From NCBI GenBank assembly GCA_044871085.1, contig JBIOZI010000377.1:1-50701 (forward strand): a stretch of DNA of 50,701 nucleotides, given 5' to 3'. This document shows positions 1 to 50,701 of the stretch, piece by piece; positions within the stretch are counted from its first letter, which is position 1, and each line of letters begins with the position of its first letter. Both the position numbers and the translations under genes were made by a program. Under the pieces are notes generated by a model that was given only the letters and a program-made list of their open reading frames with translations, was not told the DNA's origin and searched no databases. Source of the DNA: Steroidobacteraceae bacterium (GTDB taxonomy: Bacteria; Pseudomonadota; Gammaproteobacteria; Steroidobacterales; Steroidobacteraceae).

Positions 1-426
1 GTTCACGCGGTACGGGCCGTATAGATAGACCGTGGCGCCTTCCCGGAGCGTTCGAGCGGCGCCCGCAAACAGTGCCTCGGTCGCCGACCACGGCGAGATG
101 TGGATCATGTTGATGCAGACCACGGCGTCGTAGCGGGCGGCCACGGGCCAGCGCGGCGCGTGCACGTCGAGCGCGACGGGCGCATCGACATTGGCGAGCC
201 CGGCTTCGCGGATGCGCGAGGAGATGGCCTCGCGGCCCGGAGCATCGGGCTCCGTGGGCTGCCAGCGCGTGCGCGGCAGCCGCGCGGCGAAGAAGCACAC
301 GTGCTGGCCCGAACCCGACGCGATCTCGAGCACGGCGGCCTGCGCCGGCAGCACGGATTCGAGCACCGTGAGGATGGGGTCTTTGTTCCGCTCGGCGGCG
401 GCGGAGAACAGCGGGGCGTCGGTCAC
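1..426 (-). CDS. DUF938-type class I SAM-dependent methyltransferase (3' end runs off the left window edge)
   Basis: Hand translation of the minus strand from GTG at 424-426 gives VTDAPLFSAAAERNKDPILTVLESVLPAQAAVLEIASGSGQHVCFFAARLPRTRWQPTEPD... The ERNKxPI and EIASGSGQH motifs are as I recall for DUF938. It is absent from the ORF track because it is open at the edge. Confidence 0.65.
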   Translation of the reverse strand, partial: MTDAPLFSAAAERNKDPILTVLESVLPAQAAVLEIASGSGQHVCFFAARLPRTRWQPTEPDAPGREAISSRIREAGLANVDAPVALDVHAPRWPVAARYDAVVCINMIHISPWSATEALFAGAARTLREGATVYLYGPYRVN

Positions 427-602
427 GACGGCGGGCGCTCGGCGCGGACGCGCCGCACGATGCTCCAGGCGAACAGCGAGATGACGCCTAACAAGATGCC
501 CATGAGCAGCGCCAGCCACCAGTGGAATCGCCAGGCCTCGACCAGGCCCCACGCGACCCCGATGGGAGTCATCGTCAAGAGCATGGGTTTGGCGATCTTC
601 AT
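423..602 (-). CDS. small (59 aa) two-helix membrane protein, hypothetical
   Basis: ATG at 600-602. Product is MKIAKPMLLTMTPIGVAWGLVEAWRFHWWLALLMGILLGVISLFAWSIVRRVRAERPPS, with high GC3. Its TGA overlaps the GTG of the downstream methyltransferase (GTGA). No clear SD. It is below the track length cutoff. Confidence 0.35.
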   Translation of the reverse strand: MKIAKPMLLTMTPIGVAWGLVEAWRFHWWLALLMGILLGVISLFAWSIVRRVRAERPPS

Positions 603-656
603 GGGAACAGAGGTGGTGCCTGGTCGGGATTCTCGGGATTGACTAAGGAGAAGTGG

Positions 657-776
657 TGGTACCGGGAAGGGTTTTACAAGGGTTGGAGCGGGCGCCGACC
701 ATTCAGCGGCACTGGCGCAATAGTGTCACTTCGCTCCCGGATCGATCCAACCCTGGCAAACGCCTTCCCGGTACCA
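657..776. repeat. 120-bp extended imperfect palindrome (structured element) between hslU and the small membrane ORF
   Basis: A perfect 14-bp outer stem (657-670 tggtaccgggaagg pairs with 763-776 ccttcccggtacca). A second perfect 9-bp stem (679-687 agggttgga with 746-754 tccaaccct). The 8-nt internal loops are partly pairable. An inner stem is 692-696 with 714-718. Confidence 0.6.
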
Positions 777-827
777 TTTCTTCCTGGCGGCACAATCCCG
801 AAAACCCCGACCAGGCACCACCCACCG

Positions 828-2156
828 TCACAGGATGTAGCGCGACAGATCCTCATCCTTCGCGAGGGCGCCGAGATGCTGCTCGACGTACGCGGCATCG
901 ATCTCGATGGCGGAGCCGCCTTTCTCGTTCGCATCGAACGACACGCTCTCGAGCAGGCGCTCCATGACGGTGTGCAAGCGCCGCGCGCCGATGTTCTCGG
1001 TCTTCTCGTTCACGCTGAACGCGATTTCGGCGATGCGCCGCACTCCGCTCGAGTCGAACTTCACGTCGACCTTCTCGGTGTCGAGCAGCGCCTTGTACTG
1101 CGTGGTCAGGGACGCGTCGGGCTCGGTGAGGATGCGCACGAAGTCTTCCACCTTCAGCGACTCGAGCTCCACGCGGATCGGAAAGCGGCCCTGCAGCTCG
1201 GGAATCAGGTCCGAGGGCTTGCTCATGTGGAACGCGCCCGAGGCGATGAACAGGATGTGATCCGTCTTGATCTGCCCGTACTTCGTGGACACGGTCGACC
1301 CTTCCACGAGCGGCAGCAGGTCGCGCTGCACGCCCTCGCGCGACACGTCCGCGCCGTAGCTCTCCTGCCGCCGCGCGACCTTGTCGATCTCGTCGATGAA
1401 CACGATGCCGTTCTGCTCGGCATTCATCAACGCGCGGGCGCGCAGCTCTTCCTCGTTCACGAGCTTGCCGGCCTCTTCCTCGACCAGCAGCTTCTGCGCT
1501 TCCTTCACTTTCATCTTGCGCGGCTTCGTGCGCTGTCCGCCGAGGTTGGCGAACATGCTCGTCAGCTGCTCCTGCATCTCTTCCATGCCCGGCGGCGCCA
1601 TGATCTGCACGCCGGGTGGGATGGCGCGCACGTCGATCTCGATCTCGCGCTCGTCGAGCTGCCCTTCGCGCAGCATCTTGCGGAATTTCTGCCGGGTCTC
1701 GGCGTCGCGCGGCGACTCCTCGGCATCGGTGGAAAAGCCCATCTTCTTCGGGCTCGGCAGCAGCGCGTCCAGCACGCGCTCCTCGGCCGAGTCCCTGGCG
1801 CGTTCGCGCACCTTGGAGATTTCCTCGTCGCGCGCCATCTTCACGGCGACCTCGGCCAGGTCCTTGACGATGGAGTCGACGTCGCGGCCCACGTAGCCCA
1901 CCTCGGTGAACTTGGTGGCCTCCACCTTGACGAACGGCGCGTTCGCGAGCTTCGCGAGACGGCGCGCGATCTCGGTCTTGCCGCAGCCCGTGGGGCCGAT
2001 CATGAGGATGTTCTTTGGCGTGATTTCCTGGCGCAGCGGCTCGCCGATCTGCATGCGGCGCCAGCGATTGCGCAGCGCGATGGCGACGGCGCGCTTGGCG
2101 TTGGCCTGGCCGACGATGTGTTTGTCGAGCTCGGAGACTATTTCGCGGGGAGTCAT
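828..2156 (-). CDS. hslU: ATP-dependent protease ATPase subunit HslU
   Basis: Track ORF 828..2465 trimmed to the internal ATG at 2154-2156 ([34 protein letters not shown]). Walker A is GPTGCGKT. The start lies 2 nt after the hslV stop. Confidence 0.95.
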
Positions 2157-2158
2157 CT

Positions 2159-2710
2159 TTATTGCTGGCCTTTCAATTCTTCGATCACGAGGTTGCGATT
2201 CGTATAGATGCAGACGTCGGCGGCGATGTTCAGCGCCTTCTCCACGATGGCGCGCGCGTCGAGCGGGGTGTTCTCGGCCAGCGCGCGCGCCGCGCTCTGC
2301 GCGAACGGCCCACCCGAGCCGATGGCGACCAGGTCGTGCTCGGGCTCGATGACATCGCCGTTGCCGGAGATCACGAACAGGTTCTTCGTGTCGCCGACCA
2401 GCAGCAGTGCCTCGAGGCGGCGCAGGTAGCGGTCGCCACGCCAGTCTTTCGCGAGCTCGATGCACGCGCGCGTGAGATTGCCGAACTTCTCGAGCTTTCC
2501 TTCGAAGCGCTCGAACAGGGTGAAGGCGTCGGCGGTGCCGCCGGCGAAGCCGCCGAGCACCCTGCCATTGCCGAGAGGCCGCACCTTGCGCGCGTTGCCC
2601 TTCATCACCGTGTTGCCGAGCGTGACCTGCCCGTCGCCGCCGATGGCAACGGCGCCATTACGCCGCACGGCAAGGATGGTCGTGCCGTGCGGATTGAAAC
2701 TCTCCGACAT
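2159..2710 (-). CDS. hslV: ATP-dependent protease subunit HslV
   Basis: 183 aa, [44 protein letters not shown]. It has the N-terminal Thr nucleophile context and sits immediately upstream of hslU. Confidence 0.95.
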
Positions 2711-2716
2711 GTGAAC

Positions 2717-3613
2717 CTACGTTTTGCGTTTCGCCCGAGGGTGGGAAGCGTCGTAGGTGCGGGCCAGGTGGGCGAAATCAAGGTGCGTATAGATTTGCGT
2801 CGTGGAGATGTCGGCGTGGCCGAGCAGCTCCTGCACGCCGCGCAAATCTTTACTCGATTCAAGCAGATGCGTGGCGAATGAGTGCCGGAAGACGTGCGGA
2901 TGCACGTGGCTCGGCAGACCCTTGCGGCGCGCCCACATTGCGATGCGTAGCTGGATGGCGCGTGGGCCGACGCGCGCGCCGTTCTTGCCGACGAACAAGG
3001 CCTGGGCTGCGACCGCCGCGATGGTGGCGCGTTCTTTCAGCCAGGCGCGCAGCGCCTCGATGGCCTTGCGGCCCACGGGCAGGATGCGCGTCTTCGCGCC
3101 CTTGCCGGTGACGCGCACCGTGCGGTCGGCGAGATCCACGTGTGCGAGGTCGAGGCCCACCAGCTCCGCCAATCGCAGCCCCGAGGAATAGAACAGCTCC
3201 ATGATGGCCCGGTCGCGCACCGCGAGCGCATTTTCGGGCGGGATGTCGAGCAGGTGGTTGAGTTGGTCGACGTCGAGCGTGCCTGGCAGACGCTTCGCCG
3301 CCTTGGGCGCGCGCACGTCGACGGCCGGGTTGGCCGCGATGACCCGCTCGCGCACCAGGTAGTTGCAGAACCCGCGTACCGCCGACAGGCGGCGCTGCAC
3401 GCTGCGCGGATTCAGGCCCGCCGCGTGCGAACGCGCCGCGAACACGCGCACGTGCTGGCTGTCGACGCGTTTCCAGTCGGCGACGTTGCCCCGCTCGAGG
3501 AAGTCCGCGAGCGCGCGCAAGTCGCGCGCGTAGTTAGACGAGGTGTGCGGCGAGAGCCGCCGCTCTTTCGAGAGGTGCGCCAGGTAGCCGTCGATCAGCG
3601 TGCGATCGGGCAT
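2717..3613 (-). CDS. xerC: tyrosine recombinase XerC
   Basis: 298 aa with the catalytic signature HVFRHSFATHLL...LLGHADISTTQIYTHL. The dapF-DUF484-xerC order matches the E. coli dapF-yigA-xerC synteny. Confidence 0.85.
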   Translation of the reverse strand: MPDRTLIDGYLAHLSKERRLSPHTSSNYARDLRALADFLERGNVADWKRVDSQHVRVFAARSHAAGLNPRSVQRRLSAVRGFCNYLVRERVIAANPAVDVRAPKAAKRLPGTLDVDQLNHLLDIPPENALAVRDRAIMELFYSSGLRLAELVGLDLAHVDLADRTVRVTGKGAKTRILPVGRKAIEALRAWLKERATIAAVAAQALFVGKNGARVGPRAIQLRIAMWARRKGLPSHVHPHVFRHSFATHLLESSKDLRGVQELLGHADISTTQIYTHLDFAHLARTYDASHPRAKRKT

Positions 3614-3652
3614 GACGGGTGAGGGGACAGACTTCCGTCTGTCCCCACTCGA

Positions 3653-4360
3653 CTACGGCCGCGAAAGGGCGTCGGTGATCAGCTCGCCCATGCGCTTCAG
3701 GAACTCCGTGCTCATGCCCGGGTGGAAGCGCTCGCGCTCCGCGCTGCCGAGCGCGAGCAGGCCGACGGAGCCGTGCTCGCCCAGCGGCACCAGCGCGACG
3801 GAGCCGATGCTCGGCGCCTCGGGACCGAACAGGAAGTCGCGCTGCGTGTCGCGCACCTGGCCGCAGCGCGGCTTGCCGGTGGCGAGCAGCGCTTCGAAGG
3901 TGCGCATGTTCGCGTCGTCGGACGCGACCGCGCGCAGGAAGGGCTCGTAGTTGGCGTTGCGCAGGCTCTCGAAGGGAGCGGTGAGCAGCAGCACGGAATG
4001 GAACGCGTCGAAGTCCTCGCGCAGGCTGGCCTCGAGCGCGCTCAGCGCGGTGAGCGCGGTGGGCGCGCGCATCAGGCGGCGCGTGAAGCGATGGATCTTG
4101 TCCGCGAGCTGATCGTTGGCGCGCGCGACGGCGACGAATTCCGCGAGACGACGGTCGGCGTCGGTCTTCTGCTCGCGCAGTACCTCGACCTGGCGCTCAA
4201 CCAGCGAGACGGTGGAGCCGGTGCGCATGTGCGGCAGCCGCATGCGCGCGAGCAGTGCCTGGTGGCGTTCGAAGAAATCCGCATTGAGCGACAGATAGCG
4301 CTCGATGCGCTCTTCATCCGTTTGCCCGGCGGCCAAACCACGTACGGTTTGCGTGCTCAT
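3653..4360 (-). CDS. DUF484 (YigA-like) family protein
   Basis: Contains ...FFERHQALLARMRLPHMRTGSTVSLVERQVEVLREQ...ARANDQL... and lies between dapF and xerC. I prefer the ATG at 4358-4360 (GGGGAG upstream) to the track GTG at 4372. Confidence 0.75.
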   Translation of the reverse strand: MSTQTVRGLAAGQTDEERIERYLSLNADFFERHQALLARMRLPHMRTGSTVSLVERQVEVLREQKTDADRRLAEFVAVARANDQLADKIHRFTRRLMRAPTALTALSALEASLREDFDAFHSVLLLTAPFESLRNANYEPFLRAVASDDANMRTFEALLATGKPRCGQVRDTQRDFLFGPEAPSIGSVALVPLGEHGSVGLLALGSAERERFHPGMSTEFLKRMGELITDALSRP

Positions 4361-4391
4361 CTCGTTGTTCACTCCCCTGAAGTCTCGTTGT

Positions 4392-5237
4392 CTAGAACTC
4401 GACTCGTCCGGTGAAAGATACAGCGGTCGGGCCTTTCATCCAAATGTGTTCGCCGGGGCCGGGAAAAGAAATTTCCAGCTTTCCGCCCGGTAGCTCGACC
4501 TCGACGACTGCATCGAGTCGTCCATGTCGTCTGCCTACCGCGACAGCGGCGCACGCGCCGGTGCCGCAGGCCATTGTCTCGCCGACGCCACGCTCGAAGA
4601 CGCGCAGACGAATCCTGGCGCGATCGACGATCTCCATGAACCCGACGTTCACGCGCTTGGGGAATCGCGGGTGCTTCTCGATCGCGGGCCCGAGACGGTC
4701 GACCGGCGCGCTCGCGACCGAATTGACGGTGAGCACGGCGTGTGGATTGCCCATCGACACCGCGCCGATCTCGACTTCGGTGCCCGCGACGGCGAGCGGA
4801 TAGACGTGCGCCTCCGCCGAAGCGTCGAACGGCAGCGACTTCGGATCGAAATTGGGCACTCCCATGTCGACCGAGATGAGGTTTGCGTCGTGCACGCGCG
4901 CGCGGATGGGCCCGGCGGGGCTGTCGAGCACGAATTCCTCCCCGGATTGGTCGGACGAGCCAATCCCGCCGCGGCGATGCAGGAATGCGGCGAGACAGCG
5001 CACGCCATTGCCGCATTGCTCCACCTCGCCGCCGTCGGCGTTGAAGATGCGGTAGAACACCTGCGTGCCGGCGCGTTTCGGCGGCTCGAGCACCAGCGCC
5101 TGGTCGAAACCAATCCCGGTATGACGTGCCGACAGCGCGCGCCACTGCGCAACCGTCGGCAATACCCCGTCGCGCGGCGCTTCGAACACGATGAAATCGT
5201 TCCCGAGTCCGTGCATCTTCGTGAAATCGAGCTGCAT
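4392..5237 (-). CDS. dapF: diaminopimelate epimerase
   Basis: Track ORF trimmed to MQLDFTKMHGLGNDFIVFEAP (ATG 5235-5237). Motifs GNDF, CGNG and ACGTGA are present. Confidence 0.9.
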   Translation of the reverse strand: MQLDFTKMHGLGNDFIVFEAPRDGVLPTVAQWRALSARHTGIGFDQALVLEPPKRAGTQVFYRIFNADGGEVEQCGNGVRCLAAFLHRRGGIGSSDQSGEEFVLDSPAGPIRARVHDANLISVDMGVPNFDPKSLPFDASAEAHVYPLAVAGTEVEIGAVSMGNPHAVLTVNSVASAPVDRLGPAIEKHPRFPKRVNVGFMEIVDRARIRLRVFERGVGETMACGTGACAAVAVGRRHGRLDAVVEVELPGGKLEISFPGPGEHIWMKGPTAVSFTGRVEF

Positions 5238-5274
5238 GGCACGAAGAATACCGTAGCCGTTACCATGGGGGGCG

Positions 5275-5874
5275 ATGCGCATCGTTCCCTGGTTAGTCGC
5301 GGCATTCCTGTTGTTCTGGTGCTGGCGCACGTTTACGCACCGTGACATCGCACACGGGCCGGGTGTGGTCGCCGCCGCCGAACCCCGGCAGCAGAACCTG
5401 AGCGGCGACGGCTACATCGAGCATGGCGCGTACCGCCTGAAGCCGCGCGCAGATTTCAGCGCCACCGTGCGCATCCTGCGTCGCGAGGACTACACCTTCG
5501 ATGAGCTGTCGGACCTGGTGCCCACGGATTTCGCGGTCGGCTGGGGCCCGATGTCCGACAGCGCGGTGCTCGCCGACGTCGAGATCAGCCAGGGCAACCG
5601 GTTCTACTTCTGGCGCACGCAGCAGTGGCCCATCGACCGCTCCGACATCGAGTCGCATTCGGCGAACTGGCACGTCATCCCGGAAAACGACGCGGTGCGC
5701 GCGGCGCTCGACCGCCTGCGCGTCGGCAGCGTGGTGGAATTCCGCGGGCGGCTGGTCGATATCGAGGGCCGCAGCGGCGGGCGCACCACCTCGCTCACGC
5801 GCAACGACACCGGCGCGGGCGCCTGCGAGATACTGCTGGCTTCGGCCGCGCGAGTCGTGGAAACACGCAAATGA
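5275..5874 (+). CDS. hypothetical N-terminally membrane-anchored protein
   Basis: 199 aa starting MRIVPWLVAAFLLFWCW..., with high GC3. It is divergent from dapF. I recognise no family. Confidence 0.5.
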   Translation: MRIVPWLVAAFLLFWCWRTFTHRDIAHGPGVVAAAEPRQQNLSGDGYIEHGAYRLKPRADFSATVRILRREDYTFDELSDLVPTDFAVGWGPMSDSAVLADVEISQGNRFYFWRTQQWPIDRSDIESHSANWHVIPENDAVRAALDRLRVGSVVEFRGRLVDIEGRSGGRTTSLTRNDTGAGACEILLASAARVVETRK

Positions 5875-5916
5875 GCAATTTGGACTCACGCCAATGAGTT
5901 ATCCGGGACCGCACAG

Positions 5917-6468
5917 ATGGTGACCGTCGAGGCCTCGACCACCGGCGACGAATACCCGGTGTTTCGGCGCGCCGCTCCGGAGGAGGCGGGGCAGCTGGCG
6001 GAATTCGCCGCCCGTACGTTCTACGAATCCTTCGGCGCTGACAACAACGCCGACGACATGCATGCCCATCTCGCGGCCTCGTTCAGTCCGGAGCGCCAGC
6101 GTGCCGAGCTGGACGATCCCAACATCGACACGATGGTCGTCCACGACGAGCAGGGACGCTGGATGGCATTCGCGCAGTTGCGCAGCGGCAAGCTTTCGAA
6201 CGGTGTACCGGCAGAGCGCAGCATCGAGCTGTGGCGGTTCTATGTCGACAAGCCCTGGCACGGCGGCGGCATCGCGGGCCGGCTCATGGACAAGGTCAAG
6301 GAGCGCGCCCGCGGGCGTGGAGCGGCGCATCTGTGGCTGGGCGTCTGGGAGCGCAATGCGCGCGCGCTGGCGTTCTACCGCAAGCACGGCTTCGAGAAGG
6401 TCGGCAACCAGACGTTCGTCGTCGGCAGCGACCCGCAGACCGATGACGTGATGCTGCATCGGCTGTGA
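5917..6468 (+). CDS. GNAT family N-acetyltransferase
   Basis: 183 aa with an acetyl-CoA-binding-type segment WRFYVDKPWHGGGIAGRLMDKVKERARGRGAAHLWLGVWERNARALAFYRKHGF. Confidence 0.8.
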   Translation: MVTVEASTTGDEYPVFRRAAPEEAGQLAEFAARTFYESFGADNNADDMHAHLAASFSPERQRAELDDPNIDTMVVHDEQGRWMAFAQLRSGKLSNGVPAERSIELWRFYVDKPWHGGGIAGRLMDKVKERARGRGAAHLWLGVWERNARALAFYRKHGFEKVGNQTFVVGSDPQTDDVMLHRL

Positions 6469-6908
6469 GCGCGCCCAACGAACCTCGCGCGGGAAGCGCG
6501 CGCATCGAACGTTGCGCGGGCAACGCGCGCATTGACCATGTCGGCATGTGGGTCCGCGACCTCGACACAGTCGCAGCCTTCTACGCACAGTATTTCGGCG
6601 CCCGCGTCGGCGACCGCTACCAAAACCCGCGCAAGGGTTTCGCCTCGCGCTTCCTCGACTTCGGCGCGGGCGCGCGGCTCGAGCTCATGACGCGCGTGGA
6701 CGTGAACGCGGCCGCGCCGGCGGAGCAGCTGGGCCTCGCGCACCTGGCCATCGTCATCGGCACGGAGGCCGACGTGGATGCCATGGCAGCAAGGCTGCGC
6801 GCCGACGGTGTCGCCATCCTCGACGGTCCGCGGCGCACCGGCGACGGTTACTACGAATGCGTGGCGCGCGATCCGGAAGGCAACCGCGTCGAGATCGCCG
6901 CCGGTTAG
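6465..6908 (+). CDS. VOC (glyoxalase/bleomycin-resistance/dioxygenase) family protein
   Basis: IDHVGMWVRDLDTVAAFYAQYFGARV...GYYECVARDPEGNRVEI. The GTG at 6465 overlaps the GNAT stop (GTGA). The exact start is uncertain. Confidence 0.7.
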   Translation: MSAPNEPRAGSARIERCAGNARIDHVGMWVRDLDTVAAFYAQYFGARVGDRYQNPRKGFASRFLDFGAGARLELMTRVDVNAAAPAEQLGLAHLAIVIGTEADVDAMAARLRADGVAILDGPRRTGDGYYECVARDPEGNRVEIAAG

Positions 6909-6942
6909 ACTCTCTCATCCCCGCGACCCAGGAAGACACGCG

Positions 6943-9534
6943 ATGAAACTACTGTGGACGTTCTGCGCCCTGTTCGTGGTGCGCGGTTGTTTGTTGGGCA
7001 CGGTGGCCTCGGCCCAGGAGGGTCAAACGGAAGCGCAACCGTCCGCCTGGCCGGCGCTCACGCGCACGGCGAAACCATGGACGCGCTGGTGGAGGCCCGG
7101 CAGCGCGGTGGAGCGCGGCGAGCTCAGCCGCCAGCTCGAGCTGCTCGCGGCGGCCAATATCGGCGGCGTCGAGATCACCCCCATCTACGGCGCGCAGGGC
7201 GCCGAGAGCCGCTACCTCGATTTCCTCTCGCCGCGCTGGGTCGAGATGCTCGAGCACAGCGCGCGCGAAGCGGCCCGGCTCGATCTCGGCGTGGACATGG
7301 CCACCGGGACGGGCTGGCCGTTCGGCGGACCATGGGTGAGCGCCGGCGATGCGTCGAGCAACCTGCGGCTGGCGGACGGCAGGCTCGCGGGTGTGCCGAC
7401 GGTGATGAAAGTGAAGCGCGCGGCGCCGGGCGGCGAGGGCCTGGTGCTCGATCCTTATTCCACGGAGGCGCTGGGCCGGTACCTCGAGCCTTTCACGCGC
7501 GCATTCGCGACGCTGCCACGCGGCCTGCTGCGCGCCCAGTTCCACGATTCATTCGAGTACTACAACGCGGCCTGGACCTCATCGCTGCCCGCGGTGTTCG
7601 AGCAGCTCAATGGCTACGACATCCAGAAATTCGCCGCGGAGCTCGTGGGCGAGAAGCCCGTCGACGAGGACACGCTGTCGCGTTTGAAAGGCGACTACCG
7701 CCGCACGCTGGCGCGGCTGCACCTCGACTACGTGCGTCACTGGGTGGATTGGTCGCGTGCGCAAGGTTTCATCGCGCGCAACCAGGCGCATGGCGCGCCG
7801 GGCAACCTGCTCGATCTGTACGCGATCGCGGACATCCCGGAGACCGAATCCTTCGGCCAGACCGCGCTGTCCATCGCGGGCATGCGCGCCGATGCGGCCG
7901 GCTCGACCGTGGACCCGGACCCGCCACTCGGCCTGGTCGGGCGCTTCGCCTCCTCCGCCGCCCACGTGGCGGGGCGCGCGCTCGCCTCCAGCGAAACACT
8001 GACCTGGCTGCGCGAGAATTTCCGCGAGGCGCCGTGGCAGGCCAAGCCGCAGATCGACCGGCTGTTCGTCGGCGGCATCAACCACATCTTCTATCACGGC
8101 ATGACTTACACACCCGCGGACGCGGGCTGGCCGGGCTGGTTCTTCTACGCCGCGACGCAGATGGGGCCTAACAACCCACTGTGGCGGGATTTCGCGGCGA
8201 TGAACGGCTACGTGGCGCGCGTGCAGTCCGTGCTCCAGGCCGGCAGCCCCGACAACGAGCTGCTGCTCTACTGGCCCTTCGACGAGCTGTCCGACGACGC
8301 GAAAGGAATGATGCGCCAGTACGGTGTGCACCAGAACGAGTGGTTGAAGGACACGGCCTTCGCGCGCGTGGCGCTCGAGCTGCTCGCGGCGGGCTACTCG
8401 TTCGATTTCGTCTCCGACGCGCAGCTCGCCGCGCTCGAGTGGCGCGACGGCGCGCTGGTGGCGCCGGGCGGACGCTACCGCGCGGTGGTCGTGCCGCGCA
8501 CCTGGCGCATGGCGCCCGCCACGCTGCGCACGCTCCAGGCTCTGCTCGCGCGCGGCGCGCCGGTGCTGCTCGAGGCGCTGCCCGAGGATGTGCCGGGCCT
8601 GGGCTCGCTCGCCGGGCGGCGCGCGGAGCTCGCGGCGCTGCGCGCCGACGCCGGGCTGCGCAAGGCCGCCGTCGGGGACGTGCGCCCCGCGCTCGCCAGA
8701 CTTCCGCTGGCGCGCGAAGGCGCGGCCGCCGCCGGGCTGGGGTACGTCCGCCGCGGGCGCCCCGACGGACACGACTATTTCTTCGTGAACCTGACCGGCA
8801 AGCCGTTCGACGGCTGGTTGCAGCTCGGCACCGCGGCCGACGCCGCGATGCTGCTCGACCCGCTGTCGGGCCGGGCCGGCATGGCGGCCATCAGGCGCGG
8901 CGCGGGCCGCAACGCCCAGGTCTATCTACAGCTCGCGTCGGGCGAGTCGCTGCTGCTGCGCACGCAGCGGCCGCGCGCCCAGCAGCGGGCGGCGGCGCCG
9001 TGGCGTTACGTGGCGCGTGCCTCGACCGGCACCGAGCTGCGCGGCCCGTGGCGCGTGGAGTTCCTGCGCGGCGGGCCGGCGCTGCCGGCCGGCGCCGAGC
9101 TGGCCACGCTCGGTAGTTGGACCGGCCTGCCGGGCGAGCCGGCACAGAGCTTTGCCGGCACCGCGCGCTATCGCATCGAGTTCGACGCGCCGGCACCGGC
9201 CGGAGAGTGGCTGCTCGATCTCGGCGACGTGCGCGAGTCGGCGCTGGTGCGGCTCAACGGCCGCGACGTGGGCATGGCATGGAGCCTGCCGTTCGCCGTG
9301 CGCCTGGGAGGCCTGCAGCCGCGCGGCAACGTGCTCGAGATCGAGGTGACGAACCTGCCGGCGAACCGCGTGCGCGATCTCGACCGGCGCAAGGTGCAGT
9401 GGAAGATCATGCGCGACATCAACCTGGCGTCGCTGCGCTACGGAAAGCTCGACGCGTCGACCTGGGAGATCGCACCGTCCGGGCTGCTCGGGCCGGTGCG
9501 GCTGGTGCCGCTGGCGGGCGTCACGCCGCGGTAG
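6943..9534 (+). CDS. secreted glycoside-hydrolase-like protein (GH106 / jelly-roll glycosylhydrolase type; family not verified)
   Basis: Track ORF 6778..9534 trimmed to ATG 6943 (signal peptide MKLLWTFCALFVVRGCLLGTVASAQE). It has the N-terminal KPWTRWWRPG...IGGVEITPIY pattern and a C-terminal ...LVRLNGRDVGMAWSLPF...VTNLPANRVRD pattern that I associate with this family. Confidence 0.6.
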   Translation: MKLLWTFCALFVVRGCLLGTVASAQEGQTEAQPSAWPALTRTAKPWTRWWRPGSAVERGELSRQLELLAAANIGGVEITPIYGAQGAESRYLDFLSPRWVEMLEHSAREAARLDLGVDMATGTGWPFGGPWVSAGDASSNLRLADGRLAGVPTVMKVKRAAPGGEGLVLDPYSTEALGRYLEPFTRAFATLPRGLLRAQFHDSFEYYNAAWTSSLPAVFEQLNGYDIQKFAAELVGEKPVDEDTLSRLKGDYRRTLARLHLDYVRHWVDWSRAQGFIARNQAHGAPGNLLDLYAIADIPETESFGQTALSIAGMRADAAGSTVDPDPPLGLVGRFASSAAHVAGRALASSETLTWLRENFREAPWQAKPQIDRLFVGGINHIFYHGMTYTPADAGWPGWFFYAATQMGPNNPLWRDFAAMNGYVARVQSVLQAGSPDNELLLYWPFDELSDDAKGMMRQYGVHQNEWLKDTAFARVALELLAAGYSFDFVSDAQLAALEWRDGALVAPGGRYRAVVVPRTWRMAPATLRTLQALLARGAPVLLEALPEDVPGLGSLAGRRAELAALRADAGLRKAAVGDVRPALARLPLAREGAAAAGLGYVRRGRPDGHDYFFVNLTGKPFDGWLQLGTAADAAMLLDPLSGRAGMAAIRRGAGRNAQVYLQLASGESLLLRTQRPRAQQRAAAPWRYVARASTGTELRGPWRVEFLRGGPALPAGAELATLGSWTGLPGEPAQSFAGTARYRIEFDAPAPAGEWLLDLGDVRESALVRLNGRDVGMAWSLPFAVRLGGLQPRGNVLEIEVTNLPANRVRDLDRRKVQWKIMRDINLASLRYGKLDASTWEIAPSGLLGPVRLVPLAGVTPR

Positions 9535-9561
9535 TTGGGCCACGCTCGCCCGGTCCGCGGC

Positions 9562-9981
9562 TCACGCAAGCGTGGCGCGGTCGCGGAACATGCAGCGGTT
9601 CATGACGGTGAAGATGCCGGCGGCGCGTGCCTTCGCGGCCGCGGCCTCGTCGATGACGCCGTCCTGCAGCCACAGCGCCGGCACTTTCAGGCGGATGGCA
9701 TCGTCCACGATGGCTGCGACGTGCTCGGGACGCCGGAATACGTCGACCACGTCCACGGGCCCGGCGCCCTTCAGCGCGGACTCGAGATCCGGCCAGGATT
9801 TCTCGCCGAGGATCTCGGCCGCGGTCGGATTCACGGGCACGATGCGATAGCCAAACTTCTGCAGCGCCCGTGCCACGTTGTGGCTAGGCCGCCCCGGGGT
9901 CTCCGACAGGCCCAGGATGGCGATGGTGCGGATGCGTTTCAGGAGTGTGTCGATTTCCGCTTTTCCGGGATTCTCGAACAT
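9562..9981 (-). CDS. CoA-binding protein (YccU-like)
   Basis: 139 aa, ...RTIAILGLSETPGRPSHNVARALQKFGYRIVPVNP... Confidence 0.8.
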   Translation of the reverse strand: MFENPGKAEIDTLLKRIRTIAILGLSETPGRPSHNVARALQKFGYRIVPVNPTAAEILGEKSWPDLESALKGAGPVDVVDVFRRPEHVAAIVDDAIRLKVPALWLQDGVIDEAAAAKARAAGIFTVMNRCMFRDRATLA

Positions 9982-10028
9982 GATTTCGCCTCGCCTGTGC
10001 TAGCGTTCTCCCGTCATTGGGAGGGTCT

Positions 10029-10913
10029 ATGAGAGTTACCAATATAGCGGCTGCGTGGCTCGCCTGCGCCGCCATCGCCGCTGCCGCGCTGGCCCCGCCC
10101 GCGAAGGCCGCGGACGAACCGGGAGTCGAGGGCCCGGCGCTCACCTACCGCGGCGGCGACATCGTGCTGCCTAACAAGGTGGCGACGCTGCACCTCGGCG
10201 AGAAATACCGCTACCTGGATCCGGCCGAGGCCGAGAAGCTGCTGGTCGCCTGGCACAATCCGCCGGGCAACGAGACTCAGGGCGCCATCGTGCCGGCCGA
10301 CGTGGACCCGTTGACCGCCGACGGCTGGGCCGTGTTCCTGACCTACAAGGACGACGGCCACGTCGACGATTCCGAAGCCGCCGAGATCGACTACGCGGAC
10401 CTGCTCAAGGACCTGCAGGAGGGCACCGAGGCCGCGAACCCGGAGCGCAAGAAGGCCGGATACCCCGAGCTGCACCTGGTGGGCTGGGCCGAGAATCCGC
10501 ATTACGACTCCGCCACCAAGAAGCTGTACTGGGCCAAGGAGCTGCGCGGCGAAAGCGGTGGCGGCGGGCTCAACTACGACGTGCGCGTGCTCGGGCGCGA
10601 GGGCGTGCTGTCGATGAACGCCGTCGCCGGCATGGACCAGCTCGGCAAGGTACGCCAGGACATGCGCCCGCTGATCGAAACCGCGGAGTTCAACGAGGGC
10701 TACCGCTACGCCGAGTTCAACAAGAAGACCGACCGCATGGCCGAATACGGCCTGGGCGCGCTGATCGCCGGTGCCGCCGCCGCGAAGCTCGGCCTGTTCG
10801 GGAAGCTGTTCGCCATCCTGCTCGCGGCCAAGAAGGTGATCTTCGCGGTGATCATCGCCATCGGCGCGGCCATCGCCAAGCTCTTCGGCAAGAAGAAGGA
10901 CGAAGCCGCCTGA
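10029..10913 (+). CDS. DUF2167 membrane-anchored protein
   Basis: ATG at 10029 is preceded by GGGAGGG. Signal-like N-terminus. Contains GWAENPHYDSATKKLYWAKEL and a C-terminal TM segment plus a KKKDEAA tail. Confidence 0.7.
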   Translation: MRVTNIAAAWLACAAIAAAALAPPAKAADEPGVEGPALTYRGGDIVLPNKVATLHLGEKYRYLDPAEAEKLLVAWHNPPGNETQGAIVPADVDPLTADGWAVFLTYKDDGHVDDSEAAEIDYADLLKDLQEGTEAANPERKKAGYPELHLVGWAENPHYDSATKKLYWAKELRGESGGGGLNYDVRVLGREGVLSMNAVAGMDQLGKVRQDMRPLIETAEFNEGYRYAEFNKKTDRMAEYGLGALIAGAAAAKLGLFGKLFAILLAAKKVIFAVIIAIGAAIAKLFGKKKDEAA

Positions 10914-10975
10914 CCGGTCAGCCGCAGCCCGCGGCGTACACCGTCCGCATCGAACCCGGCGGCCACGTCCTGCGC

Positions 10976-11506
10976 GTGCCGCCGGGCGAGAACGTGCTGG
11001 CCGCCGCGCTCGCCGCCGGCATATCGCTGCCGCACAGCTGCCGGGCGGGCCGCTGCGCAACCTGCAAGGCCAAACTACTCTCGGGCGACATCGCCTATCC
11101 GGCGGGCGCGCTGCCGCCCGGCATCGCCGCCGCCGAGGCCGCACGCGGCGAGGTGCTGCTCTGCCAGGCGCGGCCGCGGACCGATCTCGTGGTCGAGACG
11201 CGCCAGCTCGTGGCCCGCGCCGCCGCGCACTACACCGGCGACATCCTGACGATCGGTCCACTGCCGTTCGGCGGCCTGCACCTGCGCGTGCGGATCGCCG
11301 CCGGCTCGATCGGGGTGCGTCCCGGACAATGGGTCGACGTGCGCAACGACACGGGCGACGCCGCGCGCCTCGCCGTGGTGGCGGTGGATGCGAACGAGCT
11401 CGGACTGGAAGCGGCGGACGGCGGCACCCTGCGCGAGTGGCTGGGCGGCGCAGCGGCGCTGCGCGCGACGGTGAGCATCAGCGGGCCATTCGATCGTCCG
11501 CGTTGA
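10976..11506 (+). CDS. plant-type 2Fe-2S ferredoxin domain protein with a truncated FNR-like barrel; true start probably upstream of 10976
   Basis: Cys pattern C-x4-C-x2-C...C (SCRAGRCATCKAKLLSG...LLCQARP). The in-frame codons 10937-10975 encode YTVRIEPGGHVLR, which looks like the conserved first strand but has no ATG/GTG/TTG in front of it. Confidence 0.6.
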   Translation: MPPGENVLAAALAAGISLPHSCRAGRCATCKAKLLSGDIAYPAGALPPGIAAAEAARGEVLLCQARPRTDLVVETRQLVARAAAHYTGDILTIGPLPFGGLHLRVRIAAGSIGVRPGQWVDVRNDTGDAARLAVVAVDANELGLEAADGGTLREWLGGAAALRATVSISGPFDRPR

Positions 11507-11519
11507 AGGAGGCATCGAC

Positions 11520-12206
11520 ATGAAAACGACGCCATGGCTGGGCGGGCTGCTGCTCGCCGCGTGCGCGGCGCTCGCGGCGCAGGATGAAGGCGGGAAGCAA
11601 GGCCAGGATCGAGGCGGCCGCATGGGCACGCCGGCCAAACTACTCTCGAGCAGGGCGCCGGAATATCCCGAGGCCGAGAAGCGGGCCGGCCACGCCGGCA
11701 CCGTGGTGATCACCTTCCGCGTCGGCAAGGCCGGGGTCCCGGAAGACTTGCGGGTGAAGACCAGCAGCGGCTACCCGGTGCTCGACGCGGCCGCGCTCGA
11801 CGGGGCGCGGCAGTGGAAGTTTGCACCCGCCACGGACGCCGATGGCCAGGTGCTCGATGCCATCTTCGAGGAGCACCTGGAGTTCAGGGTGTCGGACGAT
11901 CCAATGGCCTACCTCGCGCAGCCCTGCGCGAGGCTCGTCGAGGAAATCGCCGCGATGCGCGCCGCCAAGCCCGCGGCGGCGCTCGGCGAGGGCAAGACCT
12001 TCGGCAGTACCGTCGCGATCGTCGAGCGTGCGGCTGCCGGCCGCAGCCCATCCGAGCGCGCGGTGATCATGGCGAAGCTGCCGGCCTTCTACGAGGCGGT
12101 ATATGCCGACTGCCTGCAATCGCCCGCCTCGGTGTACGAAGTGGCGATGAAGCGGCACTTCGACGTGCTCGGGCTGCAGCGCCGGGGCAGGCCGGCCGCG
12201 CACTGA
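11520..12206 (+). CDS. TonB C-terminal-domain lipoprotein with extra two-Cys helical domain
   Basis: SD GAAGGAGG precedes the ATG. Lipobox is LLLAAC. TonB_C-like segment is PEYPEAEKRAGHAGTVVITFRVGKAGVPEDLRVKTSSGYPVLDAAALDGARQWKF. Confidence 0.6.
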   Translation: MKTTPWLGGLLLAACAALAAQDEGGKQGQDRGGRMGTPAKLLSSRAPEYPEAEKRAGHAGTVVITFRVGKAGVPEDLRVKTSSGYPVLDAAALDGARQWKFAPATDADGQVLDAIFEEHLEFRVSDDPMAYLAQPCARLVEEIAAMRAAKPAAALGEGKTFGSTVAIVERAAAGRSPSERAVIMAKLPAFYEAVYADCLQSPASVYEVAMKRHFDVLGLQRRGRPAAH

Positions 12207-12217
12207 CGCCGGGGTCC

Positions 12218-12952
12218 CTAGATGCGGAAGCGGTCCTTGAGATCGCCCGCCATGCGGCGGCTGACCTCGAGCGCGTCCGGAAACCCACGCAAGTGTACGA
12301 AGTGCTGGCCGCTGGCATCGCGCGCGATGCGCTCCAGGAACCGGGTGTTCACCAGCGCATTGCGATGGATGCGCACGAAGCCCGGCGCGAATTCCTCTTC
12401 GAGGATCTTGAGCGAGTCCTCGATGAGGTCCTCGCCCTTCACGTGTTTCACCGTGGTGTATTTCTGGTCCGCCTGGAAGCAGAACACCTCGTCGATGGGG
12501 ATCAGCTTGAGGCCGTCGCGCCCGCGCACGCCGATGTGCGAGCGCCGCGTGGGTTCGCGCGCCGCGCTCGCGATCTGCTGCAGCTGCGGACGCGTGAGGC
12601 GCGCCGCCTTGGCGAGCGCGGAGCGCAGCTTCTCGGCGCGGATCGGCTTCAACAGGTAGGCAACGGCCTCCGATTCGAACGCCTGCAGCGCATATTCGTC
12701 GAACGCCGTCGTGAAGATCACGGCCGGCGGCTCGGGGCTGGCCGCGAGCTGGCGCGCCACTTCCAGCCCGTCGATGCCGGGCATGCGCACGTCGAGCAGC
12801 ACGATGTCGGGCAGCAGCTTGTCCACCATGCCGAGCGCCTGCTCGCCGTTCGCCGCCTCACCGACCACCTCGAACTCGGCCTCGGCCAGCATCGAGCGCA
12901 GGCGTTCGCGCGCCGGCGGCTCATCGTCGACAATGAGCACGCGCAGACTCAT
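12218..12952 (-). CDS. LytR/AlgR family (LytTR) response regulator
   Basis: MSLRVLIVDDEPPARERLRSML...LLDVRMPGIDGLEVA, followed by a C-terminal LytTR-type DNA-binding half. Confidence 0.9.
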   Translation of the reverse strand: MSLRVLIVDDEPPARERLRSMLAEAEFEVVGEAANGEQALGMVDKLLPDIVLLDVRMPGIDGLEVARQLAASPEPPAVIFTTAFDEYALQAFESEAVAYLLKPIRAEKLRSALAKAARLTRPQLQQIASAAREPTRRSHIGVRGRDGLKLIPIDEVFCFQADQKYTTVKHVKGEDLIEDSLKILEEEFAPGFVRIHRNALVNTRFLERIARDASGQHFVHLRGFPDALEVSRRMAGDLKDRFRI

Positions 12953-13027
12953 ATCTGCGTCGTGTAGAAGATAGGCACGCGCAGGCTCATGTCTGCGTCG
13001 TGTAGAAGATAGGCACGCGCAGACTCA
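12937..13027. repeat. 38-bp tandem repeat, 2.4 copies, spanning the kinase stop and the regulator start
   Basis: Copy 1 is 12937-12974, copy 2 is 12975-13012 (2 mismatches) and the partial copy 3 is 13013-13027. Each copy carries a start codon plus the first five regulator codons (M/V-S-L-R-V). Confidence 0.9.
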
Positions 13028-14116
13028 CCCCGCCCCTCCCGCGCGCGGCGAGTACGGGAACCGCAGCGTCACGATGTATTCCGCGTCGAAGCGCCCGGCC
13101 TTCACGGTCGCGCGCTCGCCATACATCAGGTCGAGCCGCTCCTTGATGTTCGCGAGCGCCAGGCGGTTGCCGTCGCGCACGGTGAGATTGGCGGCGGGCA
13201 ACGGGTTGCGTACGACGATGGTGATCATGCCCTTGTTGAATTCGCCGACCACGGTCACCACCCCGCCGTCGGAGCGCGGCTCGATGCCGTGATAGATGGC
13301 GTTCTCGAGCAGCGGTTGGAGCGTGAGACCGGGCACCAGCGCCTCGCTCGGCAGGGAGTCGATTTTCCAGTCGATGCTCAGCCGGTCGCCGAGCCGCAGC
13401 TGCTCCATGCGCTGGTAGGTGCGTGCCACGTCGATCTCCTCGGCCAGCGAGATCTGGTCGCGCTTCTCCGAGAGATTCGCGCGGAACAGGTCCGCCAGAT
13501 CCTGCACCGCTTCCTCCGCGCGCCTGGGATTGGAGCGCGTGAGCGCCGCGATGGTGTTCATGCTGTTGAACAGGAAGTGCGGGCGGATGCGCGCCTGCAG
13601 CGCGTGCACGCGCGCCCTGGCCTGCAGCTCGACGTTGTGGCGCCACTCGTGGGTCACGTAGAAGTAGCGCAGCGCCAGCCCGGTGACCACCAGCGCGATG
13701 GCGACGTTGCGCGTCAGGAAGGTACCGTAGTCGTACGGCGCGAGCCCGCTCGCGATGAGCCAGCCGAGGTTGCCGAAATGGAACGCGAACGAAGTCGTGA
13801 GCGCGACCAGCATGGCGGTGAGGGCCAGTACGATGGTCGAGCCCTTGGCGATCGACAGGCGGTTGAGGTAGCCGCGCAGCAGGCAGAACATGCCGGCGCC
13901 GCACAGGCCGACCCACAGCAGGAACATCGAGGTGCGACCGAGGTCCGGCCAGAAGCCCAGCGCCGCCTCGTTGCGCGCCAGCGCCAGCACGAGGGCCGTC
14001 AACTCGCAGATGAGCACGATGGCCAGCACCGCGCGCGCCTTGCAGAAATCGGGTAGATAGAGCTGCTTCGTCGGCCCGACGTCGTTGCGCATGAAATCGG
14101 GTGCGGGCGAGCTCAT
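13025..14116 (-). CDS. LytS/AlgZ-type sensor histidine kinase
   Basis: Track ORF trimmed to ATG 14114-14116 (MSSPAPDFMRNDVGPTKQLYLPDFCKARAVL...). Multiple TM helices. H-box is RIRPHFLFNSMNTIAAL and N-box is LLENAIYHGI. Confidence 0.85.
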   Translation of the reverse strand: MSSPAPDFMRNDVGPTKQLYLPDFCKARAVLAIVLICELTALVLALARNEAALGFWPDLGRTSMFLLWVGLCGAGMFCLLRGYLNRLSIAKGSTIVLALTAMLVALTTSFAFHFGNLGWLIASGLAPYDYGTFLTRNVAIALVVTGLALRYFYVTHEWRHNVELQARARVHALQARIRPHFLFNSMNTIAALTRSNPRRAEEAVQDLADLFRANLSEKRDQISLAEEIDVARTYQRMEQLRLGDRLSIDWKIDSLPSEALVPGLTLQPLLENAIYHGIEPRSDGGVVTVVGEFNKGMITIVVRNPLPAANLTVRDGNRLALANIKERLDLMYGERATVKAGRFDAEYIVTLRFPYSPRAGGAG

Positions 14117-15000
14117 GTGCGCTTGAAGAGCGCCTGCTTGAGGCGGTGGGTGGCGGAGATGTCCTCGTCGCCGTAGCCGAGCGCCATCAACTCGGCGTAC
14201 TCCTCGAGCATCGCGTCGACGACCGGCAGGTGGACGCCGAAACGCGCGGCCATGTCGCGGCAGATGCCGAGGTCCTTGGCGTGCAGCTTGACGCGGAAGC
14301 CGGCCGGGTAGCTGCCGCGCACCATGTTCGGAGCGCGGTGCACGAAGTACCAGCTGGATCCCGCGCCGGCCCCGAGCGTGGAGACGACGCGCTCGAGCGG
14401 CAACCCGTGCGCCTCGGCGAACGCCATGCCCTCGGCGCATGCGCGGATGATGCCGGCGCACATGATCTGGTTGGTGGCCTTCGTCGCCTGGCCGTTGCCG
14501 CAGGGGCCGAAATGTTCGACGGTCTTTCCCATGGCGGCGAGGATCGGACGCGCGCCGTCGAAGGCCTCGGGGGTGCCACCGGCCATGATGGCCAGTGTGC
14601 CTTTCTGCGCACCCTCGACGCCGCCGCTCACGGGCGCGTCGACGAAACGCGCCTGGCGGGCGGCGAGATGCTGCTCGGCCCAGCGTGCGGTCTCGGCGCT
14701 GACGGTGGAGCAGTCGATGACCAGTTTGGTTTCTCCGTCTTTCTCGCCTGACAGGCCGGGCGCCAGCGCCTCGACCACGGTCTTCACATCCGCATCGGCC
14801 GAAACGCACAGCACCACCGTCTGGCAGCTGCGTGCGAGGTCGGCGAGCGTCGCCGGGGCTTCGCAGCCGAGCTCGGCGGCGAGCGCGCGCGCTTTGTCGG
14901 CGCTGCGGTTCCAGACGGCCCGCAACAGTCCCGCTCGATGGAGGTTTTTCGCCATGGGAGCTCCCATGGCACCGAGTCCGACGAAGCCGACGCGCTGCAT
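14113..15000 (-). CDS. NAD(P)-dependent oxidoreductase, 3-hydroxyisobutyrate dehydrogenase family
   Basis: MQRVGFVGLGAMGAPMAKNL... Rossmann motif. Its stop overlaps the kinase ATG (ATGA). I prefer the ATG at 15000 to the TTG at 15018. Confidence 0.85.
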   Translation of the reverse strand: MQRVGFVGLGAMGAPMAKNLHRAGLLRAVWNRSADKARALAAELGCEAPATLADLARSCQTVVLCVSADADVKTVVEALAPGLSGEKDGETKLVIDCSTVSAETARWAEQHLAARQARFVDAPVSGGVEGAQKGTLAIMAGGTPEAFDGARPILAAMGKTVEHFGPCGNGQATKATNQIMCAGIIRACAEGMAFAEAHGLPLERVVSTLGAGAGSSWYFVHRAPNMVRGSYPAGFRVKLHAKDLGICRDMAARFGVHLPVVDAMLEEYAELMALGYGDEDISATHRLKQALFKRT

Positions 15001-15099
15001 AGCGCGCGACTCTATCAAAGCTGCTCCGCGGGACTCAGTGTGCCCGGCGAGGAATGAGCGCTGGTTCGATCGACACTGGCCTGATCAGCCCTGGTCGGC

Positions 15100-15570
15100 T
15101 CAGCCTTGCGGGCCGCAGATGGATTCGACGGCTTTCGCGGCCTCGACGCGCGACGCTGCGAGCTCGGCATCGGACAAATAAGTGCGCTTGCCGTCCGGAG
15201 CTTCCTTGTACATGCGGCGCGATTCGATGGTCTGGGTGTAGTCCGCGCGAGCCTTCTTGCAGCGTTCGGCGCGCGTGGCTTCGAGATCCTTCGCCACTTT
15301 CTCCTGCGCGCGTGCGTCGCCCTGCTGGGTGGCGATGCGCTGGTTGCTCTCGGTGAGCTGGCGATTCTGGTTGTTCTGCTGCTGCGAGTAGGCCTGCGCG
15401 GCGGCTTCAGGAGGCCGCTGCGTGCCCGTGCTGACGCGCTGCGCGCCGGGAATCGGCTTGTCGGTGTAAAGGGTGCGGCCCTGCGCATCGACGTACTTGT
15501 AGACATCGCCGGCTTGCGCGGCAGCGCAGGCGAGAACGCTGGCAATGACGAGGAGAGTCGAGTGGCGCAT
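15100..15570 (-). CDS. DUF4124 domain protein (secreted)
   Basis: GGAGG SD precedes the start. Signal peptide is MRHSTLLVIASVLACAAAQA. Contains DVYKYVDAQGRTLYTDKP. Confidence 0.7.
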   Translation of the reverse strand: MRHSTLLVIASVLACAAAQAGDVYKYVDAQGRTLYTDKPIPGAQRVSTGTQRPPEAAAQAYSQQQNNQNRQLTESNQRIATQQGDARAQEKVAKDLEATRAERCKKARADYTQTIESRRMYKEAPDGKRTYLSDAELAASRVEAAKAVESICGPQG

Positions 15571-15747
15571 GGGGTTCCTCCGAATGGGCCCGATTATCGC
15601 AGGGTCTGCCCATGAGAACCTTTGACGCCCATCACAGACAAGCCCCCCAAAGCGTCCCAAATCGACGGAAATAGGCCTCCAAGGAAAGGGCCCCCCGGAT
15701 GACCGCCTTGCGACGCGGCATTCCGGGAGGCCCCAGTTCCGAGAGCA

Positions 15748-15779
15748 ATCCGGCACGGCCCGGTCGGGCCGTGCCGGAT
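15748..15779 (-). terminator. 13-bp perfect hairpin just after the amtB stop (no U-tract)
   Basis: atccggcacggcc / ggccgtgccggat with a 6-nt loop, located 10 nt downstream of the amtB stop. Confidence 0.4.
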
Positions 15780-15788
15780 ACCTGCGTA

Positions 15789-17228
15789 TCAGCCGTTGTA
15801 GGCGCGTTCGCCGTGCGAAACGGTGTCGAGGCCTTCGCGTTCCTGTTCCTCGTTCACGCGCAGACCGATCGTCAGATCGATGAGCTTGAACGCGACCAGG
15901 GCGACGATGCCCGACCAGAGCAGCGTGACGCCGACGCCCCAGAGCTGCGAGACGACGTGGGCGCCCATGTCGTATGCAGCCGGGTCCGGGAACGCGTTGG
16001 CGGCGTAGTCGTACACGTCGGTGCCGCCGAGCGCCGGCGCGTTGAACACGCCCGTCAGGATGGCGCCGACGATGCCGCCGATGCAGTGCACGCCGAATAC
16101 GTCGAGCGAGTCGTCGTAGCCCAGCATCTTCTTGAGGCCCGAGCAGGCCCACAGGCAGATGACCGCGGCGATGGCGCCGATGGCGATCGATCCCATCGGA
16201 CCAACCCAGCCGCAGGCCGGCGTGATCGCGACGAGTCCGGCGACCGCGCCCGAGGCGGCACCCAGCATCGTGGGCGAGCCCTTGACGATCCACTCACCGA
16301 GCATCCAGGCGAGCGTCGCGGCGGCGGTGGCGAGCAGCGTGTTGGTGAACACCAGCGTCGCGTAGCCGTTCGCTTCGAGATTCGACCCGACGTTGAAGCC
16401 GAACCAGCCCACCCACAGCAGTGCCGCGCCGATCATGACCATCGGCAGGTTGTGAGGAGGCAGCGCGGTCTGGCCGAAGCCGATGCGCTTGCCGATCAGC
16501 AAGCAGCCGACGAGGCCCGCGATGCCGGCGTTGATGTGCACCACCGTTCCGCCGGCGAAGTCCAGGGCTCCCTTGCTCCAGAGGAATCCGGCATTCGCAT
16601 TGGCCGCCGTGCCGGCCTCCGCGGTCGTGTACGCATCCGGTCCCGACCAGAACCACACCATGTGCGCGATCGGGTAGTACGCGAACGTCAGCCAGAGGAT
16701 GACGAACACCAGGATCGCGCTGAACTTGATGCGCTCGGCGAACGCTCCGACGATGAGCCCCGGCGTGATGGCGGCGAACGTCGCCTGGAAGCAGAAGAAT
16801 CCCAGCTCCGGGATGTTCGTTGCCTTGCTGAAGGTGGCCACCACCGAGTCGCCCGCGGTTCCGCCGCTCAGGCCGCTCAGGAAGGCGCGCGAGAAGCCGC
16901 CGAAGAATTGTGTCTCACCGCCGGTGAACGCCATGCTGTAGCCGTAGATGGCGAACATCAGCACGCCCACGCAGAAGATGATGAACACCTGCATGAGCAG
17001 CGACAGCACGTTCTTGCTGCGGACCATGCCGCCGTAGAACAGCGCCAGGCCCGGTATGGTCATCAGGATGACCAGTACTGTGCTCGTCATGAGCCAGGAG
17101 ATGTCGCCTTTGTTAGGAGGCGGCGGCGCGTCCTGGCCGAATGCCAGGACCGGCAACATCATCAGCAGCACAGCGCCGAGACCGCGCATCAGGCTGCTAC
17201 CCTTCGTTCTCTTCTTATCTTGATGCAT
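15789..17228 (-). CDS. amtB: ammonium transporter AmtB
   Basis: Multi-TM protein with typical Amt motifs (GGTVVHINAGIAGLV, FGVHCIGGIVG). GAGGAG lies 7 nt before the ATG at 17228. It follows glnK. Confidence 0.9.
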   Translation of the reverse strand: MHQDKKRTKGSSLMRGLGAVLLMMLPVLAFGQDAPPPPNKGDISWLMTSTVLVILMTIPGLALFYGGMVRSKNVLSLLMQVFIIFCVGVLMFAIYGYSMAFTGGETQFFGGFSRAFLSGLSGGTAGDSVVATFSKATNIPELGFFCFQATFAAITPGLIVGAFAERIKFSAILVFVILWLTFAYYPIAHMVWFWSGPDAYTTAEAGTAANANAGFLWSKGALDFAGGTVVHINAGIAGLVGCLLIGKRIGFGQTALPPHNLPMVMIGAALLWVGWFGFNVGSNLEANGYATLVFTNTLLATAAATLAWMLGEWIVKGSPTMLGAASGAVAGLVAITPACGWVGPMGSIAIGAIAAVICLWACSGLKKMLGYDDSLDVFGVHCIGGIVGAILTGVFNAPALGGTDVYDYAANAFPDPAAYDMGAHVVSQLWGVGVTLLWSGIVALVAFKLIDLTIGLRVNEEQEREGLDTVSHGERAYNG

Positions 17229-17250
17229 GTAAAAGCTCCTCAACTACATC

Positions 17251-17589
17251 TCAGGCTGCCGCCGCGCCGGATTCGCGCGTGCGAATTCGCACCGCTTCCC
17301 CGACGGACGCCAGGAAAATCTTTCCGTCGCCGGTTTTTCCCGTGCGACACACATTGCTGATGGCTTCGATGACGGCCTCGGCCGAGGCGTCGTCCAAGAC
17401 GATTTCCACGCGCAGCTTCGGTACGAACTCCACTTGATACTCGGAGCCGCGGTAGTGCTCCGAATGCCCGCGCTGCCGGCCGTAACCGGTGACTTCGGTG
17501 ACGGTGATCCCCTGCACGCCGAGTCGCGCGACGGCCATTTGCAGGTCGTCGAGCTTCCACGGGCGAATGATGGCAGTGATCATTTTCAT
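17251..17589 (-). CDS. glnK: P-II nitrogen regulatory protein GlnK
   Basis: 112 aa, MKMITAIIRPWKLDDL...TGYGRQRGHSEHYRGSEY (T-loop Tyr)...GDGKIF. Confidence 0.95.
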   Translation of the reverse strand: MKMITAIIRPWKLDDLQMAVARLGVQGITVTEVTGYGRQRGHSEHYRGSEYQVEFVPKLRVEIVLDDASAEAVIEAISNVCRTGKTGDGKIFLASVGEAVRIRTRESGAAAA

Positions 17590-17689
17590 CGCTTTGGCAT
17601 CGTTATCCGATGGATCGCGCCCGCGGCCCGCGCGTATGCTCCCGATTGCTCGTTTGTTCTTGCCCAGCGTTCTGGGCCTGTGATCAAAG

Positions 17690-17705
17690 TGCAGGTTCCA
17701 TGCCA
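17690..17705 (-). promoter_or_regulatory. sigma-54 (-24/-12) promoter candidate for glnK-amtB
   Basis: The minus strand reads TGGCATGGAACCTGCA (GG-N10-GC spacing), about 100 nt upstream of the glnK ATG. Confidence 0.55.
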
Positions 17706-17844
17706 GCGCCCCTATGCGGCGGATCGGCCCGCTGCGGCGCGAAAGAGCGCAGGGCTTTCGCCAAGGCGCCCAAAATTGGGGCGTCAGGGCGGGGGGCGCG
17801 ACAAAACGGGGCGTTGCTCTAACAATTCGCCAGGAGAGGCGTCG

Positions 17845-18114
17845 GTGGAGATTCCGAAAGTCGAAGAGCTGCTACGGGGCCTGATGCAGGGCCTGCCGCC
17901 CGGGCTCGCCGCGAGTGCGGGGGCCTTCCGCGAAGACCTCGAAAACAACTTCCGCGCCGTGCTGCGCGCAAATCTCGGCAAGCTCGATCTGGCGGGCCGC
18001 GAGGAATTCGACGCGCAGCGCAAGGTGCTCGAGCGCACGCGCGCGCGCCTCGAAGAGCTCGAGAAACGCGTTGCGCAGCTCGAGGCCGACGCCGCCAGGT
18101 CTTCCGGACGCTGA
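17845..18114 (+). CDS. ubiK: accessory factor UbiK (YqiC/BMFP) family protein
   Basis: GTG at 17845 follows AGGAGAGG. A coiled-coil 89-aa product ...LDLAGREEFDAQRKVLERTRARLEELEKRVAQLEA. The glnK/amtB-ubiK-comM neighbourhood matches what I recall for Pseudomonas. Confidence 0.65.
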   Translation: MEIPKVEELLRGLMQGLPPGLAASAGAFREDLENNFRAVLRANLGKLDLAGREEFDAQRKVLERTRARLEELEKRVAQLEADAARSSGR

Positions 18115-18179
18115 GCGCCCGCATCGCCGGCAGGGACGCCGGTCGCCTCGAGGAGTGAGCACATGGACAGGCTCCGACC

Positions 18180-19736
18180 ATGGGAATAGCGCGCGTCGCG
18201 AGCCGCGCGCAGCTCGGGCTCGCCGCGCCGCGCGTCGACGTCGAGGTGCATCTCGGCAGCGGGCTGCCGCAGTTCTCCATCGTCGGCCTGCCTGCGACTG
18301 CAGTTAAGGAGAGCAAAGACCGCGTACGCGCGGCCGTGCAGAACTCCGGCTTCGAATTTCCCGCCGGCCGCATCACCGTGAATCTCTCGCCCGCGGACCT
18401 GCCGAAGGAAGGCTGCCGCTACGACCTGCCCATCGCGCTCGCCATCCTGCTGGCCTCCTCGCAGATCCGAATTCCGGATTCCCTGCTCGAGGGGGCGGAG
18501 TTCTACGGCGAGCTCGGCCTCGCCGGCGAGCTGAAGCCGGTGAAGGGCATGCTGCTCGCCGCCGCGCACGCGGCGCGCGAGGCGCGTTGCGTCGTGGTGC
18601 CGGCCGCGAACGTGTCGGAAGCACGGTTGGCGGCGTGCTCCGTCACGCACGGTGCCGCCACTTTGTTAGCCGTGTGCGGGCTGGCGGACGCCCTGCCTGC
18701 CGACGAAACACCGCCGCTCCCGCCGCGCCTCGCCGGCGCGGGGCCCGATCTCGCCGACGTGCGCGGCCAGGCCGCCGCCAAGCGTGCGCTCATCGTCGCC
18801 GCCGCGGGTGCGCACAGCCTGTTGCTGGTCGGTCCACCGGGCACGGGCAAGAGCATGCTCGCGCAGCGTCTGCCCGGCCTGCTGCCGCGGCTGGCCGACC
18901 ATGAAGCGCTGGAGGTCGCATCGATTTCCTCCGTCAGCACGCGCGGCTTCGATCCACGCAGCTACGGTGTGCGGCCGTTCCGCTCACCGCATCACAGCGC
19001 CTCCGCGGGCGCCATCATCGGCGGAGGTCCGCAGTCGCGGCCCGGCGAAGTCAGCCTCGCGCATCGCGGCGTGCTGTTCCTCGACGAGCTGCCCGAGTTC
19101 AATCGCGCGGTGCTCGAATCCCTGCGCGAGCCGCTCGAGACCGGCGTCGTCGCGGTGTCGCGCGCGGCGCGGCAATTGGAATACCCGGCGCGCTTCCAGC
19201 TCGTCGCCGCCATGAACCCCTGTCCTTGCGGCTACCTCGGCGACACCTCCGGACGCTGCCGCTGCGCGCCGCCGCAGATCGCGCGTTACCGCGCCCGCCT
19301 CTCGGGGCCGCTGCTCGACCGCATCGACCTGCGCGTGGCGGTGCCGAACCTGCCACAGGAGGAACTGCTCGACGACCTTCCCGCGGGAGCCGCCGTCCTC
19401 ACCAGTGCGCAGGCGGCCGAGCGCGTGCGCGCCGCACGCGCGCTGCAGCTGTCCCGCGCGGGCAAGCTCAATTCCGAGCTCACGGGCCCGGAGACCCAGC
19501 GGCACTGCAAGCTCGACCGTCCCTGTCGCGCGTTGATCAATCACGCGCGAGAACGCCTCGGCCTGTCGGCGCGGGGCATCCATCGGGTGCTGCGTGTGGC
19601 GCGCACTATTGTTGATCTGGAAATGGACCTCGAGAAGCTGGAATCGCCGGCCGAGAAACGCGCCGGCCCACAGGATCGCTCCATCGGGCCCGCCCAACTC
19701 GCCGAAGCGCTGCAGCTACGGCGCGTGGTCGATTGA
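18180..19736 (+). CDS. comM: YifB/ComM family Mg-chelatase-like AAA+ ATPase
   Basis: 518 aa. N-terminus is VDVEVHLGSGLPQFSIVGLPATAVKESKDRVRAAV. Walker A is GPPGTGKS. Confidence 0.9.
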   Translation: MGIARVASRAQLGLAAPRVDVEVHLGSGLPQFSIVGLPATAVKESKDRVRAAVQNSGFEFPAGRITVNLSPADLPKEGCRYDLPIALAILLASSQIRIPDSLLEGAEFYGELGLAGELKPVKGMLLAAAHAAREARCVVVPAANVSEARLAACSVTHGAATLLAVCGLADALPADETPPLPPRLAGAGPDLADVRGQAAAKRALIVAAAGAHSLLLVGPPGTGKSMLAQRLPGLLPRLADHEALEVASISSVSTRGFDPRSYGVRPFRSPHHSASAGAIIGGGPQSRPGEVSLAHRGVLFLDELPEFNRAVLESLREPLETGVVAVSRAARQLEYPARFQLVAAMNPCPCGYLGDTSGRCRCAPPQIARYRARLSGPLLDRIDLRVAVPNLPQEELLDDLPAGAAVLTSAQAAERVRAARALQLSRAGKLNSELTGPETQRHCKLDRPCRALINHARERLGLSARGIHRVLRVARTIVDLEMDLEKLESPAEKRAGPQDRSIGPAQLAEALQLRRVVD

Positions 19737-19767
19737 CAGCGGCGTCGCGATCGCGCGCGCAGGTTGC

Positions 19768-19799
19768 AAAAATGAAAACGCCGGGCACGAGGCCCGGCG
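19768..19799 (-). terminator. Rho-independent terminator of the cytochrome c5 gene
   Basis: 8-bp GC stem cgccgggc/gcccggcg with a 5-nt loop. The minus strand then reads TTTTCATTTTT. Confidence 0.7.
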
Positions 19800-19819
19800 C
19801 GGCGCGAAGAAGCCAGGCC

Positions 19820-20332
19820 TTACTGGTTGAGATCGACGATGTGATCGACGGCCAGCTTCACGAGATCGTCCGGCCAGTCCGTGCGGCCGCCCTTCGGTGG
19901 CATGACGCCGGTCTTGCCGTTGAAGCCCTTGAGTGCATGCTGATACAGCGTGTCCTTGCCCTGCGCGATGCGCGGGCCCCACGCGGCCTTGTCCCCGACC
20001 TTGGGAGCGCCCGCGATGCCGGCGCCGTGGCAGGCGATGCAGGCGGTTTCGTATGCCGCCGCGCCATCGGCGGGCAGGGCGGCCGCGGCGGTCGGAGGCG
20101 CGGTGCTTTCGATGGTGAGCTTGGAGTTGTCCTGGCCTGCCACCGCGACGCTGGCCACCGGCTTCAGGCGTTCATCGACGCTGGCCATGTAGCGCGGATC
20201 GGTCTTGACCTGTTTGCCCTGATGTTCGGCGCCGACGTGGCGGGCGAACGCGAACAAGCCGATGGTCACGGCAAACAAGATGCCGAGAACGAGGCTGAAA
20301 TTGTTGAAGAAATGCGAGTCCTGCTTGCTCAT
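19820..20332 (-). CDS. membrane-anchored cytochrome c5 family protein
   Basis: Trimmed to MSKQDSHFFNNFSLVLGILFAV... (ATG 20330-20332). It has a single CIACH heme site. Confidence 0.8.
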   Translation of the reverse strand: MSKQDSHFFNNFSLVLGILFAVTIGLFAFARHVGAEHQGKQVKTDPRYMASVDERLKPVASVAVAGQDNSKLTIESTAPPTAAAALPADGAAAYETACIACHGAGIAGAPKVGDKAAWGPRIAQGKDTLYQHALKGFNGKTGVMPPKGGRTDWPDDLVKLAVDHIVDLNQ

Positions 20333-20369
20333 GGGCGCGGAGTATATCTGTAGGTGTCTGCGAAGTAAT

Positions 20370-20446
20370 TGGCGCGCCCGATTGGATTCGAACCAACGAC
20401 CTGCAGCTTCGGAGGCTGCCACTCTATCCAGCTGAGCTACGGGCGC
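20370..20446 (-). tRNA. tRNA-Arg (anticodon CCG)
   Basis: Hand-folded cloverleaf. Acceptor stem is GCGCCCG/CGGGCGC, anticodon stem is GCAGC/GCTGC with loop CTCCGAA, and the T-arm is GTTGG-TTCGAAT-CCAAT. The 3' CCA is encoded. Confidence 0.9.
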
Positions 20447-20469
20447 GCGGAAGTGCGAATTCTAGCCGT

Positions 20470-21444
20470 TCAGAGCCAGCCTTTCCGCTTGAAAAAGACG
20501 AACGGGCCGATCGCGGAGACCAGCATGACCCCCATGGCGGCCCAGAAGCCCCAGGACTCGTGCAACCAGGGCATCTTCGAGAAATTCATGCCGAAAACCG
20601 CCCCGATCACCGACGGCGGCAGCAGGAAGACCGTCACGACCGAGAAGATCTTGAGGATGTTGTTCTGGTCGATGTTGATGAGCCCGAGCGTGGCGTCGAG
20701 GATGAAAGATACCTTTGTCCCCAGGAACGAGGCGTGGTCGCTCATCGCGGTCACGTCGCGCGTCAGCGTCCGGAAGCGCGCCCGCACTTCCTGGGACATG
20801 GGCACTGCCGTGCTCTGCTGCACGAACGTCAACAGGCGGCTGAGGCTCACCAGGCTCTCGCGCGCCTTCGATATGAGCTCGCCGTTCTGGCCCAGGCGCT
20901 CGAGCACCTTGCGGAAATCGCGCATCACCCCACGCTTGCGGCGCGAAGCGCTGAACACCTCGACCGAGGCCCCGTCGAGATCGGTGGCGACGCGCTCGAT
21001 GACGTCGGCGACGCGATTGATGATGGATTCCACGAGACCCGCGAGCACCGCCGGCGGCGTGTTGCACGACGCCGGGTGGCGCTCCGCGTAGGCGATGAAG
21101 CGCCGGAACGGCAGCGGGTCGACATAACGGTTCGTGACCAGTTTGACGGCCGAGAGGATGAAGGTGATTTGCGTGCTCTCGGGCAGGTCCGAATCGAGCT
21201 TGGTCACGACGGTGGCCGTCATGTACAGCGAGCCGCCTTCCTCGTAGAGCCGGTTCGACGCTTCGATCTCGCGCATCTCGTCGCGCGTGGGCACGTCGAT
21301 CGACAGGAAGCTCTCGACCTGTTTTTCCTCGCCGGGAGTGGGCTCGAGCAGGTCGAGCCAGATGGATTCCCCCGGGATCGCGGCGCCGGAGCGCAACTCG
21401 AATCGCGCGAGGCCCTGCGGCTGTGGGACGAACGCGCTGAGCAT
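20470..21444 (-). CDS. corA: magnesium/cobalt transporter CorA
   Basis: 324 aa with C-terminal ...GAVFGMNFSKMPW... (GMN motif) and two TM helices. Confidence 0.9.
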   Translation of the reverse strand: MLSAFVPQPQGLARFELRSGAAIPGESIWLDLLEPTPGEEKQVESFLSIDVPTRDEMREIEASNRLYEEGGSLYMTATVVTKLDSDLPESTQITFILSAVKLVTNRYVDPLPFRRFIAYAERHPASCNTPPAVLAGLVESIINRVADVIERVATDLDGASVEVFSASRRKRGVMRDFRKVLERLGQNGELISKARESLVSLSRLLTFVQQSTAVPMSQEVRARFRTLTRDVTAMSDHASFLGTKVSFILDATLGLINIDQNNILKIFSVVTVFLLPPSVIGAVFGMNFSKMPWLHESWGFWAAMGVMLVSAIGPFVFFKRKGWL

Positions 21445-21485
21445 GTTCGAAGAGTCGCAGCCCGCCCGCGGCGTGCCGAAGCCGG

Positions 21486-22166
21486 CTAGCGGCCCTTCTC
21501 GCTGGCCGCGAGATCGTTGATGAGCGACAGCAGCTCTTCGGTCGAGCCCGCCATGCCGACGGCCGTCTGGTACCTGCCGTTGACGAAGATCAGCGGGACG
21601 CTCGCCACGGCGTAGCGTTGCGAGAGATCATCCGCGCGCGTGACGCTCGCGGCGACCGGCATGGAATCGTAGGCCCGGTTGAAGTCGGCCTCGGTGACGC
21701 CTTGATCCTTGAAGAATGCGAGATGCTGTGCACGGGCTTCCGCGTCGGAGGCCGCGGCCAGCGGCTTGCCCAGCTTGTGGATGGCGTCGAAGATCTTCGA
21801 ATGCAGCTCCGGCTTCTTGAGCTCGAGCATGGTGTAGTAGAGCTTCGCATGCTGGCGGTGCTGCGGACCCCAGACGACCGGGATGCGTACGAATTCGACG
21901 TACGGCGCCTTGGAGGCCTTCCACACCTCGAGTGACGGATCGAGCGCGTAGCAATGGCCGCAGCCGTACCAGAAGAATTCGACCACCTCGACCTTGCCCT
22001 TCTCGACGCGCGTGGGCTGCGGCTCCTCGAGCAGCATGTAGTTAGTGCCGGACGACCATTTCTCGAGCGGCGAGCCCGGCTTGTCCTCGGCGCAGGCGTT
22101 CAGCGACAGCGCGCCCGCGACGATGGCGAGCGCGAGCATGGCGGTGGAATGGCTCGCTCGGTTCAT
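21486..22166 (-). CDS. dsbA: thiol:disulfide interchange protein DsbA
   Basis: Signal peptide and the FFWYGCGHCYALDP active site. Confidence 0.85.
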   Translation of the reverse strand: MNRASHSTAMLALAIVAGALSLNACAEDKPGSPLEKWSSGTNYMLLEEPQPTRVEKGKVEVVEFFWYGCGHCYALDPSLEVWKASKAPYVEFVRIPVVWGPQHRQHAKLYYTMLELKKPELHSKIFDAIHKLGKPLAAASDAEARAQHLAFFKDQGVTEADFNRAYDSMPVAASVTRADDLSQRYAVASVPLIFVNGRYQTAVGMAGSTEELLSLINDLAASEKGR

Positions 22167-22194
22167 TGGTATTCGGCTCCGGCCGTGCGTGCGA

Positions 22195-22863
22195 TCAGCG
22201 CAGGCCCTGCAGGTATGAAGCGACGTTGCGGATGTCCTCGGGTGTCAGCCGCGCCGCGATGGTGGTCATCATCACGCTGTTGCGCGTGGCGTGGACCGTC
22301 GCCGGGTTGGCCGGATCACGGTAGCGATTCCGCGTGAGGTAATCCTGAAGCTGTTTCACGGTGTAGACGGAATGCTGGGCGCGCAGCGCCGGATAGCCCG
22401 ACGCCGGATTGCCCTGGCCCGCGGGGCCGTGGCACGCGGTGCAGGCGGGAATGCTGCGCGCCGGATCGCCGGACCGGTACAGCGCTTCGCCGGCCTTCCA
22501 ATAGGAAGGGTCGGCCTCGAGGCCCGCCGGAGTCTGCCGCGAGAAGAATTCTGCGACGTCGGCAAAATCCTGCTCGGTGAGCGGCGTGACGATGGGCTCC
22601 ATGATCGGATTGTTCCGGTGCTTCGACTTGAACATCGCGAGCTGCTCACGCAGGTACGCGGCGTTTTGTCCGGCGAGGTTCGGCCACTCAGGATTCGCGC
22701 TGTTGCCGTTCACGCCGTGGCAGGCGGTACATACGGCTGCTTTCGTCGCGCCGGCGTCGGCGGATCCTTTTACCGCCTCGTCGGCGGCGGCGCTGTTGGC
22801 CAGCCCCAGGGCCGCGCACGCCAGCAGGGCGGCGAACGGTGAAGAAAATCTGCTTTCAATCAT
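22195..22863 (-). CDS. di-heme cytochrome c4
   Basis: Track ORF trimmed to MIESRFSSPFAALLACAALGLANSAAA (ATG 22861-22863). It has two CTACHG heme motifs. Confidence 0.85.
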   Translation of the reverse strand: MIESRFSSPFAALLACAALGLANSAAADEAVKGSADAGATKAAVCTACHGVNGNSANPEWPNLAGQNAAYLREQLAMFKSKHRNNPIMEPIVTPLTEQDFADVAEFFSRQTPAGLEADPSYWKAGEALYRSGDPARSIPACTACHGPAGQGNPASGYPALRAQHSVYTVKQLQDYLTRNRYRDPANPATVHATRNSVMMTTIAARLTPEDIRNVASYLQGLR

Positions 22864-22959
22864 GGTCTTGCGGGCTCCCTGAGAGGCCGCGAATTGTACA
22901 CTACGGGATATTGCCCGCGTGCAGCAGAGCGCCACAGATCTGATGAGCCCGATTTCAAG

Positions 22960-23541
22960 ATGAGCCTGTTCCCCAGCGTGCGCTTTCTGCTCTCGGTGGC
23001 GAGCATCGAGCAGTTTCCCGAGGACTCCGGGCGTGAAGTCGCGTTCGCCGGCCGGTCGAACTCGGGCAAGTCGAGCGCCATCAATGCGACGCTGGCCCGC
23101 AACGGGCTCGCGCGGACTAGCAAGACGCCGGGCCGCACGCGGCTGCTCAACTTCTTCGAGATCGAGCCCGGCCAGCGCATCATCGACCTGCCGGGCTATG
23201 GCTACGCCGAGGCATCGCCGGTCGAGAAAAAGCAGTGGATCGGCCTCATCGAAGCCCTGCCGATGCGGAGCAGTCTCGTCGGCCTGTTCCTCATCGTGGA
23301 CATCCGTCGCGGCATCGCGGACCAGGACCGGCAGCTGTTCGAGTGGGCGCAGTCCGCCGGATGGCAGGTACACGTATTGCTTGCGAAGTCCGACAAGCTG
23401 AATCAAAGAGAGCGCGCGGCCGCGCTGGCAGCGGCCCGCGAGGAGCTCCACGCGGACATGACCGTGCAGCTTTTCTCGGCCCACGACAGGACCGGCATTC
23501 AGCCCGCCCAGAAGCGGCTGATCCAGATGCTGACCGAGTGA
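22960..23541 (+). CDS. engB: ribosome biogenesis GTP-binding protein EngB/YihA
   Basis: MSLFPSVRFLLSVASIEQFPEDSGREVAFAGRSNSGKSSAIN (G1 motif). It is divergent from cytochrome c4. Confidence 0.9.
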   Translation: MSLFPSVRFLLSVASIEQFPEDSGREVAFAGRSNSGKSSAINATLARNGLARTSKTPGRTRLLNFFEIEPGQRIIDLPGYGYAEASPVEKKQWIGLIEALPMRSSLVGLFLIVDIRRGIADQDRQLFEWAQSAGWQVHVLLAKSDKLNQRERAAALAAAREELHADMTVQLFSAHDRTGIQPAQKRLIQMLTE

Positions 23542-23620
23542 AGGATTGGCAGCCATGGAATGCGCTGCATTCCACGTACGCCGCCGCTTCGGCGACGATT
23601 AAAAGTGGCGCTTGCGCCTG

Positions 23621-23654
23621 AAAAAGAAAGCCCCGGTGGAATGAACCACCGGGG
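23621..23654 (-). terminator. Rho-independent terminator, about 175 nt downstream of the OMP gene
   Basis: 9-bp stem ccccggtgg/ccaccgggg with a 6-nt loop. The minus strand continues CTTTCTTTTT. Confidence 0.65.
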
Positions 23655-23828
23655 CCAGACTAACCCGGCACAGGTCTCGTGAACCGGGTCACCCGCTCAG
23701 GGAGGGAAGCGGGGAGTGGTTTTACCCACTCGGATAATGAGACATGCGAGACCTGGCAAAGGTTCCAAAAATTCTCAAAAAGATTGGTCGTAAATCATGT
23801 GGTTACGATGCGACCTGTGGCGTCGGTG

Positions 23829-24380
23829 CTACAGGAATGTGTACGTGAAGCTCACCGACACGGTCTTGACGTCGACGTCCAGCGCGTCAAACAGCTCGGC
23901 GGAAAACTGCTCGTACTCCGCACGGACACCAAGGCTTCCGAAGTGAAGTCCGATTCCAGCGCCGAATGTTGGTTCCCACCCATCATCCGAGACGCTGCCG
24001 GGGCCGCCGCCTGAGACGTCGATGTCCGTTTTCCAGTTGGCAAATCCGGCCCGCGCATACAGGTCTACGACCTGGAATTCCTTGATGAACAGCGCCGAGG
24101 CGGTAAACGCACGGGCTTCGATGCTGTCGCCATCGGCCTCGTCATCACCGAGATCGATGTAGTTGGCCTCGACCGCCAGCCAGTCGAGCGGTCGAAAGCC
24201 CGCGATGACCTTGAAGCTGTTGTCGTCGAGATTGCCATCGCCAAAATCATCGAATTGAAACTCGGAATCGGTGATGCCGGCGCCGATGTAGAAGCCGTTG
24301 TCGGCGGCTTCGGCCTGCGGTGCGGCGGCGAGTAGTGAGAACGTGCCGAGCACTGCGAGCGCGGCAAACTTCGTGTTCAT
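23829..24380 (-). CDS. small outer-membrane beta-barrel (porin-family/OmpW-OmpX-like) protein
   Basis: AAGGAGAGG SD. Signal peptide ends AEA. Alternating beta pattern. C-terminal ...VSVSFTYTFL. Confidence 0.7.
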   Translation of the reverse strand: MNTKFAALAVLGTFSLLAAAPQAEAADNGFYIGAGITDSEFQFDDFGDGNLDDNSFKVIAGFRPLDWLAVEANYIDLGDDEADGDSIEARAFTASALFIKEFQVVDLYARAGFANWKTDIDVSGGGPGSVSDDGWEPTFGAGIGLHFGSLGVRAEYEQFSAELFDALDVDVKTVSVSFTYTFL

Positions 24381-24584
24381 GGTGTGAGACCTCTCCTTCG
24401 GTTGGAAGCCAGATTAGAGTGGGGGAACCCTTAACAATTCCTGAATCGAACGCGAAATTGTGACGCGTCGCTCGTTTGCGGGCAGCGGACCGTGACCGGT
24501 AGCGGAGGATGAGCCCCGCGGTATCGGATGTTAGGTTCCAACTAGTGCGTTGACCAGGGTGAGCCCAACTACCCCCGAACCGGT

Positions 24585-27359
24585 CTAGTGGGCCTCGTCC
24601 CAGTTGGCGCCGGTGCCCACGTCCACCTTGAGCGGCACGCGCAGTTGCGCCGCCGACATCATGTGGTCGCGCACCGCATCGGACACCGCGGCCACGCGGT
24701 CGGCCCGAACCTCGAGCACCAGCTCGTCGTGCACCTGCATGATGAGCCGCGCGCCGGCGTCCTCGGTGCACATCCGGTCGACGGAGATCATCGCGCGCTT
24801 GATGATGTCCGCCGCGGTGCCCTGCATGGGCGCGTTGATGGCGGCGCGTTCGGCGGCCTGCTGGAACTGCTTGTTGCGCGCGTTGATGTCCGGTAGATAG
24901 AGCCGGCGCCCGAACACGGTCTCGACGTAGCCGCGCTCCTTGGCCGCGGCGCGCGTCTCCTCCATGTAGCGCCGCACGCCCGGGTAGCGCGCGAAGTACA
25001 GGTCGATGTACTCCTGCGCCGCACCGCGCGGTATGCCGAGCTGCGCCGCGAGGCCGAAGGCGCTCATGCCGTAGATGAGGCCGAAGTTGATCGCCTTCGC
25101 CGAACGGCGCTGGTCGGCCGTCACCGTGTCGAGCGTCGCGCCGAACACCTCGGCCGCGGTCGCCTGGTGGATGTCGAGGTCGGCGGCGAACGCCGCCAGC
25201 AGCCCGGCGTCGCCGGAGAGGTGCGCCATGATGCGCAGCTCGATCTGCGAGTAATCCGCGGCCAGCAGCACGTGACCCGGCGGCGCGACGAACGCCTGGC
25301 GGATGCGCCGGCCTTCCGGCGTGCGGATCGGGATGTTCTGCAGGTTCGGGTCCTGCGACGACAGGCGCCCGGTCGCCGCCACCGCCTGGTGGTAGCAGGT
25401 GTGCACGCGGCCGGTCTTCTGGTTGATCTGCTCGGGTAGTTTGTCGGTGTAGGTGGACTTGAGCTTGGAGAGATTGCGGTGCTCGAGGATCAGCTTCGGC
25501 AGCGCGTAGCTCTCGGCGAGCTCCTCGAGCACGTCCTCGGCCGTCGACGGCTGGCCGGTGGGCGTCTTGCGCACCACCGGCAGGTTCATCTTCTCGAACA
25601 GGATGGTGCCGAGCTGCTTGGGCGAGTCGAGGTTGAACGGCGCCCCGGCTTCCTTGTGCGCCGCGGCCAGCACCTCCATGAGGCGCTTCGCCAGCTCGTG
25701 GCTCTGCTTGCGCAGCATCTCGCGATCGAGCAGCACGCCGTGCTCCTCCATGCGCGTGAGCACCGGCACGAGCGGCTGCTCGATGTCTTCGTAGAGCTTG
25801 CGCAGCGGCTCGTGCGCCGCGATCTGCGGCCACAGCACCTGGTGCAGGCGCAGCGTGACGTCGGAATCCTCGGCGGAATACTCCGCCGCCTTGTCGACCG
25901 GAACCTGGCTGAAGGAGATCTGTTTGGCGCCCTTGCCCGCGACGTCCTCGTAATGGATGGTGCGGATGCCGAGATAGCGTTCGGCGGCGGAATCCATGTC
26001 GTGCCGCAGGACGCTGTTCCACACGTACGACTCGAGCATGGAGTCGAAGCGCATGCCCTGCAGGCGGATGCCGTGGTTCGCGAGCACGTGCGCGTCGTAC
26101 TTGAGGTGGTGCCCCACCTTGGCGTGCTCCGTGGACTCCAGCAGCGGCTTGAGCCGCGCGAGGCTGGCCTCGCGGTCGAGCTGGTCGGGTGCGCCGGCGT
26201 AATCGTGCTTCAGGGGTAGATAGGCCGCGATGCCGGGCGCGACGGCGAAGGACACGCCGACGATCTCCGCCTTCATGTACTCGAGGCTGGTGGTCTCCGT
26301 ATCCACCGCGAACAGCGGCGCGGCCGCGAGCTTCGCCAGCCAATCGGTGAGCTGCGCCTCGCTGACGATGGTGTCGTAGTGGCGCGCGGCCGCGGCGATG
26401 ACCTGCGCGGCCTCGCTCACGCCCGCGGCGGCGGGCACGCCCGCGATGGGGGTCTGACCGCTCGCGGGCGGCGCATCCGGCGTGGTCGCCTCGCCGGCCG
26501 GCGCGCTCCCGTCGAGCTGGCGCAGCAGCGTGCGCAGCTCGAGGCGGGTGTACAGCGCGCGCAGGGCGGCGGTATCGGGCGCCTGCCGCGCCAGGCCGTC
26601 GAGCGACACCGGCAGCGTGAGATCGGTGCGGATGGTGGCGAGCTTGCGGGCCAGCTCGAGCGTGCCGAGCCCGGCGCGCAGGTTCTCGCCGACCTTGCCG
26701 CCGACGTTCGCGGCGTCGGCCACCAGCTTGTCGAGCGTCGAATACTGGCCTAACCACTTCGCCGCGGTCTTCGGGCCCACCTTGTCTATGCCCGGGATGT
26801 TGTCCGAGCTGTCGCCCACCAGCGCGAGGTAGTCGATGATCTGCTCGGGATAGACGTCGAACTTGGTCTTGACGCCGGCCCGATCGAGCACCGTTCCGCT
26901 CATCGTGTTGATGAGGGTAATCAGCGGCGAGACGAGCTGCGCCATGTCCTTGTCGCCGGTGGAGATGAGCACGGAGAGATTCTGGCGCGCGGCCTGGCAG
27001 GCCAGCGTGCCGATGACGTCATCGGCTTCGACTCCGGTCTCGCGCAGGATCGGCAGGCCCATGCCCTTCACCGCCTCGAACAACGGCTCGATCTGCGCGC
27101 GCAGGTCGTCGGGCATCGGCGGACGATGCGCCTTGTATTCGGCGAACAGGTCGTCGCGAAAGGTCTTGCCCGCGGCGTCGAACACCACCGCGATGCGCGC
27201 CGGGTCGTAGTCCTTGAGGAACTTCGCGAGCATGTTGAGCACACCGAGCACGGCGCCCGTGGGCTCGCCGCGCGAGGTGGTGAACGGCGGCAGCGCGTGG
27301 AACGCGCGATACAGGTAGGACGAGCCGTCGACGAGGACGAGATCCGGACGCTGGTTCAT
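24585..27359 (-). CDS. polA: DNA polymerase I
   Basis: 924 aa with a 5' nuclease N-terminus and the polymerase motifs DYSQIELR, RRSAKAINFGLIYG and QVHDELV. Confidence 0.97.
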   Translation of the reverse strand: MNQRPDLVLVDGSSYLYRAFHALPPFTTSRGEPTGAVLGVLNMLAKFLKDYDPARIAVVFDAAGKTFRDDLFAEYKAHRPPMPDDLRAQIEPLFEAVKGMGLPILRETGVEADDVIGTLACQAARQNLSVLISTGDKDMAQLVSPLITLINTMSGTVLDRAGVKTKFDVYPEQIIDYLALVGDSSDNIPGIDKVGPKTAAKWLGQYSTLDKLVADAANVGGKVGENLRAGLGTLELARKLATIRTDLTLPVSLDGLARQAPDTAALRALYTRLELRTLLRQLDGSAPAGEATTPDAPPASGQTPIAGVPAAAGVSEAAQVIAAAARHYDTIVSEAQLTDWLAKLAAAPLFAVDTETTSLEYMKAEIVGVSFAVAPGIAAYLPLKHDYAGAPDQLDREASLARLKPLLESTEHAKVGHHLKYDAHVLANHGIRLQGMRFDSMLESYVWNSVLRHDMDSAAERYLGIRTIHYEDVAGKGAKQISFSQVPVDKAAEYSAEDSDVTLRLHQVLWPQIAAHEPLRKLYEDIEQPLVPVLTRMEEHGVLLDREMLRKQSHELAKRLMEVLAAAHKEAGAPFNLDSPKQLGTILFEKMNLPVVRKTPTGQPSTAEDVLEELAESYALPKLILEHRNLSKLKSTYTDKLPEQINQKTGRVHTCYHQAVAATGRLSSQDPNLQNIPIRTPEGRRIRQAFVAPPGHVLLAADYSQIELRIMAHLSGDAGLLAAFAADLDIHQATAAEVFGATLDTVTADQRRSAKAINFGLIYGMSAFGLAAQLGIPRGAAQEYIDLYFARYPGVRRYMEETRAAAKERGYVETVFGRRLYLPDINARNKQFQQAAERAAINAPMQGTAADIIKRAMISVDRMCTEDAGARLIMQVHDELVLEVRADRVAAVSDAVRDHMMSAAQLRVPLKVDVGTGANWDEAH

Positions 27360-27369
27360 CGCTGGCCGT

Positions 27370-27693
27370 TCACTGCTGCGGGCGCGGTGGCGCGCCGTTT
27401 TTCTTGTCGGGTTTGCGCTGATCCTGTTCCGTTCCCTGCGGCGCCGTCACTTCGGGCGCCGGAGACGGCGGTTGCGGCGGGGAATCGACCGTGGTCGGCG
27501 AGCTGTTGCCCGCGGCGTCGTCGCCGGCCGGCGGCGGCGCGCCGGCCGGGCGCGTGACCACCGTGCCCTGCCGCGAATCGGGTAGATAGAGCCCGCCGGT
27601 CTGCCCGCAGGCGGCCAGCAGCGCGGCCGAGGCCGTGAGCAGGATCCGGAGCGCCGCGGATGCGGCGGAAAACTTGCGCATGTTCATGTTCAT
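27370..27693 (-). CDS. lptM: LptM (YifL)-like small lipoprotein
   Basis: Trimmed to MNMNMRKFSAASAALRILLTASAALLAACGQTGGLYLPD (lipobox plus the GxLYLP motif), followed by a Pro-rich tail. Its ATG overlaps the thioesterase stop (ATGA). Confidence 0.6.
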   Translation of the reverse strand: MNMNMRKFSAASAALRILLTASAALLAACGQTGGLYLPDSRQGTVVTRPAGAPPPAGDDAAGNSSPTTVDSPPQPPSPAPEVTAPQGTEQDQRKPDKKNGAPPRPQQ

Positions 27694-28163
27694 TTCCAGG
27701 ATGTCTTGTCGTCGGTGCGCGGCCGCCAGTCGACCACCGCGATGGTCAGACGCGAGACGCACACCAGTCGTTCCGCGGGATCGCGTATTTCGATGCTCCA
27801 GACCTGGCTGCGCGCGCCGATGTGGAACGGCCGTGCCGTGCCGGTGACCAGGCCCTCCGCAACCGGACGCAGGTGGTTCGCGTTGATCTCCTGCCCGAGG
27901 CAGCGGAACTTCGCGCGGTCCACCACGAAATTCGCCGCGACGCTGCCCAGCGTCTCCGCCAGCACCAGCGACGCGCCGCCGTGCAGGTAGCCCATGGGCT
28001 GGCGCGTGCGCGGCTCGACCGGCATCGTGCCGCGCAGGTAGTCGTCGCCCCATTCGGTGAACTCGATGCCGAGGTGCGGCGCGAGCAGGCCCTGCTGGCT
28101 CGCGCGCGCATCCTCCAAAGTGGGGCCGGTTGGAGCGGCCGGATTGGCGAACCAGATGGCCAT
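27690..28163 (-). CDS. PaaI-family hotdog-fold thioesterase
   Basis: Trimmed to MAIWFANP... (ATG 28161-28163). Contains ...PMGYLHGGASLVLAETLGS... Confidence 0.8.
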   Translation of the reverse strand: MAIWFANPAAPTGPTLEDARASQQGLLAPHLGIEFTEWGDDYLRGTMPVEPRTRQPMGYLHGGASLVLAETLGSVAANFVVDRAKFRCLGQEINANHLRPVAEGLVTGTARPFHIGARSQVWSIEIRDPAERLVCVSRLTIAVVDWRPRTDDKTSWK

Positions 28164-28203
28164 CGACACCCCTTGCGCGCAGGCCTTGCGTCGCGAACCC
28201 AGG

Positions 28204-29388
28204 TTATTTGCGGTATTTCTCGCCGATGCGGCGATACGCCTCGCGAAACGGGATGCCTTCGCGCGCGACCAGCGCATTGGCCTCTTCGGCGGCGTGAATC
28301 GAGGGGTCGAGTTTGATCTGATCCGCGCGGAAACGCACGCCGTCCATGGCCATCGCCATGATGGCCGCCGTCGCATTGGCGAGGTCGATGCCCCTGAACA
28401 GGGGAGGCTTGATGAGCTGCAGGTCGCGCTGGTAACCCGACGGCAGCTTCGCGACGATGCCGAGCACCTCGTCGAGGCAGCTCGCCGCGACGGCGGAGCG
28501 GCCGCGCACGAGCTCGAACACGTCGGGATTGCGCTTCTGCGGCATGATCGACGAGCCGGTGGTGAACTCCGCCGGCAGCGCGACGAAGGCGAACTCCTGC
28601 GTGTAGAACAGCAGCAGGTCGCTCGCGAGGCGCCCCAGATCCTGCATGAACAGCGCGCATTCGAACAGCAGCCCGGCCTCGGCCTTGCCGCGCGCCAGCT
28701 GCACCGCCGTGACCGGCGCGTGCACCGACGCGAAGCCGAGTTTTTCGCGCGTGAGCTCGCGGTCGAGCGGCAGTCCCGGCGTGCCGTAGCCCGCGGCGGA
28801 GCCGAGCGGCGAGCGTGAGCTGCGCCGCGCGCACGCCGTGAACCCGGCCGCGTCGTCGCGCAGCTCGGAGGCGAATCCGCCGGCCCACAACGCGACGCTG
28901 CTCGGCATGGCCTGCTGCATGTGCGTGTAGCCCGGCAGCGCCACGGCGCCGTCGCGCCGCGCCAGCGCATCGAGGGCGGCGGCGCAGGCTTCCGCGGCGG
29001 CCGCGAGCTCGCGGCCCGCGTCGAGTAGATAGAGCCGCAGCGCCGTCAGCACCTGGTCGTTGCGCGAGCGGCCGAGATGCACGCGCCCGCCCGCCGGGCC
29101 GATGCGCGCCGTGAGGCGCTTCTCGAGCGCCGTCTGGCCGTCCTCGTCGGCCAGCTCGATGCGCCACTGGCCGGCCGCGTGCTCGGCCAGCAGCGCGGTC
29201 AACCCGTCCCGTATGGCGGCAAGATCGGCGGCATCGAGCAGCCGCGCGGCGTGCAAACCCTCGGCGTGCGCGATCGAGGCGCGCACGTCGTACTTCACGA
29301 GCCGCTCGTCGAGCGCATAGTCGTCGCCCGCGGTATATGCGAGCACCCGCTGGTCGAGCTCCACGCCTTTGTCCCACAGACGGCTCAT
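28204..29388 (-). CDS. argH: argininosuccinate lyase
   Basis: 394 aa with the fumarate-lyase signature GSSIMPQKRNPD. Confidence 0.9.
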   Translation of the reverse strand: MSRLWDKGVELDQRVLAYTAGDDYALDERLVKYDVRASIAHAEGLHAARLLDAADLAAIRDGLTALLAEHAAGQWRIELADEDGQTALEKRLTARIGPAGGRVHLGRSRNDQVLTALRLYLLDAGRELAAAAEACAAALDALARRDGAVALPGYTHMQQAMPSSVALWAGGFASELRDDAAGFTACARRSSRSPLGSAAGYGTPGLPLDRELTREKLGFASVHAPVTAVQLARGKAEAGLLFECALFMQDLGRLASDLLLFYTQEFAFVALPAEFTTGSSIMPQKRNPDVFELVRGRSAVAASCLDEVLGIVAKLPSGYQRDLQLIKPPLFRGIDLANATAAIMAMAMDGVRFRADQIKLDPSIHAAEEANALVAREGIPFREAYRRIGEKYRK

Positions 29389-29394
29389 GCGCTG

Positions 29395-30330
29395 CTACTT
29401 GCCGACCTGCTGTTCGGCCGGGGTCAGCGCGTTCACGTCGGCGACGATGAGCGTGCCCGCGCCTTCGTTGGTGAACACCTCGGCGAGAATCCCTTCCTGC
29501 GACTTGTACGACATCACGTGTACGCGCCGCACGCCGCCGCGGATGGCGTCCTCGATGGCCTTCGCCTTGGGCAGCATGCCGTCGACGATTTTCTTCTCCT
29601 CGCGCAGGCGCTTGAGGCCGGCGAGATCCGTGTACGAAATGATCGACGTCGGATCGTCGACGCGCTCGAGGATGCCGGGCGCGCCCGTGCACAACATGAG
29701 CTTCTCGGCCGAGAGCGCCGCGCCGAGCGCAGCGGCCACCGTGTCGCCGTTGATGTTGAGCAGCGTGCCGTTCTCGTCGGCGGACAGCGGGCTCACGACC
29801 GGCATCAGGCCGTTGTCGAGCAGTTTCTTGATGACGTTGGTGTCCACGGCGTCGATGTCGCCGACGAAGCCGTAGTCCACGGTCTCACCGGTGTCCGCGA
29901 GCTTCACGGGCGGGCGCTTGTGCGCCCGGATGAGCCCCGCGTCGACGCCGGAGATGCCCACCGCGTCGATGTTCATCTCGCGGCACAGCGCCAGTAGTTT
30001 GGTGTTGATCAGGCCGTTGAGCACCATCGCGGTGGCGTCGATGGCCTTCTGGTCGGTGACGCGCCGTCCCTGCACCATGCGCGTGGGCACGCCCAGCGCC
30101 TCGGTGACCTCCGTGAGCTGCGGGCCGCCGCCGTGCACGAACACCACGCGCACGCCGAAGTAATGCAGGATCGCGATCTGCTCGATGAGCGCCTTCACGG
30201 CCGCGGCGTCGGCGAATACGCCGCCGCCCGCCTTCACGACGAAGGTCTTGCCCTTGTACATGCGGATGTAGGGGGCCGCGCTGCGCAGGCTGCGAATGGC
30301 GGCGGAAGGGTCGGGGCGATGCATGATCAT
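29395..30330 (-). CDS. argB: acetylglutamate kinase (kinase-only, 311 aa)
   Basis: KGKTFVVKAGGG...VFVHGGGPQ... with no fused GNAT domain. Confidence 0.9.
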   Translation of the reverse strand: MIMHRPDPSAAIRSLRSAAPYIRMYKGKTFVVKAGGGVFADAAAVKALIEQIAILHYFGVRVVFVHGGGPQLTEVTEALGVPTRMVQGRRVTDQKAIDATAMVLNGLINTKLLALCREMNIDAVGISGVDAGLIRAHKRPPVKLADTGETVDYGFVGDIDAVDTNVIKKLLDNGLMPVVSPLSADENGTLLNINGDTVAAALGAALSAEKLMLCTGAPGILERVDDPTSIISYTDLAGLKRLREEKKIVDGMLPKAKAIEDAIRGGVRRVHVMSYKSQEGILAEVFTNEGAGTLIVADVNALTPAEQQVGK

Positions 30331-30345
30331 GAAATGATTCCGTGA

Positions 30346-31353
30346 TTAGTGATGCGGCGTGGAGAGCAGGCGGTGCAGGACCGCCGCCTGCACGACCATC
30401 CGGTTGAAGGCCTCGCGCTGCACGACGCTGCGCCGGCCATCGAGCACTTCGTCGGCCACGGCGACGTTACGCCGCACCGGCAGGCAGTGCATGAGCTTGC
30501 AATCGACGGCGGCGCGCGAGAACCAGGTGTCGCGCACGCACCAGTCGGCGAGCGACGAACGGGCGCGCGCGTCGGCCTCGGCATTGCCGTAGTGCTGCGT
30601 CGAGCCCCACTCCTTGGCATAGACGACGTGCGCGCCGGTGAGCGCATCGTCGCGGTCATGGGTCTCGCGCACGCTGCCACCCGCCGCGGCCGCAGCGGCC
30701 TGTGCCTTCTGCATGATGGGCGCGGGCAGGGCGAAGCCTTCGGGCCGCAGCACCACCACTTCCATGCCGCGCATCGCCGCCATGTGCACCGTCGCGGCGG
30801 GTACCGCGAGCGGCAGCGCCCGCGGATGGTTCACCCACGACAGCACGAAGCGCGCCTTGCGTGGCACCGCGAGGTCGTCGAGCGTCTTCCAATCCGCCAG
30901 TGCCTGGCAGGGATGGTTCGCGGCGGACTCCATGTTGATGACCGGCTTCGAGACCAGGCCGGCCATTTCCTTGAATGACGTTTCCGCCAGGTCGGCTTCG
31001 AGGTCGAGGCCGCCGGCGAAGGCGCGAATGCCAAGAGCGTCACAATAGTGCGCCAATACGGGCACTCCTTCACGAACATGCTCCGCCGGAGCGCCATTCA
31101 TGACGGCGCCGCGCCGGGTCTCGAGCTGCCAGGTGCCCTGGCCGGCGGCGATGACGAACGAGGAGCCGCCGAGGCGCGCCATCGCGGCCTGCATGGACGC
31201 GAGCGTGCGCAGGCTGGGATTGAAGAAGAGCAGGCCGAGCATCTTGCCGGCCAGCGCCTGCGGCTCGGGTTTCGTGTGCAGGCGGTCGGCGAGCGCGAGC
31301 AGCTCGACGACCTGCTCGCGCGAAAGATCCGCCAGATCGAGGAAATGTTTCAT
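30346..31353 (-). CDS. argF': N-acyl-L-ornithine carbamoyltransferase (AOTCase/SOTCase-type, ArgF')
   Basis: Trimmed to MKHFLDLADLS... (ATG 31351-31353). Motifs FFNPSLRT, INMESAANHPCQ, LSWVNHPR, VVYAKEWG and HCLPVRRN match my recollection of the Xanthomonas AOTCase rather than classical OTCase (STRTR/DxxxSMG). Confidence 0.8.
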   Translation of the reverse strand: MKHFLDLADLSREQVVELLALADRLHTKPEPQALAGKMLGLLFFNPSLRTLASMQAAMARLGGSSFVIAAGQGTWQLETRRGAVMNGAPAEHVREGVPVLAHYCDALGIRAFAGGLDLEADLAETSFKEMAGLVSKPVINMESAANHPCQALADWKTLDDLAVPRKARFVLSWVNHPRALPLAVPAATVHMAAMRGMEVVVLRPEGFALPAPIMQKAQAAAAAAGGSVRETHDRDDALTGAHVVYAKEWGSTQHYGNAEADARARSSLADWCVRDTWFSRAAVDCKLMHCLPVRRNVAVADEVLDGRRSVVQREAFNRMVVQAAVLHRLLSTPHH

Positions 31354-31355
31354 TG

Positions 31356-32591
31356 TTATAAGTCGACGAGCGCCGCGCGCAGCCGGTCGATGTGTTCCTC
31401 TTTGAGAATGAACGCCGGCAGCAGGCGCAGGATCGCCGGATCGCCCGCGGTGCCCGCGAGGATGTCGCGGGCGAGCAGCGCCTTCTGCACGTCCTTCGCC
31501 GGTTTGTTCAGGCGCAGGCCGTGCAGGAAACCGAGACCCTGGAAATCGACCACCGGCCCTACCTTGCAGGTCTCGCGCAAGTACGCGGACACGCGGGTGA
31601 CGTTCGCCAGCAGGCCTTCCTTCTCGATCGCATCGATGGTGGCCTCGGCCACCGCGCAGGCCATGGGCCCGCCACCGAACGTGGTACCGAGATTTTCCAG
31701 TTTCAGCGACGCGGTGATCGGCGGCGTCAGCAGCAGCGCCGAGACCGGGAAGCCGTTGCCGAGCGCCTTGGCCGTCGTGATCATGTCCGGCATCACGCCG
31801 TAGTAGTTGGCTGCGAACGGCGTGCCGCTGCGGCCGACGCCGCACTGCACTTCGTCGAAGATGAGCAGCGCGCCGGTGGCGTCGCAGCGCTGGCGCAGCG
31901 CCGCGAGAAATTCCTGGCCCATGTCGAACGCGCCGCCCACGCCCTGCACGGGCTCGACGATGACGGCCGCAGTGTTCTCGGTGACGTGGTTGGCGATGTC
32001 CGCGAGGTCGCGCCGCTTGATCCAGCTCACGTCGAACGGCGCACGCGGCAGGAAGAACCATTTCTGCGGTGCCTGCCACGTGGTCGAGGCGCAGGCTGCC
32101 GTGCGGCCGTGGAAGCTGTGCTCGACCGCGGCGACGTGCGTGCGTCCGGGGCGCATCTTGAAGGCCATCTTGAACGCGTTCTCGTTGGCCTCCGCGCCCG
32201 AGTTGATCCAGAACACGCTGTCGAAGGGCAGCCGGGAGAACTTCAGCAGCGCCTGCGCGGCGCGCGCGCGGACTTCCATGGGTACGGCGTTGGTCTGGAA
32301 ATTCATCTGCGCGGCCTGGCGGCTCAACGCCTCGGTCCAGCCCTTGTGGCCGTAACCGAGCGACGCCACGGCATGGCCGCCGTACAGGTCGAGCACCTTG
32401 CGGCCGTCGCGCGTGTGCAGCCAGACGCCGTCGGCGCCCACCACTTCGAGCGGATATTGCGCGTAGACCGGCGCGAGGCCATCTGGCGGGGAGCCCGTCA
32501 TAGAAGACTGCGGGGCGCCCGCCATAGAAGACTGCGGAGAGCCCGTCGTGGAAGACGGCGCAGTGGATAGTTCGGCGTTCATGGTTTTCAT
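31356..32591 (-). CDS. argD: acetylornithine aminotransferase (class III PLP aminotransferase)
   Basis: FDEVQCGVGRSG...TTAKALGNG. I prefer the ATG at 32589-32591 (GGGACAGAGG upstream, 14 nt after the argC stop). An N-terminal low-complexity extension is encoded by a 24-bp repeat. Confidence 0.85.
   Translation of the reverse strand: MKTMNAELSTAPSSTTGSPQSSMAGAPQSSMTGSPPDGLAPVYAQYPLEVVGADGVWLHTRDGRKVLDLYGGHAVASLGYGHKGWTEALSRQAAQMNFQTNAVPMEVRARAAQALLKFSRLPFDSVFWINSGAEANENAFKMAFKMRPGRTHVAAVEHSFHGRTAACASTTWQAPQKWFFLPRAPFDVSWIKRRDLADIANHVTENTAAVIVEPVQGVGGAFDMGQEFLAALRQRCDATGALLIFDEVQCGVGRSGTPFAANYYGVMPDMITTAKALGNGFPVSALLLTPPITASLKLENLGTTFGGGPMACAVAEATIDAIEKEGLLANVTRVSAYLRETCKVGPVVDFQGLGFLHGLRLNKPAKDVQKALLARDILAGTAGDPAILRLLPAFILKEEHIDRLRAALVDL
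32494..32565. repeat. 24-bp in-frame tandem repeat (3 units) in the argD 5' end
   Basis: Units are 32494-32517, 32518-32541 (21/24 identical) and 32542-32565 (18/24). They encode TGSPQSSM / AGAPQSSM / TGSPPDGL. Confidence 0.6.
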
Positions 32592-32605
32592 TGCCTCTGT
32601 CCCGC

Positions 32606-33673
32606 TCAGGTCCAGCCGGGCGCCGCGGCGCTCAGGCCCGAAGTCTCGGGAAGACCGAACATGCGGTTCATCCACTGCACGGCGCCGCCCGCGGCGCCCT
32701 TATTCAGGTTGTCCACCACGCTCATCACCGCGACGGTGCGGCCGTTGGCGGCTGCGGACAGATGCGCGAAATTGCTGGCGACGATGTCTTTCACGCGCGG
32801 CGCGCTGTCGAGCACGCGCACGAACGGCGCGCCCGTGTAGAACTCCCGCAGCATGCCGATGACGGCCGCGGCGTCCTTCGAGGTCGTAAGCCTGGCCTGC
32901 ACCGTCGCGTGGATGCCGCGCGCGAACGGACCCGAGTGCGGCACGAACGAGTAGTCGGCGTCGATGCCGGTCGCGGCCTTCGCGAGCGCCGTGATCTCCG
33001 GCGTGTGGCGATGTCCGAGCGCGCCGTACGAATACAGGTCGCTGTGGCGCGTCGGGTGGTGCGTGCCCTCGACGGGCTTGCGGCCGGAGCCGGTGCTGCC
33101 CGTGACGCCGCTGACGAACAAGGTCGGTTCGATCCAGCCGCAGGCGAGCAGCGGCACGCTGGCGAGCAGGATGGCGGTCGAGAAGCAGCCGGGGTGCGCC
33201 ATGTGCGGCGTCGGCGCGGCTTTCAGGTGCTCGGGCACCGCGCACGTGAACTGCGCGAGCCGCTGCGGCGCGCCGTGCGGATGCTTGTACACGGACTCGT
33301 AGGCCGCGGCCGTGGCGTAGCGGAAGTCGGCGGAGATGTCGACGAAGCGCGGCTGGGTGCCCGCGGCCTCCGCCGTCTTCAGCAGCGAGTCGATCAAGCC
33401 GGCGGCCGCGCCGTGCGGCGCGGCGCAGAACACCGCCGACGTCGGCTCCCGGCCCATCAAGCCGGCGATCTGCGCCTGCGACTTGAACTCCATGTCGCCG
33501 AGCAGCGCGGCGAGATGGGGGAACGACTTGCCGGCGAGCTCGCCGGGCGAGCTGTCGGAGAGAATGCCGGCGAGCGCGAAATGCGGATGCCCGAGCAGCA
33601 GCCGGATGAGCTCGCCCGAGACATAGCCGGTGCCTCCGAGCACCACGGCGGGAATCTTGTTAGGCACGTTCAC
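32606..33673 (-). CDS. argC: N-acetyl-gamma-glutamyl-phosphate reductase
   Basis: 355 aa with a GTG start. Motifs VLGGTGYVSGELIRLL and the catalytic Cys context HPGCFSTA. Confidence 0.9.
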   Translation of the reverse strand: MNVPNKIPAVVLGGTGYVSGELIRLLLGHPHFALAGILSDSSPGELAGKSFPHLAALLGDMEFKSQAQIAGLMGREPTSAVFCAAPHGAAAGLIDSLLKTAEAAGTQPRFVDISADFRYATAAAYESVYKHPHGAPQRLAQFTCAVPEHLKAAPTPHMAHPGCFSTAILLASVPLLACGWIEPTLFVSGVTGSTGSGRKPVEGTHHPTRHSDLYSYGALGHRHTPEITALAKAATGIDADYSFVPHSGPFARGIHATVQARLTTSKDAAAVIGMLREFYTGAPFVRVLDSAPRVKDIVASNFAHLSAAANGRTVAVMSVVDNLNKGAAGGAVQWMNRMFGLPETSGLSAAAPGWT

Positions 33674-33676
33674 GCG

Positions 33677-34759
33677 TTACTCGTTCGCCGCACGCAGCGC
33701 ACGCGCCTGCGTGAGGCCGACGGACTGGATGATGGAGTCACCGAGCGCGGCGCCGGCCGACAGCGCGTTGAAGGCGGGTACCTTCAACACGTCCTGGATG
33801 ATCTGCACGCCGACGGCGTTGTCGGTCGAAGGCCCCGTCACCGCGACCGGCTCGATGCCGTAGCGCTCGCGCAGGATGTCGACGCCGCCGTAGGCCGCCA
33901 CCGGGTCGTTGGCCGAGAGCACGAGGCCGGTGATGGCCTTGCGGATGTCTTCCTGCTCGAGGATGGCGTCCACGCCGTACGTGCCCAGCAGGCCATCGCC
34001 GAGCTCGAACACGATGACATCGGGCTTCTTGTCGCACAGCTCCGTCAACATGGTGCGCGTGAGCGCCGGGCCCACCTTGCGCGTGGTCGAGACGATGCCG
34101 AAATCCGTGAAAATGAGCGTGTTGCGCGCGCCGGCGTCTTCGAACGCCATGATGTCGCGGCGCAGGGAGACGCCCGTGGCCTTGAACGCGTCGACGACCA
34201 GGCCGCGATGGCGCATGCGGCTGATGATGGCGGCGGCGGCGGCCGTCTTGCCGGCCTCCATGCACGTGCCGGCGAGCGCCACCACGGGCACGGCGCCGGT
34301 GACGAGCGGCGCGTCCGGATCGAACTTGCGATAACCCACGCGCGCCGGCACGCCGATGCGTTCGCCCAGATAGGGAAAATCCAGCACGCCGCCGATGACG
34401 CGGCAGTCGAACGGCTTGCCCTTGTCGGGATTCACCGAGTCGCACACTCCGAGCACGCCGCCGATGTTGAGCATCTGCACGATGTCGCCGGGTTTCACGC
34501 TCTCGGGTACGTGCCCGGAGTAGCCGAACAGCGCCTTGCGATGGCCGAGCGCGCCCGCGACGATGTCACCCTTGCCGACCTTCGCCATGCGGCCGCTCGT
34601 GAGCTCGAGCGTGTTGTAGGTGGACTTGTTGGTGAGTATCTCCACGACCACGACCACGCCTTCCTCGGAAGGGATGTTGTCCGTGGAAACACGCACTTCG
34701 TTGCCGAGGCCGCAGGCCTGGGTCACCGAGGCGATCTTGTCGACTACGACTGTACGCAT
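33677..34759 (-). CDS. uncharacterised 360-aa protein embedded in the arginine operon (beta-rich N-terminal half plus P-loop-like C-terminal half)
   Basis: The ATG directly abuts the argG TAA. Its own TAA is 3 nt before the argC GTG. GC3 is high. It has the Walker-A-like segment VVALAGTCMEAGKTAAAA. I recall no named family. Confidence 0.8.
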   Translation of the reverse strand: MRTVVVDKIASVTQACGLGNEVRVSTDNIPSEEGVVVVVEILTNKSTYNTLELTSGRMAKVGKGDIVAGALGHRKALFGYSGHVPESVKPGDIVQMLNIGGVLGVCDSVNPDKGKPFDCRVIGGVLDFPYLGERIGVPARVGYRKFDPDAPLVTGAVPVVALAGTCMEAGKTAAAAAIISRMRHRGLVVDAFKATGVSLRRDIMAFEDAGARNTLIFTDFGIVSTTRKVGPALTRTMLTELCDKKPDVIVFELGDGLLGTYGVDAILEQEDIRKAITGLVLSANDPVAAYGGVDILRERYGIEPVAVTGPSTDNAVGVQIIQDVLKVPAFNALSAGAALGDSIIQSVGLTQARALRAANE

Positions 34760-35959
34760 TTACTTGCCTCCCGCGCGCGCATGGAACATGCCCGTGAGCG
34801 AAACGATCTTGGAGAAGCCGAGCGCGTCCTGCGGCGTCCATTCGCCCGCGGCCTCGCCGTACACGCCGCGCGAAACCGCCATCAGCGAGTGCGGCGACTC
34901 GACGCCTTCGACGAACAAACTACCCGGGCGGAACAGCAGGTGGACCTTGCCGGTGACGCGCTCCTGCGAGGACAGCAGCAGCGCCTCGATGTCGCGGCAC
35001 ACGGGATCCAGCAGCTGGCCTTCGTGCACCCAGTCGCCGTACGGACCCGCGAGCGAATCCTTGATGCGCTGCTGGCGCGGCGTGAGCACGAGCTTCTCGA
35101 GCTCCCGGTGCGCCACCAGCAGGGTCTCCGCGGCCGGCGCCTCGAAGGCGACGCGGCCCTTGGTGCCGATGATGGTGTCGCCCAGGTGGATGCCGCGGCC
35201 GATGCCGAACGGCGCGCCGAGCGTCTCGAGCTGCTCGACCACTTCCACGGCGGACATCGACTTTCCGTCGATGCCGGTGGGGCGGCCCTTCTCGAACTCG
35301 AGGGTGTGCTTCTGCGGGGCGCGCGGGTTCGTGAACGCGTCCTTCGACAGCACCCACGCGCCGTCGGGAATGCTGCCCTCGGAAGTCAGGGTCTCCTTGC
35401 CGCCGATGGTCACGCCCCACAGCCCGCGATTGATGGAATACGCTGCGCCGAACGGCGGCACGGGGAGCTTGCGGCTCTGTAGATAGTCGAGCTCTTCCTG
35501 CCGCTTGAAGGCCCGGTCGCGCACGGGCGCGATGACTTCCAGCTCCGGCGCGAGCGTGCGCATCGCCACTTCGAAGCGCACCTGATCGTTGCCCGCCGCC
35601 GTGCAGCCATGCGCGATGGAGTTCGTACCCAGCTTGCGCGCCATCAGCGCGATGGTCTGAGCCTGCATGACGCGCTCGGCGCCGACGCACAGCGGATAGA
35701 GCTGGCCGCGGCGCACGTTGCCCATGACCAGGAAGCGCAGCACCTGCTCGAAATAGTCGGCACGCGCGTCGACCTGGTGGTGCTCGACCGCGCCCAGCGC
35801 GAGCGCTCGCTCGCGCAGCGTTTGGGCACCGGCCGCGTCGATGCCGCCCGTATCCACGGTGACCGTGATGATGGGGCGGCCATAGTTGTCCTTGAGCCAG
35901 GGCACCAGGAAGGAGGTGTCGAGGCCGCCGGAATAGGCCAGAACGATGGGGGTGGGCAT
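34760..35959 (-). CDS. argG: argininosuccinate synthase
   Basis: 399 aa, MPTPIVLAYSGGLDTS... Confidence 0.95.
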   Translation of the reverse strand: MPTPIVLAYSGGLDTSFLVPWLKDNYGRPIITVTVDTGGIDAAGAQTLRERALALGAVEHHQVDARADYFEQVLRFLVMGNVRRGQLYPLCVGAERVMQAQTIALMARKLGTNSIAHGCTAAGNDQVRFEVAMRTLAPELEVIAPVRDRAFKRQEELDYLQSRKLPVPPFGAAYSINRGLWGVTIGGKETLTSEGSIPDGAWVLSKDAFTNPRAPQKHTLEFEKGRPTGIDGKSMSAVEVVEQLETLGAPFGIGRGIHLGDTIIGTKGRVAFEAPAAETLLVAHRELEKLVLTPRQQRIKDSLAGPYGDWVHEGQLLDPVCRDIEALLLSSQERVTGKVHLLFRPGSLFVEGVESPHSLMAVSRGVYGEAAGEWTPQDALGFSKIVSLTGMFHARAGGK

Positions 35960-35965
35960 TTTTAT

Positions 35966-36424
35966 TCAGACTCCAAAAGCTTCGCGCAGCCGCTCGAGCA
36001 CGCGCGCCTGGGCGCGCGCGTCGGCGGTGGCGATGAAGATCGTGTCGTCGCCGGACACCGTGCCCGCGACCTCGCTCCAGCCGGCCTTGTCGATGGCGGC
36101 GGCCACGCTGCCGGCCGAGCCTATGGTGGTCTTCACCACGGTGATCGACGGGCCGGCGGTGCGCACTTCGCGCACGAACTGGGCCACGGCCGAGAACTTT
36201 TCCTGCGTGCGGGAAGCAAGTTCCGCGTTGTCGGGCAGCACGTAACCGTCGCTGTGCTTGAGCACGCCGAGCTCGCGCAGGTCGCGGCTGATGGACGACT
36301 GCGTGACCTCGTGGCCCTCGCGCTTCAGCAGGCGCACGAGCTCGTGCTGGCGGCGCACCGGGGCATGGCGCAGCAGCCGGACGATGGCGGTGCGACGCGC
36401 CTCGCGGTGATGGTCGGTCAGCAT
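35966..36424 (-). CDS. argR: arginine repressor ArgR
   Basis: Trimmed to MLTDHHREARRTAIVRLLRHAPVRRQHELVRLLKREGHEVTQSSISRDLRELG (winged helix). The C-terminal part has ...GTVSGDDTIFI. Confidence 0.85.
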   Translation of the reverse strand: MLTDHHREARRTAIVRLLRHAPVRRQHELVRLLKREGHEVTQSSISRDLRELGVLKHSDGYVLPDNAELASRTQEKFSAVAQFVREVRTAGPSITVVKTTIGSAGSVAAAIDKAGWSEVAGTVSGDDTIFIATADARAQARVLERLREAFGV

Positions 36425-36441
36425 GGAAACGAATCCACCCG

Positions 36442-36475
36442 TGAATAAAGAGCGCGCATACTGCATAAAGATGCA
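36442..36475 (-). promoter_or_regulatory. possible tandem ARG-box-like operator upstream of argR
   Basis: The minus strand reads TGCATCTTTATGCA (perfect 5-bp inverted repeat) then GCGCTCTTTATTCA, with cores 20 bp apart, ending about 17 nt before the argR ATG. Similarity to the TGAAT-N4-ATTCA consensus is only partial. Confidence 0.3.
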
Positions 36476-36548
36476 CGAGGCGTCAACGGCTCTTTTCCCG
36501 CGGCCCGGGCGGGCCCGGCCAATCAACCTGTGGGAAATTGCGGGCGCG

Positions 36549-36683
36549 TTACAGCCCCGGTGGCAGCGCAGTCGCGGCACCTTCGCCGAGCACCGTGGTC
36601 CATTCCCGGACCGTCCATTTCGTGACCAGGCCGCCGGTGACGTACGGGTCGGCCGTGGCGAATGGCTGGGGAGCGGCCCCGAA
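36549..36683 (-). pseudogene. YciI-like C-terminal fragment (gene remnant)
   Basis: Hand translation gives FGAAPQPFATADPYVTGGLVTKWTVREWTTVLGEGAATALPPGL*. The DPYVxxGL...W motif resembles the YciI C-terminus. An in-frame TGA lies at 36684-36686 and there is no start. Confidence 0.35.
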
Positions 36684-36742
36684 TCATAGTAGAGAGCGAA
36701 CGGTCTTGCGGAGTGCCGCTTCGCGCACGGCCCGGGAGGAAC

Positions 36743-37351
36743 ATGAAAATCGTCGCGCGACTGGCAACGCACACCTCGCTGCTCCTGCTGCTGGCGGCCG
36801 TGTCCCAGGCGCGCGCGGCCGTGCGCGATGGGGACCTGGTTTTCCAGACCTCGCGATCGCGCCAGAGCGAGGCGATCCAGCGCGCCACGCACTCCCCGTA
36901 CAGCCATGTCGGCATCGTGCTGTTCCGCGACGGCCAGCCCTTCGTGTTCGAGGCCATCGAGACCGTGCGATACACGCCGCTCGCGCGCTGGATCGCCCGC
37001 GGCGCGCAGGGCCGGTACGTGGTGAAGCGGCTCAAACGCGGTCTCACGCCGGCGCAGGCCGCGAAGCTGCGCGCCAGCGCCGCGCCGTTCTCCGGCCGCC
37101 GCTATGACCTGTACTTCGAATGGTCCGACGAGCGCATCTACTGCTCGGAGCTGGTCTGGAAGATGTACCGCCAGGCGCTCGGGCTCGAGCTCGGTACGCG
37201 GCAGAAGCTGCGCGAATTCGCTCTGCAGGACCCGCTGGTGCGGGTGAAATTGCGCGAGCGCTACGGAAAATTGATTCCGCTCGAAGAGCCCGTAATCTCT
37301 CCGGCTGCCGTTTTCGATTCCACCCTCCTTCAAACCATCGAGACTCAATGA
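36743..37351 (+). CDS. YiiX/YebB-like permuted papain (NlpC/P60-type) hydrolase, secreted
   Basis: GGGAGGA SD. Signal peptide is MKIVARLATHTSLLLLLAAVSQARA. Motifs DGDLVFQTSRSRQSEAIQRATHSPYSHVGIV and RIYCSELVWKMY. Confidence 0.7.
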   Translation: MKIVARLATHTSLLLLLAAVSQARAAVRDGDLVFQTSRSRQSEAIQRATHSPYSHVGIVLFRDGQPFVFEAIETVRYTPLARWIARGAQGRYVVKRLKRGLTPAQAAKLRASAAPFSGRRYDLYFEWSDERIYCSELVWKMYRQALGLELGTRQKLREFALQDPLVRVKLRERYGKLIPLEEPVISPAAVFDSTLLQTIETQ

Positions 37352-38229
37352 AAATGCCGAGGCTTGTCTCACTGCTGCTTTGGGCCGCGCTGGCCGCCGC
37401 CGCGTCGGCGGCCGGACCCGCGCCCGCGAAAATCAAGTACATACCGCCCGAGGGCTTCGGCTCGTACAAGTGGGGCGACCTGCGTACCAGCTTCGAGCGG
37501 CTGCCCGACACGCCGATGGGCGTCGGCGCGGCATGGCTGCGACCGACGGAGAAGGCTGTGAGCTTCACCTGCAATCCCTCGGTGCTCCTGGGTCCCACTT
37601 CGAACGGCGCGCTCGGCGGCTGCGACTTCCAGCAGGCGCTGGACACGATGCGCAAGGAATACGAGGCTGGCGGCTTCTACGTGCTGTCCGAGTACTCCAT
37701 CGAGGGGCAGGGCTTCCGTTTCGGCGAAGTGGAGCCCGTGGTGCTGCACCCGGTCATCTATCAATTCTGCGCCAACTGGTTCGACCCCAAGCGCCAACCG
37801 CCGCCGAACTTCGACGCGATGAACAAGTTCTGCGGCATGAAGCTCATGTTCGAGAGCGAGACGCGCGAAGAGCTCAAGAAGCTCCCGGCCGATCACGTGA
37901 CCAACTACGACCGCGTGCTGGAAAAGCTCCTGGCGAAATACGGCCGGCCAGCCGGCTTCATGCGCCGCGGACAGGTGGTCATCGAAACCCTCGAAGGCGA
38001 GTCGAGTGACGCCGGCGACCGCCGCTTCAGCATCTGGCGCTGGTGTCCGGCGAGCGATCGCGGCTTTCACACCTCGTGCGCGGCCAGCGTGACGCTCGCG
38101 CTCGATCCCGCGACCGGCGTCGGCACGGTGCTGTATTCGACGCCGCTGCTGTGGGAGTTCGCGTTCGCGCGCCAGAACAACGGCTTCAAGGGAGACCCGC
38201 TCTTCAAGATGCTGCACGCGCGGCAGTAG
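37348..38229 (+). CDS. hypothetical secreted protein, translationally coupled to the YiiX-like gene
   Basis: Its ATG overlaps the upstream TGA (ATGA). Signal peptide is MKMPRLVSLLLWAALAAAASAA. 293 aa with several Cys. I recognise no family. Confidence 0.55.
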   Translation: MKMPRLVSLLLWAALAAAASAAGPAPAKIKYIPPEGFGSYKWGDLRTSFERLPDTPMGVGAAWLRPTEKAVSFTCNPSVLLGPTSNGALGGCDFQQALDTMRKEYEAGGFYVLSEYSIEGQGFRFGEVEPVVLHPVIYQFCANWFDPKRQPPPNFDAMNKFCGMKLMFESETREELKKLPADHVTNYDRVLEKLLAKYGRPAGFMRRGQVVIETLEGESSDAGDRRFSIWRWCPASDRGFHTSCAASVTLALDPATGVGTVLYSTPLLWEFAFARQNNGFKGDPLFKMLHARQ

Positions 38230-38239
38230 TCAGCCTGTG

Positions 38240-38887
38240 CTATCGCGCGTGGCGGAACGTGAGGTTGTAACGGAAGCCGCCGGTGACGGGATGGGTGCCG
38301 GGCTTCACAGGCCGCACCGCGTGATAGACCAGCCGCGACGGCCCGCCCCACACCAGCACGTCGCCGTCGCGCAGCGCCACGCTGCGGCCTTTGCCGCCGC
38401 GCGTGAGGCCGTAGAACGCGAAGCTCGCCGGCAGGCCGAGTGACACGGACACGATGGGCTGCGCGAAATTCTGCTCGTCGGCGTCGCGATGCGCGGTGAG
38501 CCGCGCCCCAGGCACATAGCGGTTGACGAGGCAGGCGTCGGGCACGAATTCCGGGAAGCCGCCGAGCGCCGCCGCCTCGAGCGCCACGGCGACGAACTCT
38601 TCCGGCATCGCCGGCCAGTCGCGATCGGTGAGCGGATCGCGCGAGCTGTAGCGGTAGCCGCTGCGATCGCTGACCCAGCCCACCGGGCCGCAGTTCGTCA
38701 TCGCGACGGACATCGTCTGCCCGCCGGGCGTCACGAGATGGCGGAACGGCGCGCGCGCGGCCACGGCTTCGATGAGTGGAAACAGCCGCGCGCTGTCCGA
38801 GAAGCCGCGCAGCAACGTGATGCCGGCGTCCAGCGGCACCACTTCGGGCGCGCCGGGGCGGGTAAGCGGCAGCTCGAGCGTGCTCAT
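38240..38887 (-). CDS. alkB: alpha-ketoglutarate-dependent DNA dioxygenase AlkB
   Basis: Trimmed to MSTLELPLTRPG... (ATG 38885-38887, overlapping the tamB stop as ATGA). Motifs HRDADE and RYNLTFR. Confidence 0.85.
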   Translation of the reverse strand: MSTLELPLTRPGAPEVVPLDAGITLLRGFSDSARLFPLIEAVAARAPFRHLVTPGGQTMSVAMTNCGPVGWVSDRSGYRYSSRDPLTDRDWPAMPEEFVAVALEAAALGGFPEFVPDACLVNRYVPGARLTAHRDADEQNFAQPIVSVSLGLPASFAFYGLTRGGKGRSVALRDGDVLVWGGPSRLVYHAVRPVKPGTHPVTGGFRYNLTFRHAR

Positions 38888-41800
38888 TTCTCGATGGTGA
38901 ACACGAGATCGGCGCCGCGATCCTTGCCAGCCGCCTCGGTCTTGATGGTCCAGTGCTCGTCGAGCGTGTACTGCAGCTTGATGGTGCTGATGGCCTCGGC
39001 GAGCGAGACGCCGTAGCTCACGTACAGGCGCGGCGAGAAATAACGCCCCAGCACCAGCGAAGTTTCGTTCGACAGGTCCGACTCGACGCTGATGTCGGGA
39101 ATTCCGAGCTTGCCTCCGAGCTGCGAGGCGAGGATGGCCGCCGCCTGGCCCACCGCTTCCTGCCGGCCGGTGCCGGCGCGGTCGGACTGCTGCACCGAAT
39201 CGAGCGACGAGCCCGCGAGAATGATGCCGACGATCTGCGATTGCGGGATCATCGGCTCGGAGAAGAACGACAGCCGCGGCTCGCGCAGCGTGCCGCGCAC
39301 GTTCACGCCGGCCTTCACGTCGGGGAAGATCTTCACGGCGCGAATGTCGATGACGGGATCCGCCAGCAGACCGCCGTTGTAGATGAGCCGGCCGCGCTCG
39401 ATGTCGAGCTTGCGCGCCAGCGCAACGTACTGGCCCTTGGATACCTGCACCTCGCCCGAGGCGCGCGTCGGCTGGTCGGGCATCGAGATGGCGGTGATGC
39501 TGCCCGTGAGCTGGCCCGAGAGGCCGTAGGTCTCGATGCTGACGTCGTCGCCGAGCGTCATCGTGATCTTGCTCTCGACCAGGAACGGGTCGCTCTCCGC
39601 TTCCTCCGTCGGCCCGACCAGCCTCTCGTCGGGCGACGACAGCACGGCGTTGGTGAGCTCGGCGGGTCGGATGCGCGCCAGCGGTAGTTTGACCTCGCCG
39701 GTCACCAGCATCTTGCGCCCCTCGATCGCGAAGTTGAGGTCCGGCGACGCGTCGATGCGCGCCTCCGGGACGTCGACCACGCGCAGGTTCTTGCCCGACA
39801 CGCGCAGGTCGCCATAGGGGAGATTGTCGCGCCACGCGAGTTTGCCCGAGCTCGCGACCGAGCCCGCGCCGGCATTCGCCGCCGCGCTGAACTCGAGGTT
39901 GTTGGAGGCGATGCGCGCCTGTGCTTCGACGCCGCGCAGTGCGAGGTTGAGCTGGTAGAGATCGAGCTCGGCGCCCGACAGCCGGACGAGCCCGCTGGCG
40001 TTGGGTCGCCCGACGGTTCCGGCGAAGCTCAGGTCGAGGTCGAAGTGGCCGCTGGCGCGGTCGACGGCGGGTAGATAGAGAGTGATGAAGCCGAGCTCGC
40101 CGATCGCCATCTGCAGCTGGCCGCGCAGCGGCCAGGCGCGCACGTCACCCGCGGTGCGCTCGGCGCGCATGCGGCCGGCGATCAGGCCGCGCGCCGCGGC
40201 GTCGAGGCGCAGCTCGCCGAGCACGTGGTCGGCCTCGGCGCGCGCGGTGACGAACCCCGAGCCGAACGTGATGACGTCGGTGCGCCCGCTCGCTAGCTTG
40301 TGGCGGATGGCGGCGTCGACCAGGTCAACGCGCGCCTCGCCGGTGAACGGCGCGCCGCCGGTCGCGCTCGCGCTGGCGGTGGCATTGACGGTGCCCTGGT
40401 ATTCGACGCGGGGCGTGAAGCCGGCGGTCAGGGTGCTGATCGGCAGGTTGTGCGCATCGCCCTTCGCGGCCCAGCCGTGCGGGCTCCAGTTGCCCTCGGC
40501 GCACAGCTTCGCGACCTTGCCGAGCAGACACAGCGCTTCGAGCTTGAAGGCATCGGCGCTGGCCACCACCGCCGCGGGCGCGTCGAGCCGCAGGTTGACG
40601 TTCGATGTGTCGTCGATGACGAGGTTGGTGATGGTGCCGGTCCAGGTGCCGTTCGTGAACCCGCCCTTGCCGTTCAGATGCAGGCTGGTCTTGCCGGCGA
40701 GCGTGTCGACTTTGAGCGCATGGTTGCCGGTGGTGCCGTCGAGCATCAGGTTGAACTGGGTGACGCCGTGCTCGCCGACCATGACGCGCGACAGGGCGAC
40801 GTCGGCGTGCGAGACACGCTGGCCGCGCCAGTCGACGTCGATGTTGGCGCCGATCTTGTCGATCTTCACGTCCTCGCGCGCCAGGCCGGAACCCTGGGCG
40901 CTGAGCCTGACTACCGGCGCCTCGGTGCTGCCGCCGATGCGGCCGTGCGCGTGCAGCTCGCCGCGCGCGCCGTCGAGCAGCAGCCCGAGGTTGTCGGCAT
41001 CGATGCTGAAGTCGAGATTGAGCGGCCGCGCGCCGCCGAGCTCGCCGTCGAGGGCGACGGCCAGGTTGCCGGCGCGCAGTCGCAGCGTGTCGAAGGTCCA
41101 TTCCTCGCCGTGCTTGCGCACGCTGCCCCCGCCCGACGCGGCGCTGCCGCGCAGCTTGCCGCTGATGCGGCCGAAGGCCACGTCGAGGTCGCCGTCGGAG
41201 CCGAACGGCTTGCCGCTGGCGTCGAGCTCGAAGTCGAGCGCGCCGGCGAAGCCGGGCCGCAGCGTCGCGGGGTCGAAGCCGTGCACGCTGCCTTTGAGAG
41301 CCCAGCTCTCCCCGGGTGTCCAGCGCGCCTCGCCCGCGAGCCGTGCGCTGCCGCCGAACGCGCCGAGATCGAGCTGCTCGATGGCGAGATGGTCCTTGTG
41401 GAGCGCGCCGTGCACCGCTACCGTCATCGGATCGAGTTGCGGCACGTACAGATCGCCGGACGCAGTCAGCGCGTAAGGCCACAGTCCCTCGAGCCGGTAG
41501 GTGCCCGCCGGGCTCGCGAAGACCTGCGGCGTCTGTGCGGTGAACGCCTGCGCGAGCGGCCAGCGCAGGCCTTGCCAGTCGCCTTCCAGCAGTAGTTTGG
41601 GGCCGTTCTCGGCCGTCTCGATGGTGCCGGCGCCCGTGACGTGGCTGCCGGTGGCGCGATGCGTGACCTCGTAGCGGGTGGCGTTCACGACGCGGTCGGC
41701 GTAATAGCCCGCGAACGAGGTGTCGAACGGCCCGGCGCCGAGGCCCGGCACCGCGAGCGGGCCGCGCGCGTGAAAGGCGTTCATCTCGCCGCCCACGTCG

Positions 41801-42630
41801 AGCCGCCCGGTGATGATGCCGAGCGCGCCGCCCGCGCCGAACGCGCGCAGGTCGAAATTGTGCACGTCGGCGACGCCGGTCCAGTGGAAGGCGCTCGACA
41901 GGTCCAGCAGCTCGCCGCGCAGGTCGGCGCGGAACGGCGCCTGCAGCTTGCCCGTCAGCGGTAGTTTGGCGAGGTCGCCGCTGAAACTCGCGTCGGCGCG
42001 CCATTCGGGCTGCCCGGCGATCAGCATGCGCGTGGTCACCTCGCCCGACAGCTGCGTCGGGTCCGCGGCCTGCAGCTCGCCGAGCGCGCGTGCGGCCAGC
42101 ACTCCATAGACTATGTTGCCCTCGAAGACGCGGATGGTCTTGTGGCCGACGATGCCGGCGCCGCTGACGTCGTCGAACACCGTGCGTTTGCCGCTCGGCG
42201 CGACGATGACCAGGCTCTTCGCGGCAGCGTGCCGCGTGCTGATGCTCAGCAGCCGCGGCATGAACTTCGGCGGATTCTTCGGCGCGTCCTGCGGGCGGGG
42301 CTTGACCTCGATGAGCACGACGTCGGCGCGCGCGTCGCGCACCGCGATGCGCCCCACGAGGATCGGCCAGAAGTTCACCCGCGCGGTGCCGTTCTGCACG
42401 CTCACGTGCGCGCGCTCGCTGTCGACGTCGACGCGGGTGGCGCTGAAGCCCCCGGCAATAGTTCCCTTGACGCCCTCGATGTGCAGCAACACCTTGCCCA
42501 TGCGCTCGGGCAGGCGCGCGACCGCGAAGCGCAGGCCTGCCTCGCTGTAGATGACCCACGCCAGGAACGAGAGCAGGACCGCGATCAGCGTTCCGAGGAT
42601 CAGCGCGACGATCTTGAGCCGGCGCTTCAT
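38884..42630 (-). CDS. tamB: translocation and assembly module protein TamB
   Basis: Track ORF 38884..43347 trimmed to MKRRLKIVALILGTLIAVLLSFLAWVIY (signal anchor, ATG 42628-42630). 1248 aa, beta-rich, with a DUF490-like C-terminus. Confidence 0.85.
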   Translation of the reverse strand: MKRRLKIVALILGTLIAVLLSFLAWVIYSEAGLRFAVARLPERMGKVLLHIEGVKGTIAGGFSATRVDVDSERAHVSVQNGTARVNFWPILVGRIAVRDARADVVLIEVKPRPQDAPKNPPKFMPRLLSISTRHAAAKSLVIVAPSGKRTVFDDVSGAGIVGHKTIRVFEGNIVYGVLAARALGELQAADPTQLSGEVTTRMLIAGQPEWRADASFSGDLAKLPLTGKLQAPFRADLRGELLDLSSAFHWTGVADVHNFDLRAFGAGGALGIITGRLDVGGEMNAFHARGPLAVPGLGAGPFDTSFAGYYADRVVNATRYEVTHRATGSHVTGAGTIETAENGPKLLLEGDWQGLRWPLAQAFTAQTPQVFASPAGTYRLEGLWPYALTASGDLYVPQLDPMTVAVHGALHKDHLAIEQLDLGAFGGSARLAGEARWTPGESWALKGSVHGFDPATLRPGFAGALDFELDASGKPFGSDGDLDVAFGRISGKLRGSAASGGGSVRKHGEEWTFDTLRLRAGNLAVALDGELGGARPLNLDFSIDADNLGLLLDGARGELHAHGRIGGSTEAPVVRLSAQGSGLAREDVKIDKIGANIDVDWRGQRVSHADVALSRVMVGEHGVTQFNLMLDGTTGNHALKVDTLAGKTSLHLNGKGGFTNGTWTGTITNLVIDDTSNVNLRLDAPAAVVASADAFKLEALCLLGKVAKLCAEGNWSPHGWAAKGDAHNLPISTLTAGFTPRVEYQGTVNATASASATGGAPFTGEARVDLVDAAIRHKLASGRTDVITFGSGFVTARAEADHVLGELRLDAAARGLIAGRMRAERTAGDVRAWPLRGQLQMAIGELGFITLYLPAVDRASGHFDLDLSFAGTVGRPNASGLVRLSGAELDLYQLNLALRGVEAQARIASNNLEFSAAANAGAGSVASSGKLAWRDNLPYGDLRVSGKNLRVVDVPEARIDASPDLNFAIEGRKMLVTGEVKLPLARIRPAELTNAVLSSPDERLVGPTEEAESDPFLVESKITMTLGDDVSIETYGLSGQLTGSITAISMPDQPTRASGEVQVSKGQYVALARKLDIERGRLIYNGGLLADPVIDIRAVKIFPDVKAGVNVRGTLREPRLSFFSEPMIPQSQIVGIILAGSSLDSVQQSDRAGTGRQEAVGQAAAILASQLGGKLGIPDISVESDLSNETSLVLGRYFSPRLYVSYGVSLAEAISTIKLQYTLDEHWTIKTEAAGKDRGADLVFTIEK

Positions 42631-44480
42631 CACAACTTCGGCGAGAAATTCAGGTGCAGGCGCGGCCCCGGGCGCTCGGTGCTGCCGGGAGGAGTGGTGA
42701 GCGCCTGCGCGACGTCGATGCCCACCGAGACCACCGGCAGCCGGAACCGTATGCCGATGCCCGCGGAATACATGAGCGGATCGCCGAACTGGTCGAACGC
42801 GTTGCCGGTGTCCCCGAACACCGCCAGCGAGAAATTCTTCGGCCAGTCGAGATCGCGGATGAGCTCCACCGAGGCGGTGAACAGGTGTTTGCCGCCGGTC
42901 TTCTCGAATTCCGAGCTGCCGTCCTCGTTGAACACCTCTTCGATGGGCGAGAGGTCGTTCACGCCGAAGCCGCGCACGCTGCGGTCGCCGCCGGCGAAGA
43001 AGCGCTGCGACGGCGCGAGCGCGCTGGTCTTCGACAGCGCGGTCGCGCCGAGGTCGCCGCGCAACAGCACGTGCCACTTGGGCGCGATGTCGAACACGCG
43101 CTCGGCCTGCAGGCGCACCTGCAGGAAGTCCGAATCGGAACCCAGCGCGTTGTTGGAGCCGCGCACCTCGAAGAACAGGGCGCGCGAGAACAGCGCCTCG
43201 CCGAGGTATTTGTCCGGCACCAGCGAGAAACTCATGCCGGGGATCAGCAGCGTCTGCGTGTCGTTGCGTCCGGATGCGACCAGCTCCGACTCCGCGTGCA
43301 GCAGCTCGACGTAGGTCACGCGCTGCCACCACTGCCGGCCCAGCCACGACTTGCCGTACCAGTCATCGAAGCGGCGCAGGTGCGTATACCCGGGCGTGAA
43401 GTTGAGCGAGCGGTCGTCGACGTCGGCGAGGCGCCGGTGTTTGCCGGTGAGCTGCAGCGTGAATTTCTCGACCGCCGGATCGCCGATCGGAATGATGTAG
43501 CGCGCGTCGAGCGCCTGCTCCAGCGCCGCCGCGCGCACCTCGGTGCGGAAGCGGTGTCCGCGCCGGTTCACGAGCCGGTCTTCCCAGGAAACCGTGCCGC
43601 GCACCTCGGTGTCCGTGCCGTAGCCCACGCCGTACTGGATGCGGTGGCGGCGGTTCGGCTCGGCGGTGATGGTGATCGGCACGATGTGCGTCTCGCGGTT
43701 GCGATCTTCGGGCAGCACCTCGACCGTGGAGAAATACTGGCTGTCGTCGAGCGCGAACTGCGTGCGCAGCAGCTCGCCGGCGTTGAAGGCGTCGTTCTCC
43801 TTGAAGCGCATGAAGCGGCGCGCCAGCGCCTCGTCGATGACGTCCTGCGTGATCGTGGTGGCGCCGAAGAAGTAGCGCGCGCCGGTCTCGAACTCGATGG
43901 CGATGTTCGCGGTGTAGTTCTGCGGGTCGACGCGCATCTCGTTGCGCACCATGCGCGCATCCAGGTAGCCGTAGGTGGCGGCGGTGCGCAGCAGGTCGCC
44001 CTTGAGCTTGTCGTACGCCGGATGGCTGAGGTGGTCGGCGTGCTGGATCGGCAGGTGCCTGGTGATGTTCGTGAAGATCGCGTCGTCGGCGCCGGGGCCC
44101 GTCACCTTCACGTCCACCTGGTCGACCAGCACCGCCTTGCCGCGCACGATGTTGACGGTGATGTGATAGTCCTGGTTGTTGCCGCTGCCCTCGTGCCGCA
44201 CCGGGCAGGTGACGGTGGGCTCGTAGTAGCCGAAAGGACGGATCGCGGCGCGCACCTCGCGCTCGCAGCGTTCCTGCAGGCGCTCGACGAACTCGCGCGA
44301 CAGGTCGTCGGACTTCTTGTAGCGCTCGAACGATAGATAGGCGAGCACGTTGCCGAGCAGCGGCTCTTCGACGCCGTGCACCTCGACCTTGACCTCGGCG
44401 ACTGCCGGCAGCGGGAGCTGGAGCATGCCGAACGCGAGCAAGAGGACGAGGCGCGGAGGTTTCGGCTGCAGGATCGGCAT
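42630..44480 (-). CDS. tamA: outer-membrane assembly protein TamA (BamA/Omp85 family)
   Basis: POTRA-like N-terminus and an Omp85 barrel ending ...LHLNFSPKL. Its stop overlaps the tamB ATG by 1 nt. The start is either ATG 44480 (MPILQPKPPRLVLLLAF...) or TTG 44510. Confidence 0.85.
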   Translation of the reverse strand: MPILQPKPPRLVLLLAFGMLQLPLPAVAEVKVEVHGVEEPLLGNVLAYLSFERYKKSDDLSREFVERLQERCEREVRAAIRPFGYYEPTVTCPVRHEGSGNNQDYHITVNIVRGKAVLVDQVDVKVTGPGADDAIFTNITRHLPIQHADHLSHPAYDKLKGDLLRTAATYGYLDARMVRNEMRVDPQNYTANIAIEFETGARYFFGATTITQDVIDEALARRFMRFKENDAFNAGELLRTQFALDDSQYFSTVEVLPEDRNRETHIVPITITAEPNRRHRIQYGVGYGTDTEVRGTVSWEDRLVNRRGHRFRTEVRAAALEQALDARYIIPIGDPAVEKFTLQLTGKHRRLADVDDRSLNFTPGYTHLRRFDDWYGKSWLGRQWWQRVTYVELLHAESELVASGRNDTQTLLIPGMSFSLVPDKYLGEALFSRALFFEVRGSNNALGSDSDFLQVRLQAERVFDIAPKWHVLLRGDLGATALSKTSALAPSQRFFAGGDRSVRGFGVNDLSPIEEVFNEDGSSEFEKTGGKHLFTASVELIRDLDWPKNFSLAVFGDTGNAFDQFGDPLMYSAGIGIRFRLPVVSVGIDVAQALTTPPGSTERPGPRLHLNFSPKL

Positions 44481-44568
44481 GACACCGCTTGTGGGCGGAG
44501 AAAGACTCAAGATTCTAATGAGAGTCCACGTCTCACGCGCGGGTTCCTCTCCGGAAAGCAGATGTCCG

Positions 44569-45354
44569 TCAACGTCGCGCGGCGGCGTTCAGGACGTGTT
44601 CAGTTTGTCCGGTCGAATTGCCGGCGGCATCGAAGCGGCGCTCGGCGATTTGCGACTCGGCGCCGAGCGTGAGGATCGTCGAGCAGCGCGTGCCGTAGGC
44701 CGGGTCGAGCACGAATGGCGCGGACAGCTTGCGGGCCCATTCGGGAGCGAGATCGCTCGGCGGCAGGCTTTCGGGCGGGACGGTGGTGCGGTCGGCCAGC
44801 ATGTCGAACAACGCCGCGGACAGCGGTTCCGGACGCTCGGAGTGCGCGGATTCGAGCAAAGCCTCGAAGCGCGCCCGCACCCGTACCAGCTTCGGCCACG
44901 GCGTATCGAGGTGCTCGTTCGACAGCCCGTAGACGCCCGGCGGCAGGGGCCGCGCGAAGCGGTCGGCGCGGTTCGATGCGTACCAGAGCGTGTCGCGATC
45001 GGCCAGCAGCAGGTTGAAGCCGGCGTAGCCGGGTGCGTCGGTCTCGATGCCGCGCAGGTATTCCTCCGCCGCGGCGCCGCCGGTGAGGAAGGCCGGGATC
45101 AACCCGCCGCGCGAGGGCGCGCCGCGGCGCTGCCGGCCGAATTCGCGGAAGTTCGTGACGATGCCGACGCGCTCCTGCGCATCCACCGCGAACCATGCGC
45201 CGCCGGCCTGCAGGTCGCGGCCGCCCACGACCCCGGGGGCATCGGGCCAGGGCGCGAGCGGCGCCGCGGCCCGCGCGTGATACTCATCGCGGTTGGCGGC
45301 GATCACCAGGCGGTGGCGGGGATGGGTCCGCCACGCCAGAACTAACAAACACAT
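44569..45354 (-). CDS. NRDE family protein (DUF833/TANGO2-like)
   Basis: Trimmed to MCLLVLAWRTHPRHRLVIAANRDE... (ATG 45352-45354). Confidence 0.8.
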   Translation of the reverse strand: MCLLVLAWRTHPRHRLVIAANRDEYHARAAAPLAPWPDAPGVVGGRDLQAGGAWFAVDAQERVGIVTNFREFGRQRRGAPSRGGLIPAFLTGGAAAEEYLRGIETDAPGYAGFNLLLADRDTLWYASNRADRFARPLPPGVYGLSNEHLDTPWPKLVRVRARFEALLESAHSERPEPLSAALFDMLADRTTVPPESLPPSDLAPEWARKLSAPFVLDPAYGTRCSTILTLGAESQIAERRFDAAGNSTGQTEHVLNAAARR

Positions 45355-45364
45355 CGGGGATCGT

Positions 45365-46285
45365 TCACGGCTGCGGCCGCAGCGGCACGGCGTGATACCA
45401 GCCGTCGATGAGCCGCGCGGAGATCGAGCCCGCGGGCGGCAGCGCCGGGTGGCCGGCCGCGACCTCGGCGCGCGTGAACCAGCGCGCATCCTCGAGCTCG
45501 CCGTCGCGCAGCGTGATGTCGTGCGTGCGCGCCACGGCTCGGAAGCCGAGCATGAGCGAGGAGGGAAAGGGCCAGGGTTGTGAGGCCTCGTAGCGGACGT
45601 CGCCGACGACCACGCCGGTCTCCTCCGCGACCTCGCGCACCACCGCATCCTCGAGGCTCTCGCCCGGCTCGACGAAGCCGGCGATCGTGGAATAGCGGCC
45701 CGCGGGCCAGGACGCCGCGCGGCCTAACAGGGCGCGCTCGCCGGTGGCGTCCGCGACCAGCACGATGATGGCCGGGTCGAGGCGCGGGAAGGATTCGGTG
45801 GCGCAGTCGGCGCGGGTGCAGCGCATGACGTGGCCGGCGCGCGTGGGCTCGTTGACCGACCCGCACACGCCGCAGAACCGGTGCCGCGCGCGCCACAGCA
45901 CCAGCGCGCGCACGTACCCGAGCAGCGAGGCCGAGTCCTCGGGCAGCATGGGCGCCAGCGGCCGCAGCTCGGCGAGCTCGGTGTCCCCGGGCAGCGGCGG
46001 TTGTGCCGCCGGCGCGTGCACCTGCCACTCGACCAGCACGGTGCGCTCGCCGCGAAACCATCCTAACAACGTAAACGACGTCGGCTCCGCAGACAGCAGC
46101 GGATCGCCATTGCGCAGGAACGCGACGTCGCGTTCGCCGACGGTCACCAGCTGCTTCGACCCGGCCGCGAGCACGTAGCGGGTGGTGACATCCGCGCGTG
46201 CCGCCGCCAGCCACTGCGGATCGTCGCGCAGCTCGGCGCGACGGTCGAGGAACGGGCCGGCGAAGAAAGTGGGACGGATGGTCAC
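45365..46285 (-). CDS. nudC: NAD+ diphosphatase NudC
   Basis: Zn-ribbon CGVCGS...RCTRADC. Nudix box GFVEPGESLEDAVVREVAEETGV. The start is set at GTG 46283-46285 (uncertain). Confidence 0.8.
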   Translation of the reverse strand: MTIRPTFFAGPFLDRRAELRDDPQWLAAARADVTTRYVLAAGSKQLVTVGERDVAFLRNGDPLLSAEPTSFTLLGWFRGERTVLVEWQVHAPAAQPPLPGDTELAELRPLAPMLPEDSASLLGYVRALVLWRARHRFCGVCGSVNEPTRAGHVMRCTRADCATESFPRLDPAIIVLVADATGERALLGRAASWPAGRYSTIAGFVEPGESLEDAVVREVAEETGVVVGDVRYEASQPWPFPSSLMLGFRAVARTHDITLRDGELEDARWFTRAEVAAGHPALPPAGSISARLIDGWYHAVPLRPQP

Positions 46286-46325
46286 GGGCGGCAAATCTAC
46301 CGCACCGGCGCGCACCCGTCCCCGG

Positions 46326-46958
46326 CTAGCCGCGCGGCGCGCCGCTGCGCGGCCCGGCGTCGCCGGCTCTCTTGGTCGTGAGACCCCGGGCCGACGCGGC
46401 CCCCGGCGGCGGGCCCGATGCGCATTCGCCGCACACCGGAGTGCGCAGCGCCAGCCGGTCCGTGACGAGCACGCCGGTGCAGTCGCGGCAGTGCGCGACG
46501 CGCAATTCGTCGCCCGCGTGCAGCGCGCCCAGCAGATAGACCGCGTGCTCGAACGAGATCTGCGGCTCGCACACCAGCGCGCGATAGGCCTCGAACGCCT
46601 CGCAGAGCAGCGCGCCACGCGCCACCGTCGGCCCGGGCTGCGCCGCGCGGCTCACGGTGATGGTGTCGCGCGAGATGAGGCCGAACAGACTGCTGACGCT
46701 GGCGAAAACCGCGGCCTCGCGCCGCATGCGCTGCGAGCGCGTGAAGAACGCCGCCTGGCGCGGCGACTTGCCGCGATGCCGCGCGACCCCCGAGCCGTCC
46801 GCCTCGTGCAGGTAGGTGCGGTAGAGCTTGCGGATGCGGTCGTCGGTGAGACCGGTCCATGCACGAATGGTGTGCGTGCGCGCCTCGTGATGGATGAATC
46901 GCAGTGCGAGGTCGAGTCTCAGCCGGTCGCGGCTGTAGCGGTCGTCGGAGATACGCAT
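46326..46958 (-). CDS. FlhC-like zinc-ribbon transcriptional regulator
   Basis: Trimmed to MRISDDRYSRDRLRLDLALRFIHHEARTHTIRAWTGLTDDRIRKLYRTY... This aligns by eye to recalled E. coli FlhC (...[29 protein letters not shown]...). It has CRDC-x15-CGEC versus the FlhC CxxC-x16-CxxC. Confidence 0.5.
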   Translation of the reverse strand: MRISDDRYSRDRLRLDLALRFIHHEARTHTIRAWTGLTDDRIRKLYRTYLHEADGSGVARHRGKSPRQAAFFTRSQRMRREAAVFASVSSLFGLISRDTITVSRAAQPGPTVARGALLCEAFEAYRALVCEPQISFEHAVYLLGALHAGDELRVAHCRDCTGVLVTDRLALRTPVCGECASGPPPGAASARGLTTKRAGDAGPRSGAPRG

Positions 46959-46995
46959 GTTTTTCCCTGCTTTCCCTGAGTGCTCGGAGGTCCTG

Positions 46996-47019
46996 AATTT
47001 GGGAAAAATTTCCCAAATT
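46996..47019. promoter_or_regulatory. perfect AT-rich palindrome (11-bp arms, 2-bp centre) in the divergent FlhC-like/FlhD-like intergenic region; candidate operator
   Basis: AATTTGGGAAA-AA-TTTCCCAAATT. It lies 38 bp from the FlhC-like ATG and 61 bp from the ATG at 47080. It is flanked by two direct TTTCCCTG repeats at 46962-46969 and 46971-46978. Confidence 0.5.
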
Positions 47020-47079
47020 TGGAACTGACTTTCAAGGGGGTCGGGGGCAAGATAACGGGCGCGAACAGGGAGGAATGAC

Positions 47080-47748
47080 ATGAAAAACAGCGGAACATCG
47101 CGGGCGCGCGAAGATGCGCGCCATTGGCTGCCGTCGCAGGGCGTGGATCCGGCGCCGCTCGCCGAGCTCAACGGCGAGTGCCTCGGGTTGCTAGCTACTC
47201 GGGCCGGGCAGTACGCGGAAGGTCGCATGCCGGCCGGCCCGGTGCCGCCGTTGATCGCAGCGTTGCGCGATTCCTGGGCCACGTTGTCCGCCCAGGCGGT
47301 GCGGCGCCTGGCCGCGGCGCCGTTCAGCCTGTTCGACGTCGGCATCCCGCACGCACCGCGCTGGCTCGAGCTGCATGCGCGTGCGGTGCATGATTCCGCC
47401 GAGCGCGTAGAACCCGCGTTTTTCGACCCGGCCGCGGCGCGCTCGATCGCGCGTCGCATGCTTCTCTATGGCTGGCACCTGGCGCGCAGCCGGCCGCGCG
47501 CGGCCTGCCTGGTTTTCGGCGCGCCCATCCACGCCATCGAATCTCTTGCCGCCTGCTCCCTGGCGGGGCTCGAGGCGGTGGCGGAACGCGCGGGAGACAG
47601 CCTGAGGCCACGCTGGGCGGCGCAGCCCGCAATCTGGCGCGAGCTGCTCGACGCCGCGTCGGCCGGGGCCGACAGGCGTCTGCACGAGTTGCTGCTCGGC
47701 GGAGTCCAACGCCTTGCGGCCGAAACACTGGCGGCGCATCCTCCTTGA
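47080..47748 (+). CDS. hypothetical 222-aa helical protein whose C-terminal half is FlhD-like
   Basis: GGGAGGA SD and high GC3. IARRMLLYGWHLARSRPRAACLVFGAPIHAIESLAACSLAGLEAVAERAGDSLRPRW aligns without gaps to recalled E. coli FlhD [57 protein letters not shown]. Confidence 0.45.
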   Translation: MKNSGTSRAREDARHWLPSQGVDPAPLAELNGECLGLLATRAGQYAEGRMPAGPVPPLIAALRDSWATLSAQAVRRLAAAPFSLFDVGIPHAPRWLELHARAVHDSAERVEPAFFDPAAARSIARRMLLYGWHLARSRPRAACLVFGAPIHAIESLAACSLAGLEAVAERAGDSLRPRWAAQPAIWRELLDAASAGADRRLHELLLGGVQRLAAETLAAHPP

Positions 47749-47840
47749 AAACCCGCACGCGCGATCAAGAGGAACGTCACGCGGGTCGCACTCGAATGCC
47801 ACGCGGGCGGAGCCCGCAGTCAACATAACTCGGGGATCTC

Positions 47841-49823
47841 ATGACCAATAGAAAGTCAGCCATTGCGGCGCTGGCCGCCGCAATGGTGTTTTCACTTGGC
47901 GCCAGCGGCGCCACTCGCCAGGAATTACTGGATGCCAGGGCCGCCGTGAAGAGCGGCGACGGTGCACGCCTGGGCTCGAAGCTCATGGCGCTCGAAACCC
48001 TGTCGACGGCGAACCGCTCCTCGGCGGCCGTCTCGCGCATGGCCACACACCGGATGCCGGGCCTGCGCGCCAGCAACGGGTATGTCTCGATCAGCGCGTA
48101 CGGCGATGACCTGCCCGCGCTGCGCACGCAGCTGGTCGCCAAGGGGCTCCTGAACGCGAAGCTGCATGCCACCGCCGTGACCGGCCGCGCGCCCATCAGC
48201 GCGCTCGCCGACATGGCGAAGACCCCAGGGCTCAAGTTCGCGCGGCCCACGCTCGCGATGACGCGGGCCGGCACCGTGCAAACGCAGGGCGATCGCTCGC
48301 TGCGCGCCGAACGCGCGCGCGCCGAGAGTGGCGCCACCGGCAAGGGCATCCGCGTCGGCGTGCTCTCGGACAGCTACGACTGCAATCCCGGCGCGTTCGA
48401 GGAAGGCGCGCCCTTCACGCGTGCCGCACAGGACATCGCGAACAACGACCTGCCGCGCGACGTGCTCCTGCTCAAGGATCTCGACACGGTGCCAAACGAC
48501 GGCTGCTCGGATGAGGGCCGAGCGATGATGCAGCTCATCCACGACGTCGCGCCGGGCGCCTCGCAGGCGTTTTACACGGCGTTCGAGAGCCAGGAGGATT
48601 TCGCCGCCGGCATCCGTGCGCTCGCCAACGCGGGCTCCAAGGTGATCGTCGACGACATCATCTATTTCGCCGAGCCGATGTTCGAAGACGGCATCATCGC
48701 GCAGGCGGTGGACGACGTGTACAAGGCCGGCGTTGCGTATTTCTCCGCGGCCGGCAACGACGCGCGCCATTCCTACGAGTCACGCTTCCGCCGCTCGGGT
48801 GCGCTCGGCATCTCGGGGCCGCTGCACGACTTCTCGCCCGGCGCGGGCATCGACGGGTTCCAGTCCGTCACGGTCGGACCGCAAAGCGACACGCTGCTGG
48901 TCGTCCAGTGGGATCAGCCCTTCCTGTCATCGAATGGCCGGCGCGGCGCGACCACCGACATGGACATCTACTACTACGACCAGAACGGCGACCCCATCAT
49001 CCCGTGCATCTTCCTGCCGGAGGATGCGCCGCTCATCTGCCAGTTTCCGGGCTGGGACGTGAACATCGGCGGCGACGCGGTCGAGTTCCCCGAGCTCATC
49101 AACTTCACCGACGACGAGCTCCAGGTGCAGATCGGCATGGAGGTCTTCGAGGGCCCCGCGCCTAACTTCCTCAAGTACGTGTGGTTCGACTTCGGCGAAG
49201 GCGTCTTCGAGCCGAACGAATACGACACGCACAGCGGAACCGTGTACGGGCACGCCAATGCGAAGGGCGCGGAGGCGGTCGGCGCCTCGGCCTGGTACCA
49301 GACGGAGGAGTGGGGCAGCCCGCTGCGCCCGCAGTGCTTCCCGGCCTGCCTCAATTCCTTCTCCTCGGCGGGCGGCGTTCCCATCCTGTTCGACCTGAAC
49401 GGCAACCGGCTGCGTGCACCCGAAGTGCGCACCAAACCGGGCGTCACCGGGCCGGATGGGGGCAATACCACTTTCTTCATCTTTGACCTGGGTTTCGAAG
49501 TCCCGGGAACCAACGAGCCGGACGGCTTTCCAAACTTCTTTGGGACGTCCGCTTCGGCGCCGCATGTGGCGGCGGTAGCGGCGCTCATGCTCGATCAGCG
49601 CGCACGCGACATCGCGGCCCGCAAGCGTTTCAACGGGCCGAAAAATCTCACTCCAGACCTCGTTTTCCGTGCGCTGCGTCTCACGGCAGACGAGATGAAA
49701 CTGAGAAATTTCGGGGGCGACATCGGGCCGCAACCTGTCGATAATGCGAACGGGTTCGATTTGGACACCGGATTTGGATTCGTGGACGCGCAGCGAGCGT
49801 TGCGCTCCACGCGCGGCTTCTAA
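47841..49823 (+). CDS. secreted S8 (subtilisin-family) serine peptidase
   Basis: Signal peptide. Asp is in GIRVGVLSDSYD, His in MMQLIHDVAPGA and Ser in GTSASAPHVAAVAALM. Confidence 0.85.
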   Translation: MTNRKSAIAALAAAMVFSLGASGATRQELLDARAAVKSGDGARLGSKLMALETLSTANRSSAAVSRMATHRMPGLRASNGYVSISAYGDDLPALRTQLVAKGLLNAKLHATAVTGRAPISALADMAKTPGLKFARPTLAMTRAGTVQTQGDRSLRAERARAESGATGKGIRVGVLSDSYDCNPGAFEEGAPFTRAAQDIANNDLPRDVLLLKDLDTVPNDGCSDEGRAMMQLIHDVAPGASQAFYTAFESQEDFAAGIRALANAGSKVIVDDIIYFAEPMFEDGIIAQAVDDVYKAGVAYFSAAGNDARHSYESRFRRSGALGISGPLHDFSPGAGIDGFQSVTVGPQSDTLLVVQWDQPFLSSNGRRGATTDMDIYYYDQNGDPIIPCIFLPEDAPLICQFPGWDVNIGGDAVEFPELINFTDDELQVQIGMEVFEGPAPNFLKYVWFDFGEGVFEPNEYDTHSGTVYGHANAKGAEAVGASAWYQTEEWGSPLRPQCFPACLNSFSSAGGVPILFDLNGNRLRAPEVRTKPGVTGPDGGNTTFFIFDLGFEVPGTNEPDGFPNFFGTSASAPHVAAVAALMLDQRARDIAARKRFNGPKNLTPDLVFRALRLTADEMKLRNFGGDIGPQPVDNANGFDLDTGFGFVDAQRALRSTRGF

Positions 49824-49830
49824 CAAGCTT

Positions 49831-49876
49831 CGGACACACCGGCATCCGCCCTCCCGGGCGGGTGCCGGTGTGTCCG
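49831..49876 (+). terminator. very strong hairpin after the S8 peptidase gene (no U-tract)
   Basis: Arms 49831-49851 and 49856-49876 give about 21 bp (one G-U pair) around the tetraloop tccc. The outer 14 bp are perfect (cggacacaccggca/tgccggtgtgtccg). Confidence 0.5.
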
Positions 49877-49915
49877 GCTGGTGAGCCGCCCAGCAGCGAC
49901 GGAGCCAGCCAGACA

Positions 49916-50596
49916 ATGACATTGATCGCGCGCACAGCGCTTTTCGCCTTCATCCTCGCCCCCGCCGCCGCGTTCGCCCAGACGGGCCCGGCCGAGCCCC
50001 AGGTCATCGCCGCAGCCAGCACCGCCAAGATCAACGCCGGTTCGCGCAAGCTCGCCGGGCAGGTCGTCGCGACGGTGCGCGTGGATGCCGAGGGTCGCGT
50101 GAGCGACGTCCAGGTCACGGAGAACACCACGGAATCGGGCTTCGAGCCGCAGCTCGTCAAGGTGCTGCAGAGCGCGCGCTTCCGGCCGGCCATCGACGCG
50201 TCGGGCCGTCCGGTGGAAGCCAGCGTCGACATGAAAGTGGAGCTGCGTCCCTCGACCGGCGCCACGCCCAAGCCCGTGGCCGCCAAGCCCGACCCGCAGC
50301 TCACCGACAAGGAAAAGGCGCGCATCCGGAAAATGCGCTGCTCCGATTTCATCTGGGAGTGGGAGCTGCTGCGCGACAAGGCCGATGACGCGGCCGCCAC
50401 CGAGTTCATGCCGCGCATCGCCGTGTCGATGTACACCGCGTTGCGCACCGAAGCCGGCGAATACGTCGACGCCAAGGTATGGAAGGCCTCGGCCAAGGCG
50501 CTGCGCGACTCCGCCGACCGCTGCAAGGACAACGCCTCCGCGCCGTTCTTCGACGGCGTGTTCCGCACGGTTCTCGACGAAGCCGTGCCCAAGTGA
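49916..50596 (+). CDS. secreted TonB C-terminal-domain protein with two-Cys helical domain (paralog of 11520..12206)
   Basis: Trimmed to MTLIARTALFAFILAPAAAFAQ. TonB_C-like segment is AGQVVATVRVDAEGRVSDVQVTENTTESGFEPQLVKVLQSARFRP. The C-terminal part has ...CSDFIWEW...ADRCKDNASAPFFDGVFRTVLD. Confidence 0.55.
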   Translation: MTLIARTALFAFILAPAAAFAQTGPAEPQVIAAASTAKINAGSRKLAGQVVATVRVDAEGRVSDVQVTENTTESGFEPQLVKVLQSARFRPAIDASGRPVEASVDMKVELRPSTGATPKPVAAKPDPQLTDKEKARIRKMRCSDFIWEWELLRDKADDAAATEFMPRIAVSMYTALRTEAGEYVDAKVWKASAKALRDSADRCKDNASAPFFDGVFRTVLDEAVPK

Positions 50597-50701
50597 CCGC
50601 CCTGGCCCTGGCCCGGGCCCTATCCCGTCGGAAAGATTGATTTCCAACCGGGAAGCCTCAAGCTCGCGGGCAACATGTACGCATTGTCGATTCGTGGGCT
50701 G

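Follow-up and report, generated by a model that had tools for sequence, protein, structure and literature searches.

The first step of arginine biosynthesis is a recurring gap in the reconstruction of bacterial pathways, and the locus described here, from a Steroidobacteraceae bacterium, raises the question of which protein could take on this step. The window, that is, the whole stretch of 50,701 nucleotides that was analysed, carries on its minus strand the gene order argR-argG-X-argC-argD-argF'-argB-argH, where X is an open reading frame (ORF X) of 360 codons. Previous work has reported that both ArgA and ArgE are missing in S. denitrificans, has predicted the Steroidobacter protein ACG33_RS14135 to be an N-succinyl-L-glutamate synthase by analogy with DgcN, and has found that the genomes with this family all lack an ArgA homologue (GapMind 2026 preprint). 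X is probably the enzyme of the missing first step in a succinyl-type arginine pathway, where it would make N-succinyl-L-glutamate. This pathway role is not new, as it was predicted earlier by GapMind (2026), and it was reached independently in the present analysis.

ORF X is a real gene within an arginine operon

ORF X is a real gene. Its ATG (34759-34757) comes immediately after the TAA of argG (34762-34760), its own TAA (33679-33677) is separated by 3 nt (CGC) from the argC GTG (33673-33671), a Shine-Dalgarno sequence precedes it within argG (Table 1), and its GC3 of 0.91 compares with 0.87-0.94 in the neighbouring genes. Both the tight junctions, now confirmed from the coordinates, and the neighbour-like GC3 had already been pointed out in a first-pass annotation of this DNA. 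A promoter and terminator scan gave nothing above shuffle expectation within the arg operon.

The neighbouring genes were assigned as listed in Table 1. argR, the first gene of the run, precedes argG in 68 of the 80 related loci. The argD reading frame as originally listed (31356-32675) is likely too long; from the ORF translation, its start would be the ATG at 32594, 12 nt past the argC stop. The earlier reading of ArgB as a short, kinase-only form was borne out, as the window protein matches only the kinase half of ArgA models (positions 6-292 of 441). Downstream of argH lies a hotdog thioesterase gene whose adjacency is partly conserved; it was not retained as a pathway member, given that this adjacency was seen in only 29 of the 80 loci and that no role for it is evident.

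The carbamoyltransferase, annotated at first as an acyl-ornithine type, matched the corresponding NCBIfam model above its cut-off (Table 1) and could be narrowed further. GapMind recognises succinyl-type ArgF' by a residue other than Glu (A/P/S/V) at position 92 of AOTCase. The window ArgF' has Ala at this position, and its best PDB match is the E92A mutant 3L02. Ala occupied position 92 in 61/61 related loci, and none of the 94 ArgF' proteins linked to X kept Glu92 (A in 82, V in 5, P in 5, I in 1 and G in 1). By this residue, the transcarbamylase of the window operon is of the succinyl type.

Table 1. Positions in the window of ORF X, its parts and the neighbouring arg genes
Feature	Coordinates	Strand	Description or basis
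argR	35966..36424	-	arginine repressor, first of the run; 38% identical to the L088 gene with PF01316/PF02863
argG	34760..35959	-	argininosuccinate synthase; TIGR00032, 271 bits, cut-off 268
Shine-Dalgarno GGAGG	34767..34771	-	in the argG 3' end, 7 nt 5' of the ORF X ATG; read from the sequence
ORF X	33677..34759	-	360 aa; candidate N-succinyl-L-glutamate synth(et)ase in place of ArgA
N-terminal beta-rich domain	34340..34759	-	about residues 1-140; AF2 model
C-terminal BioD-like (SIMIBI) P-loop alpha/beta domain	33710..34297	-	about residues 155-350; Foldseek, profile, hhalign
P-loop G164-T-C-M-E-A-G-K171-T172	34244..34270	-	cf. GTDTEVGKT of BioD
K193	34181..34183	-	motif K-x-T-G; aligned with BioD Lys37 by hhalign
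D202	34154..34156	-	motif R-D; may correspond to the Mg-site Asp of BioD, alignment ambiguous
E252	34004..34006	-	Walker-B-like Glu in D-V-I-V-F-E-L-G-D-G; BioD Glu115 (VEGAGG) by hhalign
argC	32606..33673	-	TIGR01850, 270 bits
argD	31356..32594	-	N-acyl-ornithine aminotransferase; 309 bits, under the curated cut-off
argF'	30346..31353	-	N-acyl-ornithine carbamoyltransferase; NF003384 (N-acetylornithine carbamoyltransferase), 335 bits, cut-off 288
argB	29395..30330	-	311 aa; short, kinase-only, without acyltransferase domain
argH	28204..29388	-	argininosuccinate lyase; TIGR00838, 290 bits

Outside Steroidobacterales, only the ArgA step is left without a gene

No GNAT, ArgJ or M20 protein was detected by Pfam among the 20 other candidate window ORFs scanned, and an M20 query by tblastn found no match in the window, in agreement with the absence of ArgA, ArgJ and ArgE noted earlier. 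Within X itself, no GNAT, ArgJ or M20 peptidase domain appeared in Pfam or NCBIfam even at E <= 10. An M20 deacylase was likewise absent from all 80 Steroidobacterales loci; outside this order, operons with X also carry a gene for an M20 ArgE/DapE-like deacylase. Since these operons hold both the M20 gene and a succinyl-type ArgF', ArgA is the only step there without a gene, and X is not the deacylase. Thus, of the two missing steps that X was first suggested to fill, the evidence favours the synthase over the deacylase, given the co-occurrence with M20 and the fact that a P-loop protein is unlikely to be an amidohydrolase. A housekeeping DapE could serve as the source of desuccinylase activity in Steroidobacterales. 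The C92 papain-like amidase encoded divergently from argR (36662-37351) was considered for the missing deacylase and rejected, as it carries a signal peptide and adjoins the operon in only 2 of the 80 loci.

X is linked to argC across a large family

X belongs to a family of more than 6,493 close homologues that form 1,436 clusters at 50% identity. It has no Pfam or NCBIfam model at present, and every homologue with a source name is labelled 'hypothetical protein'. In a collection that holds a single genome for each species, at least 593 candidate stretches encode a relative, and members are plentiful in metagenomes from soil, freshwater and marine habitats. The best matches to the window protein came from metagenome-assembled genomes of Steroidobacteraceae (71-93% identity), and a contig scan with an alignment of 12 X sequences gave matches from Steroidobacterales only. 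As these Steroidobacteraceae proteins occupy the same place in the operon, we infer from their identity to X that X is the orthologue of ACG33_RS14135. The two share their place in the arg cluster, a succinyl-type ArgF', the proposed role and the taxonomic neighbourhood.

The linkage to arg genes, on which the first-pass annotation had made its proposal depend, was kept in relatives: argC lay directly downstream of X in 138/144 informative loci, comprising all 77 from Steroidobacterales and 61 of 67 others, whose proteins are 41-50% identical. This adjacency spans three operon layouts. The first is argR-argG-X-argC-argD-argF'-argB-(M20)-argH; the second, argR-X-argC-argD-argB, holds besides X only genes of early steps (ArgB, ArgC and ArgD); the third, argD-argF'-argB-M20-argH-argG-X-argC, has a recognisable gene for each step but ArgA. 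Mini-clusters of X-argC-argB were found at 7 Steroidobacterales loci. In three samples X was fused to an ArgB-like amino-acid kinase, with an arginase gene adjoining, which resembles the kinase-acyltransferase architecture of classical ArgA. An apparent X-ArgC fusion (P0184) was discarded as evidence, as its neighbours on the contig are also fused, which points to assembly frameshifts. Remote members were also found outside arg operons, among them archaeal-type copies beside RimK-family ligases and one fungal copy, and the X family is therefore not uniformly an ArgA.

X combines a beta-rich domain with a BioD-like P-loop domain

The AlphaFold2 model of X (pLDDT 95.3) shows two domains (Table 1). 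The N-terminal half had been described as beta-rich, and the first ~140 residues of the model are indeed nearly all beta. E52, R74, P85, G101 and G123 of this domain are invariant or nearly so, and Foldseek found no match for it in the PDB (best E = 0.56, TM <= 0.28). The P-loop noticed earlier in the C-terminal half belongs to a BioD-like domain according to Foldseek, profile and hhalign comparisons.

Single-protein searches of X against Pfam, NCBIfam and PDB sequences gave no match above threshold and thus no confident match to an unrelated family; the best sub-threshold matches were the DUF1611 P-loop (E = 0.04), MobB (E = 0.001) and the CobQ/CobB N-terminus. The first verdict on X, BioD/DUF1611-like but without a place in a named family, was accurate because all these matches fell below threshold. 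The BioD family models (PF13500 and NCBIfam bioD) were not matched by X above threshold either, and a relative scored 19 bits on AAA_26, with a cut-off of 27. In Foldseek the leading matches of the X model were BioD (first), SRP GTPases and HypB; the best match of the X family profile among PDB sequences was Mtb BioD (E = 3e-4), and hhalign of the family against E. coli BioD gave Prob 71% and E = 3.9e-5 over 102 columns, all of these being weak similarities (TM ~0.4-0.6) in which the profile matches cover only part of the P-loop domain.

BioD is an ATP-dependent, C-N bond-forming SIMIBI P-loop enzyme. X and BioD (PDB 1DAE, 3FGN) have in common the P-loop G-T-x-x-x-x-G-K-T, and the equivalents of the catalytic residues Lys37 and Glu115 of BioD are aligned and invariant in X as K193 and E252. 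K171, T172, K193 and E252 were conserved in 169/169 X homologues and D202 in 168/169. Of five X residues equated with ATP/Mg residues of BioD, two pairings are approximate. In addition, BioD Thr11 is replaced by a nearly invariant Met167, and the pairing of D202 with Asp54 is ambiguous between the two alignments, as HMMER places D202 within the acidic GDD segment of BioD, not clearly on the Mg-ligand Asp, and hhalign does not place it there. The proteins also differ in size and setting, BioD being a single domain of ~225 aa in a biotin context, whereas X has an additional N-terminal beta domain of ~140 residues, aligns with BioD over ~100 of its 360 residues and sits in an arg operon.

Two possible chemistries for the proposed succinylation of glutamate

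X would succinylate L-glutamate at its alpha-amino group, and ArgB, ArgC, ArgD and ArgF' would then take the resulting N-succinyl-L-glutamate on to N-succinyl-citrulline. The chemistry that we favour is a Mg-ATP-dependent ligation, in which the amine of glutamate would attack an acyl-phosphate formed from succinate, with the N-terminal beta domain presumably binding substrate. Acyl-phosphate ligation chemistry is that of BioD, of CobB/CobQ and, in another fold, of ArgX/LysX. We put forward tentatively, as a proposal with somewhat less than an even chance, that X is the first of a new kind of ATP-dependent succinate:L-glutamate ligases, which combine a BioD-like P-loop with a beta domain not seen before and use free succinate and no acyl-CoA. 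Pathway role, acyl donor and substrates are all what we infer for X.

Alternatively, X could be an N-succinyl-L-glutamate synthase that takes the succinyl group from succinyl-CoA in the manner of DgcN, with the P-loop holding the CoA phosphates instead of hydrolysing ATP, as in the GapMind reading. This is a sub-case of the synthase role, and succinyl-CoA chemistry, taken by itself and not as a share of that role, appears to us rather less likely than not. DgcN is a D-glutamate N-acetyltransferase, and the glutamate amino group is its target, as proposed for X. It is said to use acetyl-CoA, and no other characterised enzyme with a P-loop fold is known to us to N-acylate glutamate; as far as we know, characterised N-acyl-glutamate synthases, ArgJ-type transacetylases excepted, use acyl-CoA, which also counts for this chemistry. 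DgcN/DUF1611 (PF07755; PDB 7XRJ, 2OBN, 2G0T) belongs to the same broad P-loop superfamily as X, and the motifs G-T-x-x-x-x-G-K and x-A/L-T-G are similarly spaced in both; the K-x-T-G spacing of X fits x-A-T-G-Q-T-G of DUF1611 better than K-P-V-x-S-G of BioD. Weak Pfam DUF1611 matches (E = 0.04 and 0.0016) are in line with this, as is the weak Foldseek match to DgcN (7XRJ, E = 1.4e-7) that GapMind 2026 (Appendix 2) gives for the Steroidobacter protein; in our Foldseek list, DUF1611 (2OBN) stood at rank 27 (E = 5e-5).

However, PF07755 matched no more than 40 residues of X and scored 13.8 bits where the cut-off is 25, the NCBIfam DgcN model found no match in X, and hhalign of the X family against the DgcN/DUF1611 profile gave a negligible Prob of 2% (E = 0.024, 39 columns), compared with the 71% obtained for BioD. 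The DUF1611/DgcN motifs G-T-D-C-x-V-G-K-[MK]-x-T, A-T-G-Q-T-G and V-E-G-Q-G-S are replaced in X by G-T-C-M-x-x-G-K-T, K-x-T-G-V and E-L-G-D-G. DgcN (G-K-M/K-x-T) has lost both the Thr after the P-loop Lys and the Lys37 equivalent, whereas X keeps both invariantly, which would not be expected of a site that only binds CoA. The N-terminal domains differ as well: DUF1611_N has a Rossmann-like fold, its Pfam model found no match in X, and the corresponding domain of X is beta-rich and without a PDB neighbour. DgcN, moreover, pairs with the racemase DgcA in catabolism, and X with arg genes. Taken together, the profile and fold comparisons suggest that the X family is nearer to the ATP-dependent BioD than to DgcN, and ATP-dependent succinate-glutamate ligation would therefore be a serious alternative to succinyl-CoA transfer.

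Readings in which X is not the synthase

X might also have an accessory or regulatory part as an NTPase, or act beside ArgC as a second kinase-like enzyme that, for instance, channels the labile acyl-glutamyl phosphate or protects it; the gene for the true ArgA would then be found elsewhere in the genome. The near-invariant adjacency specifically to argC would suit such a partner, the fold class is rich in non-catalytic and chaperone NTPases (HypB, MobB, SRP GTPases), and the search of this genome for an ArgA covered ORFs of the 50.7-kb window. We nevertheless hold this to be improbable, as the complete operon layouts leave the ArgA step alone unfilled, the genomes carrying the X family lack an ArgA homologue according to GapMind, ArgB is present beside X and is fused to it in one lineage, and both domains of X have many polar residues that are invariant and look like an active site.

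Less probable still is an ArgJ-like transacylase, with N-succinyl-citrulline (or N-succinyl-ornithine) as the succinyl donor and glutamate as the acceptor, which would fill the ArgA and ArgE gaps of Steroidobacterales at once. Such recycling would account for the joint loss of ArgA and ArgE reported for S. denitrificans and for the absence of an M20 deacylase from the window and from all 80 Steroidobacterales loci. Against it, the M20 ArgE/DapE-like gene in the same operons outside Steroidobacterales means that a linear pathway is used there, and within the order the desuccinylase could be supplied by DapE. Acyl transfer from an amide to an amine is not known to us from any P-loop protein. A catalytic Cys166 was considered and rejected: it is present in 163/169 close homologues and replaced in remoter members that are still arg-linked, such as P0225 ('ATRM'), and a thioester intermediate is therefore unlikely.

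That X is itself the missing N-succinyl-citrulline desuccinylase is scarcely credible, for although neither the operon nor the window ORFs scanned include an ArgE, relatives share their operon with an M20 ArgE/DapE-like gene, the argR-X-argC-argD-argB clusters hold early-pathway genes only, and the P-loop fold bears no metallo-hydrolase signature.

Comparison with known systems that protect the glutamate amino group

Should X be confirmed as a replacement for ArgA, the gap at the first arginine step would be closed for Steroidobacterales and several other lineages, and X would be the third unrelated fold that makes N-acyl-glutamate, after GNAT and ArgJ. If ATP-dependent ligation of free succinate also proved true, the reaction would be new at this step and would put the BioD-type P-loop scaffold to a new use.

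The same reaction as that proposed for X has been assigned to the BT3761-type GNAT N-succinyl-glutamate synthase of Bacteroides, a role with genetic support (PMC8121099). The operons are similar, with argR, argG, argC, argD and a succinyl-type argF', but BT3761 has a GNAT fold and presumably uses succinyl-CoA, whereas X is unrelated and shows no GNAT similarity.

A parallel in chemistry would be offered by ArgX/LysX, ATP-grasp ligases of the RimK family that belong to the LysW carrier pathway and protect the alpha-amino group of glutamate in an ATP-dependent manner as the first arginine step. ArgX/LysX have an ATP-grasp fold and take as acyl donor the carboxylate of a carrier protein, whereas X has a P-loop; the remote paralogues of X mentioned above adjoin RimK-family ligases, the very family of ArgX/LysX. 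If X is a ligase, it would be the P-loop counterpart of the ATP-grasp strategy of ArgX/LysX.

X is embedded in a tightly packed arginine operon

The gene encoding X, the 360-aa ORF between argG and argC, is real. In an ORF reading of the window, its ATG (34759-34757) abuts the argG TAA (34762-34760) with zero spacer and has a GGAGG 7 nt upstream, its TAA (33679-33677) lies 3 nt from the argC GTG, and its GC3 of 0.91 is the same as that of the neighbouring genes. Among 20 other candidate ORFs of the window, no GNAT, ArgJ or M20 proteins were found with Pfam. The first-pass annotation had described these coordinates and tight junctions, the neighbour-like high GC3, the absence of the three protein types, and the neighbours, including an acyl-ornithine transcarbamylase and a kinase-only argB; the ORF reading, the Pfam searches and NCBIfam matches bore all of this out.

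Annotated features of the window
Feature	Position	Strand	Remarks
X	33677-34759	-	360 aa, ORF reading of the window
argG, argC, argH	window operon	-	NCBIfam matches
argD-family transaminase	window operon	-	NCBIfam match
N-acyl-ornithine carbamoyltransferase (argF')	window operon	-	NF003384, 335 bits (cut-off 288)
argB	window operon	-	311 aa, kinase-only
argR	upstream in X operon	-	
Hotdog-fold acyl-CoA thioesterase, EntH/MenI-like	27690-28163	-	TIGR00369, 120 bits; 40 nt downstream of argH
XerC/D-type recombinase with DUF484, TamA/TamB pair, ammonium transporter	2717-4372, 38884-44510, 15789-17243	-	housekeeping regions
polA	24585-27359		housekeeping content
GH106-like protein	6778-9534		housekeeping content
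C92 permuted-papain amidase (YaeF/YiiX family)	36662-37351	+	apparent signal peptide; divergent from argR
Antisense ORF across X and parts of argG/argC	32591-35482	+	963 aa; rejected

The argD ORF as listed is probably over-extended, its true start being the ATG at 32594. Read from its first start, it overlaps argC by 70 nt and encodes a low-complexity N-terminal stretch (window 32510-32675, minus strand) with the near-repeat GSPQSSMAGAPQSSMTGSPP; translation from ATG 32594 would still include the repeat. Homologues of the hotdog thioesterase, which has no evident arginine-pathway role, are present in 29 of the best 80 Steroidobacterales loci and directly follow argH in about 20. The C92 amidase is probably unrelated to the operon, because its adjacency to argR is kept in just 2 of 80 related loci. 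The antisense ORF is a high-GC artefact that fails the coding filter (GC3 > 0.80 / GC2 < 0.60).

Linkage to argC is conserved in a large family of hypothetical proteins

Searches of X against Pfam, NCBIfam and PDB sequences returned nothing above threshold and P-loop segments only, in agreement with the earlier view that it belongs to no named family. Sub-threshold matches were to DUF1611 (E = 0.04), MobB (E = 0.001) and CobQ/CobB, and X resembles known families only remotely. A word-indexed protein search yielded more than 6,493 homologues, of which every one with a source name is a 'hypothetical protein', the best named ones coming from Steroidobacteraceae and Acidibacter MAGs (77-92% identity). 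Exhaustive searching of 50%-identity representatives gave 1,436 clusters when E <= 1e-3 was accepted, 194 of which also had E <= 1e-30, and full-length members reach down to about 30% identity.

A neighbourhood survey, as proposed in the first-pass annotation, found the linkage to arg genes kept. In a genome-collection scan, at least 593 stretches among 599 listed encode an X relative; the best 80 of these loci are all from Steroidobacterales, with the order argR-argG-X-argC-argD-argF'-argB-argH in nearly all and X-argC-argB alone in seven. A second sample comprised 80 metagenomic loci whose X is 41-50% identical to that of the window, and contained the layouts argR-argG-X-argC-argD-argF'-argB-(M20)-argH (layout 1), argR-X-argC-argD-argB (layout 2) and argD-argF'-argB-M20-argH-argG-X-argC (layout 3). 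Where a locus extends 700 nt or more past X on the downstream side, argC followed directly (within about -50 to +140 nt) in 77/77 from Steroidobacterales and 61/67 others, the six exceptions being deliberately chosen oddities (fusion, fungal copy, RimK-linked copy and locus L091). Because the argC linkage outlasts operon rearrangement at 41-50% identity, gene order provides strong evidence for a role of X in arginine synthesis.

Remoter members have other surroundings. A full-length homologue of 351 aa and 32% identity (P0247, locus L085 8001-9056) is encoded on a fungal-looking contig of assembly GCA_009193465.1 beside a Zn-cluster transcription factor, citrate synthase and EF3, with no arg genes nearby, and could reflect horizontal transfer or a distinct function. 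On archaeal-looking contigs (L092/L093 7132-10136; L089/L090), the gene for an alpha-L-glutamate ligase of the RimK family (TIGR00768, 205 bits; near LysX/MptN) overlaps the start of the remote paralogue P0265 by 4 nt; a second paralogue is convergent to P0265, and the remote member P0175 likewise adjoins a RimK-type gene. This adjacency to RimK-family ligases hints that the remote branches have another role, one related to glutamate, and more than one reaction is probably represented within the family.

The pathway is predicted to use succinylated intermediates

The best alignment of the window ArgF' was with 3L02, a Xanthomonas N-acetylornithine transcarbamylase bearing the E92A substitution; ArgF' carries G-A-P-A-E-H where the wild-type Xanthomonas enzyme has G-D-T-E-E-H. 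Shi et al. (2007), cited in the GapMind 2026 preprint, are reported to have found that A, P, S or V at position 92 switches the enzyme to N-succinyl-ornithine. In 94 X-linked ArgF' proteins this position was A (82), V (5), P (5), I (1) or G (1). Since E was found in none of them, the pathway that includes X is predicted to be a succinylated one.

X fits the ArgA step

In non-Steroidobacterales loci, argB and argH are separated by a gene for an M20 ArgE/DapE-family deacylase (e.g., L143 13356-14474 and L157 4361-5443). Its TIGR01910 scores of 125-142 bits fall short of the curated cut-off; it carries an H-x-D-T-V-P motif and is likely the N-succinyl-citrulline desuccinylase. Neither the window nor the 80 Steroidobacterales loci yielded a homologue of it, and DapE moonlighting at the ArgE step in this clade is a guess. 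In layout 3, ArgA is the sole step without a gene, and layout 2 holds only early-pathway genes plus X. In one lineage (four contigs, three samples), X is fused to an ArgB-like amino-acid kinase (L081 ~7899-9881, also L082 and L083; 626 aa as called, with the X part extending 5' of the called start), an arrangement similar to the classical ArgA kinase-acyltransferase architecture; the fusion lies beside a divergent arginase gene (rocF, 230 bits), outside any arg operon. Coexistence with M20, the ArgA step left open in layout 3, the early-pathway company of X in layout 2, and the kinase fusion make ArgA the fitting step, and X probably produces N-succinyl-L-glutamate. An apparent X-argC fusion (L084 6309-13676) was set aside: its long-read contig also calls argR+argG and argF'+argB as single proteins, most likely by frameshift artefacts.

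It is conceivable that X is a non-catalytic NTPase partner of ArgC, a reading that leaves the ArgA gap unfilled. If X were an ArgJ-like transacylase that recycles succinyl groups, the lack of both ArgA and ArgE in Steroidobacterales would be neatly accounted for; this reading is disfavoured by the M20 deacylases that coexist with X elsewhere and by the loss of the near-conserved Cys166 in remoter, still arg-linked members. A deacylase is effectively excluded, because X and the M20 enzyme occur in the same operons. The first-pass proposal of a candidate arginine enzyme for the missing synthase or deacylase step is supported and narrowed to synthase.

The same role was predicted for ACG33_RS14135 of Steroidobacter denitrificans, to which we infer X is orthologous, in the GapMind 2026 preprint (bioRxiv 10.1101/2024.10.14.618325, Appendix 2). 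The grounds given there are a constant placement in arg clusters, ArgA homologues not occurring alongside it, the position-92 argument and a weak Foldseek match to the D-glutamate N-acetyltransferase DgcN (7XRJ, rmsd 5.6 A, E = 1.4e-7). We found no other literature on this protein. Since this prediction already exists, the novelty of X is limited, and the window adds a new member to a family with a predicted role; possible ATP-dependent ligase chemistry is what keeps the family moderately interesting.

Predicted structure and chemistry of X

An AlphaFold2 model built on a 45-sequence alignment (pLDDT 95.3, pTM 0.91) comprises a beta-rich domain (residues 1 to ~140) and an alpha/beta P-loop domain (~155 to 350), matching the beta-rich N-terminal half and BioD/DUF1611-like C-terminal P-loop recognised at first pass. 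Predicted alone, the N-terminal domain (pLDDT 91) had no PDB match by Foldseek (best E = 0.56, TM <= 0.28). The whole model matched SIMIBI-class P-loop proteins, with BioD first (1DAE, E = 4e-6, target TM 0.56-0.59) and SRP GTPases and HypB next; the DUF1611 structure 2OBN ranked 27 (E = 5e-5, target TM 0.40), and DgcN 7XRJ was absent from the top 50.

With the family profile, BioD alone reached E < 1e-3 among PDB sequences (Mtb BioD, E = 3e-4, the alignment spanning the P-loop, K-x-T-G and an Asp). By hhalign, the family aligned to E. coli BioD with Prob 71% (E = 3.9e-5, 102 columns), and to a DgcN/DUF1611 profile from genuine plasmid genes, two of them paired with dgcA, with Prob 2% (E = 0.024, 39 columns). 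The BioD alignment pairs GTCMEAGKT with GTDTEVGKT, K193 with Lys37 and E252 (F-E-L-G-D-G) with Glu115 (V-E-G-A-G-G). K171, T172, K193 and E252 are invariant in 169 homologues and D202 is present in 168; in the N-terminal domain, E52 and R74 are invariant and D65 occurs in 156. The BioD equivalence of the first four is solid, and that of D202 is ambiguous because the HMM-profile and hhalign alignments disagree. We take these residues to be the counterparts of those by which BioD holds Mg-ATP and stabilises the passage of a phosphoryl group to an oxygen of the carboxylate type.

The chemistry that we tentatively favour is a Mg-ATP-dependent, BioD-like reaction that would join free succinate to the amino group of glutamate via succinyl phosphate, with the N-terminal domain (E52, R74, D65) possibly binding the amino-acid substrate. 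A DgcN-like transfer of the succinyl group from succinyl-CoA is only slightly less probable. DgcN, with the motifs G-K-[MK]-x-T and [LV]-A-T-G-Q-T-G, lacks a Thr after the P-loop Lys and an equivalent of Lys37, whereas the X family keeps both; X differs from BioD in having Met167 in place of Thr11. For ATP-dependent succinate-glutamate ligation, ArgX/LysX offer a precedent of ATP-dependent N-protection of glutamate on a different fold.
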